Source: Eledone cirrhosa (taxonomy: Eukaryota). From it: DNA of 64,000 bases. Below, piece by piece: positions 1 through 64,000 of the stretch. A model generated the notes under the pieces. That model saw nothing but the letters and a program-made list of their open reading frames with translations, made no database searches and was not told where the DNA came from. Within the stretch, counting starts at the first letter, position 1. Every line of letters begins with the position of its first letter. The position numbers were made by a program, and so were the translations under genes. Where the stretch lies: NCBI GenBank assembly GCA_964016885.1, contig OZ024743.1:58590001-58654000 (forward strand), given 5' to 3'.

Positions 1-620
1 GCTGGGAAGGGTGGCCTGCACCCTCCATGCCATGCTTTATGATCTCGTTGTGAGGCATTGCATCGGAAGCTGCCAACACTGTAACGGCATGACAGTGGGT
101 GGGGACCGAAAGGATCGACAGTGGTACTGCAGCGCCATTTGTGAGGCTCACAATCTTGGAAGCCGAGCTGTTCAGTTGATTGCTAGTCGCAAATGATGGA
201 ACTGCATTGAGCCAGTCACCACTGTGGGTTGGGAAGCCGAGCGGAAACATGCCAGACGTTGCAGGTCGAGTCGGCGCACCAACCCATCTGAAATCATGTT
301 GAAATGATTGGCGTCCTATTTTTTTGGGGGGGGGGGGGCATCTACGAGATAAGAGGGGGATGGACGTTCACAGGGTAGAGGCTGAAGTGCTTTCATATTA
401 TGTAAGGCGGTTTGCGCTCCTCGATCACAGAAATTTCAGTTGTGTCGTAAAGAACTCTGTTGATGAGTATATAGAAAGCAAGATGTTACAGACGAAAAGA
501 CACCAGGCATTGTCAGTGAGACAGGAGTCGGGCTATAGTGGCTGCCTTCAAATGAAATCTAGTATTTTTCTCTAAACTGATTCCATTTCCTCCTTATGGA
601 ATATTGCCTCGCAATTATCA
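1..620 (-). mobile_element. Degenerate CRE-clade (RLE-type) non-LTR retrotransposon fragment
   Basis: Minus-strand translation near 1-220 gives SGDWLNAVPS...RCSTTVDPFGPHPLSCRYS and, after a frameshift, NEIIKHGMEGAGHPSQ. This resembles the WL.A.PS, zinc-knuckle and pre-RLE region of CRE-like elements. The right boundary is uncertain. Confidence 0.6.
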
Positions 621-767
621 GGTCTTAGGTTTGATCTCACGGTGTGGCACATTGGCCGGTATCATGAGCAGTGAGTAGCATTTACCATAGTTTGAGGTTG
701 TAGGCTTTGGTAATGAGATTGGGTAGAGAGGAACCGTTTGGAAACCCTGGCGGATGAACTGCAACCT

Positions 768-768
<1 letters not shown>

Positions 769-847
<79 letters not shown>

Positions 848-912
848 CCTCTCTCTCTCTGTCTTCGTCTGTGTATATATATATATATATAATAAATATT
901 ATATATATATAT
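769..912. repeat. (CT)n and (TA)n microsatellites
   Basis: Directly visible dinucleotide runs. Confidence 0.95.
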
Positions 913-913
913 A

Positions 914-1740
914 GAATTTAGGAACAGTTTAGGTATGATACATTTTATTACTAATTATATCTAAATGTTTCTTCTCTCTTCATAATGTATTTTTAACTCT
1001 GATACTGGTTCAGTCTGGTTCAAACTGAATTGGTCTGTCCCAGTCATTCATTGAGCAACATCGGTGAAGTTGGCACCCTTAACTCACAGTTGGGTGCGGA
1101 TGCATTCATGTATATATGTGTGTGTCCGCATGTATCTGTGTGTTTCTAAATATATTAATAACTCCCTCTGGTCGAGCAATCTTTGAAGTGTGGGGACAAC
1201 TGGAAAGCTTCCATTACTCATACTTCTCGCCTTCTTCACTACCTCTTCTACGGCCTCGATATGAATACCCCCTCCGCCTCCGTGGTATTTTCTTCGTGGT
1301 TATAAGAGGCTTAGCTCTGTTTCTCGACCGTTATATCGCGTGACTGTCTCCCCCTCCGCCTTTTGGGATTCTTTCTCACGTCGTGTAGACGCGTTCTTGA
1401 GACTAGTAAAATGAGGTATCCTCTTGATAAGTCGGCAGACCTCGCAAGGACTCTATATCTTTGATATATTGTTTTTGTTTATGCCACGAAACTACGTAGT
1501 CGAGGAATTTAGGAACAGTTTAGGTATGATACATTTTATTACTAATTATATCTAAATGTTTCTTCTCTCTTCATAATGTATTTTTAACTCTGATACTGGT
1601 TCAGTCTGGTTCAAACTGAATTGGTCTGTCCCAGTCATTCATTGAGCAACATCGGTGAAGTTGGCACCCTTAACTCACAGTTGGGTGCGGATGCATTCAT
1701 GTATATATGTGTGTGTCCGCATGTATCTGTGTGTTTCTAA

Positions 1741-1741
<1 letters not shown>
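914..1741 (+). mobile_element. Non-autonomous HHR retroelement (retrozyme or Penelope pLTR type): 591-bp unit plus ~237-bp direct repeat
   Basis: 914-1150 is repeated essentially exactly at 1505-1741. The element has (TA)n on both sides and an HHR at the unit junction. Confidence 0.8.
1419..1506 (+). ncRNA. Type I hammerhead ribozyme, U3-A8 core variant
   Basis: tcctc-TTGATAA-gtcggca...tgccac-GAAA-ctacgtag-TC-gagga: stem I tcctc/gagga, palindromic stem III, GUC cleavage triplet. Confidence 0.75.
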
Positions 1742-1792
<51 letters not shown>

Positions 1793-1797
<5 letters not shown>

Positions 1798-1999
1798 AAC
1801 CAGTAAGACCCCGACAGCTGAGCTCAAGCCGTTTCGACGGCTAATTCTGGACTGCTAATTCTAGTCCAGAATTAGCCGTCGAAACGGCTTGAGCTCAGCT
1901 GTCGGGGTCTTACTGGTTCCTATTACCCACTCTACTACCTCAAGTATTGAGTACTTTGGTGCGTTATGGTCCACCTGGTTCCTTACCACATTTCCTTCG

Positions 2000-2001
<2 letters not shown>
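1793..2001 (+). mobile_element. Fold-back mini-element: 61-bp perfect inverted arms plus tail, carrying the 3' half of an HHR
   Basis: Arms at 1793-1853 and 1863-1923; GAAA-cggcttgagctcagctg-TC motif; sits in (TA)n; homologous to 41762-41948. Confidence 0.75.
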
Positions 2002-2063
<62 letters not shown>

Positions 2064-2272
2064 TTATATATATATATATTTATTTAGGTTTGTTGGTTTA
2101 CCACTGGATAGAACTGGTCATTCCTTATGGTCAACCTCGATGTAATATTATGGAGAGCACTCAACGTAATGCAACTCACCCGTCTTCGTTTGTGTACTTG
2201 GTTGTGCGAGTACGGAGTTAATTATTATAAAATAACAGGAGGCTGGACTGGTGTAATTCCTTAAGGTTTATT

Positions 2273-2330
2273 ATACTATGATCATTTCAATGACCGGGTT
2301 CAGTATGAATCCGGTGACATCATCAGGTAT
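2273..2330 (-). ncRNA. Type I hammerhead ribozyme in a Penelope-like terminal fragment (~2085-2435)
   Basis: Reverse complement: atac-CTGATGA-tgtcaccggattcatactgaacccggtcatt-GAAA-tgatca-TA-gtat, with palindromic stem III. Confidence 0.8.
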
Positions 2331-2436
2331 TCGAAATATAACAAAGGAATATAATAGACAAAATCCATGGGGCTGAAAATCAACGACATTAGGGCGACCG
2401 AACATTTAGCAGCTTCTATCCCGGTCGGCCGCCCCA

Positions 2437-2534
<98 letters not shown>

Positions 2535-2649
2535 TATTATATGTATATTATATATATATAAATTATATATATATTATATGTATATATATAGATATATATA
2601 GTGACGAAACATAAGTCAATTGCATGAACTCATAATCCTTTATTTACTG

Positions 2650-2689
<40 letters not shown>

Positions 2690-2693
<4 letters not shown>

Positions 2694-3154
2694 GGAAAAA
2701 ATTAAACGAAATTTCATTTCCCACTCTAAGTACGGCTGTTACTTAAATATAAGTATGTACACGTACATACATATATGTATACGGACGTATATATATGTAC
2801 GTATGGATTCACCGAACATTTATTATAATGCTCGGTGTGTTTGTAAACAAACATCCCGTATTAAGCCGTAGTGACCAGCAACCATCGTTGCTCGTTTGTT
2901 CAACACTGACAAAGGAACACTGTACTAGTTACAAGGTTATTAGCTATCGTCAGCAACGTATACCTTCCTGCCAGATTGTTGAACGTATATACTTACCTTA
3001 TGCATATTAACGGCTGAGTAGCCCAATTTGCATATCGAGTGGGTTAATCGGCCGGGTGCACCGAAAACGATAAACGGAAAAAATGAAACGAAATTTCATG
3101 TCCCACTCTTAGTACGGCTGTTACTTAAATATAAGTATGTACACGTACATACAT
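2690..3154 (-). mobile_element. ~380-bp unit with ~80-bp terminal direct repeat and a degenerate HHR (2917-2959)
   Basis: 2690-2772 is repeated at 3072-3154. The body is homologous to 33365-33650, which has an intact HHR; here GAAA is mutated to GTAA. Confidence 0.7.
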
Positions 3155-3699
3155 GCATCAAAACCTATATTAAAAAATGACAAGTCTTCCGGTTCATACC
3201 TTTATACATACTCATATATTTACTTGCCTACATACATGCATACGTACTTACATACATACATACATATTTATATATACATACATACTGTACATAGAAAATA
3301 CACACGTATGTATATACAAATATCCATACATAAACACAAGTATACAGCGTCGGAAAATAATCATGATTACGTATGAATTACAGAATTATAGTAAACAGCA
3401 ACTGTATATTTTATCAGCAAACTGATCTCGATTCTAAATAAAAAACAAGAACGCAGGTGTGCCATTCAAGTAAAACTATTAAAAGATTAGAAAAAATCTC
3501 ACCCGCACTTTCTAACTCTTAACTCACGCCTATACCTTGGTATGCGATTTATCGCCACATCCTCGAAAATTTTAGAAAATGCGTTACATACATTCAATTG
3601 TCAAATGCGGATTTCGTGATATGCGAAGTGTGTCGACGAATTCCCTGAACTTAGGTGGGTTTGTATGTTTGTGTGTGTGGGATTACCACATGATCGGGT

Positions 3700-4300
3700 T
3701 CAATTGCTAATCCATTTCGAAATATACCCCTTGTGTCTCCATACACTTAGGCCACTGATCCTTCCACTTCTCAAAACACATTTAGAATGGCTCTCTGTTC
3801 CGCGGTCACAGTCCGCATGATGTCTTCTCGGCTCTTGAATTTGAGAACAAAGTAAAGTCAGAGAGAACAACATCTCCAAGTTAGGGAGCGAGGAAAATGA
3901 GTGAAATGCTTTCTTTTGTCAAACATCTTAGCTGACATGCAATGAATAACATCGAGTATTGTCATGATGCCGTTGCTAGTTTCGAGTAATCTACATTCCC
4001 AGTCCCTTGCACCGAATTACACCACGAAGACATTGGAGTATTTCCTGATAATACTCCTTCATAACTCTCTATCTATTTGGTGTGCATTCATTATCCACAA
4101 CGCCTCGTTAGTAAAAGAAAAGTCAGATTGTCCTGGATTTTGTTCCACACCTGACATTGTTTTGGGGGTATTGACAACGCTGTGTTCTTCTACTATGATG
4201 AAGCCTTGGTTTCCTGGTCGTAACAGTACACCCACGTTTCATCTCCAGTTATGACTGTATTCAGGAACTCAGAACACTTGGCAGTCTCCGGTGAACAAAG
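3700..4300 (-). pseudogene. Mariner (Tc1/mariner) transposase relic
   Basis: Minus strand encodes VITGDETWVYCYDQETK, EYYQEILQCLRGVIR...HHDNTR and FEKWKDQWPKCMETQGVYFE, interrupted by stops and frameshifts. Confidence 0.8.
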
Positions 4301-7077
4301 AATAGTGCTGTACATAGCACGATGACTCTCTGACAATGATTGATGCATACAGTGAGCTCACCAAAAAAACACACATGTGCAAGAAAGTATTTGGCTCCAC
4401 TCTGCACACATTTCCTCTCTAATGGCATTATTTCCCCACTAGGAAAAATAAAGTCAGATTCTTTGTCGACAGACTACGAATTCATCCGATACCTCACAGA
4501 ACAAAGCAGTAAGTTTATACGTGTAATGTATAACAAAACAATGATGATGGATAATGTTAATGAAACCTAATTAATGAATATGCATGTTTTTTTTTCAATA
4601 TACGACCTTGTCACCTTTTATAGCAAGGTAGTTGGAAATGTCTCTAAAATATTTCGCGAATGCAGATCTTTTGCTCAAAGTTGCAAAAGCTTGTATTAAG
4701 ATGTTATAATTCCACGTGAGTAAAAAACGTTGCCTTTTCTGGGAAAACTTTCGTAGAGTACACCGTTTAAATTATGAGACAATCGATTTTATAATTACAA
4801 TTTTGCCTGCCATCATTTAAAACCCCGATAAATTTGAATAGTCATGTAGTGGTGGTGATGTGAGGGCAGCGTTTTTCTGATTATCTGTATGAATACTTCT
4901 GTTGCGATAAAACAGAGAATGTTTCTTTGCGTGTATTAATATTAGAATTACCAATAGAAGGGAATAACGTAGAGGTGTATAGAACTATATCCCAGCTAGC
5001 TGATTAGATTTATAAAAGTACTTATTATCTATATGACTGAACCACTAAATACCTGATAAATTGTTATTCGATGATGTAAGATAAATCTAGCTTAATATTT
5101 AAGTTTTGGAATCTAAAATATTTACATTGGTTCTAACTATCATTCTTTTCTTTAAGATATTTAATAACAATTACATGGTTTACGTAATTATGTTTCCTAC
5201 CAATCGTAGCTATTTCTTGTAAATTAATACTATCTCACACTCTAATAGGTAATGTTAATATTGTACGAGAAATATCTATGGTATGTGTGTGGATATTAAT
5301 TTCATTCACATTTATGCTAGAAACTCCTTGTGAGAGTCAGCGGCCTCGTCCTCCGATCCGATCTTAACTTGGCACTGCCGGCCTATCTCTCCTTAACCTC
5401 CTCCAGCCGCACGCTCATCGATGAGATTCTCCGAAGATGACAGAACTTGGCGTGACCCGAGAACACGAATCAGCTCTGGGTGATTGGACTGAGGAAAGCC
5501 TTGCAGTCCCCCAGTGTACCTATGTCCAACGCAACTGGGACAACGTCTAGTGAAAGTCTGCCTTCAGGCGAATCGATAATTCCATGGACGAAAACAGGCT
5601 CGCCTGCTTACGCTCCACCCCGCAACCAAACAGTAGCGCTTGGCTCCATTCAGTGCCTTCCTCATCAACCAGTATCCTTCTTGATGAGGAGTGCACTCGA
5701 ATTGGAGTGGAAGAGCACCTCGGACTTCACACGTCTTAGCCTTACAGATGCCCTTGTGGAGATGTTATCGATATTTTCGGTTTGTACCCGTTAACTTGCC
5801 GCATTAGTGCCGACCGCCTTCGACTGCGGTGATGACAAGCGTCCCGACATTTTAATCCTATTCACATTCGAGGGGGCCAAATCCCTATTTAGGGACGCGA
5901 TGTGCAACGACTCGTTCTCCTCCTCCAACCTTGCCGCTTCGACCACAGACCCAAGCTCCACTACCCGAAACGCGGGTGAGAGGAAGAAAATTAAATACTT
6001 GGGTCCTGACTTCTTTGCATCGGTCTCCGTCGAGACTTCTGTCTCCTTTGCTCCCTGACCAGCTAATTTCCTCTGTAAATTTGGGAAGATGGTGATTCGC
6101 TTGATGAAGGAGCCTCGTGAGGTCGGGTAGCATCTGTAACAGGTGTGTTTGGAAACTCTTTGCGGCAACGCTTTTGCCGTTTCGTCCGCTTGGCTGAGGC
6201 ACCGCTCAGACTGGTGTGTAGTGACTGTACCTCACCATTCCCTTCCTTTTGCAGTTTGATCCTTCTTTCTTTTTCTCCTTTTCCTTTTCTCTTCTCTTCT
6301 TCCTTTTCTGTTCCCTTTCGTAGTAGTGTGTTTTGTATTTTCAGATATTGCTCAATTATTTTTATGTAAGGTCAATGGCCTTTCATGATATTGTGAGATG
6401 TTTGTATAATGAATAAATGATGAATTTTCAAATGCGTAGTATATCTTGAAAAATATAAAATGAAACAAAAAACGTTCCTTTATGAGAGAAAACCTGTATA
6501 TGATATCTGAAAAAGGTGATTGTGCGCTCTTTGACAAGCAATTAAATCTTGAATTCTAATCATGGTTCTATTTGATTAGTGAAATATTTGCTAATATAAT
6601 GTCATACTGCATCCTTTTTTCAATAGTTTCAATGACGGGCAGCGGCTAACTGAGAGTAATCATTCAATACATTTCAGACTAATCAGACATAGAAACTTAT
6701 TTTATTCATTAAATATTTATACATCGTATGTAAACGCAAATGTTCATTAATCCATATACAAATATAATCGAAACACCGGTGACTAAAGCCTCAAATACAC
6801 TAAGCTTCCTTAATAAAGAGTCTAAATTTGGGAGAACCTATGGGATGAAAAATAAAACATGTAATATAAACATACATGTGTCCGAATCGTAAGGACTAGT
6901 TTTGCTAGGGTGAAACAATACTAACTACACCAATATGGTTTGCCAGACTTAATTTAATGTAGTAAATTAAGAAAAAATAATAACAAACCTATATTAGGCA
7001 ACTGCCTGAAAACACCTAGACAGTTATGGAAACTGTTCCGCAAAATCATATTAAGCGAAGTCATCACCATGTCTCAT

Positions 7078-7368
7078 CAGTAGTTGTTGAGAAATTAGCG
7101 ATCCTTCCACTTCTAAAAATACGAAAAGACTGAATTGCGTGCGATAAGAAATATCGCACGTGTCTTCGGAACCCAGCTTGTCTCGTAAACCTATGCCGCT
7201 AAAAAAAGCAGCCTGGTTAACACGACATTAAAATAAGCTCTCCATGATGGAGCCGACAAATATATACTGAGTTAGAAACTCAAAGTAGTCATTTCATGTC
7301 GCACGCAATTCAGTCTTCTAATATTTTTAGAAGTGGAAGGATCGCTAAATTCTTAACACCTGAAACTG
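7078..7368. mobile_element. MITE with ~65-bp terminal inverted repeats
   Basis: ttagcgatccttccacttctaaaaata...gactgaattgcgtgcga near 7095-7145 is mirrored at 7295-7350; the ends are CAGT...ACTG. Confidence 0.7.
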
Positions 7369-7449
7369 TAGAGTGCTCAACTTATCGGGCTGGAAGGTGC
7401 CAATCATATAAGTAATAAAGCTTATGCTTCGATCATTCCCGGTTGGAGG

Positions 7450-7595
7450 TCTATAAATGAAGTAACTCCGTCGGAAAAGTACATGAAAAAAGAGTGCTCT
7501 ATGTAAGCTTATTATTTACATAACTAATAAGGTCTGTAGCCTACATAGGGTACTCTTTTTTCCTGTACCTTTCCGACGGAATTACTTCATTTAGA

Positions 7596-7596
<1 letters not shown>
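7450..7596. repeat. Imperfect ~55-bp inverted repeat (fold-back or MITE-like)
   Basis: taaatgaagtaactccgtcggaaaagtacatgaaaaaagagtgctctatgtaagct pairs with agcctacatagggtactcttttttcctgtacctttccgacggaattacttcattta. Confidence 0.7.
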
Positions 7597-7671
<75 letters not shown>

Positions 7672-7820
7672 AATACACACACACACACACAAACACATAT
7701 ATATATATTTATTAAAATAACAGATTAAAGTTTATCCAAAAAATCGCTGCTTGCTTTCACCCTTATATATTTATCCTTATCGAGCCCTCTTTGGATTTTA
7801 GTCTTCACATTTATTATTAT

Positions 7821-7873
<53 letters not shown>

Positions 7874-8055
7874 AATGGAAGCGGTAAAAACCAGTTAGAC
7901 CATTACTCACCGGAGTACTAGATTCTTGGGTTAGTCGGTCGGGCAGTATGAACATTTTTGGATCCCCACGGCTGAGCATCTGCCATTTTTCTAGCTAGAT
8001 GTATAAATGTGTGTGTGTGTGAGTGTGTGTAAATATATATAAGTATATATATGTG

Positions 8056-8110
<55 letters not shown>

Positions 8111-8750
8111 ATGATACTATTTATAGTTATGTATACACTATATACAACTATAAACAGGAAAGATCGGTAATTTATTACTACCTTATTACCAGTAAGAAAA
8201 ATAGCTCAATGTGAATACATCAGACGTTTTACAGAGTAGGAATATAAATTACACAATAATCAAAGTTATGCTCAAATCATTTTTATTGCTGACAATCCTT
8301 TCTTCCCAACTTTCGTTTGGATTCATCGGAGCATTAGCAATGTTTGTACATATAATTAACCTCCTATTCAACTGAACAATCATGTATATACATGGATATT
8401 AACGTTGTCAACAACAGTTTCGTATTTACAGAGTGGAATGAATGCAACATATATTACAAGAGAATTGTACAATAATTAAAATCAAAAAGCATAGAGTGGA
8501 ATACATGCGACAGATATCGCAAAGGGAAAAGTTTAATAATTAAAGAGGCATTAAAGAGAACAGTTACTCGTAAAACGACGACACCAGCAGTACATATGCA
8601 AGCGTTTGGAGAGTGCAAATGCGTTAGACATATATATAGGAAGGAGACAAGCAATGGTATTATGCATATAAAATTAGTGTATGGCAAAGGTATCACATAA
8701 AAGATAACACAGGTTTACAACAATATTAAGCAGAGGGTATGTATGGGTAA

Positions 8751-9641
8751 GTATGTCTTTGTTAGCCTACTGCCTGATGATATACAAGAATATAAATTCA
8801 CGTATATCAAAGTTGAAGCTCAACCAGTGGGAGCCGTATAATATATAAGGGAGAGAATTGGGAGTGTGTAACACTCCACTTATCAAATAGGCAGTATATG
8901 GTTAGCTCAATGTCAGAGGACAGAGCCGTAATACAATTAACAACAAAGAGCGCTTAGAACATAGGTATATCTTTAATTGCTAACAGTGTTTCGTCCACAC
9001 TAGAAGTGGTACTCTTCAGAGCATAAAGAGTAAATACATAGTATACAAGCATTGACAAAGCCAAAACAGAAGAATATATGTGGGGATACCATAAGTTAGG
9101 AGGAGTTTAAAGAGTAAAGTAAACGGAGTAAAATAAGAAAAGAGTAAAATAAAAATAAACATAAAAATAAAAATAAGAATAAGAATAATAAAAATAAAAA
9201 TAAAAATAAAAATAAAAATAAAAATAAAAATAAAAATAAAAATAAATATAAAAATAAAAATAAAAATAAAAATAAAAATAAATAAAAATAAAAATAAAAA
9301 TAAAAATAAAAATGAAAAATGAAAAATGTAAAATGAAAAATGAAAAATGGATAATAAAAATAAAAAAATAAAAAAAAAAAAAAAAAATAAAAAAAAAAAA
9401 ATAAAAAATAAAAAAAAAAAATAAAAAAAAAAAATAAAAAAAAAAAAATAAAAAAAAAAAGATAAATAAAAAAAAAAAATAATAAAAAAAAAAAATAAAA
9501 AAAAAAAATAGAAAATAAATAAAAAAATAAAAAAAAATAATAATAAAAAAATTAAAAGTAAAAAATAAAAAATAAAAAATAAAAAATAATAAATAAAAAA
9601 ATAAAAAATAAAAAATAAAAAATAAAAAATAAAAAATAAAC

Positions 9642-9674
<33 letters not shown>

Positions 9675-10873
9675 AAATAAAAAATAAAAAATAAAAAATA
9701 AAAAATAAAAAATAAAAAATAAAAAATAAAAAATAAAAAGTAAAAAGTAAAAAATAAAAAATAAAAAATAAAAAATAAAAAATAAAAAATAGAAAATAAA
9801 AAATAAAAAATAAAAAATAAGAAATGTTATCACTCACAGTTGGGCAGGGTTCCGTTAACATACAGCTACATACAAGTATATGCATAAGCATGAGCACCCA
9901 CATGCACCTACACACAAGCACCCGTATGCAACACATATAGTATACACTAATACAAATAACATATCATAGACGGATGGGCACAAGTTAAGAGATAGAGATA
10001 GATAAAAAATAGGTAAGAGGTAGATAAAAAATAGATAAAAAAATAAATAAAAAATAGATAAAAAATAGATAAAAAATAGATAAAAAATAGATAAAAAATA
10101 GATAAGAAATAGATAAAAAATAGATAAAAGATAAAAAATAAAAAAATAAAAAATAAATAATAAAATAAAATAAAATAAAATAAAATAAAATAACATAAAG
10201 TAAAGTAAAATATACACCAGAAGGTAAATAAAACAATACACCAAAAAAAAATGGAGTAAAATATACACCATAAAGGAAGGTGTGGGTAAAGATAAGACTG
10301 GCAAATGCATAAGCTATCAAGCTATGTTCAACAAGTGATGTACGTACAAAATATAAAATACACAAAAATATATATACAAAAATATATATAAAATATATAT
10401 ATAAAAGAGACGTATATATAAGGATATATATATATATATATATACACACATCAGTCAAAGTAATGCATATTTATAAAGATGTAACTGGGGGTAAAAAGAT
10501 GTAATAAGGGTAATCAAGATGGTAATTATTAGGGCATGTAATAATAATATTATTATAGAGATCCTAAGGTGACACTAGTGTTGACTCATGGTGATATATG
10601 GAATATATCAGGACACGAACGCCTTAGGTGTTGCAGTTAGCCGCAGTTCAACAATAGAGTGTTCGAATGAGATTTTTTATTTTTTATGAACAGATGCTAT
10701 GTCCGCACTAGATTGAGTTGACCATTACAATGCAATGGAAACATCCCAGGTTGGACAGTCCCAAAAGTTCACACTCCAAAGTTCAATCCACAGGTGTGCA
10801 TTCATAGAGTTGAGCTGTTGGGCAATCCGAAAAAGTTCACACTACAAAGTTCAATACACAGATGTGCATTCAT
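8751..10873 (-). repeat. 3' pseudo-LTR with A-rich microsatellite expansions
   Basis: Near-identical to 14489-16248 outside the (AAAAAT)n, (AAAAAAT)n and (TAGATAAAAAA)n tracts. Confidence 0.9.
8979..9022 (-). ncRNA. Hammerhead ribozyme in the 3' pLTR (one stem II substitution)
   Basis: Same as 14717-14760 but with gtac instead of gtcc in stem II. Confidence 0.75.
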
Positions 10874-12031
10874 AGAGTTGAGCACTCAGGCAAGAATTAA
10901 CTGGTTAACAAGGTGTATCCATATCACAAGCAGGAGCATATGCCGGGAAGGTTGCAGGCAAATTCATATACAGCAGCACGAACATCAAGAGGCAAATAAC
11001 TGAGGCGCATATTAGTGAGCAGAAGCAGGCAAGTGCAGGTGGTAAAACACAGTCAGGTGAAGCAGGTTATTATGCATACCATTTAATATAATATAAGAAA
11101 ACTCAACAACAATGCATAACAAATAGCTTCCAAAGCCGATAACCACAAAATCATAACATTGAGCAACAATCAGGCATCACAAGAATGTACGCAACATTAG
11201 GGTTAGTCCAGAGACAGTATATGTATACTTATACATACACACATACACACAGACATGTATATGCAGAGACAGTATACGTACACATATATACAGAATATTC
11301 AAAATACAACCTTATGAGGAGATGCATATTCCCACGTGCAGTCACCAGATTCAATTATAAACAAACCGTTAATAAATACGGAGGGCTATCGGGGCCAAAA
11401 CGTTATTCTTGGGAGAATAACACAGAGCGTCAATCTATGGAAGACCAACTATGCCAAAAATACACCGGGCAAAAACACCCCAAAGTCAGCGTGTAGACTG
11501 TGAATCGCAGAATAGGAGGGTAACACATACATGTACTCCATATCTACCGCCCACGGCGAGATGGCACAGGTCAGCTCACAGTGACTGGCTAAATCTCCGT
11601 CCCATATGGGCACAGGCCCATTGGTTCACCACGAGTCAACAAGGTAATTTAAATAAACTAAAATAAGATAAAATGCGAGGGGCAGGTTAAATCTAATCAA
11701 TTGTGCATCTTATAACGCAGTACACACTCTGCATAGATGTATTACATCACAACTCATGAGCATACAAAGGTACAAATCCATACAATACACGTTGGGATAG
11801 ACCCACCAATGCACAAACACACACACGGTGGCTGGGCAAGTATGGAAGGGTCACATCCACTGTACCGAACAAGGGTGTTTATTAACATATACACCAACTC
11901 ACGTATACACCTCGATATCCAAATTCCATATACACATGCAGGCATACATATACACACAGACACATATACAAACAAGACAAACAATAGGAGACAAATACAC
12001 TAGATTACCCAACTGGAGAATTCTGAAAGTG

Positions 12032-14506
12032 CTAGCTAATAGGCTTAAAGTAAAAGAAAGAGCTTAATATCCGGTGGGGGCATGAGGAAAATATTTCCGA
12101 CTTTCTATTTAGTAGGGAGCACTTGGCAAATATAATAGAGTGGGATTCCGTAAGGCATAGGTTACATACTCTATTATGAGGAGTATATGGATGGGATTTA
12201 GCAACTTGCCGCCAAGTGAGGGTGTACTGTGTTCGTGCATTTTTTAAATTGTGGACGTGCGCTGCCAAGGAGGTAGAATTCTTCAGTTTATTATGTCTAA
12301 ATGTACACTGGTGAGAGTTAAATCTGGTTTTAAAGGGGGTGGAAGTTGATCCAATATAAGTTTTAGTGGACGCAGTAGTTACCACATCACACGCATAAAC
12401 TATGTTTCTAGTAAGGCAGAAACCATTCAGGGGGCAGCCCGAAGCCCTTCTACAGTTACAATTTCTGGTGATGCTATTATCTAAATGATCACCAGCTTGC
12501 TGACCACGGGTGTTAAGGCTACCTCTGTCGACTCCAATGTTTTCCCCTAGGCGTAAGGTGTCGAGGCCTTCCTTAATTTTCTTATTATTGGTATTGGCTA
12601 GATGAGAGGCCAGATTTTGGGTTGTAGAATACGAGAGTTTAACCACATTCTTATTGAGGATAGAGTGGTATCTATTACCAGGAGGGAAGTTCCTTTCTAA
12701 CACAGAGAAGAAGGCCCTAGGAATATTCGTAGCCACTTTGGAGTTAAATGGGGGGTTAAAATATGTATTCAATCTTCTTCTATTCTTTTTATTCTTATTA
12801 TTATTACTATTACTATTATTACTATTACTATTATTACTATTACTCTTATTATTACCATTATTATTATTATTATTATTAATTCCATTGCTAACGTTACTAT
12901 GTTCACCTAATCTATGCGGGGAGCTAAGAGGCCTACCGTTATTGTTACTTAGTCCATTGGTACCCTGTTGGTGCATTTTACCGGCATTCAAAACCCTCAT
13001 GTTCGAAACACCTCTATTACCAATGGACATATTATGTGTTATAACAACACTGGTAGAGCTACTATTTGGACTATTATTTCCCTGGGCATAATGTAATTTG
13101 TCCCTAAAGCCGGCTCTAGCTAAGGCATCATTATAATAATCAGCCTGCGAGTTAAACGCCTCTTCGCTATGTGAGAGTGAACTTATTCTGCTAGAGACCC
13201 CCTTCAATATACCACTGATGACCGACTTAGGATGGTTGGAGTTAGTATTCACTTAAGTCAGCAATTCATTAGGCTTATGGTAGGGTGTGTACGTATGGTT
13301 ACCTAAGTCCAATGTAACATCAAGGAAGTTGACAGTCCTATCATTTATATCCATAGTAATGGACAGATTGAAGGTTTTAAAGAATTTATACAGCTTTTTC
13401 CTAATGCGCACTATATTATACTTGCTAGCATCTATAGAGAGTAGGGCATCATCACGGTACAACCCACCCCTAAGGAATGGGAAGTTACTATGTAGTTCAG
13501 TAAGGAGGTAGAGCCCAACTAAGTCGGTGACCTGAGCAGAATCACTTGACCCCATAGTAATGTCAAAATTATCCGGTGTGTTTTTTCTCGTCCATAAATT
13601 ATCCTCAAACATAATGATGGTTTTACGTGCGGCGAGAACGATATCTATCTGTGGCCGTGTAATGAACCCTCTCTGCATGGCTAGGATAAGGGCCTTATTG
13701 AGGATGATTGGAGATATAGATGTATAATAAGCATCAATATCAAATTGGATAAACCTAAGCGAATCACGCCCACAATCCGTAGAAAACCACCTAATGACTT
13801 CACTAGTATTACCCCAAAGCTCAAGGAATGTTTTTTCTTTAACCAGGGGAATTACGCTATCTAAGATTCTCTTACTTATAATCCCCAAATCAGAATTGGA
13901 GGGGCAGATAAGCCTAACTGAGGGGCTACTAATAAAGTTTTCCTTATGGTCCTTAAGGGTGAATCTAGGCTGTTTGGGGTAATATGGTTGAGTGTGTTTA
14001 TCTAGACCTAATTTTACTACTATGTTATACCCCTCTAGATTAATATTATCTAAATTACTCTGCGTTGTTTTTTTGTAGTTCCTATGTAGTTCATTATAAA
14101 TGAAGCCACGATAAGTTTTATAATCCATACTATACAGGTTTTTAGTTTTGTCGGAGGGACCAGAATAGATTTATTATCCTTAAAGTCCCTAACGATAGAA
14201 CCGAGTTTACTCTGAAACTTATTGGTACATCTAGATTTTTTATACCTAATATTCCTGACAAGGGATAACAGCTCACTTTCGAAATTATCCAATAGGCTAT
14301 TGTGTGGGGGGCTCCTATATGTCTTAAAGCCATAATTATTAAAACTACACTTATCATCAGGGTTATCATACTTCTTATCAAAATGGAACGCACGCCACCG
14401 AACACGTTTTACAAAGGAATTTATGCTAGTTATAAGCAATTCTCATATGAAATCTTAGAAGGGGTGGGAATATTCTTCAAAGAAATGGGTATGACTTTGT
14501 TAGCAT
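12032..14506 (-). pseudogene. Penelope-like RT / GIY-YIG endonuclease ORF (three -1 frameshifts, one in-frame TAA at 13253-13255)
   Basis: Motifs SLKNIP, KRVRWRAF, TLKDHKENF, FDIDAYY, MGS, LYRDD, FLDVTLDL, then CNCR-x4-CPLNGFC, IVY...YIG, CNLC...E, LLN. Confidence 0.9.
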
Positions 14507-16248
14507 ACTGCCTGATGATATACAAGAATATAAATTCACGTATATCAAAGTTGAAGCTCAACCAGTGGGAGCCGTATAATATATAAGGGAGAGAATTGGG
14601 AGTGTGTAACACTCCACTTATCAAATATGCAGTATATGGTTAGCTCAATGTCAGAGGACAGAGCCGTAATACAATTAACAACAAAGAGCGCTTAGAACAT
14701 AGGTATATCTTTAATTGCTAACAGTGTTTCGTCCACACTAGAAGTGGGACTCTTCAGAGCATAAAGAGTAAATACATAGTATACAAGCATTGACAAAGCC
14801 AAAACAGAAGAATATATGTGGGGATACCATAAGTTAGGAGGAGTTTAAAGAGTAAAGTAAACGGAGTAAAATAAGAAAAGAGTAAAATAAAAATAAACAT
14901 AAAAATAAAAATAAGAATAAGAATAAGAATAAAAATAAAAATAAAAATAAAAATAAAAATAAAAATAAAAATGTAAAAATGTAAAATGAAAAATGAAAAA
15001 TGAAAAATGAAAAATGAAAAATGAAAAATGAAAAATGAAAAATGAAAAATGAAAAATGAAAAATGAAAAATGAAAAATGAAAAATGAAAAATGAAAAAAA
15101 AAAAAAAAAAAAAAAAAAATTAAAAAATAAAAAATGTTATCACTCACAGTTGGGCAGGGTTCCGTTAACATACAGCTACATACAAGTATATGCATAAGCA
15201 TGAGCACCCACATGCACCTACACACAAGCACCCGTATGCAACACATATAGTATACACTAATACAAATAACATATCATAGACGGATGGGCACAAGTTAAGA
15301 GATAGAGATAGATAAAAAATAGGTAAGAGGTAGATACAAAATAGATAAAAATAGATAAAAAAATAGATAAAAAATAAATAAAAATAGATAAAAAAAATAG
15401 ATAAAAAATAGATAAAAATAGATAAAAGATAAAAAAATAGATAAAAAATAGATAAGAAATAGATAAAAAATATATAAAAAATAGATAAAAGATAAAAAAT
15501 AAAAAATAATAAAATAAAATAAAATAAAATAAAATAAAATAAAATAAAATAAAATAAAATAATATAAAATAATATAAAGTAAAGTAAAATATACACCAGA
15601 AGGTAAATAAAACAATACACCAAAAAAATGGAGTAAAATATACACCATAAAGGAAGGTGTGGGTAAAGATAAGACTGGCAAATGCATAAGCTATCAAGCT
15701 ATGTTCAACAAGTGATGTACGTACAACATATAAAATACACAAAAATATATATACAAAAATATATATAAAAAATATATATAAAAGAGACGTATATATAAGG
15801 ATATATATATATATATATACACACATCAGTCCAAGTAATGCATATTTATAAAGATGTAACTGGGGGTAAAAAGATGTAATAAGGGTAATCAAGATGGTAA
15901 TTATTAGGGCATGTAATAATAATATTATTATAGAAATCCTAAGGTGACACTAGTGTTGACTCATGGTGATATATGGAATATATCAGGACACGAACGCCTT
16001 AGGTGTTGCAGTTAGCCGCAGTTCAACAATAGAGTGTTCGAATGAGATTTTTTATTTTTTATGAACAGATGCTATGTCCGCACTAGATTGAGTTGACCAT
16101 TACAATGCAATGGAAACATCCCAGGTTGGACAGTCCCAAAAGTTCACACTCCAAAGTTCAATCCACAGGTGTGCATTCATAGAGTTGAGCTGTTGGGCAA
16201 TCCGAAAAAGTTCACACTACAAAGTTCAATACACAGATGTGCATTCAT
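14489..16248 (-). repeat. 5' pseudo-LTR
   Basis: Direct repeat of 8751-10873, ending inside a ~60-bp internal sub-repeat. Confidence 0.9.
14717..14760 (-). ncRNA. Minimal type I hammerhead ribozyme in the 5' pLTR
   Basis: Reverse complement: gct-CTGAAGA-gtcc cacttctagtgt ggac-GAAA-cactg-TT-agc. Confidence 0.85.
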
Positions 16249-16372
16249 CCACGCAATACTTTTAGTTAGCACCCCGAACGCATAATTGGGAATATAATCA
16301 CTTATTTCCTAATGTGTGTTGAGTGAGTTGGAATTTGGCCGGACAATCGCTAAAAAGCTTTCTCCGATATTG

Positions 16373-16428
<56 letters not shown>

Positions 16429-16433
<5 letters not shown>

Positions 16434-16624
16434 CTGTAGTTGAGTGACGAGAGAAAAGAACATTCAATACTGAGGTAGTGTTTAAATATTTATTATGGCT
16501 TAGTGGGGAGTCTTGTTACTTTGGTGGTTCACCTGCGTACACACATAATCATCATCTGGTGATCCTGTGTGTGCGCAGGTGAAATTTCAGAGTAATAAAA
16601 CTCACTACTGAGATATAATAAACT
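16429..16624. mobile_element. Old fold-back mini-element with degenerate HHR cores on both strands
   Basis: Imperfect arms ~16489-16555 and 16556-16622. The + strand reads CTGGTGA-t-cctg...cagg-t-GAAA-tttcagag-TA. Flanked by (TA)n. Confidence 0.55.
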
Positions 16625-17753
16625 ATATATATATATATATATATATTTATTTATTTATTTACACCCCCCTCCCTCCCCCCCCCACATATATATATATATT
16701 GTGGTATAGCTTGGTAAAAAATATCCAAATTTTGGATTGCAAAATTTGGATTTGCGGTTTGTAGAATAATTTAGATAGTATAATTTACAAGTCATGATGG
16801 TGTGATCATGCACAGAGATACTATGAAATAGCTCATAAAATTGGGTGAAGACCCTTAAAGACAAAATGAGGATTTGCCATTTGACAAAATGAGTATTGGC
16901 CACTAGAGGGATCGAACCTCATATTACCCTGACACCGGTTAGGCGCTTTAAACCATTATACATGTAATTGTGTCTGTTATCAATTGGAATTAATACATTC
17001 AATAATATCTCTAATTTCTAGTGATGAGTCACACCTACACCCGATTTTTATGTTGTTATTTTCTTTCATTATTCAGATTTCTTTTATTCTGTTAATCCTA
17101 ATAAATATCAATATATTCACATGCTTTACCACTATAGCTAACCCAGCGCATAAAACTGTGTTATAAAGTAGGCCTTTCTACTTGTAATATTTTGGAATAA
17201 TAATTAATATTAGACTTTCCATTGCTCATCTTATCTGCTTGTCGGAATTTATGACAGGAGGAGCAACATGATCAACATATTTTATTTACCTTTGCTAATT
17301 CTGCCAAGAGTTGACAGGCACGTAATATCAGCAATGGAAAGACCTATGGAATCATTGTATCCTTAGTCAAATCCGATGGTCGACTCCATTCCTCACCTTC
17401 AAATAATACAGAACATCATATAATTATATAACAAAATCATAGACAACTACAAAAACACGGTACATTCTTATTTTGCAATGTAGAATGTGGAGTTCTTTAA
17501 GAATGTTGTTTTGTTAGGATTAACCATGTTATTTCAGTTCCATATGAAATATGTGGCTGTTCTTAATTATATTTGAACTCGGCAAGATTCCATTTTTATC
17601 TTTTTTGGTTTGAAGTTACGTTAAATGATTAAAATTATGAATAGCAATCAAAGAATGTTTGAAAAAATACGTTAGTCTTTAAATTCTGTTTTTAAATACA
17701 AAGCTATATCAAAAAGATCGATGTCTATGGCGAATGATTAAGGGCTTGTGTTT

Positions 17754-17754
<1 letters not shown>

Positions 17755-17834
<80 letters not shown>

Positions 17835-18080
17835 GTGTGTGTGTCTGCATGTGTTGGTGTGTATGCATTGGTGTTTGTATGTGATGGTATGTGCACGTTT
17901 TGGTGTGTGCATATGATGGTGTGTGCATATGATGGTGTCTGCATGTGTTGGTGTTTGCACGCGTTGATGTTTGCATATATTTGTGTGTGCATGTGATGGT
18001 GTGTACATGTGTTGGTGTGTGCAAGTGTTAGTGTGTGCATGTGTTGGTGTGTGCACACGCGTGTGTTTGCGTGTATTTGT
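17755..18080. repeat. (GT)n plus degenerate ~18-bp GT-rich minisatellite
   Basis: Recurrent gtgtgcatgtgttggt-like units. Confidence 0.85.
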
Positions 18081-18360
18081 TTGTATGAGATTAAGTTAAT
18101 GAGTTTATTTCGTAATTATTTGGTTCCGGTTTTGATCGGTTTGCGGAGCATTTTGAGTAAGGTCGACTCAGGCATTCTGAGTGGAATTGATCTGACAGAA
18201 ACTGATAATTAGGCTGTAGGTACACGTGTCTTTGAAATTTTCAGCAATTTACATGTATATTTCATTAGCAAGTTGTTCTGTTGATCGAAAAACTGGAACA
18301 GTCATCGTCGAAACCGAGAGAGCTTCATTCCACATGAAAAGGAAATATTACTAATATCCG

Positions 18361-18535
18361 TTTGTATTGGTGTGTCTCTGTTGTTGATATTGGTGTTGTT
18401 GACGTCGTTGTTGCTGCTGTTGGTGTTGGTGTTTGTAGTTGCTGTTTTGGTGTTGGTGATACAATTGATGTTGGTGCTGTTGCTGTTGTTGCTGGGGTTG
18501 TTGATATTGTTGTTGTTAGCGTTGTTTGTGCTGTT
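18361..18535. repeat. Degenerate (TGT)n trinucleotide repeat
   Basis: Directly visible. Confidence 0.8.
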
Positions 18536-19462
18536 CCAGTTGTGTGACAAGGCGGATCCTTTGATTACACGCACAACTCTCCTTTCTTTTCCCATTGTAC
18601 TGGTGCAAAATGAACTTAAATGTTTGCTCAAGAACGCAATGTGCTGCCAAAATCAAACTTACAACCATATGGTTATGAGCAGAGAACTCTAATGTGCCAT
18701 CACAAGCCTATTTCTACTCATTGTCTTACAGCACTTTATTCAGAGCCAGCACCGATTTCCTGCACCTACGATTCGAGACCGCGGTCATATAATAATGATT
18801 TAGAATAAATTCCTTGGAAGCTGACGCCATATTATAACTAATCTTTCGTGGCGCACAGTTATTTATTTACTAAAAGTACATTATAAAGGTGGTAAACCTT
18901 TCTAGTGAAACGCAGAAATTCAAACTCATGATTATGTTCTAATTAAAAACAGCGCCAGAGAATCAGTCTCCTGAAAATTGATGGTGTATTGTAATATTTT
19001 AGTTTTTACTTTCAAAGATGTTGATATCTCAATAATACCCAGATTCTGTCAAAGGAATCAGCGATCAATGACGCGATACTTAACGGCTCTGCTACAATTA
19101 ATAATAGAACAGAATTACTTCCCGAAATTGAGAGATTGTAATGATTTCCATTTGAAAAGTGATTCTCTTTAGTGAGATTATCTTAGATAATGCATGAATC
19201 CAATTCAACTTTTTCATATCTAATTCATATAAAACTATTAAGTGATAACAACAGTATTTTTAAACTTCAAAACTAAATTCAAAACAAAAATCTTAGAAAT
19301 ATTGTTTTAATATGTCAAAAATTAGGAAATAATTTCACTCGTCTTCAACAAATTTTCTCATCACTCGATGTAACAACATGGCGGAACAGTCACGTCATTA
19401 TTGTTTATTAGGAAAAGAAGAAATGTGACGTTTATGACATTGACAAGGTTATACCTAATATT

Positions 19463-19835
19463 GTTTCTACTTTTGGCACAAGGCCAGCAATTATTCCAGT
19501 GTATTACTGGTACTTTATTTTATCGACCCCGTAATGATGAAAGGCAAAGTTAACTTCGGCGGGATTTGAACTCATACCTAATATTAATGTGGAGAATTGA
19601 TTACAATCGAGAATTAGAACCATTTCGTGGTGTAGGTAACGAGGAATGTCTTCTCATATTTTGGGCAGCTCGTCATCACCAAAATTGCACAAGGCCAGCA
19701 ATTACCCCAGTGCATTAATGGTGCTTTATTTTATCGACCCCGTAAGGATGAAATGCAATATTAACTTTGGCGAGATTTGAACTCAGAACACAAAGTGCCA
19801 TAACTCTATGCTGCAAAGCTTTACCGATACTCCTA
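19463..19835 (-). mobile_element. Two partial tRNA-derived SINE copies
   Basis: gcacaaggccagcaatt...tttattttatcgacccc...gatgaaaggcaaagt...gatttgaactcag matches the copies at 39057 and 42262. Confidence 0.8.
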
Positions 19836-20337
19836 ATCCAATGATGAACAATTTCATTCTATTAGAAACGCAAATTAATTGAACACAATAAATTTGGTGT
19901 TTTTGTCTAGATTAGAAGTAAAATTAGTTGATATTGAAAATAATAAGTAGTGATGTGTGTGGGTACGTAGATGAAGCGGTGGTGGTGAGATAAGATAAAC
20001 TAAATCAATATCACTACTATGGTCACAATCTATTGACTGAGACCAGTAAAGTAAACGTATTTGTTGTTTTCATTGTTAATTCTGATTGGGCATCATTCTG
20101 AACAGACAGAGTAGTAAATATTGTCTGTATCAATTACATAGTCGTAGAAGCGGTAAGAATACAAAGAAGATACACAGGTAATCGAAGGAATTAATTGCAA
20201 ACTGATGTAGAGCTCAAAACTATAAAAAAAATCTGACACTGTCTTCTTTTGACAGACGATATATAATTATTCAGTTAACAAAGCAATTTATGGGCAATCT
20301 TACAGACATGGCATTAATTATATGTAGTCAAGTACGT

Positions 20338-20530
20338 TGAATTTGGAGAACCGTTAGAGAGGCGAACAAAATGCTTTTCTGTATTTGTTTCGTTCATTAC
20401 GTTGTGAGTTCAAATCTCGTCAAGATCAACATTACCTTCCGATCTTGATAAAATGAATTACTAAGAAGTACAGAGGTTGAACTTATCGACTTTTCACCAT
20501 CATAAAACTGCTGACTTTTGCCTAAATTAG
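20338..20530 (+). mobile_element. Degenerate tRNA-derived SINE
   Basis: A-box-like ttggagaaccgttaga, B-box gagttcaaatc, conserved body. Confidence 0.6.
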
Positions 20531-21088
20531 TAACTGTTAATTATTTGTAACGAAATAATTTAGTAGCAAATGAAAAAAAAAAACATGGCATTCTTAATGA
20601 TTTTAAGCAAGTAATGTAGTAGGAATTTTACAGATGTGATTTTGTTAAAATGTATTAGCTGTAAAATTGATATTGAAAGCCCATAGCTTAACGATTTGGT
20701 TATTAGGGTCAAGATAAGCTGATCATTCGTTCGATTTGGGGAGGTGTCCTTCAGCAAGGTATTTCCGCATGATAATATATTTACGCAGCGCCCGTCTACT
20801 GACCTGTAATTCAAAGTTTCTGCCACATCAAACCGTATCTATTGAGAACTACCTTAACTGTGCCCCTGTCAGTGGAATTCTCAGGTACTTGCTGGATTAT
20901 TTCACGAAAAGTTTGTTCCGTATTTTAAACAACTGCGACACTTATCGTCGGAACTGACTGATATCTATTAAACAACGTATAATATAGTGGATAGGTTCCT
21001 TGAGGGCTGAATTTGTTGTATTATTTCCCGTTAGTAGGTCGGTGGATTTGGCAGTATCAGTAGAGCGTCGAACAATATACATTGCAGC

Positions 21089-21216
21089 TAAACATTTGTC
21101 CACGTTGATTATACCCCATCATATATATATACATATATATATATACATATATATGTATATATACATATATATGTATATATATATGATGGGGTATAATCAA
21201 CGTGGACAAATGTTTA
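21089..21216. repeat. 31-bp perfect inverted repeat enclosing (TA)n, following a SINE head at 21041
   Basis: aaacatttgtccacgttgattataccccatc / gatggggtataatcaacgtggacaaatgttt. Confidence 0.8.
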
Positions 21217-22715
21217 ATGTGTTCGCTTCCCAATAATTAAGCCCACTGTTGAATCTCACTGCGTCATTTACCATAACTTCCAGTTGATCCATGCCTTGTA
21301 TGTAAACAATTAAGACTAAGTCTCTCCTCGGAATGCTCACCCACTTCCATATTAATTTGAGGAGGAGATCGTCTCATTGAATGAACAATTGGCAAAGCTG
21401 TCCTCGAAATCAAAGATGGTTCATTCCTTTCATATATATATACACACATGTGTGTGAGTGACTTATATTAGTAAGTGGGCAATACTGTGTAGAGAGGCAT
21501 TGATTAATGTGTTTATGTTCAGTGTTAGTATTTAATCAAAAAATTGAGTGAAGGAAAGCAAAGGCTCTTGTATTAATGGTAAACACATTTCGGTACACCG
21601 CCATTATCAAGTATGTTTTGGTCTACGGAGAAACCTTTCGTCACGTTTTATGATAGGTTATTTTAACCCCGAGTTCTCTATAACGTGTGGGCTGTTAAGG
21701 TACATACATATCTTCCACCTGTTTTATTTTTCTATAGAAGAAATTATCTTGGAAATTGACTGAACAGATTTATGTTGAAGCGCGGAATTAATTTTACCTT
21801 GACAATATATGTTGTTTGTTTACAGTGTGAATCTTTCTATTCCATAATATTGAATGTCGATAATTACTTACGTAGGAGTAAATTCCCTATTTCATAGAAA
21901 GCATGTTTTTCTGTAAATGACTGGACATAAATGAAATTTGCTTTTAAATACTTGTGGCTAACACGATATATCAAATAAAAAGTGTCCGGATAATAGACTT
22001 TTCGAACTGCGAAATATGTTGCCTTGTGAGTCAGTTAGAAATCAGTATTAATATCCTTGAAAATTGCTGAAAGGACACAGTTGTGTAGTTCTGGGTAACA
22101 GTATGTATCACAGAACATTTATACTGGAAACTAAACTATTATTGTGTTAAGACGTATATCTAAGGAAAGCTGTTAGTTCGGCACTATAGCATTTGTGACA
22201 TTTAAAGAGTCCTGAAGAACAATTGGTGTGTCTTAGTGTATGGCTCACCAATAAGCTTACTCATCGTATGTACAGTGGATTATTCAAGGTGTTGTCAATA
22301 ATTAGTCATTTGGAAGATGTTTTCAAAGGATGCATGCAAAGCTAACAAAATGCCATTGATATATAATATTGTAAACGAACGCTGTAGCAATAACCTTTAA
22401 TGAAATATTTCTATATGAATGTTGTGAAAGAAGATAAAACCTTTTAGTTACATAAAGATGTTTTGATGTCGTTAGTATTGAAGTAGAAAGGTTTTAATTT
22501 TTTTTCGTATTTTGTTTAGTTTATTATGTATAAAATAGTTACTATTCAAGCTATTCAATGTCAAACTCTCGTGCTGGGGGTTAATGTTGAGAGATAATGA
22601 TATTTTCTGTTTTTATAGTTTGTGTTGCTGTCTGTCTAATTCTTTCTTAAAATGAAGTCTATTTTTCTTGATTATATGTAAATGTCGTTGTGTAGTGGTA
22701 TATTAATGTTTATAC

Positions 22716-22865
22716 CGGTGAATTGGCAGAGTCGTTAGAACGCTGGATAGAATTATTTGCGGTATTCGCTTCGGCTCCTTAAGTTCAAATCCCACCGAGA
22801 TCAACTTTGCTTTTCATGCATTCTTAATCGATAAAAATGACCGGTCTAGAACTGGGGTCGATTCT
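22716..22865 (+). mobile_element. tRNA-derived SINE
   Basis: ggtgaattggcagagtcgttaga...gttcaaatcccaccgagatcaactttgcttttcat...tcgataaaa. Confidence 0.75.
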
Positions 22866-23328
22866 TCCTCTATATCTCCTTTTCAATTCCATTCGCTCAC
22901 CCTCTATCCTTCTCTGGAAGAAATCTATTGTATTCTTAGCTGGAGCGAAGATGTGCTCCGCCAGATTTTAAAATGTCCTAGAAAAGGATTATGTCAATAT
23001 GGCGCCCATACAAACCCCACAGGTGTTACGGGACTATGCATAAAAGAAAATACCAAAAACATGGTAAGTCATATCACTATATATCCGTTGTAGAGCACAT
23101 ACACACACATATACATACACAAACACACACAAACACACACACATACATACATACATACATACATACATACATACATACATAGAGAGAGACAGATAGACTG
23201 ACAGACAGACAGAAAGGTGTTGGATAAATATATAAATGTACAGCTAGATACTTCAGTTTGTTAACGTATATCTCAAGACAAGAATTGAAATTAAAACTCT
23301 GCAGATAATGTGTTTTATATTCTTTCAG

Positions 23329-23694
23329 GTAAAATTCTTTTTGACCTTGACCTGCCAGTTACAGCTGAGGTTTGGCTTCGGCGAGCGACCCAGATGAGTC
23401 AACGAAAAGACCTAGAAGCTGCTACGATGTTCCAGAAGGTTCGAGTTCACCGCTTATATCATCCTCTAGTAAAACACTCTAAAGTAAAGATCGACTTCAC
23501 AGAATTTGGTCGCGCCGTGGTAGCCAAAGAAGACATAAAGGCTGGTGACATTGTTCTCACTGATCAACCTGTTGTATTTGGTCAGCTGTTAGAGAAGGAA
23601 ACAGTTTTGGCCTGTCCAAATTGTGCCAAATCTTTAATGACAGCACAAGATTACTTTGGATCAAGCGCCTTGAAAAAGAATAAATCTTTGCAAG
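23329..23694 (+). CDS. SMYD5-like SET/MYND methyltransferase, internal exon (TPR-like end, SET-N, first half of MYND)
   Basis: Acceptor ttctttcag, donor gtaagt, phase 1/1; encodes GRAVVAKEDIKAGDIVLTDQP and CPNC. Upstream exons were not identified. Confidence 0.88.
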
Positions 23695-24547
23695 GTAAGT
23701 CGCACCGAAGGCTGTCAATTATTATTTTCTAATCGTTATTTCTACTCACATCATATTACGAAATGTTATAAATGTATTAAAGGCCCATTACGTCGTAAGA
23801 GAGGTCAGCTTGCAGTGAAAGGCATATATGGATTTCCGGTCGTTGCTCCTGGAAAAAGTGTCACCAATTTTAGTGTGATAGGGAGAAGGTATTGAGCTCA
23901 GAATACACAGAAACGGAAGGGATTCCACAAAGCATCATGCTTGACTCATTTTAACGATTCCCCCTAATACACTACCCACCTAGCGTGGTGCTTTATTTTG
24001 TCAATTCCTAAATAATGAATGGCAAAGTTGGCCTCGGTGGGATTTAATCTCTCATATTAAGGTTTAATGAATATAGTATCTCAGTTATTTTTCTTTTTCT
24101 CATTCAGCAGAATGAAAATGAATTCCTTTTTATTGAATATTAATATTTCAGTTAGTGAATGTTCGGCAAACTATTACACAATTGGGATTCAAACTCTTAA
24201 ATAATAGTTATTTAGTTTACCAATATTTTCTTCCACTTTTATGTATAGAGGAACCACATCAGTAATTGCTTGTCATCTATATAACTGTATATACATGCTA
24301 ACATGATTCACACTCCATCTCTATTCCCCCATCTCTCTCTCTTTCTTTCTCACTCTCTCTCTCTCCTTCTCCTATATATATATTAATCAGAATATAATCA
24401 TGGGTGAAGTGTGATTAAAAAAATATATGACTAATAACTGAAATGAGATTGCATCATTGCTTTTTTTATGATACTGTTTGTTCGTTTTACACATTTCTAG
24501 CTATGTGGTCTCTTACAAATGATGTCTTAAATATCTTTTGTATTCAG

Positions 24548-24890
24548 CCGCTGTTTCCAAACACTGGCCAAACATACGACGGGTCCCATGTCAAGGATGC
24601 AACGAGGAAATTTATTGTTCAGAAAACTGTCGCAAAGAAGCATGGCTAAATTATCACCAAATCCTCTGCCCATCTACAAATACTGAAGCTCACAAATTGT
24701 ACGATATATGTCGTAAAATTAAAGAACTATCCGGTGAAGGTCAAACGATATGGAACGCCAGTTTTAGTCCAATTATGCTGGCCCGTATTTGGGCAGCCAT
24801 CATTTGCCATGCTAAAAAGCTTGCCACCGAAAATGGCTCATCCATACCAACACAGTCCCAGTGGGCGATTGCTAAATCCCCATATAGACG
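24548..24890 (+). CDS. SMYD5-like gene, next exon (second half of MYND)
   Basis: Acceptor tattcag, donor gtacag, phase 1/2; encodes CQGC...YCSENCRKEAW...HQILC. Confidence 0.88.
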
Positions 24891-25169
24891 GTACAGTCAT
24901 TTACTTACACTCTATTCGAATTAATCAATGAAGAATATTGAGAGAATTACTAAAGCTATAAATGATTTGTTTTACTAAGATAGAATTTTATATTTTATAA
25001 CTTAAGTCTGTAATATGAGTTGATTTGTTTTATAAAACCAGAGCTGGTTTTAGCCAGTCTGGTATCAGAATGTTCCTCATGTATTTCTGTTTCCTCAAGA
25101 TTACTTTCATTCAACCCAGTTGATGATGACCATGCATAACCGTAACCAATTAAAATAAAGAATAAGATA

Positions 25170-25460
25170 TATCAATTGAAATACAACACTGGGTATTTGG
25201 AGCCACTGTGTCAATTCTGAAACAAATATCTAAATATTGAAACCGGTGTTTCAATTTTGAACACACTATTTCAATGTGAAACCCACTATTTCAATTTTGA
25301 ATCAACTATTGTAACTTTATCGCCATTATTTTTTATGTTTAGAACCCACTATTTAAATTTTAACGGAATCATTTTAATTTTAAACACATTGTTTAAACTT
25401 TGAAGCAGCCATTTTAATTTTGGACCCATCGCTTCAATTTTAATCAAATATTTAAATTTC
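25170..25460. repeat. Degenerate ~21-bp intronic minisatellite
   Basis: Recurrent tttcaattttgaa(a)cccacta-like units. Confidence 0.7.
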
Positions 25461-25540
25461 CCAAATCGATAATAACGTTTGCATTTGTGAAAATACGTCT
25501 ATTGATAGAAAATAACTTGTGTTTTCCTTGTATTTTCCAG

Positions 25541-26240
25541 ATTTATCGCATATGGAGCTCAGGGTGTAGCAAATAATTATACAGGGATGCATCAAGTTAT
25601 GAAAGATGTATTCAGTGGTGCACCAGAAGGTTTGTGTTACGATATAACAGTACGTGAGTTCGAAGGACGTTACTTACAAATGGCGTGTAATGTGCAATCG
25701 TTTTCTGACGGGAAAAACCCATTGCATTGTTTCTTAAAGGCAATCAGCACGCTATCTCATTTTGCGCAGCTTTCTGATCTTGTCGACGTTGATAACATCC
25801 CAGAAGCCAATTTTGCAGGAGTTTTTCCTGTGCAATCTTGCTTCAATCACAGTTGCGCAAATTCTGTCGAAGTAATGGATGGTTTATCAAATGGACGGCC
25901 TGGAATTCATCTACGAGCACGACTGAATATCAAGGCTGGTGAGGAATTATTTAGCACGTATATCGATACAACAATTCCACGTCGTGAAAGAAGAGCTTGG
26001 CTATTCAGAGGCTACAATTTCTGGTGTCAATGTCTGCGCTGCAAATTTGAAGGAGACGGACCAGAAGCGTGTGCAAATTGTGAAACACAAGCGCCAGAGG
26101 GCAAACAATTTCCAGCCTGTGGAAAATGCCGGAAAGTATGGTACTGTTCACCAAAATGTCAAAAGATTGCCTGGAAGGCTGGACACAAGAAAATTTGCAG
26201 TATGACCCATTCAAAACTTTGCAGTTCTAATCTTTATTAG
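25541..26240 (+). CDS. SMYD5-like gene, last exon (SET-C, post-SET, extra C-terminal MYND)
   Basis: Acceptor tattttccag in phase 2; encodes FNHSC, GEELFSTY, FWCQCLRC, CANC...CGKC...YCSPKCQ...W...HKKIC; TAG stop. Confidence 0.92.
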
Positions 26241-26707
26241 CACGCATTGCGTTAAAGCATACGTAGTTGGATAGATTACTGATGTTTGATATTTCATTTT
26301 CCAATTTTCTTTGCATTTTTGCTTTTTTTCCTGAAAATTGTTTTTAATTTCTAATTTTATTTTCAGTTTGATTATCCTTAATATTGGTACTGTGTTTAAA
26401 GTATCGCTGCTTATATAGGATCAGTAGTGCTATTTATATATATATATATATATACAAAATTGGCCTGCAAGCTTCTGCTATCTACAACTTGTTTTGCGCA
26501 GTGCATTTGACTGTAGCAATCCAAATTTTTTGTATGCGAGTTAAAATAGAATTAGCGTCAAAGCTGCATAACTACCAGCGTTATTTAATTTAGAATACCC
26601 AACTGCATGCTTCATTGGGCAATATTAGGCTGCATGCATCTATTCTAGGCGCTTGCACAAATTGTTGATTTCCCTTCTAGCTTCTTACAGATACATATAT
26701 ATATGAA

Positions 26708-26785
<78 letters not shown>

Positions 26786-26790
26786 GCAGA

Positions 26791-26837
<47 letters not shown>

Positions 26838-28851
26838 AGAAAAAAGAGAATCAGTGTTGCGACGAAAGGAATTTATTGGACATATTACAAATGTTTCTCG
26901 GGCGACCAGTTCGAGGCACGATCGATATGGTGATCACACCTGACTCTGAAATCAACACGGTCGTCGGATACGTCTCGATTCTACGAAGCACATTTTCCTA
27001 TAGTTCTTTAACATCGAATTTCTTCGTTTGTTGATTTAGATCCTGTTGTTGTCCTTCCATGAGTGGTCAAGAATTGCACACGTCTTCGGTATTTCTAGCC
27101 ACTCATGGTTGCCCAATTCTTGCTTCTTCTCGTTCTCCACCTGTCAATCAAAATTTCTTCATGTATCAGAATTACTATTGTGGTGGGAAAGGGGCTGTAA
27201 TCTTGAAAGGCTGGCATCACTTCGACGTCTTCATTGCCCCTAGGTGCCTTAGTCTACATCAGTCAGGTACACACCCGCAATTATGCTGTATACGGCATTC
27301 ATCATAAATAAGGATTTGCGGGAATTTAAAACAAAAAAACAATTCATGGGGCTATTTAGCGTAATATTAGTAGGACACAGCCTTAGGATACACTCTGCTA
27401 TACATATTTCAAAAAGAAAAGGAAAAAGAAAAAGAAAGAACCTGTAGCATGAACGTTTTAAAAAAAATATTTTTAAAAAGAAAGCTTTCAACAGTCATTC
27501 AAACGGAAGGGCTATATCAAAGGTGTTTTCAACAAATAGACCCCATTCTATACTCACACACTGGACTCGGGGTAGCGTGCGTAGCCAAGACGCCGTACAC
27601 TTATATAGGCAGATGGGAAAAGAAAAATCCATGGAAAGACATCCGTACCCCCACGCATACGTGCTCAGACAAATACATCGATCCATACATGCATACACTC
27701 GTGCTCATGCATGCCTGTGTGGGCACGCATACATACCGCGTGCTCAGCACCGGATGCATATACTTGATGAGTATCCCCCCCATCCGTTCCCCCACGCGCC
27801 GCTGCGTAGATGGTGCATACAGTATTGTAAGAGACACGTGGCAGTGTGAATCCCAGGGTGTCTGCACAATATGCCTACATGTTACGGCAGCACAATATCC
27901 CTGCACTAATCGCATATAGCGTGGGTGGCACATATATAAAATAAAAGCCCTGTATGTACATAACATAAAATAATGAAATAGTATACAATAATAAAATAAA
28001 AGATAAAATACAATAAAATAAAATACTGGAAAAAGAGAATGCATACATGTCAAGGATGCAGAGGGGGGTGGGGGGACCGGGCATTATTGAGGTGTGCTTA
28101 AAGTTTCATACAGTAGTTGTGGGCTGTGGTGCAAATGTTTATATGATATACATGGGGGCTGTTGGACTAAAGCACTGGGTAGGAGCCTGCGAATGATGCA
28201 GGTCTCATTGCTTGTGGATAATGTGTGGGCCGTGCGTGCGTGCACAAACAAGTTATATATATTGTGGTTATGTGTAACATCCATTTCATAAACGTATATA
28301 TGAGATGTGCATGTGTTTGATATATACATGGAATATAAAGGGTATGTGCTTCATATCAATATATATAGAATGCACGTGGAGTGTATGTATGATGAAATGT
28401 GCCAGCGGCATGCGTTGTGTGCGTGTGTATATCGGCGGCATGGAACGACAAAATTAAAACTTAAAATCAAAATCAAAATTAAAATTAAAATTAAATTCAA
28501 CATTACAATTAGCTGCGATATTAACCTCAACACCAGCATCATGTCCATCATGCATGTAGCGGATTAAGCACCGCGAATCGAATATCGGAAATCAACAATT
28601 TAAAAATGTAAAAGTTTGAAAATTTAGAAATTTGAAAATTTAAACCACACATATGTTTGTAGACCCAATCCTACTAGTAATGAGACGGCGTCCGCAAATA
28701 GTGTGGTAGTGCTATTAGGGTATTCAAGGAGGTGGGCAACGTTTGAACTGTCACTGCTATCAACTTGTGCTGTCATGCATTCATAAATATGCAGTGTTCA
28801 ATTGTGGTCCGCTGCATGCGCTCCAGCTGGTGTTGCGATGCCGGTGGTGCG

Positions 28852-29340
28852 TTATGCAGATCGATCCGGTATCACTAGAGCGGAGAGTGTGCATTTACGT
28901 TGATGTCGGTATGCCATGATTATTTCAGACTTGAGGTTGACTGCGTCGCCCTTAATTTTTATTATCTCCATATCCTCTAACAGGCATAACTTGCACTTCC
29001 TTTCTCCGACCGAGTACGCATTCGCATGCTGAACAATACCCCAGCTCGGGTCATATTCAATGCCATTGTCTTTGAGTCTCCCCACTAAGTCCGTCAATCT
29101 GGTGGAATGTCTCTGGTTCCTGTCTTTGAACGAGCTCTTGTGGTTGTACGTCCTCGACTTAAAAGTCGCGGATGTAGCTCCGATGTATGTGTGGCTATCG
29201 TTTATGCGTGGTAACCACACATCTGTATACAACGCTTTTTGTCAGGCACATTCCCTGCAAGGGGCACTCCTCATGGAGACGGCAGTTACATGTCTGTGCA
29301 TCATTTTTGCAACTCCCGTTACGTGTTCCTGGCGTCTTAT
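28852..29340 (-). pseudogene. 5'-truncated Penelope-like GIY-YIG endonuclease relic; 3' non-coding part probably extends to ~27300
   Basis: [22 protein letters not shown] / HTYIGAT...FKSR..NHKSSF...CKLCLLE...VNLKSE, frameshifted; same type as the endonuclease at 12032-12460. Confidence 0.85.
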
Positions 29341-29608
29341 TTGTGTTCTCACTTATATATATATACATGGTGTCTCCCAATAAACGTATACAAACTTTGA
29401 TAACCTGTACATGCAATATTTACGAGAATGTTGCTGAAGTGCGAATGCATTTTTTGGGAAACCGTGTATATATATATGTGTATGTATATATATATAAATA
29501 TAAATATATATATACATATAGATACATACATATATATACATATATTTATTATATATTTATAATATATGAGGCCATATATTTATTATTATTACTATATATA
29601 TATTTATT

Positions 29609-29735
<127 letters not shown>

Positions 29736-29744
29736 TTTTTTTGG

Positions 29745-29961
29745 ATCGATCGACTTTCGTCAAATCGGACCGAGGAAACAATGTTTTCGTCGGTCTTTCC
29801 ATTGCTAATACTATCTATCGGTCGCAACTCCAGGTAGAAGGAGCAACGTGAAATAAAGTGTCTTGCTCAAGGACATAATGCATCGCCCGGTCCAGGAATC
29901 GAACTCATAATCTCAAGATTGTGAATCCAATTCTCTAACCACTCAGCCACACGCCTTCACC
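29745..29961 (-). mobile_element. tRNA-headed SINE of a second family
   Basis: Reverse complement: ggcgtgtggctgagtggttagag...gagttcgattcc (A and B boxes), then gtccttgagcaagacacttt. Confidence 0.75.
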
Positions 29962-29962
29962 A

Positions 29963-30087
<125 letters not shown>

Positions 30088-30469
30088 CGTGTATACATGT
30101 TTGTGTATGTGTTTTAGGCGTTGGAATGCAATATAATGGAACCATTCTTCAATAAATGCAGATGGTGAAGAAACAATTTATTTTGAAAACAAAACAATTT
30201 AGATAATTATGTAAAGGATATACATAGGAAATTGCAAGATAGAATGTGAGGTGCTTTATGTAGCTGATTACTGTTTATATTTTCAAAACTATAATATTTC
30301 AACAGGATTCTATTTTCGAACATGATGTGATGAGAAATTGGTTTCACCAGTAATAAGAGATTTAAAAATAACTTATTTTGAATTTACACTCTCTTCACAT
30401 GTTTACTAATCTTCAGGGAAGACGAGCTTCGTTTAAGGCATTTGGAGAAAGAAATATATATATCATTAT

Positions 30470-30632
30470 AGTATAGGTAGAGGGTCGGACGCTAAGCTTT
30501 GCAGCAAAGAGTTACGGCCCTTTAGGTTCTGAGTTCAAATTCCGCCTTTCATCCTTACGGGCTCGATAAAATAAAGAACCAGTAATGCACTGGTATAATT
30601 GCTGGCTTTGTGCAAAACGTTGAGACAATTAT
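30470..30632 (+). mobile_element. tRNA-derived SINE
   Basis: Homologous to 39057-39245. Confidence 0.75.
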
Positions 30633-30634
30633 TT

Positions 30635-30752
30635 AATGTAGAAATTACTTCTACAATACTAGAACTGTATCATACGTATGAAATCATCAGGAATGACAAG
30701 TGACATAGAGAGTTGTTGATACTTATAGGATTCCTCATAGTCTGGGATGGAG
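30635..30752 (-). mobile_element. Diverged copy of the 39471 HHR family with an inactivated core
   Basis: Reverse complement ttc-CTGATGA-tttcatacgtat-GATA-cagttctagtattg-TA-gaag aligns with 39530-39575. Confidence 0.6.
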
Positions 30753-30926
30753 TCATATATATATAATATATACATATATAATATATACATATACATATAT
30801 ATATATATATAATATATATATATATAATATATACATATACATTCTCATACTCGCATAATACCCATACATATATATGTATATTTGTATATGTATGGATATG
30901 TATGCGAGTATGAGAGTGTATGTACT

Positions 30927-30966
<40 letters not shown>

Positions 30967-30969
<3 letters not shown>

Positions 30970-31994
30970 TTGGGGAGGGTCATATTTGTGTAATATTGCC
31001 AGAATTAATAACATAACACACTCACTGTTTGGTTGGTTTTCGCTTTTCGCTTCTGTCTTTTATATCGGTAATCTAATATACTCGGTCCTCAATGTTGCCA
31101 TTGACTGACCGACGGTCAAAAATAATACAGATACAATATAGACACAAACACATATATATAGTTTATCATAAATCTTTCGTTTCACATCTGCAACATCGTC
31201 AGTGGTGCTATTGTTTCCTCCTGTTGAATTGTATGGCTACGCCATTTTTATTCAGTCTGTCTATATATTTATTTATTTATTTGCTTGTTTGTTTATTTAT
31301 TTTGTCTTCTTTGCGCATGCGTTTGCGTGTGTGTATAGTGTTTTGTTTGATGTGTGATGTGTGTTCGTGATTGGGTGACTAATGTGTGTTTATGTGTTTG
31401 TTGTTATTGTGCTTGTGTATGTATTTATTTATTTATTTATTTATTTATTTTATTTTATTTTATTTACTTATTCATACTTCTCTTAGGTCAGTGTTGTTTG
31501 TTTGGGTGTTGTTATTCCATTCATTCTTTCTGTTTAGTCTTGGTCTTCTAAGTTCTATTTCACTGGCTTCTCTGATTTGCCTATCTGCTGGGTCATTTCT
31601 ATGTTTAGATATTATTCTAATTTCTATGTTGTCTATGTTACCGTCATGTTGTTGTCTGGCATGTTCGTATAGTATAAACAAACAAGCAAATAAATAAATA
31701 AATATATAGACAGACTGAATAAAAATGGCGTAGCCATACAATTCAACAGGAGGTAACAATAGCACCACTGACGATGTTGCAGATGTTCGACGAAAGAGAA
31801 ACTATATATATCTGTTTGTGTCTATATTGTATCTGTATTATTTTTGACCGTCTGTCAGTCAATGGCAACATTGAGGACCGAGTATATTAGATTACCGATA
31901 TAAAAGACAGAAGCGAAAAGCGAAAACCAACCAAACAGTGAGTGTGTTCTGTTATTAATTCTGGCAATATTGCACAAATATGACCCTCCCCAAG

Positions 31995-31996
<2 letters not shown>
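30967..31996. mobile_element. Large fold-back: ~325-bp inverted arms around a ~380-bp spacer, with HHR-like cores
   Basis: Arms at 30967-31296 and 31674-31996; CTGACGA...GAAA at 31768-31795 and its mirror; (TA)n on both sides. Confidence 0.8.
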
Positions 31997-32083
<87 letters not shown>

Positions 32084-32088
<5 letters not shown>

Positions 32089-32290
32089 CGCTGCTCTCCG
32101 ACAGGTTTCCGGTCGAGCCCGTACCAGTGGAGACTTCTGGTGTCCTTGGCCCTAGGACAACCTCCTTACTCACCAGCAACGTTACGGAGTTGCCTACCTG
32201 CAGGTGTGAGCCTCCTGAGCTGGGATGGCTCTTCTAAAGCCTCTCTCTGAAAACGCCTTCTCTATTCTGTGCGCCGGGGCCGTGGGGTGA
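32084..32290 (+). mobile_element. 3' end of a CRE-like RLE retrotransposon
   Basis: YRSLLSDRFPVEPVPVETSGVLGP...EPPELGWLF*...NAFSIL resembles the RLE C-terminus. Confidence 0.6.
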
Positions 32291-33146
32291 ACAGCGTGTG
32301 GGCTCCCATTTGCTTACAATAGTGAGAAATGGAGAGAGCGGGACAGACAATTCAGTGACAGTGGGACTTTGGTTCTTTTGTTTTCGGACCCGGTGTGTAT
32401 ATGTTTCATGGACACACCACTCACTCATAAAGAACCCATCGTATTATTTTCGAACATTAAACGTTACATTTCAAATTACTTTATATACGTTTAATTATTT
32501 ACAACGTCACTTTGCCCTTTTTCAACACACCGTGTGTGTGTGTGGGTGGGTGGGGGGGGGGGGGTGTACGCGAAGGGCTAATGTTCAGTTTGAGCAAGTT
32601 ATGCCAACACAATTTCAATCTTGATATGTTTCAACAAACGGTAAAAATGACGAAACAATAAACCAAACCAATTTGTCAGATATATAATCAGTACGATAAA
32701 AAATTTCGAAGTGTTCTAAGAATGTTAATGCACAACGCACGTAAATGACAATGTATAGAAAACCAAGATAAAGAAAATTTAGACATTTCTTGTTTAACAC
32801 CTTTCATAAAGAAGGCGAAGAAAATATGGCAATTGTGCAAAACCCGCTCATGTTCCATTATTAATATATAGAGTTGGGTCTCTATATTAGAGACTGGGCA
32901 TTGACGCGAAGAATTAGCCATTAACCCACAATTTCCCTTAGAAGATTATGTTTAGAAACTTCATAAAATATAGATAAATAAGCAATTTCAAGAGATGCAT
33001 CCGAATATCACTACAATTTCAAGAACACACACACATATACACACACACATGCACGTCCCCCCCCCACATATATATATACTTACGGTAAACATGGTGACTA
33101 AACGGGGTTGCGTATGCAACACACCAATCAGGAAACAATGATGCAT

Positions 33147-33221
<75 letters not shown>

Positions 33222-33486
33222 CTACTGTACGTCTGTATACATATATGTATGTACGTATACATATATATATATATATATATATAAGTATGTATACGTATAA
33301 ACATATATGTATACAGACGTACAATAGTATGTATATATATACATACATGCACACACATATATATGTACGTATGAGTTTACCGAAATTTTATTATAATGCT
33401 CGGTTTGTTTGTAAACAAACAGCCCGAATTAAGCCGTACAGTGTTTAGCAACTATCGTTGCCCTTTTGTTCAACACTGACAAAGGA

Positions 33487-33529
33487 ACGATGTACAAGTT
33501 TCAAGCTTATTAGCTATCGTCAGCATCGT
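33487..33529 (-). ncRNA. Minimal type I hammerhead ribozyme (within repeat 33365-33650)
   Basis: Reverse complement: acgatg-CTGACGA-t agct aata agct t-GAAA-cttg-TA-catcgt, with a perfect 6-bp stem I. Confidence 0.8.
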
Positions 33530-35607
33530 ATACCTTTCTGCCAGATGATTGAACGTCTAAAAGTATATACTTTCCTTATGCATATTAACGGCTGAGCAGC
33601 CTAATTTGCATATCGAGTGAGATAGTCGGTCGGGCGCACCGCAAACGATTCATTTTCTGTAGTGATAATTGTCTAAATAAGAGCATTGTCATGTCTTAAA
33701 TACCTATTTAATTCCTAGTTAATTTTGACTAGACTTTCAGACAACTCCTTCAATTAAACCATATTTCTAACTTTAAATTATTCACTACTTAACCCATTAT
33801 CCAAATTAACCTGCAAATAATTGTCAAATAAACCACCCAGTAAAGAGAATATTATTTTCCGCGAATGCCTTAAAATAAAATCCATAAAAGTTCATCAAAA
33901 ATAAATAAAAGAAATCTGAGGTGATTTTATGTGAGGGTAAAAATACGACGATTCAGATATTGATCTACATCAGAAACAGGATCAATAAAAAGCAGAATGT
34001 GAAATAGAGGATATGAAAGTCTAACGCGAAGAGCGGAATACAATGCGAGAGGTAGTCACTGTAAATTAATTTTAGTTTTGATTAAATTGCAATGACTTAG
34101 ACCACAGTCAACTTCATTGGTTTCTGAAACTTAACTCCTTAGAATAAAACATTGATAACTTTAATTATTAATTTGAAATCAATTTAGCCAGAGAATATCT
34201 CATAAATTCTAATAATCTTTTACATATTTAATACTAATAATACTTTACTATACACACTCAAATGTAAGTTATCAATACTAAATAAGCGTCTATAGGCTCA
34301 GTTTAATACAATCTGATCTGGTTTAGTCACCAAACTTTAAAAACCTTTAAAAGCGTATTTAATATTATATTCAAAATATTGTATTGAATATTATATGGAA
34401 TTTCTAATGCGAAATTAAACAGAAAAAACTAGACCTATTCTATTGTAACTTACTAACATGTTCACTAAATGTTACATTTATGTAAGTAAATGTGTTGTCA
34501 GAGATAACGCTTAAATATTCCTTAACATAGTAAGTATGTTTATTGCAAGTCACCAAAATTGCGTTGGACCACTACTTTACCTCTAAATGTATAAAGGTCC
34601 GTCAAGCAATTAATAATACTTCCTTTAAATCTTTGTTGTCAGAAATAATATATTCAAATACCTCACTCTCATTAAACATTTCATAAAAACTTGGTATGAA
34701 ACAAAATATAAAGAGAAAATACTGTTTAAAAAATTAAATTTGTGTTGTAAAAGGTGACACTAAAACCTTATTTAACGCATGTTTCTTCTGTAGTTTTATT
34801 GCAAGTGATAAACATTGCATTGCACCACCAATTTATTACTAAATGGTTTTAAGTCTGTCAGACAGATATTAACAATTCCATTAACTCTTTGTTGTTGGAA
34901 ATAATATATTTACAGCTATCTTAAAACAATTTAGAAAATCCCGGTATATCGCAAACAAATAAAAAAGAAAAGAAAAAATAATTATTACAAATCAAACTTG
35001 TTTGCTACCTGAAATACATATCAAATAAAAAAGCCCACATCCCTAAAGAAAAACCCTGATCCATCAAAAGGTACCACTATACAGATAGATTTTGTCTGGA
35101 AAGCACGAACAATACTGACATGACATGTACATTATCTTAAATTCCCTTTCTTAACCAGATATCAAATATATTCCCCTAAACATACAACACCTTTCCACCA
35201 ATACAGCTTCTAACTATATGTTCTTTTGTGTTCAATGAAATTTTATACTATGAGAGCTTTAAAGTCAGTTTATTACTATTGTACAATGTACTTATCTTGT
35301 TCGTTGATAAAATGTTGTTTTTTTCAGTCTGCTGTTTACAAATATATTTTCATTCCAGTTTATTGTTTTCCAACTGCTTAATATTTTTTCTTATATGGTT
35401 TCTTTTGCTAGATGCCATTCTGAAAGATTTTTTTACCCGGCAAAACATATCTGCAACCCTTGCATTTGTTTCGTGTGCGCCTTCAATGTGCTTGAAAACT
35501 TGGCAATACCCCATCTTTAAAAGAAGCTAAATGTACATATTTGGGAGAAAGTCAATCCTACTATAATTTACATTCATAACCCCCCCTCCCCACATATACA
35601 TATATAT

Positions 35608-35690
<83 letters not shown>

Positions 35691-35699
35691 TGTATATCT

Positions 35700-35758
<59 letters not shown>

Positions 35759-36089
35759 TATATATGTATATCTTTCTATCTATCTATCACCCTACCCCCT
35801 CTCTCTCTTCTCTCTCTCCGTATATATATATATGAGGGCTGCAACACGACTTGGAGTAAAGCCTTCGCTTGTTACTTAAGCATGAGTATCACGGACGTGG
35901 ATTTTTAGTCCTGCTCGGGACCTGCCTATGACCAGTCATCACAGAAATTGTCACGTATGAAATGAAGACTAGGAGACTCGGTCCACAAAAAAATCTTTAT
36001 TGGAACACCGTTGACTCTCCAATGACCCGACCGTACACAGATTATATTGTTACATGTACCAGTATCACATACTCTCTCACACACACACA

Positions 36090-36202
<113 letters not shown>

Positions 36203-37617
36203 GTACTGAGTTCAACACATAATTAGACACCAATATAATGGAAATATATTATATCGTATCTTACATTCCACGTATGTATATATTGTTTTATTTATAATAC
36301 GTTTGGCGTTCGGAAGGCACATACAAAGCTGGTTAACTAGAAATAAAATATTGACAAAAATACGGATAAAAAGTACACACAATCTCCTACGGGAATTGAA
36401 CCACGTATTGTCAGTGGTATTGTCAGATGTGTAGTTCGATTCCCTCTGGTGGTTTTCACTACTTTCTCCGTCTCTCAATATTTAACTATTATTCATATTT
36501 CATATATATTGTGGCTGCCTTCAGTAAGCTAAAAGTATTTGCAAATTTCTCCAATGCTTCGGAAAAGAAAATAATATTATTTTATTATATATTTCATTTT
36601 GCAACGGTTGATTTGTCTCTGCATCATTGATAACTTCATTCATTTGCGTTTGCCTTTAGACGATGAATTCTCATTTGCACAACGCATGTCTCACATCTCG
36701 CATGTCTCGCTGAACCGAATAAGTTTCTGCATAACTAATGCACATAAAGGGAAATAACTCCCACTGTTCCTAACTCACCTCTCCATAAATTCTGTCTCAT
36801 CGTGTTCTGTCGAATAATTACTTCTCATCTATTGTGATCGTTGTAATACACATTGTACCTTTTCCCCTACTTTCGCCAAAATACGTAACATAATGTCACA
36901 AAAAAACAACAACAACCAACGTAATTTGCTAATCAACCCTTTTCATCGTAACGTTAATAATATTCAATATTATCCCTATCAATTTTCACATTGTATAATT
37001 CGCATTGTAGTATTAGTAATAATAATAATAATAATAATTTCCTTTTATTACTTCATTTAGAATAATAACAACAATATTAATAATTCCATCTAAATAACAT
37101 TTCATAAAACATTATAACATAATTATATGCATTTTATAATTATCTAAATCCACATTTGAGCACCATCATCGATATTTCATGCACACATACACACGTGTGT
37201 TACCCACAATAATAACTGATAACTGTACAGTCTATTAATTACTGAATTAACTACTTTGAACGTCCCCGTCCTTCCTTTTCGACTGACCACCTTTAACCGT
37301 TCCTTACCTGAACCGCACAATATTACATGTCGTAATATCTAACAATTTCTTTTTCCATTCCAGCTGCAGTTACTTCTGATGCGCAACTACCAGCGAACAT
37401 TTGATGTTATCTTCACCACCAGTTTTATCCTCATCCTCATCCTGCGAACTCACAAATCCCTCATTACTAGGCAATTAATCAGACCTTTGGTAACTTATCA
37501 GATGTTCGTGCTAAGTATCGCAGTTTTCATTTGTTGCGCTCCTTTCGGTATGATGCAATTTTCGTCTGTTGGTAGGGAGTTCAAACAACGAAATCTCCTT
37601 TTAATGTTCCTATATAA

Positions 37618-37877
37618 CAGTGCTTCCCAACCTTAAGTTCGCAGAGATAGTTATAGGAGGTCGTGAGCTAAGTTCAAAATTTCAAGTTCTTTGTTAAAAG
37701 CAGAATAAGCACTCATTGTAAGGTATAGTTTCTTCAAAGATAAACATTTTTCGTATCGTTTGTTATTCTGTCTATAGTATAACATTCTAAAAGGTGAATA
37801 ATTGCAGTGGGGTAGAATAGTGGAGAAATTTAGTTAAATAAAGTGTTCCTGAATAGTCAAAAGTTTGGAAACCACTG
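37618..37877. mobile_element. hAT-type MITE
   Basis: TIRs CAGTGCTTCCCAACC / GTTTGGAAACCACTG; 8-bp flanks ctatataa / ctatacag. Confidence 0.7.
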
Positions 37878-39056
37878 CTATACAGGTTCATGGAATAGGC
37901 TTGCGTCTGCTATGAAACTAAATTTGTGAACCTAAATTTGTGAAATTAAATTGTAGCGTTAAGAACATTGGATACGGTACTTGCTAATTCATAAATGGAT
38001 AATTACCTCATAACTCTATCATTATTGACGTCACTCATTATGTTCTCATGCCTCTTCTATACACTTCTCATAAATATGCTCCCGTATAGGAGATAGCATG
38101 GGAGTCTTCTCTGTAGTCAGTAGATTCGTTAGAAACAGCAGCCAACTACTCACATACACATTTTTTCAAATAGGAAAGGACTCGTACATTAGATCATAAC
38201 ATCCTAGATATTCCTAAAATAGTATGTTAACAGTTGGTATGTTTTGCTGAAAACTCTGCACGATCGAATCTTTCCCATGAGTTATCAATAATAAATACAT
38301 CACACACGTACATAAACATGTGCAGGCACATACGCATGCCCATAGACATGCACATGCACAATGGTATATACATATTGTACATATGAGGTAACATATTTTC
38401 AACACTGATAAATACAGGGTATATTGGTAGATGTAGGCGTAGTGATACTTTATAAGGTGGGTACGGTTAGAACTAATATATCATAACTGTGCAGGCTCAG
38501 GGTTGAGCTAGTGTTAAAAGACAATAGGAACAACATCAAACAAAGACAAAACAATAATATTAACGACAGAAAGAACAACAGCAACTATAAACACAACCAC
38601 ACTACTAGACACTTGCATGAGTGTGGTGAACCTCTGTCAGTTTCTGCGATCAGTGTTATAATTGTTCAAACAGCGAAACAGCTTGTTGAAATTAACATGC
38701 AAATAGATCAGCACTTAAGAGACACACGTATTCTTAACGTGGTTCTCAGGGAGATTCAGCGTGACACATGTTGTGACAATATGGTCCATTGAATTAAAGA
38801 TATACTCCATCTGACATGCTTGCAAAAGGTTTCCTCTACTTATCTTCACTTACAACGCTTTGATAACACCACTCCTGCGTATGACTATGTTAAATGAAGC
38901 TTGGCCAAAATGCTACAGTAAGACATACGATGTAGGCCGTTATGTTGGTGAAGCGAACTCTTTAGACATTCGGCCGCGCTATATTCATATAGCGAAACAC
39001 ACGCAATATATTACTTTACATTTTATTCAGTGTAACATTATTTACACTTGCATGTA

Positions 39057-39245
39057 GCGGTGGATTGGCAGTATCGGTAGAGGGTCGGACGCTATACTTT
39101 GCAGGATAGAGTTACGGCCATTTACGGTCTGAGATCAAATCTCGACGAGGTTAACTTTGCCTTTCATCCTTACGGTGTCGATGAAATAAAGCACCAGTAA
39201 TGCACTGGCATAATTACTGGCCTTGTGCCAAAAGTAGAAACAATT
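39057..39245 (+). mobile_element. tRNA-derived SINE, near full length
   Basis: gcggtggattggcagtatcggtagag...gagatcaaatc...aactttgcctttcatcc...ggccttgtgccaaaagtagaaac. Confidence 0.8.
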
Positions 39246-39406
39246 ATATACACTTGCATAGTTGGAAAAACGTCTGACAAAATCCATTATTGAATTTAGG
39301 AGTCGATATTTACGATCTTAAATGTAAATAAGGTCAAATTTGCTTCTCATGTTTGCCTGAGATTGATCAAATATAGTCCCACTGGAGGCGAGATTTATTC
39401 ATGGCC

Positions 39407-39475
<69 letters not shown>

Positions 39476-39479
39476 AATG

Positions 39480-39530
39480 AGCTTCTACAGGACTAGTACT
39501 GTTTCATTCAGATGAAATCTTCAGGAAGCT
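39480..39530 (-). ncRNA. Intact type I hammerhead ribozyme (left arm of palindrome)
   Basis: Exact reverse complement of 39527-39577. Confidence 0.85.
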
Positions 39531-39577
39531 TCCTGAAGATTTCATCTGAATGAAACAGTACTAGTCCTGTAGAAGCT
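39527..39577 (+). ncRNA. Intact type I hammerhead ribozyme (right arm of palindrome)
   Basis: agcttc-CTGAAGA-t ttca tc tgaa t-GAAA-cag tactagtc ctg-TA-gaagct. Confidence 0.85.
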
Positions 39578-39662
39578 CCTTCTATAAAATAAAAAAATTT
39601 ACTCTGCCATGTATTGAGTACCTTACTTACTGTGGTTATCCCCGACTCAACCCGGGACCTAC

Positions 39663-39715
<53 letters not shown>

Positions 39716-40669
39716 CATATATATATATGTAGAGAGAGAGAGAAAATTGTATTCAAGGGTTGCAGATACATTTTATGTTTTTTAAGCATACAAGCAAATT
39801 TACGGTACAGATCGATAAGGAATTGTTCATTCAAAACAAATTATACTTTTTTAATGTTGTTGCAGAAAGAATCATAGTTATCACATTCACTTTTTACTAA
39901 CCGGCTTCCTCACATGTGAGCTTTTCAATGTCTAACATATATATAATATATTTATGATTTGTTAGAGTGTATAATCTTTCATACTTTTCTCTGAGATTTC
40001 ATTGAGATTCGTTCGTGCAGCGTGTAAACATCCACGTCTAGAATCTTTAAAACTTCCCAAACAATCTCTCTTTATTTGTTTACGGTGTTTCAGTTGACAG
40101 AGAGGTGGTATAATTTCAGGTGTTTGTTTTATTCTATCGTTTGACACAGCATGCATGCCTAGTCGTCTGCTAACACAAACCAGGTCTTCAGTTTACGGTA
40201 GCTTTATTTCCATTCTCCCAAAATTTGTTCGCAATTTTATCCAGGATAAATGCAATGGATAGTTAAGGATGAGGTGTCTAACATATTTGAGACATTGAAA
40301 CAATAGTTGCATGGTTCGTCTGCTATAAACTCCGAAACGAAAGGCAGGGACAAAAGATCTTAGTAATTAAAGTAGCAACAAAAGATCTTAGTAATTAAAA
40401 CGTACCGTGATTTAGATATACAAAACTGACGTCATCATGGCTGAAACGCTGTTTGTCTAGTCATGGCTAACTAAACGGGTATACACTGTCCTGAACATAG
40501 GAGCTAATATTCTAAGTATTGTATCTTTGTACAGTATGTGGAACTGTAGAATTTTAATGTTCCACTATACAGAGAGGATCTATGACAATGTATATGTTCG
40601 TGCGCGATTCTTGGATCTCCTTCAAATTCTACGATTCTTAGAAGTGCGAGCTGAATACCCTAACTCATC

Positions 40670-40950
40670 AACAATACAGGCAGCATGTACCAAAATAAAG
40701 AAGATGTATCACAATACAGAGAGAGTCGACCACAATATATCAGAATAGGCAGGATGTACCACAACGCAGACAGGATATAACACAATACAGATAGGACGTA
40801 CGATAATAAAGACAAGATGTACCGTATTATAAACGTGATGTACTATATTACAGGCACATTGTCCCACAATACACACAAGATCTCCTCCAACACACAATAC
40901 AGGGTGGACATCTCAAAGTGCAGAAAAGACATCTCACAATATAAAGAAGA
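40670..40950. repeat. Degenerate ~21-bp minisatellite
   Basis: Recurrent cacaatacag...gatgtac-like units. Confidence 0.55.
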
Positions 40951-41761
40951 TCTCTTAAGGAATGTAACCGATGTCATAACAGTAACTGATACAGAAGTCA
41001 ATTTACATTTGTTTGTTGCTAGTTATTGAAATATTGGTTACTATTTGTAGGTCTTGGATCGATTACCACCATGCTATATACGTTGCCAAACATAGCAGTC
41101 AACCATAGTTTAACACTTACAACGACAACAGCAACAAAAACAACAGCTCTCTGTCATTCGAATCTAATGGATTTGCACTCAGGTCACTTGCCCCTCTGCG
41201 GCTCTCTAACTTTGGTTATAAATCTACGACATGGCTGTTTATTGATGACATCAATGACCAATACTTTCCCAATGCAATTTTCTAATGTATCCTCAGAACA
41301 CTTCAGTAACCCCCGAAACTCTCCCGGAAAAAATCCCCTAACCTTTCCAGCTAATGTGACTCACACAGATTTGAAGATATAATAATGACAAAATTATTGT
41401 TTGTAATGTTATATTATGATTCATCTGGAGGTATTAGAAGGTCGGATAGAGAGTTTTGCGTTGTTCCATCCGACATTCTTCACTCATGACACGAAATATG
41501 TCATGATGATGCCTCCATCAGAAGTTAAAGGTAGATGCAATGATGAAACTATTGTTTGTAGTATATATAGAATGAAGTGATCATGCCCGGAGATGTTATA
41601 AAATAGTTTGTAAAATAGGGCGAAGACCTTTAAAGACGGAATAAGAAGATGACAACGGCTTTGTAAACACCATTTTTGTTGACACACACACAAACACACA
41701 GACACACACACGCGCACGCACTAACTTTCCTCAATTGAATGATATGTATATATATCTATAT

Positions 41762-41943
41762 ATAACGAAGGAGTTGTGGTAAGGAACCAGATGGACCATA
41801 ACGCACCAGAGTACTCAATACTTAGGGAGTTGGTAATAGGAAAAGGTATGACCCCGCAGGCAGAGCTCAAGCCGTTTCGACGGCTATTTCTGGACAGCTC
41901 AAGTCGAAACGAGTTGAGCTCTGCCGTCGGGGTCATACTTTTA

Positions 41944-41948
<5 letters not shown>
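41762..41948 (-). mobile_element. Fold-back mini-element of the same family as 1793-2001
   Basis: Tail 41762-41835 is the reverse complement homologue of 1925-2001; arms ~41836-41881 and 41903-41948. Confidence 0.8.
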
Positions 41949-41987
<39 letters not shown>

Positions 41988-41992
<5 letters not shown>

Positions 41993-42204
41993 GTGTTTAC
42001 ACAACAGTTAGTTCACCATACCGAGAACAATTGTTTCGCCTTAGCGGATCCTCAGCTCGTAAATATTACGAGCTCAGGATCCGCTAACGTGAAACAATTG
42101 TTCTCGGTATGGTGAATTAACTGTTGTGTAACCACCTCTACCCAACTCGTCCCATGGACTGAGTGTCTACCACTACGGATATTACCTTCTAGTGTTCTAC
42201 CACT
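41988..42204 (+). mobile_element. Fold-back mini-element; HHR core intact on the - strand at 42022-42059, mutated (CTCAGGA) on the + strand
   Basis: Arms 41988-42062 and 42067-42140. Reverse complement of the left arm: cgag-CTGAGGA-tccgctaaggc-GAAA-caattg-TT-ctcg. Confidence 0.75.
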
Positions 42205-42261
42205 ATATATATATATGTTTTCTAAATGATAGTTTCTGATTTAGGCAGAGGGCCTAAATAA

Positions 42262-42443
42262 TTGTTTCTACTTTAGGCACAAGGCCAGCAATTACCAAGT
42301 GCATTACTGGTACTTTATTTTATCGACCCCGTAAGGATGAAAGGCAAAGTCAACCTCGGCGGGATTTGAACTCAGATCGTAAAGGGACGTAACTATGCTG
42401 GAAAGCATGGCGTCCGACCCTCTACCGATACTGCCAATCCACT
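42262..42443 (-). mobile_element. tRNA-derived SINE
   Basis: Reverse complement homologue of 39057-39245. Confidence 0.8.
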
Positions 42444-42819
42444 AAATAATCATAACAGATTAGAAATGTGTCATCTTTCTTTAATAAATTAGATGTTTTA
42501 TAGAATTTGTTGCTTTCATTTACATAAGACTTCCTAATTCCTCTATTGTTTCGCTAGCAGAATGCTACAACTGCGAGCTGTAAGCAGTTCTACAACTGCT
42601 ATTTCAATGAATGAATGAAGTCTATCTACTGCCGAAAGGCGGAACTATTTCATTGATGGTTAAACCAGGAGATGTATTTATTGGAAAACTTTTATTACAA
42701 CAGATTTTTTCTATTGCTCCACTTCACAGTCTGCTTTAATAAAGAAGTGTAATCAATGAGTTTTTGTGTAGTTTTTTTCTATTATTATTAACCATGAACG
42801 TTATGCAGTTTTTCACATT

Positions 42820-43245
42820 CTGGTGGATTTAGTGAAGGAGGCTGTTTGCTGGATGAAACTGAAAGACCTTAAAATAGACACAGTCCCCTTCGACGAAGCT
42901 CTCATCGAATGCTTCAATTTCCACTTGGAAAAGAAGGTTTGGAGAGAGAGGGAAATCATTCCCATCGGTACATTTGTTAAAATGTGCGAGAATGGTCGCT
43001 GTGAATGTGCATAGTTTAAGAATGCGCACGTAGGCTGTAAAGATGAGGAGAAAAGGTGAACGGGTAATTTCTGATCTGTGGGGCTCCTTAATAGCCCATA
43101 CTTGGAATTCTCTTGTTATCAATTTATAGTTATCGTTTCACTTGTTTCTGTGTTCATTCCTCCTGTCAATAAATCCGCTTTGTACCTATTTATATGTATT
43201 GTCCTGAAAGTGTTGTACCCTGTGGGGGGCAATAAGGAAATTATT
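42820..43245 (+). mobile_element. 3'-end relic of a Tx1-like LINE
   Basis: DLVKEAVCWMKLKDLK...EALIECFNFHLEKKVWRERE aligns with the ORF2 C-terminus at 56590-56760. Confidence 0.7.
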
Positions 43246-43477
43246 AATATTATAATTATCACTACCAACTATGATGTTGATTTGAGCTGGTTAATTTAAG
43301 GAACTTCGGATTGCAACTAGAAACCTAGTGTGACACCAACACTTACATATCATCTCTTGTCATTTCACTATTGCTTGTAGTTCAGATCCTTTCTCATTAT
43401 TCGGAGTGTTAACAGCATACCGTACGCTCAGCAAGCACCTAATTCCCTCCTTTTTTTCTAATAATTATTATTATTTT

Positions 43478-44235
43478 CTTGGAGTCTCAGTCAGTGATGT
43501 TATTTAACTGAAAATTTGTTCAAATGAACATCAAGCCCCTACCTGCAGCCTCAGATATTCAGGACGCATCGCAGGCTTCTTGCTGTTCCCAGCAAACATG
43601 ATTTTTGAACTGTCCCCCCAAAGGGGGTTCTTTAACAATCATTGAAAACTCTTTAAGATAGTACCTAGTGCGCCTATGACAATCGGGAGGACCTTGATCT
43701 CATGCTAGTCCAAAATCATTTTTAATTCCCCCTTTAAATCATATTATCAGTTAATTTTAACTTCTCCTTTTCTTGCTCCGCTGCAGCCAGTAGCATTCCC
43801 TCTGTCGCATTTTCAAGGTCTCCTCTTTTTAACCAGCTCCATGCCTGTCGATCACTGAATTCCGTTTTCTTAAAAAAAGGTGCTATGAAGAGTTTTACAT
43901 GACGGTTGCTCTTCCTCTTTATTTTTCTTGATGTCTTCTGCTTCTAGAACACCGAAATATCCGTCTATCTCTTCAGTGTGAATTTCTTTAATCATCTCAC
44001 AAGTTCGTACCTGGATTCCGTTGCTTCTGTTCAATTTACCCCTGTTCATCACTCCGACTCCACACTTATTAGAACCTAATTCCATACATATGTCATAGCT
44101 GACAATACAGACAGTGTTAACAAGTACATTCAACTCCTCGCTTTTCCCAAAGAGTTTTAGATTGTACATGAAGTGCGGGTGTTTGATGGTAAGCACTCCT
44201 CTTCCCAGTTTGTATCCTGCTTTCACCTTTCGCAA
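43478..44235 (-). mobile_element. R4/Dong LINE relic with internal deletions
   Basis: Homologous to 57112-64000, including the 3' end gagtctcagtca and RKVKAGYKLG...LKLFGKS. Confidence 0.85.
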
Positions 44236-45663
44236 TATAATAATAATTATAATAATAATTATTATTATTGTCATTACTATTCTTATTATTATTTCATTTA
44301 TCTTGCTTTATGTTACGAGTTATCACCAAGTCACAACAAGTGACCCCAAGAGACCAAAAGGTGCGCCATGTTAAAAAAAGAACACATGCACACATATGTG
44401 TGTTTAGACTTGTGATGTATATATATATTGACAGAATCTTCCTTAGTATATGGGTAGTTCCCATTAGTACTGTCTTTCCTATTTCTTCTATACGCTGGTT
44501 TCCTGGGATTTGGGATAAGTAATCATTAGACTCCTTAGGTATCCTTCATAGAGCGCCTACAACTACTGGTGTTGTTTTAGTTCTCAAATTCCGCATTTTC
44601 CCAATCTCTATCTTCAGCTCCTTATTCTTGCTCAATTTTTCAAATGTTTTAATCGATACATTCTTGTCTATAGGAGCGGATGTGTCAATTAGCAGGCATA
44701 CCCTCTTTGAAAGTCCTTCAGTATTATATCAGTTCTATTTGCAGCTATTTTTTCTTCTGTTTGGATGCTAAAGTGCCACAAAATTGAAATGTGACTTGTT
44801 TCATGTATGGGAGGTGGTTGATGCTGCGCCTAATTCATTTGAAGGGGCAGGTCAAAATGCTTACACATTACCCAATGTATGTATTTTGCAGCTCTGTCGT
44901 GCCTGTTTAGGTATTCGGCTGGAACTATACGACTGCACCTTGAAATTATATGATCAATGTTCTCTTGCTGTATTTTACATATATAGCATAATGGGTTGCA
45001 TCCATTTTTTATGATGTTGGCTTGATAATTTTTTGTTGGCAGACACTGATCTTGTGCTGATATAATCAGTCCTTCAGTTTTTCGAAAGTAGGTTTATAAT
45101 TATTATTTTTCGTTATACTTTCGTAGCTGTCTCAGCGGCCTAGTTGAAGTAATCGTAGACGGTGGGGAACCTGGTCTAAAGTTCGATCCTGGGCGTGAGT
45201 AGGTTTCCCGGTAAACATTTTCAGTTTTTTTTTATGGGATATTAAATAAAAACTGAAAAAGATTACATGCACCACTTGGAATTGAAACCTAGATCAAGAT
45301 CTACACTGTCTCTAGTACCTACCACTGAGACAGCTACGAAAATATTATGAAAAATCTTACTTATAAACCTACTTCCAAAGTTTTCAATACAAAATGATGT
45401 GGTGTCGTTCATGTCTTTCTTAATGTTATTGGTCCTACATAAGGTTGACTTCTAAATCATTTGGGTGTTCCATAAACTACATCCTCGTTTTCTTTCTCAT
45501 CTATCTAGACTATATTTTAACCTGTAATCCATGATTAATTTCTGTCGCATCTCACGTCTCCACCCTCTCTCTCTGAGATATTTGAATCTACTATGATTTG
45601 GGCTTACCTTATTCATATATATATATGATTTTGCCTTTCTGTTAGATTCAAACTTACAATGAT

Positions 45664-46379
45664 TGGTGCTCTAAAATAGCGATGTATACATGAATGTATG
45701 TATAGTATATTTGGCAATATACCGTATGTTTAATCAAAAAGATTTAGAAGACCATACGCTATCAGTTTTAAAGTAATGACTATGTCACTTCATTTCGGCG
45801 AAAGAAGTAAGAGAAGCTGTCTGTCCGTTTCACGATGGTTGGCCTTCATCAGAGCCACGTACTCCCTGCTTCCGCCAAAATTATAGAAGCTGGATTCTTA
45901 TAGAATTCCAGTAATAATCAGGAGCTGATTATGTGGAGCGATTGCCGGTCCAGCAAAAATTAGGTATTAGGATTGGTGCTTTGAAATAGCGATGTATATA
46001 TGAATGAATGTATCGTATATTTGCCAATATACCATATGTTTAATTAAAAATATTTAGAAGACCATACCCTATCAGTTTTAAAGTAGTGACTGTGTCACTC
46101 ACTTCTTTTCGGCGAAAGAGGGGAGAGAAGCTGACAGTCTGTTTCACGCTGGTTGACGTTTATCAGAGCCACGTACTCCCCTGCTTCCGCCGAAAATTAT
46201 AGGAGGTGGATTCTTATAGAATTCCAGTAATAATCAGGAGCTAATTATAAAGAGCGATTGCCGGTCCAGCAAAAATTAGATATCAGGATTGGTGCTCTGG
46301 AATAGCGAGGTATACATGAATATATCTATGGTATATTTGGCAATATACCATCTGTTTAATTAAAAACATTTAGAAGACC
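45664..46379 (-). mobile_element. Retrozyme-like tandem array: 2.3 copies of a ~310-bp HHR-bearing unit with a 13-bp TSD
   Basis: Units start at 45661, 45971 and 46287; AACTTACAATGAT occurs at 45651-45663 and 46380-46392. Confidence 0.8.
46106..46196 (-). ncRNA. Extended type I hammerhead ribozyme (unit 2); paralogue at 45816-45855 in unit 1
   Basis: Reverse complement: ggggag-tacgtg-gct-CTGATAA-acgt caacca gcgt-GAAA-cagactg-TC-agc-ttct-ctcccc. Unit 1 has CTGATGA. Confidence 0.75.
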
Positions 46380-46398
46380 AACTTACAATGATCGGCAT

Positions 46399-46638
<240 letters not shown>

Positions 46639-47320
46639 CAAAAGATGAGTTACAAGCCGTTCAAACATATATATATATTATGTGTTTGTTGAAATAATCA
46701 AATTAAATTAATTCAACAGTTATACTCACATAGGAATAATGAGGTTGTCACCCAGAAGATTGACAAGTCGCCCATAAATATGACTAATAGCATTAAGAAT
46801 GCCATGAACGACACCACATATTTTAAAGTTTGATTTTGAAAGTAGGTTTATAATTAATAATTTTCATTATGCTTCGTAGCTCTCTCGGCGGCCTAGTTGG
46901 AGCAATCATGGATGGTGGTGATCCTGGTCTGAAGTTCGATCCTGGTTGGAAGTATGGTTCCCGGTAAACCTTTTCAGTCCAGAGGGTGCCAACCACTGAT
47001 GGGTGTCAACATAGGATCGGTAGCTTTTACAGGGTATTTTCTTGTCATTTCTTAGGCAGTTTCCTTCTTTACTGCTACTTTTACCTGCTTTGCTTTTTCT
47101 GTGTTTTTCATTTCACCAGTAAGGGAAACTTCTAAAATGTGTAGTTCATTACTGTATCCATTTGCATCGTTTATAACGGAGTATGACCTTGTGTTGCTTT
47201 CATGTTTCAAAACGAGTTTGATCTTTCAATCATGTGCTTCCCTTACATATGTAGATAATCCAATTGTTGCAGTTTTCAAAGAAATATCTAACTGGATTAA
47301 TCCACGTTCTCCTACTTTCC

Positions 47321-47409
<89 letters not shown>

Positions 47410-47616
47410 GGCGACCTACGTAGTAAATCGTATCATCGTGAGCTCCGCAAAGGTTTGTTATTTCCGTTTGTTAAAAATTGTCATTTATGGAAAATTTTAT
47501 TGTTAACTGTTTATAAGCGCACATACATTGTTTTCAGAAAAGGACACCCAAAAAGATTGGGGCCTTGTGCCCAAAATTTAAACTTTTATTATTATCAAAA
47601 AATTTCTTTGAAAAAA

Positions 47617-49608
47617 ATGGCTAATTCACCTCTGCACGAAGCAGCTGAAAGCCTTCCTCACAAATTAACACCTCACACCGACACCACCATTGTAAATGTT
47701 ACTACGTATGCCAACACAAAAAAAAATATAAGCACTAGCAATATTTTAAATTTGTCTCAGGCAGACATTCATTTCCCGCCATTACCAATAACTGCAGGTG
47801 TTAAAGCCTCCACCACCACCACCACCGCGACAACCACCACCACCACCACCACCACCGCGACAACAGAAACAAAAGAAGAAAAAAATAAATTAACTCGTGA
47901 TATCGAAATGAAATCAAGCAAAATGGACTCTTCCCCAACAAAGACGACTGACGTCACCACCACCACAACTGAAACTAAAATTAATATTAACGATAGCAAC
48001 AACAACAACAATGACATTATAATCCCCCCCCTCAGTTTCGCCAGAGTAGCAAAACAGTTCGAAGCATTTATGGTAACTCAGGAGGATTTAGAAAATGCCA
48101 AACAAATGGTAAAGAAAGATGGGTACAGGGTCAGCCTCACCCCCCACCTAATAAAATGGAGCATCGGCGCCTTTTGCACCGTGTCGTATAGAACAATAAA
48201 TGTAAAATCGCGCCGAGTGGAACGGGCATCCGAGTCCCAAATCCAAAAAGCTTTGGGACATGTGTGGGAAAGAAAAACCCACATCAGACGTGGGCAAAAG
48301 TATGGAACCGTGGACGTGTTCTTGAAACACCAGAGGAGGCTAGAGAACACTCCATGGCCCCATTAAGAAGTGACGACTTCACACTCGTCCCAAGCTATTG
48401 TGGCCAGAGACTCGTAAAGATCAGGGTGACCCAAGTTCCACCGGCCATCGAAATTCCCTAGCTAATAGCAGCCGTCCTCGCCGGCATCGAAGCCAACACA
48501 AAAATAATAGCAATGGCAAAAGAAAAGCAGGAGAACTGGTCCGGATCTGGGATGGAGCTCCTGATCCAAGCGGAACAAAAAAGCATTGAGGAGATCCCAG
48601 AGGTAATAGACCTCACTGACGGCAGCCACCTCACGGTAATTGTCGAGGGCAGAAGACCTAGGTGTGTCGTTTGTGGTGAAGGAACCCACCTAAGGGCTTT
48701 CTGCCCTCAGGCTAAAAGGTTGAGGCCACCTCTCCTACCCACCCAGTGACACAACCATCAACACCACCAGTAGCAGAGATGGCAGAAACAACTGTAGCAG
48801 CAACAACAGAAGCAACTATAACAGCAACAACCCCAGCAACAGTAGCAAAACCAACACCATCACCACCACCAGCAAAGCCAACACCACCACCACCCAACGC
48901 TTCAGAACTAGCACCAGCGCCTACACCATCCACCACGCCACAACCAAAACTAACGCCTGTGGAGGATTTTCCACTCCCCGGCCTATCACAACTGGAGACA
49001 GATTGTGACGACGAGGAGTGGGAAACGATATCCGGAAAAAAAAAAGAAACCAAAAAAGAAAAAAATTCTCTTCCTTCCCCCTCCCAAAACAAAATACAGA
49101 GGGAAACAAATAAACTAAGAAACAAAAAAGTTAGGACAGATATGCCACCATCCACACCAGCATCACCAACCCCATCAACCCAAACACCAACACCATCACC
49201 ATCATTAACTCCAACACCACCATCACCTACACCACAAAAGTCACCAAAATGCGAAACAGAAACAAACCCACAACAAACTCAAACAAAACAAAACAAAACA
49301 ACCAAAACGATACACACTACACAGCATTAAATTTGAACAACAAGCAATTATTACACTACATCCAACACAACACCAGCATCACAGAAAAAGACTACACAAC
49401 AACCCCAAAATTCACACCACCTCCACACATACAAATCACTCGCATCACACAGAAAACGTACGTGACACTAAAACAAAAATTCCCCAAAGACATCGAAGAC
49501 TTCCGACAAGCACTCTCCAGGAGGATTTATAAGGACATCCTTCCTGAGGAGGCCACAAGCAGTGAAAAGGATGGAAAAACCGTCCTTCCCCTACGAGAAG
49601 TAAGGTAA
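47617..49608 (+). pseudogene. ORF1 (CCHC knuckle CVVCGEGTHLRAFC, Pro/Thr-rich tail), disrupted
   Basis: Frameshifts and a TAG relative to copy 2. Confidence 0.85.
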
Positions 49609-49642
49609 GTGGTCTTTCCCATCTTTTCCACTCCTTTTCAAC

Positions 49643-52600
49643 ATGACCTCACTCAGAATAGGCAGCATAAATGCGCGTGGCTTGTCTCGTCATGGAAGCA
49701 GGGCCACCTGCTCAACGCTCTCAGGTCACTAAACATAGATGTAGTGGCCATCAGCGAGACCAGAATCTCCGAAGCACAGGCTTTCGCACCGATCTTCGGC
49801 GGCTACGATGTGTACGCATCTCCCAGCCGTCCGGGATCGGGGGGAGGAGTTGCTGTGCTTTTTCGGAGAGGTTTGGATCTTGCCATACGGGCCATCTTCC
49901 TGGACCCAGAAGGTAAATTGGTGGTGCTGGACGTGACCAGCGGAGACGAGCAAGCTTTCAGGTTAGTGGCCGTCTATGCCCCGACAGGAGCAGGGCGGCC
50001 TGATTTCTTCCGGCGTCTGGAGACCTTTCTTGGAACGTCCCGCTCTTTAGTGTTAGTGGGCGACTGGAACGGGATCTTAGATGCACGCTGGGATTGTGTG
50101 GGATTAGTGGATAGGGAAGGAGGGTGCAAGAGTCTCACCAACCTGCTCAGACATTTTGAACTGTCTGACAGGTACCGAATGGATTTCCCGAATGTACCAA
50201 TGTGGACTTGGACAAATCGCATAGGGTCAACCAGATCATATCTAGATAGAGTATTTTGTAGGGAAATAGATAGGTCTAGCATAGGCTGTCCACAATTCAA
50301 GATAGTCAGCTACACGGACCACAAATTCGTGATCTGTGCTTGACTTAGATAGGCTCCATAGGCGAGGACCCGGCTACTGGAAGCTAAACGCGTCCTTACC
50401 AGCGCGCAAGGCCTACAGAGACTGGATTAGCGAACTTGTTAAGCGTGCGTTGACGGGGGCCATCGTCAACAACAAGTGGTAGTTTGCTCTGAAAAGAGCA
50501 ATTAGAATAGAGTCCATTAGGTTTAGTAAGAGTTTAGCAATAGAGAAAAATAGAGCAGAGGGAGAACTAGTTAGAAAACTAGATGAGGCGCTTAGCAAAG
50601 GCATCGCGACCGACGTACTTGCGGCGAAATTGGCCCTTGACCAATTCTTCAATGCAAAGCACGAAGGCTGCATTGTCAGAGCTAGGGTGCGTGCTCTCAG
50701 ACACGAGGGGACGAAAGCCGTTCAATGGGCCCGAGTGGCGGAGGCGCGTCGTGGCAACAAAGCCACGATCCGGTCTTTGGTGGACCACGACGGACGCATG
50801 CTACTCGATCCCGGGCAAATGTGTGAAGCTTTTCAGCGACACTTCGCTCAACTGTTCGGGGGCAGTGGCGAGCCGGATCGAGGGATGGTCTTTAGTGTCT
50901 ACCTCGATTGACTGCCGCGGCTTTCGGCCACTGAGGCGGAGTGTTGCGAAAAGCCGATAACAACCGCTGAAGTACGGGATGCAATGACTAGTTGCACAAG
51001 GGGTAAATCGCCTGGTTTGGATGGTCTGCCCTATGAACTTTACATAAAAATGCCAAACTTGTTCGGAGGCCTCTTGGCGGACGTCTACTGCAACTGGCAA
51101 CAGAACGGGAGAATTCCCAGCTCTGTGAGCCGAGGAGCGGTGGCGCTGCTGAGAAAGGATCCGAACAAGGGGGATAACATAGATAATTTTAGGCCCATAA
51201 CTCTGCTAAACACAGAGTTCAAGATTTTGGCCAAGGTGCTAGCAAAGAGGTTGGCGCTTGTCGTTGGTGGTCTGGTGGGAGAGGCACAGACATGCACCAT
51301 TCCCGACAGATCCATCCACGACAACCTCCACCTCATGCGATACATTGTAGAGAGGGTAGCTAGGGAACCTGGCACGGGTGGGTCTTTAATCAATTTAGAT
51401 CAGTCGAAAGCCTTCGATAGGGTCGACCATCGTTACCTAGAGGCAGTCCTGAGGGCGGCTGGCATTGGGCCCGTCTTCAGAGGCTGGATCGCTGCCATGC
51501 ACAGCAACATCTGCTCTGTAGTGAGAGTGAACGGTCACCTTTCGGAACCGTTCAACATCATGCGCTCGGTCCGCCAAGGATGTACCCTCTCGTCACTATT
51601 GTACGTATTGACTCTAGAGCCATTACTGCACAAACTTGAGACGTTGAGGGGGATCCCGCGCGAACTAGGATGCGGAAGATCCGTGTCAGCATATGCCGAC
51701 GATGTCACCGTAGTGGTATCGAACGCCAAACACATCGAGGCGATCGGCACTACACTAAGAGAATACGAAGCGGTGACAGGAGCAATGATCAACCAGGAAA
51801 AGTCAGTGGGCCTGCAGCTCGGCACCTGGAGAGGCAGGTCCATGCCGTCCAACAGCGTCGTCGGGCGCTGGACAGACGGACCGGTTAAATTGCTAGGGGT
51901 CTGGTTCGGTCCAGTCCTCCAGACGGACAAAAACTGGGACGAGGTGACGAGCAGGGTGGCTTCTCTCACCCAGAAATGGGCCGAGAGGAAGCTATCCCTG
52001 AAAGGTCGAGCGGAGGTGGCTAACGCGTACATCGCGTCCGTCATCTACTACCGCCTGACCGTCGTACCTTGTCCTAAGCCCCGCCTGACTGCGCTGGAGC
52101 GTTTGCTCTTTCGCTTCTTGTGGAAGGGACGCGCTCCGATGGTCAGGCGGTCCATCTGCTGTCAACACCCGCTACGTGGAGGGCTGGGCATGCCGTGGCT
52201 GATGATGCGCAGACACGCGTTCAGGCTACGACATCTCCACCTCTTCCTCGACGGTGATCAGGTGTGGTCGCCGTTTGCTAGACACGTTTTTTCCCAGCTC
52301 GTTTCCTTGACGGAGCTGCAGTCCTGGGTCAAGCGAAGACCGAGAGGGAGCGCTTGGAGACTGGAATGTCTTCAGGCGCTCACAGCCCTCGACCAATCGG
52401 GCAATGTGATCGGTGGAAACTCCACCTTGGCGTTCTATAGGGGATTAGTGGAGGGGAAGAGCGACGACGTACTTGGAGAAACTCTAGCCGTCGACGAAAA
52501 TCAACTAGCCAATCTCTTCGGAAGGACTTTCGGGCCGGGGCCTATGGACAACTTACAGAAATCCCTGGCCTGGCAGTGCTACCGGGGTGCTTTGCCAGTT

Positions 52601-53040
52601 CGGGATAAACTTTACAGGCATGGAGGTGCCGTCAGCCGGGCATGTCCGAGATGCGCACAGGGCGACGAAACCGTCCTGCACGCACTCGTCCAGTGTCCGA
52701 GCATTGCTGACCTGTGGGTTTAAGTCGAACACCTGCTGTCACGTGTAGGACGGATCCAGCTATCAGCTGAGTCCATCGTGAGGATTGCCCCGCCCTCTTC
52801 CTTTAGACGGGAAGGGCAGGCAGTTTTTATCTGTCTGGTGCCCACGGCGAAAGAGATAGTATGGTGGACACGTTTGAAAGGGCTCTACGGTGATGCCCTG
52901 ATTAACTTTTTCAAATTCTACTGAAAAGGAAAATCAGGGTAGAGAGGGAAATGCTCTCTTCCCAGCATTTTGTTGAAAGATGGGTGAGAGAAGCAAGTAT
53001 GGCCCGAATGAATGGGCCTTCACTGAGTATGTGTCTGTAA
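49643..53040 (+). pseudogene. ORF2 (APE endonuclease, reverse transcriptase), disrupted
   Basis: SET, VYAP, GDWN, LDR, TDH, GYWKLN, KSPGLDG, RPITLLN, KAFDRV, RQG, YADD, CPRC; several stops and frameshifts. Confidence 0.92.
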
Positions 53041-53313
53041 ATTAAAGGTGGAAAACTGGGAGAGGGCACTTGCCCTGGTGGTCAGGGCCACTGTGGTCTT
53101 TTAATGGGGTTTCTCCACAAATGTCCCTCGGAAGTCTCCCCCCTATTGGGGAATTTTTCTTTGTTATTTTATTTCATCCTCTGTTTTTTTACACGCAGAA
53201 ATGCCCATTTGTACCGTTCTGTATTGTCCTGTACTCTCCTTAATGTGTACTTCATGTAAACCCTTGTGGTTAATAAAGAAAACATTATTATTATTATTAT
53301 TTTTATTATTATT

Positions 53314-56300
53314 GGCGACCTACGTAGTAAATCGTATCATCGTGAGCTCCGCAAAGGTTTGTTATTTCCGTTTGTTAAAAATTGTCATTTATGGAAAATT
53401 TTATTGTTAACTGTTTATAAGCGCACATACATTGTTTTCCGAAAAGGACACCCAAAAAGATTGGGGCCTTGTGCCCAAAATTTAAACTTTTATTATTCTC
53501 AAAAAATTTCTTTGAAAAAAATGGCTAATTCACCTCTGCAACAAGCAGCTGAAAGCCTTCCTCACAAATTAACACCTCACACCGACACCACCATTGTAAA
53601 TGTTACTACGTTTGCCAACACAAAAAAAAATATAAGCACTAGCAATATTTTAAATTTGTCTCAGGCAGACATTCATTTCCCGCCATTACCAATGACTGCA
53701 GGTGTTAAAGCCTCCATCACCACCACCACCGCGACAACCACCACCCCCACCACAACCGCGACAACAGAAACAAAAGAAGAAAAAAATAAATTAACTCGTG
53801 ATGTCGAAATGAAATCAAGCAAAATGGACTCTTCCCTACCAAAGACGACTGACGTCACCACCACCACAACTGAAACTAAAATTAATATTAACACAAATAA
53901 CGATAGCAACAACAATGACATTATAAAACCGACCCTCAGTTTCGCCAGAGTAGCAAAACAGTTCGAAGCATTTACGGTAACTCAGGAGGATTTAGAAAAT
54001 GCCAAACAAATGGTAAAGAAAGATGGGTACAGGGTCAGCCTCACCCCCCCACCTAATAAAATGGAGCATCGGCGTCTATGCACCGTGTCGTATCGAACAA
54101 TAAATGTAAAATCGAACCGAGTGGAACGGGCATCCGAGTCCCAAATCCAAAAAGCTTTGGGACATGTGTGGGAAAGAAAAACCCACATCAGACGTGGGCA
54201 AAAGTATGGAACCGTGGACGTGTTCTTTGAAACACCAGAGGAGGCTAGAGAACACTGCATGGCCCCATTAAGAAGTGACGACTTCACACTCGTCCCAAGC
54301 TATTGTGGCCAGAGACTCGTAAAGATCAGGGTGACCCACGTTCCACCGGCCATCGAAATTCCCTGGCTAATAGCGGCCGTCCTCGCTGGCATCGAAGCCA
54401 ACACGAAAATAATAGCAATAGCAAAAGAAAAGCAGGAGAACTGGTACGGATCTGGGATGGAGCTCCTGATCCAAGCGGACCAAAAAAGCATTGAGGAGAT
54501 CCCAGAGGTAATAGACCTCACTGACGGCAGCCACCTCACGGTAATTGTCGAGGGCAGAAGACCTAGATGTGTCGTTTGTGCTGAAGGAACCCACCTAAGG
54601 GCTTTCTGCCCTCAGGCTAAAAGGTTGAGGCCACCTCTCCTACCCACCCCAGTGACACAACCATCAACACCACCAGTAGCAGAGATGGCAGCAACAACTG
54701 TAGCAGCAACAACAGAAGCAACTATAACAGCAACAACCCCAGCAACAGTAGCAAAACCAGCACCACCACCACCACCACCAGCAAAGCCAACACCACCACC
54801 ACCCAACGCTTCAGAACTAGCACCAGTGCCTACACCATCCACCACGCCACAACCAAAACAAACGGCTGTGGAGAATTTTCCACTCCCCGGCCTATCACAA
54901 CTGGAGACAGATTGTGACGACGAGGAGTGGGAAACGATATCCGGAAAAAAAAAAGAAACCAAAAAAGAAAAAATTCTCTTCCTTCCCCCTCCAAAAACAA
55001 AATATAGAGGGAAACAAATAAACTAAGAAACAAAAAAGTTAGGACAGATATGCCACCATCCACACCAGCATCACCAACCCCATCAACCCAAACACCAACA
55101 CCATCACCATCATTAACCCCAACACCACCATCACCTACACCACAAAAGTCACCAAAATGCGAAACAGAAACAAACCCACAACAAACGCAAACAAAACAAA
55201 ACAACCAAAGCGATACACACTACACAGCATTAAATTTGAACAACAAGCAATTATTACACTACATCCAACACAACACCAGCATCACAGAAAAAGACTACAC
55301 AACAACCCCAAAATTCACACCACCTCCACACATACAAATCACTCGCATCACACAGAAAACGTACATGACACTAAAACAAAAATTCCCCAAAGACATCGGA
55401 GACTTCCGACAAGCACTCTCCAGGAGGATTTATAAGGACATCCTTCCTGAGGAGGCCACAAGCAGTGAAAAGGATGGAAAAACCGCCCTTCCCCTACGAG
55501 AAGTAAGGTAAGTGGTCTTTCCCATCTTTTCCACTCCTTTTCAACATGACCTCACTCAGAATAGGCAGCTTAAATGCGCGTGGCTTGTGGTCGTCATGGA
55601 AGCAGGGCCACCTGCTCAACGACCTCAGGTCACTAAACATAGATGTAGTGGCCATCAGCGAGACCAGAATCTCCGAAGCACAGGCTTTCGCACCGATCTT
55701 CGGCGGCTACGATGTGTACGCATCTCCCAGCCGTCCGGGATCGGGGGGAGGAGTTGCTGTGCTTTTTCGGAGAAGGTTTGGATCTTGCCATACGGGCCAT
55801 CTTCCTGGACCCAGAAGGTAAGTTGGTGGTGCTGGACGTGACCAGCGGAGACGGGCAAGATTTCAGGTTAGTGGCCGTGATGCCCCGACAGGGGCAGGGC
55901 GGCCTGATTTCTTCCAGCGTCTGGAGACCTTTCTTGGAACGTCCCGCGCTTTAGTGTTAGTGGGCGACTGGAACGGGATCTTAGATGCACGCTGGGATTG
56001 TGTGGGATTAGTGGATAGGGAAGGAGGGTGCAAGAGTCTCACCAACCTGCTCAGACGTTTTGAACTGTCTGACAGGTACCGAATGGATTTCCCGAATGTA
56101 CCAATGTGGACTTGGACAAATCGCATAGGGTCATCCAGATCATATCTAGATAGAGTATTTTGTAGGGAAATACATAGGTCTAGCATAGGCTGTCCACAAT
56201 TCAAGATAGTCAGCTACACGGACCACAAATTCGTGATCTGTGTGCTTGACCAATCGGGCAATGTGATCGGTGGAAACTCCACCTTGGCGTTCTATAGGGG

Positions 56301-57057
56301 ATTAGTGGAGGGGAAGAGCGACGACGTACTTGGAGAAACTCTAGGCGTCGACGAAAATCGACTAGCCAATCTCTTCGGAAGGACTTTCGGGCAGGGGCCG
56401 ATGGACAACTTCCAGAAATCCATGGCCTGGCAGTGCTACCGAGGAGCTTTGCCAGTTCGGGATAAACTCTACAGGCATGGAGGTGCCGTCAGTCGGGCAT
56501 GTCCGAGATGCGCGCAGGGCGACGAAACCGTCGTGAGGATTGCCCCGCCCCCTTCCTTTAGCCGGGAAGGTCAGGCAGTTTTTATCTGTCTGGTGGCCAT
56601 GGCGAAAGAGATAGTATGGTGGACACGTTTGAAAGGGCTGAAGACGAGCACTTACCTATTCGGTGATGCCCTGATTAACTTTTTCACATTTCATTTGAAA
56701 AGGAAAATCAGGGTAGAGAGGGAAGTGCTCTCTTCCCAGCATTTTGTTGAAAGATGGGTGAGAGAAGCAAGTATGGCCCGAATGAATGGGCCTTCTCTGA
56801 GTATGTGTCTGTAAATTAAAGGTGGAAAACTGGGAGAGGGCACTTGACCTGGTGGTCAGGGCCACTGTGGTCTTTTAATGGGCTTTCTCCACAAATGTCC
56901 CTCGGAAGTCTCCCCCCTATTGGGGAATTTTTCTTTGTTATTTTATTTCAACCTCTGTTTTATTTACACGCAGAAATGCCCATTTGTACCGTCCTGTATT
57001 GTCCTGTACTGTGCTTAATGTGTACTTTATGTAAACCCTTGTGGTTAATAAAGAAAA

Positions 57058-57058
<1 letters not shown>
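53314..57058 (+). mobile_element. L1/Tx1-like LINE, copy 2, with RT deleted
   Basis: Same termini as copy 1; ORF1 at 53521-55511; ORF2 at 55546-56814 lacks 2049-bp and 102-bp segments. Confidence 0.92.
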
Positions 57059-57103
<45 letters not shown>

Positions 57104-57111
57104 GTTATTAC

Positions 57112-59263
57112 TCCTTGAGTCTCAGTCATTGATGTTAGTTAACTGGAAAGTTTGTTGGAATGAATATCAAGCCACTACCTGCAGCCTCAGATATTCAGGA
57201 CGTATCGGAGTGTTCTTGCTGTTCCACAGTCTCCTCTCTCTCTCCACAGATCCTGCACAGTGGGCTAGCCTCCTCCTTGTAAATATGGTGTTTCAACCAC
57301 TTCGTTTGGAGGGCCTGCTCCTGCGCAGCCATTAACATTCCTTCTGTAGCCTTTTTAAGGTCACCTCTTCTCAACCAGTTCCATGTCTTTGGATCTTTAA
57401 ATTCAGTTTTCTCAAAGAAGGTACTATGAAGGGATTTTTCCTGCTCTTTCTCCTTGATGTTATTTCCTCCTTGGACATCCCCTGGCCTATTGTCCCCTTC
57501 TTCAGTACAGTTCTGAGCATTGGCTCCTTACTATCAGTCACGTATTTGTGTAGGTTGTTTTTCTCCATCTGAACACAGTCCTCTATGCTGATAATACCTC
57601 TTCCACCCTCAGCTCTCCTTAAGTAGAGTCTATCGACATCACTCCTCTTATGGAACATGTTGTAGATAGTCAATAGCTTCCTAGTCTTCCTATCCATTTC
57701 TTTTTGTTCAGCAACATTCCATCTCAGAATTCCCGCACTGTACCTAATAATAGACACAGCTAGGGAATTTACTGCGCTTATGGCATTTCTGCTGTTCAGA
57801 TATGACTTCAATACGCTCCTTACTCTCCGAATGTATTCAGTTCTTAACAATTCCTTCACTTTTTTGTTCTTTATGCCATCAGCCTCCAGAACGCCCAAAT
57901 ACTTGTATCCTTCCTCAGAGTCAATTTCCTTTATCATCTCACCTGTTGGTATCTGGATTCCGTTACTTCTGCTCAACCTACCCCTCCTCATCACAATGAC
58001 TCCACACTTACTAATACCAAATTGCATACATATATCACTGCTGAAAATACGGACAGTGTCAACAAGCACATCCAACTCCTTCTCTCTCTTCCCGAAGAGC
58101 TTAAGATCGTCCATGAAGAGGAGGTGATTGATGGGAAGCCCTCCCTTTCCCAACCTGTATCCTGCTCTCACTTTTCGCAGTACACTGGTCAGGGGCATCT
58201 GGGCAAGGACAAACAACAGATGGGACAGGCTATCTCCCTGGAAGATACTTCTCTTGATCTTCACGCTTCCCAAGGATTCTCCAGTTGATGTCACCTCTGT
58301 TTCCCAGGACCTCATACTTTTGCCCAACAACTATCTGATGTTATCTGCCACCTTGAAGATCTCCAGGCTTTTGGTGATCCAAGAATGAGGCACCATGTCA
58401 AATGCCTTTCTGTAGTCTATCCATCCCATGGCAAGATCAGTGTGTCTCCTCCTGCAATTCCCCATTACCATCTTATCAATAAGTAACTGGTCCTTTGTAC
58501 CTCGTGACTTCTTTCGGCATCCTTTCTGTTCGTCCGGTAACAAGTTGTTTGTGTGGAGGTGATGGTAGATTTCCTCAGACACAATGCTCGTCAACAGTTT
58601 CCACATTACGGACATACATGTGATAGGTCTATAGTTGGTAACATCATTACCCTTGATTCGGTCTTTCATTATCAGAACTGTGGTACCTTTTGTCAACCAC
58701 TCTGGTTCTTCACCTGACATCAAGCAGTTATTGAACATGGTTGACAGTTTCGGGTGGAGGGATGTTACATTTTTAATCCAATACCCCTGCACACCATCTG
58801 GGTCTGGTGATTTCCAGTTGTTTAGTTTTTTGGCCTGCCGCTTAAGAGTTTCAACTGTGATACTCAAATCAGTTTGTTGGTGTGCCTGCTCACCGATCTC
58901 CCTCTGTACTGTCTCAATCCACCCTGCCTGGACATTATGTCTAACATCCTGCTCCCATATTCCTCTCCAGAATGTTTTAGTTTGCTCCGCCCCAGGGATC
59001 AAGTCGTTGCCTCTTTCTTTCCCCTCAAGCTGTCCAAACAGCATCTTCTGGTTGTTGTCGAACATGCGGTTCTGTTTATACTGACTGACTCTGTTCTCGT
59101 ATTGCCTGATTTTGGCACTCTTTGCTACAATGCGTTGCTTCAGTTCCTCTATGGTAATATTTAGCTTTTTCCTCCTAGTTTTGTACTTTATTTCCAGTCT
59201 ATTTTTAGTGTCTATGTTTTTTAGTGTCCCATTCAGTAGGGACTCAAGCTTTCCAATGTATCA
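57112..59263 (-). mobile_element. R4/Dong LINE, copy A (5'-truncated, RLE domain deleted)
   Basis: YRPITC, EQKGC, DYRKAFD, IFQGDSLS, FMDDLKL, GGRG; a ~480-bp deletion near 57222. Confidence 0.9.
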
Positions 59264-59306
59264 AATAATAATAATAATAATAATAATAATAATTATTATT
59301 ATTATT

Positions 59307-61938
59307 CCTTGAATCTCAGTCATTGATGTTGGTTAACTGGAAAGTCCGTTGGAATGAATATCAAGCCACTACCTGCAGCCTCAGATATTCAGAACGTATC
59401 GGAGGGTTGTTGCTGTTCCCAGCAAGCATGCCTTTTGTAGCGTTCCAAAAAGCGTGAAGGGGCCGATTTTCTTTAACCATCCCTGGAAACTTTTGGAGAT
59501 AGTCTCCAGTGCGCCTATGACAATCGGGATCACTTTGACTTCATGGCATTTCCAAATCCTTTTTACCTCCCACTTTAAGTCCTGGTATCGGTTAATTTTC
59601 TCCATCTCCTTCTCTTGCACTCTCGTGTCGAATGGGCAAGCCACATCCACAATCAGACACGATCTTTTTTCTTTGTCCACAACCGCCAGGTCGGGTCTAT
59701 TGTGTTCCAGTTTCTTGTCCGTCTGTATCCTAAAATCCCACAGCACCTTCACCTGATCGTTCTCCATCACCGCCTCTGGCCTATGCTCATACCATTTCTC
59801 AGAATGTGGTAAATTGTTTACTTTGCACAGGTGCCAGTGGATCACCTTGCCCATATAGTGGCTCTGAGCTAGGTGTTTACACTCGGATACAATGTGAGCC
59901 ACAGTCTCCTCTCTCTCTCCACAGATCCTGCACAGTGGGCTAACCTCCTCCTTGTAAATATGGTGTTTCAACCACTTCGTTTGGAGGTCCTGCTCCTGCG
60001 CAGCCATGAACGTTCCTTCTGTAGCCTTTTTAAGGTCACCTCTTCTCAACCAGTTCCATGTCTTTGGATCTTTAAATTCAGTTTTCTCAAAGAAGGTACT
60101 ATGAAGGGATTTTTCCTGCTCTTTCTCCTTGATGTTATTTCCTCCTTGGACATCCCCTGGCCTATTGTCCCCTTCTTCAGTACAGTTCTGAGCATTGGCT
60201 CCTTACTATCAGTCACGTATTTGTGTAGGTTGTTTTTCTCCATCTGAACACAGTCCTCTATGCTGATAATACCTCTTCCACCCTCAGCTCTCCTTAAGTA
60301 GAGTCTATCGACATCACTCCTCTTATGGAACATGTTGTAGATAGTCAATAGCTTCCTAGTCTTCCTATCCATTTCTTTTTGTTCAGCAACATTCCATCTC
60401 AGAATTCCCGCACTGTACCTAATAATAGACACAGCTAGGGAATTTACTGCGCTTATGGCATTTCTGCTGTTCAGATATGACTTCAATACGCTTTTTACTC
60501 TCCGAATGTATTCAGTTCTTAACAATTCCTTCACTTTTTTGTTCTTTATGCCATCAGCCTCCAGAACGCCCAAATACTTGTATCCTTCCTCAGAGTCAAT
60601 TTCCTTTATCATCTCACCTGTTGGTATCTGGATTCCGTTACTTCTGCTCAACCTACCCCTCCTCATCACAATGACTCCACACTTACTAATACCAAATTGC
60701 ATACATATATCACTGCTGAAAATACGGACAGTGTCAACAAGCACATCCAACTCCTTCTCACTCTTCCCGAAGAGCTTAAGATCGTCCATGAAGAGGAGGT
60801 GATTGATGGGAAGCCCTCCCTTTCCCAACCTGTATCCTGCTCTCACTTTTCGCAGTACACTGGTCAGGGGCATCTGGGCAAGGACAAACAACAGATGGGA
60901 CAGGCTATCTCCCTGGAAGATACTTCTCTTGATCTTCACGCTTCCCAAGGATTCTCCAGTTGATGTCACCTCTGTTTCCCAGGACCTCATACTTTTGCCC
61001 AACAACTATCTGATGTTATCTGCCACCTTGAAGATCTCCAGGCTTTTGGTGATCCAAGAATGAGGCACCATGTCAAATGACTTTCTGTAGTCTATCCATC
61101 CCATGGCAAGATCAGTGTGTCTCCTCCTGCAATTCCCCATTACCATCTTATCAATAAGTAACTGGTCCTTTGTACCTCGTGACTTCTTTCGGCATCCTTT
61201 CTGTTCGTCCGGTAACAAGTTGTTTGTGTGGAGGTGATGGTAGATTTCCTCAGACACAATGCTCGTCAACAGTTTCCACATTACGGACATACATGTGATA
61301 GGTCTATAGTTGGTAACATCATTACCCTTGATTCGGTCTTTCATTATCAGAACTGTGGTACCTTTTGTCAACCACTCTGGTTCTTCACCTGACATCAAGC
61401 AGTTATTGAACATGGTTGACAGTTTCGGGTGGAGGGATGTTAAATTTTTAATCCAATACCCCTGCACACCATCTGGGTCTGGTGATTTCCAGTTGTTTAG
61501 TTTTTTGGCCTGCCGCTTAAGAGTTTCAACTGTGATACTCAAATCAGTTTGTTGGTGTGCCTGCTCACCGATCTCCCTCTGTACTGTGTCAATCCACCCT
61601 GCCTGGACATTATGTCTAACATCCTGCTCCCATATTCCTCTCCAGAATGTTTTAGTTTGCTCCGCCCCAGGGATCAAGTCGTTGCCTCTTTCTTTCCCCT
61701 CAAGCTGTCCAAACAGCATCTTCTGGTTGTTGTCGAACATGCGGTTCTGTTTATACTGACTGACTCTGTTCTCGTATTGCCTGATTTTGGCACTCTTTGC
61801 TACAATGCGTTGCTTCAGTTCCTCTATGGTAATATTTAGCTTTTTCCTCCTAGTTTTGTACTTTATTTCCAGTCTATTTTTAGTGTCTATGTTTTTTAGT
61901 GTCCCATTCAGTAGGGACTCAAGCTTTCCAATGTATCA
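59307..61938 (-). mobile_element. R4/Dong LINE, copy B (5'-truncated)
   Basis: RT, CRIC..H...C knuckle and RPD...D...EK RLE; shares its truncation point and stop with copy A. Confidence 0.92.
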
Positions 61939-62001
<63 letters not shown>

Positions 62002-62017
62002 TATTATTATTATTATT

Positions 62018-64000
62018 CCTTGAATCTCAGTCATTGATGTTGGTTAACTGGAAAGTCCGTTGGAATGAATATCAAGCCACTACCTGCAGCCTCAGATATT
62101 CAGAACGTATCGGAGGGTTCTTGCTGTTCCCAGCAAGCATGCCTTTTGAAGCGTTCCAAAAAGCATGAAGGTGCCGATTTTCTTTAACCATCCCTGGAAA
62201 CTTTTGGAGATAGTCCCCAGTGCGCCTATGACAATCGGGATCACTTTGACTTCATGGCATTTCCAAATCATTTTTACCTCCCACTTTAAGTCCTGGTATC
62301 GGTTAATTTTCTCCCTCTCCTTCTCTTGCACTCTCGTGTCGAATGGGCAAGCCACATCCACAATCAGACACGATCTTTTTTCTTTGTCCACAACCACCAG
62401 GTCAGGTCTATTGTGTTCCAGTTTCTTGTCCGTCTGTATCCTAAAATCCCACAGCACCTTCACCTGATCGTTCTCCATCACCGCCTCTGGCCTATGCTCA
62501 TACCATTTCTCAGAATGTGGTAAATTGTTTACTTTGCACAGGTGCCAGTGGATCACCCTGCCCATCACATCATGTCTCCAGTCCTTATAGTGGGTCTGGG
62601 CTAGGTGTTTACACTCGGATACAATGTGAGCCACAGTCTCCTCTCTCTCTCCATAGATCCTGCACAGTGGGCTAGCCTCCTCCTTGTAAATATGGTGTTT
62701 CAACCACTTCGTTTTGAGGGCCTGCTCCTGCGCAGCCATTAACATTCCTTCTGTAGCCTTTTTAAGGTCTCCTCTTCTCAACCAGTTCCATGTCTGTGGA
62801 TCTCTAAATTCAATTTTCTCAAAGAAGGTACTATGAAGGGATTTTCCCTGAAGGCTGCTCTTTCTCCTTGATGTTATTTCCTCCTTGGACATCCCCTGGC
62901 CTATTGTCCCCTCCTTCAGTACAGTTCTGAGCATTGGCTCCTTACTATCAGTCACGTATTTGTATAGGTTGTTTTTCTCCATCTGAACACAGTCCTCTAT
63001 GCTGATGAGACCTTTTCCAGCCTCAGATCTCCTTAGGTAGAGTCTATCGACATCACTCCTCTTGTGGAACATTTTGTAGATAGTCAATAGCTTCCTAGTC
63101 TTCCTATCCATTTCTTTTTGTTCAGCAACATTCCATGTCAGAATTCCCGCACTGTACCTAATAATGGACACAGCTCGGGAATTTACTGCGCTTATGGCAT
63201 TTCTGCTGATCAGATGTGACTTCAATACGCTCCTTATTCTCCGAATGTATTCAGTTCTTAACAATTCCTTCATTTTTTTGTTCTTTATGCCATCAGCCTC
63301 AAGAACGCCCAAACACTTGTATCCTTCCTCAGAGTCAATTTCCTTTATCATCTCACCTGTTGGTATCTGGATTCCGTTACTTCTGCTCAACCTACCCCTT
63401 CTCATCACAATGACTCCACACTTACTAATACCAAACTGCATATATATATCACTGCTGAAAAAACGGACAGTGTCAACAAGCACATCCAACTCCTTCTCAC
63501 TCTTCCCGAAGAGCTTAAGATCGTCTATGAAGAGGAGGTGATTGATGGGAAGCTCTCCATTTCCCAACTTGTATCCTGCTCTCACTTTTCGCAGCATAAT
63601 GGTCAAGGGCATCAGGGCAAGGACAAACAACAGAGGGGACAGGCTATATCCCTGGAAGATACCTCTCTTGATCTTCACGCTTCCCCAGGATTCTCCAGTT
63701 CATGTCAACTCTGTCTCCCAGGACCCCATACTCCTGCCCAGCAACTGTCTGATGTTATCTGCCACCTTGAAGATCTCCAGGCTTTTGGTGATCCAAGAAT
63801 GAGGCACCATGTCAAATGCCTTTCTGTAGTCTATCCATCCCATGGCAAGATCAGTGTGTCTCCTCCTGCAATTCCCCATTACCATCTTATCAATAAGTAA
63901 CTGGTCCTTTGTACCTCGTGACTTCTTTCGGCATCCTTTCTGTTCGTCCGGTAACAAGTTGTTTGTGAGGAGGTGATGGTAGATTTCCTCAGACACAATG
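62018..64000 (-). mobile_element. R4/Dong LINE, copy C (runs off the window)
   Basis: 528-aa ORF 62092-63678 with RT C-terminus and RLE (RPDLVVVDKEKRSCLIVDVACPFD...EKINRY). Confidence 0.92.

Follow-up and report, generated by a model that had tools for sequence, protein, structure and literature searches.

A 591-nt hammerhead-bearing repeat in Eledone cirrhosa with a 5′ end close to its predicted cleavage site: likely relationship to non-autonomous Penelope-like elements and retrozymes

In the window, the whole stretch of 64,000 nucleotides of Eledone cirrhosa DNA that was analysed (contig OZ024743.1, positions 58,590,001 to 58,654,000), a short repeat set in a TA microsatellite is arranged in the order X-Y-X, X being the segment that follows a predicted hammerhead cleavage site and Y the segment that precedes it (Table 1). 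Direct self-comparison showed that 914-1153 and 1505-1744 are identical at 240 of 240 positions with a period of 591, the identity breaking at 913/1504 on the left and at 1154/1745 on the right. The locus contains 1.4 units and a single ribozyme, the first X lacking 3 nt, and the unit itself is composed of X (240 nt past the cut) and Y (348 nt, with the ribozyme at its end). A previous inspection of the letters (here, the sequence-only reading) had described a 591-bp unit followed by a 237-bp repeat of its start, and this description is borne out at the same spacing, the 237 nt being the same repeat minus its final TAT, which is indistinguishable from the (TA)n flank. The first copy begins, as had also been proposed, at the equivalent of 1505, with 1502-1504 missing, although this end is blurred by 1-2 nt since A913 may belong to the target or to the template. 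No target-site duplication is discernible at the locus, both flanks being (TA)n.

Table 1. Features of the 591-nt repeat, its predicted hammerhead and the Penelope-like element of the same window.
Feature	Position	Strand	Basis
Left flank, (TA)n-rich, likely insertion target	873..913		sequence
Segment X, first copy; leader past the ribozyme, predicted 3′ product minus its 3 leading nt	914..1153	+	240/240 vs 1505-1744
Segment Y, pre-cleavage part of the unit, terminating in the hammerhead	1154..1501	+	six frames, run junctions, fold z -1.5
Type I hammerhead motif	1419..1506	+	stem I 1419-1423/1502-1506, stem II 1431-1487, stem III 1491-1500
Core UUGAUAA (U3-U4-G5-A6-U7-A8-A9), U3 = 1424, A8 = 1429	1424..1430	+	sequence; same in runs X1 and X10
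Perfect palindrome of stem III, 10 nt	1491..1500	+	sequence and predicted energies
Predicted cleavage site after C1501 (GUC)	1501..1502	+	motif position
Segment X, complete copy	1502..1744	+	fold z about -7; 1741-1744 = inferred reverse-transcription start, just past a long hairpin
Right flank, (TA)n tract	1745..1795		sequence
Penelope-like element, long terminal repeats about 95% alike	16248-8751	-	repeat structure, Atlas, motifs

Translation of the unit in six frames, Y included, revealed no remnant of a Penelope-like element (PLE) protein, and neither an ORF of at least 120 aa in window positions 1-5790 nor a tRNA in 800-2100 was detected. The reverse transcriptase (RT) and GIY-YIG ORF expected between the repeats of an autonomous PLE is absent at 914-1744, so the locus does not qualify as one. 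Conversely, the unit is non-coding, without LTR, of GC content below 50% and with one type I hammerhead, as are non-LTR retrozymes, and it is repeated head to tail, as evidenced by the 1.4 units at the locus and by a closed-loop contig in sequencing run X1. The partial-tandem structure, the 3′ tail past the hammerhead and the AT-rich/(TA)n target are those of non-autonomous PLE derivatives. A possible intron in X (donor-like site at 1524, acceptor-like site near 1604) was set aside as a bare consensus match.

The motif that closes Y shows the organization of a type I hammerhead: three helices round the core with the ends in helix I, the residues G5, A6, A9, G12, A13 and A14, the pair A15.1-U16.1, H at N17 and G10.1-C11.1. 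Stem I consists of five Watson-Crick pairs, positions 3 and 8 form a Watson-Crick pair (U1424-A1429), and G10.1-C11.1 corresponds to 1431/1487, at the start of a stem II (1431-1437/1482-1487) in which C1433 bulges out and which is considerably extended. GAAA is located at 1488-1491 and stem III falls in the palindrome, for which the predicted energy is -12.9 kcal/mol as a 10-bp intermolecular duplex versus +1.5 as a hairpin. Thus a junction hammerhead with core UUGAUAA and a cut after C1501, as put forward in the sequence-only reading, is confirmed as a predicted fold, and the stem III that it had called palindromic is a perfect palindrome. Its view of U3-A8 as a compensatory alternative to C3-G8 agrees with PMC3088659, according to which the variant occurs in nature and is active in vitro, but the rarity that it implied was overstated, as about 1,300 U3-A8 matches are reported for the PLE hammerheads of Schistosoma mansoni in PMC4209133.

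With a descriptor relaxed to accept either core and a stem I of at least 5 pairs, which was drawn up after the motif was seen, dinucleotide-shuffled versions of the unit, examined on both strands, gave a match in 11 of 20,000 cases, and in none of the 20,000 was stem III a palindrome of at least 6 nt. Over the real 64 kb the same descriptor gave two matches with stem I of at least 5 pairs (the motif of the unit and one at 33523, minus strand) and four with at least 4; within the unit itself it matched the plus strand only. The second of these, at 33493-33529 on the minus strand, is a compact match with core CUGACGA and a stem I of 6 bp, which may be real or due to chance. Rfam gave no match at gathering score in the window, and among 45 matches obtained down to E=10 over 800-2500 none belonged to a hammerhead family. 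The motif is therefore missed by Rfam; the cause is not U3-A8 alone, because two canonical-core hammerheads of the window, at 14757 and 9019, likewise went without a match at gathering score. Altogether, the modelled structure suggests that the hammerhead of the repeat is likely a self-cutting RNA motif with a known core variant.

Folded as a circle, the plus strand of the unit reached -173 kcal/mol with z -6.1, compared to z -1.9 for the minus strand (40 shuffles each), in a predicted structure that is branched, not rod-like. The signal sits in X (z -6.9 to -7.1 on the plus strand vs -2.4 on the opposite one), Y having a z of -1.5. Based on this strand-biased fold strength and on the 17 G-U pairs among the 81 of the X fold, the predicted structure points to selection on the RNA. 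One of 15 control stretches (21 were sampled and 6 dropped for microsatellites) reached z -5, on both strands, owing to a DNA inverted repeat; the source of this single strong control fold is an inverted repeat around a TA/CA microsatellite at 21070-21220. A 71-nt hairpin begins exactly at 1502. The catalytic fold is predicted to cost 2.0 kcal/mol in 1410-1512, 5.0-5.6 kcal/mol when 30-90 nt are added and 8.0 kcal/mol in the unit, the circle or the whole locus, and the ribozyme would therefore be mostly blocked by downstream sequence in a long transcript. Such a predicted block suits partial cleavage and could equally mean rare cutting.

The unit or part of it is contained in 20 of 24 listed sequencing runs, corresponding to 17 organism codes and 16 studies, and 14 of those runs contain at least half of its words. 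None of them is listed as an RNA run, a fact without bearing on expression. Four of the 24 were aligned to 1034-1624, which comprises one full unit with both junctions inside, runs X15-X20 (below 0.4 of the words) being excluded. In run X1 the unit is assembled as a single 621-nt contig formed by 591 nt and a 30-nt terminal overlap (the closed loop) with one difference, at 1346, and in run X10 the segments 1515-1744/1154-1295 and 1266-1452 are present and carry the same difference. The identity between the window and these two runs, of organisms A and G, is thus one difference in 591 (99.8%), indicating that the unit represents a real family and that the copy in the window is young. In agreement with the conservation of U3 and A8 that would be anticipated from the sequence-only reading, both letters are unchanged in the two runs that cover them (X1 and X10), in copies that are 99.8% identical, and can be taken as the state of the family. 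A diverged record of X10 (record 14, 151 nt, depth 2) contains 12 differences and 2 gaps over 1480-1584, none of them listed in 1480-1509, the 5′ half of the hammerhead lying outside the record.

The X-Y junction is continuous in both X1 and X10, which implies that it is native to the unit, and the Y-X junction is seen in X1. This observation bears on the alternative that no separate unit exists, either because a 5′-truncated autonomous PLE contributed its terminal part (Y-X) and a further short X was inserted just upstream of it, or because the DNA was duplicated locally. Partial tandems are typical of PLEs (PMC8557442) and the X/Y junction, which reads TAAATATATT, resembles a scrap of (TA)n target, as this alternative would have it; the continuity of the junction in the two runs, together with the fact that none of the listed loose ends falls at 1153 (two were outside the listing), has already largely refuted it, and the probability that we leave to it is minimal.

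The presence of the unit or part of it under so many organism codes is also what would be expected from a replicating or horizontally moving viroid-like circular RNA common to many hosts, with the locus as an integrated copy. The occurrence in 20 runs, the 99.8% identity in organisms A and G and the data of organism F are consistent with this possibility: run X9, a contig set of organism F, contains 0.78 of the words of the unit, and no read of the unit was found in 3.9 Gb of Hi-C data of the same organism (1.94 Gb each from X22 and X23, which amounts to 1-2% of each run, passed through a filter that removes reads). X22 and X23 gave 5 and 3 partial reads, respectively, corresponding to low-complexity patches only, and the mismatch with X9 may reflect contamination, trace DNA, low copy number or presence as RNA only. 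Viroid-like RNAs are characterized by ribozymes in both polarities or by a rod-like fold. In the unit a hammerhead is found on the plus strand only (other ribozyme classes being covered by Rfam alone), the minus strand folds weakly and the plus-strand fold is branched. In addition, the codes may stand for close relatives, trace DNA or cross-contamination, and the spread over 17 of them needs to be checked before it is read as biology. A 23-nt motif of the unit had no match in metagenome and viral contigs; 15 metagenome matches to an 18-nt motif were discarded as chance, since in all 15 the 110 nt upstream lacked a hammerhead core and the similarity stopped at 18-21 nt. We consider a mobile circular RNA very improbable, and just as improbable its fuller version, in which a 591-nt hammerhead circle would move near-unchanged between animal hosts and be written in by Penelope-like enzymes from the ribozyme-cut end; if true, it would mean a retrozyme that behaves like an infectious RNA.

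The PLE on the minus strand of the window serves as a comparator. It contains canonical CUGAAGA minimal hammerheads at the two positions given above, and its RT-like and GIY-YIG-like frames are broken by a stop and a frameshift and include an Asn-rich insert. The GIY-YIG-like C-terminal part was assigned to GIY-YIG clusters by Atlas (0.96), and Pfam returned a family for none of the three PLE-like ORFs, so that the identity of this element rests on the Atlas match, the repeat structure and stretches of the frames that we take to be YRDD, GIY-YIG-like and CCHH motifs. From the downstream cut site of the PLE to its end there are 231 nt, compared with 237-243 nt in the 591-nt element, and the 3′ anatomy of the two agrees. 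Its other end lies 1,528 nt upstream of its upstream ribozyme site, which indicates that PLE copies here need not begin at a ribozyme. As neither X nor Y resembles the sequences of this PLE beyond low complexity, it is a comparator rather than an established partner, and no autonomous partner of the repeat was found among the PLE sequences of the window. A further GIY-YIG-like fragment that by eye resembles a PLE C-terminus occurs at 28852-29241 (minus strand) and was negative in Pfam.

The first copy of the repeat lacks the three leading bases of the predicted 3′ cleavage product, and the 5′ end of this unit copy is unusually near the predicted cut: for a uniform end, p=0.008 for a position 0-4 nt after the cut and p=0.019 for one within 5 nt on either side, values that rest on one post hoc observation. 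It constitutes one hint that the cut sets the start of inserted copies. In record 8 of run X10, 29 of 401 letters are unaligned, apparently upstream of 1515, an edge 13 nt after the cut that may weakly hint at another 5′ boundary or else reflect a clipped variant. The reads matched in X22 and X23 included no 5′ end of the unit, and a hole in X10 at 1453-1514, which straddles the cut, was not used (81% of the run was read, with the filter applied). A literature search for 5′ ends of PLEs or retrozymes mapped to the hammerhead cut retrieved none; subscription journals were thinly covered by it, and families or ends of this sort may be documented in the supplements of PMC4209133, PMC7229834 and PMC11167929.

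The same end might result if an uncleaved multimer served as template and the copy was truncated at random in the usual way, the nearness of the end to the cut being due to chance or to stalling at the ribozyme or at the hairpin that starts at 1502. Truncation at the 5′ end is typical of PLE insertions (PMC8557442; bioRxiv 2026.07.22.740005), the PLE of the window is truncated far from its ribozyme, and cleavage was dispensable in vitro in the anole system (PMC11167929). Considering a p of about 0.01-0.02 for a uniform end and the possible second boundary in X10, we regard random truncation as improbable.

Based on the available evidence, it is on balance probable that the repeat is a young non-autonomous PLE derivative of the non-LTR retrozyme type and that its template was a linear tandem RNA whose hammerhead is predicted to have cleaved the upstream site only. 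In the proposed mechanism a tandem locus of the unit would be transcribed and one ribozyme would cut, probably early in transcription or as a dimer via the palindromic stem III, while the next one would stay uncut, being refolded by downstream sequence. A PLE protein acting in trans would nick the (TA)n tract and initiate reverse transcription within the RNA, where X ends 237-243 nt beyond the uncut ribozyme, two steps that are modelled on the anole PLE. The enzyme would then proceed through X, the intact ribozyme and Y into a further X and run off the cleaved 5′ end, and 3 nt would be lost when this end is joined to the target.

The model draws on the anole Poseidon PLE (Frangieh et al. 2024, PMC11167929), whose reverse transcription is initiated internally, at a stem-loop past the hammerhead, with AT-rich targets and chiefly unprocessed RNA as substrate. 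A 3′ end next to a stem-loop and at a constant spacing downstream of the hammerhead, an AT-rich target and the copying of an intact ribozyme are features shared by both elements. On the other hand, the 591-nt unit has no ORF, its tail extends about 240 nt past the cut instead of 85-92 nt (cut at +26, starts at +111-118), and its 5′ end lies at the cut, a situation unseen in the anole RNA reads.

The sequence-only reading had proposed that a self-cleaved RNA was copied for more than one unit length via a circle or a template jump, a model likewise proposed by Cervera and De la Peña, who invoked circles for more-than-unit PLE copies (PMC4209133). What stands of this proposal is a hammerhead-bearing, retro-copied unit with a 5′ end near the cut; the circle or jump is not needed, since internal initiation past an uncleaved ribozyme on a linear tandem RNA cut upstream also yields X-Y-X. 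A template consisting of a circle or of two fully cleaved monomers, on which copying would start at the end of X, pass the ligated junction or jump, and stop one unit on, is unlikely, if somewhat more credible than random truncation. The closed-loop 621-nt contig of X1, the strong strand-specific circle fold (z -6.1, with the ribozyme sequestered), the accumulation of animal retrozymes as circles (PMC7229834) and the seamless junction at 1501/1502 speak for it. The closed loop, however, could also be assembled from tandem DNA or from numerous loci of low coverage, a circle offers no evident reason to stop at a junction crossed once already, and an exact template jump is an additional step. By analogy with other retrozymes a circular RNA of the unit may form, and the insertion at 914-1744 does not require it.

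The linear-tandem reading has to be weighed against several observations. There is one certain 5′ end, and its coincidence with the cut was noticed post hoc; the PLE of the window starts 1,528 nt upstream of a ribozyme and not at it. According to PMC11167929, cleavage was unnecessary for insertion of the anole PLE in vitro and no reads with a cut end were seen, and in bioRxiv 10.64898/2026.07.22.740005 (Li, Clavereau and Pollet 2026) eight of nine predicted Xenopus retrozyme dimers did not cleave.

A U3-A8 core, a palindromic stem III and copies longer than one unit have all been reported before. The hammerheads of PLE pLTRs (Cervera and De la Peña 2014, PMC4209133), both the Drosophila virilis/shrimp/rotifer type and the S. 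mansoni variant, share with the present motif the type I organization, a helix I of 5 bp, G10.1-C11.1, a bulged nucleotide in helix II, a small palindromic helix III and the U3-A8 covariation, and were described there as acting as dimers; dimeric PLE hammerheads are also cited from Lunse et al. in a review (PMC6765202). In contrast to them, the 591-nt unit joins U3-A8 with a 3-bp stem III, has a far longer helix II and is not attached to an RT/GIY-YIG ORF.

Animal non-LTR retrozymes, tandem non-coding units with type I hammerheads that are expressed as circles (Cervera and De la Peña 2020, PMC7229834), have in common with the repeat the absence of coding content, one type I hammerhead per repeat, GC below 50%, a head-to-tail junction, a strongly self-paired predicted RNA and an autonomous PLE in the same genome. 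The preprint of Li, Clavereau and Pollet argues that retrozymes derive from PLE ends as non-autonomous elements. A length of 591 nt exceeds the 150-450 bp given in PMC7229834 and is within the 51-972 bp of the preprint. The latter reserves ‘active’ for two or more units in succession that all contain a complete hammerhead, an arrangement that the locus, with one ribozyme, does not display. The repeat also departs from animal retrozymes in having 1.4 units with one ribozyme, a U3-A8 core and a 57-nt stem II region, and in its ribozyme being predicted as blocked in the 591-nt circle, whereas those of metazoan retrozyme circles are mostly predicted to be free. Taken together, these comparisons suggest that the element likely works as a non-autonomous PLE or retrozyme does, and that it is not an autonomous PLE.

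In the anole system cleavage was dispensable for insertion in vitro and no cut ends were seen among the RNA reads (PMC11167929); (TA)n targets and tails are known from PLEs, and Craig et al. call the function of their hammerheads unclear (PMC8557442). A precedent exists in the HDV-like ribozyme of R2, whose cleavage fixes the 5′ end of the RNA and hence the 5′ junction, a cut at the element end giving variable, microhomology-primed junctions (Eickbush et al. 2013, PMC3774820). The resemblance is one of analogy only; R2 carries an HDV-like ribozyme and not a hammerhead, inserts site-specifically into 28S rDNA and belongs to a structurally unrelated non-LTR clade. If a young, near-invariant short family had copies that begin at the predicted cut, this would provide straightforward genomic evidence of cutting in the germ line and of a ribozyme that sets the 5′ end as that of R2 does. 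The locus at 914-1744 supplies one such 5′ end, a testable hint.

Other repeats were noticed in the window. A second short family set in (TA)n has copies at 1795-2000 (plus strand) and 41767-41946 (minus strand) that are 88% alike by column, with an apparent hammerhead 3′ half (GAAA at 1881, GUC at 1901-1903 and a 97-nt tail) and the 5′ half of the core missing. In both copies an inverted self-copy precedes the hammerhead half, with perfect 59-bp arms in the first; the point where the inversion sets in is nearly identical in the two, which would fit a cDNA that folded back at stem II. At 41990-42140 a long imperfect inverted repeat with CTGAG/CTCAG-GATCC motifs lies directly after (TA)n and is possibly a fold-back insertion, and a short interspersed repeat at 42300-42400 may be cephalopod SINE-like. 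Exons of a host gene with SET and MYND domains (SMYD-like) were identified at 23295-26240 (plus strand). Finally, 47056-63900 is occupied by a cluster of non-LTR retrotransposon pieces that includes an L1/Tx1-like partial tandem (RVT_1, zf-RVT) and three minus-strand RT-endonuclease copies, two of them near-identical at a spacing of 2,675 nt.

What the first reader, a model, noticed from the sequence alone, without database searches (positions are those of the whole stretch)
45651..46392. Retrozyme-like multimer: 2.3 x ~310-bp hammerhead repeat with a 13-bp TSD
Seen: head-to-tail units at 45661, 45971 and 46287, bounded by AACTTACAATGAT. Each full unit has a minus-strand type I HHR. In unit 2, stem I extends through an internal loop (tacgtg/ttct) into a long helix (ttttcggcgaaagaggggag / ctcccctgcttccgccgaaaa on the + strand). 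The two copies have different lesions: unit 1 lost the cleavage-triplet U and has a disrupted stem II, and unit 2 has G8A, so the consensus is a canonical HHR. Established: newt satellite 2, Schistosoma SMalpha and other animal non-LTR retrozymes are 150-400-bp tandem HHR repeats that make circular RNAs. Inference: a non-integer multimer with a TSD reflects rolling reverse transcription of a circular RNA. This may be an undescribed cephalopod retrozyme family.
Basis: partly seen in the sequence, partly recalled or inferred. Interest (0 to 1): 0.85.

Follow-up and report, generated by a model that had tools for sequence, protein, structure and literature searches.

The report
Fossil hammerhead retrozyme with Penelope footprint
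This is one old, mutated copy of a 316-base non-coding jumping repeat that carries a hammerhead self-cutting RNA motif and is scattered in thousands of pieces through the genome; the kind is known from other animals, and its fixed ends, TA-repeat targets and back-to-back arms suggest that a Penelope-type transposon enzyme likely pasted it in, while cutting and RNA circles remain untested.

Summary
Observation confirmed: 2.3 head-to-tail units (45661-46380), each full unit with a damaged minus-strand type I hammerhead; the family consensus is canonical. The family is dispersed (3,861 exact motif hits, control 0), non-coding and old (5.6% from consensus). Two corrections. (1) The 13-bp TSD is the remnant of an 18-27-bp duplication. 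Two paralogues and 10 of 11 empty sites show insertion at a (TA)n edge and a later 21-bp deletion in this copy. (2) Ends are not freely permuted. 3' ends sit at two sites about 30 nt apart, 141 and about 170 nt past the cleavage site (56 of 63). 5' ends scatter, and 29 of 63 have an inverted second arm. This is the Penelope-like (PLE) insertion footprint, also seen in this genome's RT + GIY-YIG elements. Two sister families keep the end region by sequence and the ribozyme hairpin by compensatory pairing. Arms read through the cut site and do not stop there, which fits a circle or an uncut multimer. No partner PLE was found, no RNA data were available and the taxon is unverified. Verdict: a new, probably dead member of the animal non-LTR retrozymes. 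This scan has noted the same footprint in other families, including in this genome.

The parts
45651..45663 (+). Left copy of the target-site duplication, shortened by a 21-bp deletion that fused it to the element's end (its last 3 bases double as the element's first 3)
   Evidence: paralogues L062 and L063 keep the missing 21 bases
45661..45970 (-). Unit 1 (first pass of reverse transcription); left end is the RNA-sense 3' end near site 2; 5.2% from family consensus; 4-nt deletion at the base of the long helix
45813..45858 (-). Hammerhead of unit 1: core intact, U16.1 to A at 45820, stems II and III broken; predicted dead
45971..46286 (-). Unit 2, full 316-nt unit; 6.3% from consensus
45961..45971 (-). 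Site 2 (+162 to +172 nt after the cleavage site): one of two places where family copies end at their 3' side
45985..46000 (-). Site 1 (about +141): the other 3' end site, a TA-like stretch; the 30 nt between sites 1 and 2 is the optional tail
45923..46072 (-). Region +61 to +210 around both end sites, 73-80% identical to sister family B against 50-65% elsewhere; likely the element recognised by the helper enzyme (inferred)
   Evidence: alignment with families B and C
46127..46172 (-). Hammerhead of unit 2: stems intact, G8A at 46161 with C3 kept, predicted cleavage after 46133; predicted dead
46106..46196 (-). Long helix extending stem I through an internal loop (arms 46106-46125 and 46176-46196); 13-16 bp with different sequence in families A, B and C
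46287..46380 (-). Partial unit 3 (+69 to +162): the 5'-truncated end of the insertion
46380..46407 (+). Right copy of the target-site duplication: 18-19 unique bases plus the first bases of the TA run
46399..46636 (.). (TA)119 microsatellite whose edge was the insertion target
45080..45660 (+). Host repeat (palindromic, 1,912 first-look candidates) that carries the TA tract; gives the empty-site sequence

Best explanation
This is an old, mutated genomic copy of a dispersed 316-nt non-coding hammerhead repeat (an animal non-LTR retrozyme) that was likely inserted by the endonuclease and reverse transcriptase of a Penelope-like element, probably copying 2.3 times round a small RNA circle. Shown: thousands of dispersed pieces; no coding frame; canonical hammerhead consensus on a long conserved helix; 3' ends at two sites about 30 nt apart; scattered 5' ends; (TA)n targets; head-to-head second arms in nearly half of the insertions; read-through of the cleavage site; for this copy, insertion at a TA edge with an 18-27-bp duplication, later local duplication of the region and a 21-bp deletion. 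Inferred: tandem copies are transcribed, self-cleave to monomers and are ligated to circles (as reported for coral, mussel and axolotl retrozymes); a GIY-YIG endonuclease nicks (TA)n; the nicked DNA end pairs by about 3 bases with the RNA and primes reverse transcription inside the unit at site 1 or site 2; synthesis runs towards the RNA 5' side, across the ribozyme junction, and stops at random; where both nicked strands prime, two tail-out arms result. In this copy only one strand primed (site 2), and the staggered second nick gave the TSD. Both ribozymes here are predicted to be dead.
For: Dispersal: 3,214 and 4,624 first-look candidates; 986 and 3,861 exact motif hits against 1 and 0 in reversed controls. 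Ends: 56 of 63 arms end in +122..150 or +160..178, windows covering 15% of the unit, while only 9 of 63 5' ends do; 50 of 63 have a TA run at the 3' end; 29 of 63 have a head-to-head inverted arm, and 14 of those 29 pairs use one site each; 28 of 30 in a second sample anchored elsewhere. PMC8557442 (passages) lists 5' truncation, partial tandems, an adjacent inverted 5'-truncated copy, a 30-40-bp optional tail and (TA)n bias as PLE features; PMC11167929 (parts 1-2 of 4) shows internal initiation at two sites that define the tail, on AT-rich DNA. This genome has RT + C-terminal GIY-YIG elements (6 of 8 long ORFs hit both Pfam domains) in 7 clusters, 6 with a hammerhead-like motif upstream of a (TA)n terminus and several with two alternative termini. 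Function of the fold: sisters B (19,077 hits) and C (703 hits) keep stems I and II and a 13-16-bp helix with changed sequence; C has U3-A8 in 17 of 20 loci; consensus circle folds at z -8.3. Template: 14 of 30 arms cross the cleavage site and 0 of 30 stop within 6 nt of it; rare variants shared by successive passes 69 observed, 8.1 expected; young family B arrays are 100% identical inside an insertion.
Against: No autonomous PLE with a homologous terminus was found: none of 50 GIY-YIG loci carries the unit as its terminal repeat, alignments to six PLE 3' regions score 29-52 against 168-319 between sister families, and the best ones are TA-run matches below the shuffle maximum. The window arm itself shares 0 rare variants between passes, and its passes already differed at about 14 sites plus a 4-nt deletion before the region was duplicated; age can explain this but it gives no support for one circular template. 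Family A arms are short: 29 of 63 exceed one unit, 1 of 63 exceeds two. In PMC11167929 ribozyme cleavage was not needed for insertion in vitro and unprocessed RNA was the main substrate. End positions are blurred by several bases because alignments run into TA repeats. No expression, cleavage or circle data exist for this family.
Confidence: 0.65

Rival explanations
1. Same element and same Penelope-type enzyme, but the template was an uncut linear multimeric transcript from a tandem source locus; the 2.3 units are simply 5' truncation, and no circle is involved in insertion.
For: [quoted passage not shown] The window's passes share no rare variant and differed before duplication. Only 1 of 63 arms exceeds two units. 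Read-through of the cleavage site is expected here too.
Against: Across 44 multimeric arms rare variants recur in successive passes 69 times against 8.1 expected, and family B arrays are identical within an insertion but differ between insertions (0.90-0.99 to L181), which is simplest with one monomer copied repeatedly; a homogenised source array could also give this. Conserved, covarying ribozymes imply selection on cleavage.
Confidence: 0.24
2. The units are broken-off terminal repeats (pseudo-LTRs) of an autonomous PLE that was not sampled, not an independently moving element.
For: The ends match PLE ends in every structural respect; bioRxiv 10.64898/2026.07.22.740005 finds Xenopus retrozymes homologous to PLE pLTRs.
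Against: In sampled copies the sequence upstream of the ribozyme is the next unit, not an ORF or a shared 3' UTR; the only PLE protein match in 66 unbiased loci is a separate element; the best-supported loose ends in DNA contigs that can be placed are family or sister-family sequence or TA, and none reads as a coding junction, though 410-449 rows were not shown.
Confidence: 0.05
3. A SINE-like repeat moved by a LINE, with twin-priming inversions, or a DNA-level minisatellite whose hammerhead is incidental.
For: LINEs also give 5' truncation, inversions and TSDs (own knowledge); LINE reverse transcriptase is present in the window; this copy has a TSD.
Against: Both arms of inverted pairs end at internal 3' sites of the same unit rather than one arm starting at an internal breakpoint; no poly(A) or simple-repeat tail belongs to the unit; TSDs are rare; the ribozyme fold is conserved by compensatory change across three families.
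Confidence: 0.06

Closest known systems
Metazoan non-LTR retrozymes of coral, mussel and axolotl (Cervera and de la Pena 2020, PMC7229834; passages plus sections 14 and 17 read)
   Same: Non-coding tandem unit within the 170-400-nt range, one type I hammerhead per unit, short near-palindromic stem III, low GC, strongly self-paired predicted circle, sister families in one genome, TSD when present longer than 4 bp, co-existence with PLEs.
   Different: Expression, cleavage and circles are shown there and untested here. The parts I read do not describe fixed two-site 3' ends, (TA)n targeting or inverted arms. Sequence is unrelated as far as tested (no direct comparison was possible).
Retrozymes as non-autonomous PLE derivatives (Li, Clavereau and Pollet 2026, bioRxiv 10.64898/2026.07.22.740005; main text parts 1-3 of 5 read, supplements not seen)
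   Same: Same conclusion that PLE machinery moves retrozymes; monomers, dimers and multimers; similar unit sizes.
   Different: Their evidence is co-occurrence and pLTR homology in 35 species with no mollusc; here the evidence is insertion anatomy, and no pLTR homology was found.
EN+ Penelope-like elements, Neptune/Hydra/Naiad type (Craig et al. 2021, PMC8557442, passages; Cervera and de la Pena 2014, PMC4209133, passages) and anole Poseidon PAc (Frangieh et al. 2024, PMC11167929, parts 1-2 of 4)
   Same: 5' truncation, partial tandems, adjacent inverted arm, optional 30-40-nt tail between two internal initiation sites downstream of a hammerhead, (TA)n or AT-rich targets, U3-A8 core variant in a sister family.
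   Different: No ORF; the whole 316-nt unit is the repeat; the hammerhead is the extended form on a 13-16-bp helix rather than the minimal PLE motif.
Non-autonomous Chlamys elements such as MRC1 (passage in PMC8557442)
   Same: Non-coding PLE dependants with pLTRs and multicopy head-to-tail insertions.
   Different: [quoted passage not shown]

Membership tests
Metazoan non-LTR retrozyme | Short (about 170-400 nt) unit in tandem copies | tested here: met
   316-nt unit, 2.3 copies; 29 of 63 sampled arms exceed one unit
Metazoan non-LTR retrozyme | One type I hammerhead per unit | tested here: met
   Core intact in 67 of 97 segments, core plus stems in 54 of 97 (best-scoring copies); Rfam HH9 E 1.4e-4, below gathering; both window copies carry lesions
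Metazoan non-LTR retrozyme | No protein coding | tested here: met
   Longest stop-free stretch 39 aa sense, 52 aa antisense on the doubled consensus
Metazoan non-LTR retrozyme | Dispersed mobile copies | tested here: met
   986 and 3,861 exact motif hits, controls 1 and 0
Metazoan non-LTR retrozyme | Strongly self-paired predicted circle | tested here: met
   -97.6 kcal/mol, 66% paired, z -8.3 sense, -5.4 antisense, 60 shuffles
Metazoan non-LTR retrozyme | Self-cleavage of the RNA | not testable with these tools
   Needs in vitro transcription
Metazoan non-LTR retrozyme | Accumulation of linear and circular monomer RNA in vivo | tested here: inconclusive
   No RNA holder listed
PLE-mobilised non-autonomous element | Fixed 3' ends at two sites with an optional 30-40-nt tail | tested here: met
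   56 of 63; 28 of 30
PLE-mobilised non-autonomous element | 5' truncation, partial tandems, adjacent inverted arm | tested here: met
   Scattered 5' ends, 29 of 63 inverted; 65 of 141 two-armed; the window copy itself is one-armed
PLE-mobilised non-autonomous element | (TA)n or AT-rich target | tested here: met
   50 of 63; 10 of 11 empty sites for this insertion run into TA
PLE-mobilised non-autonomous element | Sequence homology to the terminus of an autonomous PLE | tested here: inconclusive
   None in 50 GIY-YIG loci of 10,596 candidates, six family termini and the window's own PLE-like element; sampling is small
Autonomous PLE | ORF with RT and GIY-YIG endonuclease | tested here: not met
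   No ORF in the unit or attached to sampled copies
Plant LTR retrozyme | Type III hammerhead in LTRs, PBS, PPT, 4-bp TSD | tested here: not met
   Type I topology, no LTR pair, TSD 18-27 bp

The most novel reading that the evidence does not exclude
Families A, B and C are successive waves of one viroid-like RNA lineage with no pLTR ancestor left in the genome. The lineage keeps a roughly 150-nt cis-element that recruits a PLE protein in trans and fixes two priming sites, one for each nicked DNA strand, while freely rewriting its ribozyme hairpin by compensatory change (including C3-G8 to U3-A8). The genome would then record rolling reverse transcription of an RNA circle from both sides of a (TA)n break and identify the minimal RNA handle for PLE-driven, microsatellite-targeted insertion.
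Probability: 0.4. Interest if true: 0.72.

Novelty: new member of a known kind. Interest (0 to 1): 0.47.

Why it matters
Which enzyme moves animal retrozymes, and whether the circle is the template, is proposed but not shown in the papers read (PMC7229834 names PLEs as a strong candidate; PMC7761336 says the repeats show no motif pointing to a helper; the 2026 preprint rests on co-occurrence and pLTR homology). This family gives a structural footprint that points to PLEs. Comparing three sister families also marks a short conserved region and two priming sites that can be tested directly in the published in vitro PLE assay. The copy in the window is itself a probably dead fossil, useful mainly because paralogues and empty sites let its insertion be reconstructed base by base.

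Tried and rejected
Rfam on the window region: no hammerhead at E<=1. Search for RNA runs: no RNA holder listed; X4 is of unknown kind, and laying X1-X4 contigs gave no information on expression, starts or circles. Search for a partner PLE: unit against 50 GIY-YIG loci (L032 holds an independent insertion in the TA run ending a PLE), against six family termini and the window's PLE-like element, and loose ends in DNA contigs: nothing. A similarity of stem II between family A and PLE cluster 4, and between family C and clusters 0/1, was noticed by eye and not supported by alignment scores. The 3.7-kb spacing at C1:211.83 Mb looked like pLTR-ORF-pLTR but held no PLE protein. Taxon: the SET/MYND exon search gave 13 homologues and no organism names. 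DNA search with family B returned 0 candidates because its words are too common; replaced by a pattern count. Lower core than flank divergence (4.5% against 8.2%) was not used, since subfamily differences inflate the flank figure. Covariation counting on MAFFT alignments A4 and A6 was dropped because family B is out of register there; pairs were tabulated by motif anchoring instead. Within-array identities for L181, L203, L210 and L137 are artefacts of a truncated first window and were not used. The idea that the recurrent 4-nt deletion proves a heteromeric template was rejected: it lies in a 4-bp direct repeat and appears in single passes of several unrelated insertions. A cofold of two ribozymes gave only -2 kcal/mol beyond two monomers and not the dimeric hammerhead fold, so dimer dependence is open. 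Literature searches 'hammerhead ribozyme + octopus', 'retrozyme + cephalopod' and 'non-LTR retrozymes + inverted + target site duplication' listed no paper on such a family; the library lacks most subscription papers, and supplements of PMC7229834 and the preprint were not seen and may list related repeats.

Full report
1. The observation. The window holds 2.3 head-to-tail copies of a 316-bp unit at 45661-46380, 88% alike, bounded by the 13-mer at 45651-45663 and 46380-46392. On the minus strand each full unit has a type I hammerhead. Unit 2 has G8A (46161) with stems intact and predicted cleavage after 46133; unit 1 has U16.1 to A (45820) and broken stems II and III. The hairpin that extends stem I folds at z -6.3. 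Rfam sees neither damaged copy but matches an intact sister to Hammerhead_HH9 at E 1.4e-4, below the curated cut-off. All coordinates below are nt after the cleavage site on the ribozyme strand.

2. It is a dispersed, old family (family A). The unit has 3,214 first-look candidates, of which 40 were scored, at 90-92% identity on many contigs. Exact 16- and 18-letter motifs occur 986 and 3,861 times, against 1 and 0 for reversed controls. 172 sampled segments lie 5.6% from their consensus; the window's units lie 5.2-7.4%. Among 97 ribozyme segments from the 58 best-scoring loci, 67 keep the core and 54 keep core and stems; two subfamilies differ at position 17 (C or U) and the first pair of stem II. 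The consensus has no reading frame over 52 codons and folds as a circle at z -8.3.

3. The ends are those of Penelope-like elements. For a sample not chosen by score I took 70 of the first 100 listed motif hits on contig C1, dropped 4 overlapping loci and 3 with no arm passing the filter, leaving 63. In 56 of 63 the 3' end lies at +122..150 (33, mostly +141) or +160..178 (23); these windows, set from the earlier score-ranked sample, cover 15% of the unit. Only 9 of 63 5' ends fall there. 50 of 63 have a TA run at the 3' end, 29 of 63 have a head-to-head inverted arm, and 14 of these 29 pairs use one site each. That sample is biased to arms that reach the ribozyme, so I drew 30 more hits anchored at +101..118 (some overlap each other or earlier loci): 28 of 30 end at the two sites, 14 cross the cleavage site and 0 stop within 6 nt of it. 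A cut linear monomer is therefore not the usual template. PMC8557442 (passages) gives 5' truncation, partial tandems, an adjacent inverted copy, a 30-40-bp optional tail and (TA)n bias as PLE features. PMC11167929 (parts 1-2 of 4) shows in vitro that an anole PLE nicks and extends both strands of AT-rich DNA and starts reverse transcription internally at two sites that define the tail.

4. The genome has suitable helpers, but none was matched. GIY-YIG has 10,596 first-look candidates. Six of 8 long ORFs tested hit both RVT_1 and GIY-YIG; the L091 protein has a CxxxxCxxC linker before the nuclease, which PMC8557442 ties to Neptune/Nematis-type elements and to microsatellite bias. The loci fall in 7 clusters; 6 show a hammerhead-like motif upstream of a (TA)n terminus, several with two alternative termini. 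No terminus is homologous to the unit. Copies of family A sit tail-to-tail with PLE ends in the same TA run in L032 and L128, which shows a shared target and not descent.

5. History of this copy. The same insertion, with the same 5' end, is in two local duplicates, L062 and L063. They keep 21 bases missing from the window's left junction, and with them the family's usual site-2 end and a longer left copy of the duplication. The flank is a repeat family; 10 of 11 empty homologues read the duplicated 18 bases directly into (TA)n. So the element primed in the first bases of the TA run, with about 3 bases of complementarity, and the second nick lay 18-27 bp away. The 13-bp TSD is a remnant. Such TSDs are rare in the family: 5 of 141 loci score, 3 being this insertion, one (L002) showing an imperfect duplication of at least 34 bp and one doubtful; control 3 of 701. 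The unit 1 lesions are shared by all three paralogues, G8A is private to the window, and the paralogues' second ribozymes are damaged otherwise. All three copies are predicted dead.

6. Sister families. Flanks of sampled loci revealed family B (310 nt, 19,077 motif hits, arrays 100% identical inside an insertion, minus-then-plus two-armed layout) and family C (about 320 nt, 703 hits). They align with A along the whole unit. A and B are 73-80% alike at +61..+210, around both end sites, and 50-65% elsewhere. Stems I and II and a 13-16-bp helix 14-17 nt before the core persist with changed sequence; 17 of 20 family C loci have U3-A8, a covariation already reported in PLE hammerheads (PMC4209133, passages). 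Family C ends at the equivalent two sites in most of 13 loci, and the three B copies read end there too. This is good comparative evidence that both the ribozyme fold and the end region were under selection.

7. Circle or uncut multimer. For a circle: rare variants recur in successive passes 69 times against 8.1 expected in 44 arms, 14 arms with two or more, and B arrays are internally identical. Against or neutral: a homogenised source array or later tandem duplication gives the same; the window arm shares none; its passes differed at about 14 sites before duplication, which its age can explain; only 1 of 63 arms exceeds two units; and cleavage was dispensable in the anole assay. I put PLE mobilisation at about 0.9 and, given that, the circle at about 0.7. 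No RNA run holds the sequence, which is no evidence either way.

8. Comparison and novelty. It meets every genomic criterion for animal non-LTR retrozymes (PMC7229834, passages and sections 14 and 17); cleavage and circles are untested. A PLE link is proposed there and in PMC7761336 (passages) and argued from pLTR homology in bioRxiv 10.64898/2026.07.22.740005 (parts 1-3 of 5). In what I read, none describes the two-site ends and inverted arms for retrozymes, and searches for cephalopod retrozymes listed no such paper; supplements were not seen. The taxon is unverified. Newt satellite 2 is mentioned in PMC7229834; SMalpha is recalled and not checked. Earlier notes of this scan describe the same footprint for a young 310-nt family and a U3-A8 sister pair in this genome and for families in other genomes; my reading was recorded before I saw them, a sequence look-up of this unit found nothing, and they are unchecked notes, not support. 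Verdict: a new member of a known kind; the copy is an ordinary fossil, and the family comparison gives a testable handle on how retrozymes are inserted. Interest 0.47.

Noticed in passing
window 45080-45660 and 46834-46978; L265-L275: The host is a palindromic repeat of at least 700 bp (long inverted arms, a tRNA-promoter-like box near 45182 by eye) with an internal (TA)n tract; 1,912 first-look candidates. Type not determined.
   Followed up: partly
G000:C4 58.82, 58.97 and 59.21 Mb (L063, L062; third hit not fetched): The region around the insertion is locally duplicated at about 90% identity; inside the window two near-identical ORFs at 47056-48366 and 53260-55026 also point to tandem duplication.
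   Followed up: partly
window 8000-15950, minus strand: A PLE-like element by eye (RT-like and GIY-YIG-like frames at 12032-14442, repeated flanks, ends in (TA)24) with hammerhead-like motifs at about 9019 and 8329; Pfam gave no hit for the two frames. No homology to the unit.
   Followed up: partly
L114/L181, L137, L158, L184-L213: Family B: young 310-nt sister retrozyme, 19,077 motif hits, long two-armed arrays with identical units; best material for RNA tests.
   Followed up: partly
L147, L214-L233: Family C: about 320-nt sister with U3-A8 core in 17 of 20 loci and a perfect palindromic stem III of 5-6 bp.
   Followed up: partly
L031-L060, L091-L110: At least six families of RT + GIY-YIG elements with minimal hammerhead-like motifs, many U3-A8 with a palindromic stem III, one with GCAA in place of GAAA; L091 has 99%-identical terminal repeats and a 938-codon open frame.
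   Followed up: partly
window 23295-26240, plus strand: Exons of a SET + MYND (SMYD-type) host gene.
   Followed up: partly
window 49600-52720 plus and 57371-63699 minus: Two kinds of LINE-like retrotransposon; the first hits RVT_1 and zf-RVT, the second is present in about three tandem pieces and was not tested.
   Followed up: no
unit position +29..32 (window unit 1; L030, L067, L070, L074, L083): A 4-nt deletion in a direct repeat at the base of the long helix recurs in single passes of unrelated insertions (7% of segments), and DNA contigs show many deletions across the hairpin; possibly reverse-transcriptase slippage.
   Followed up: partly
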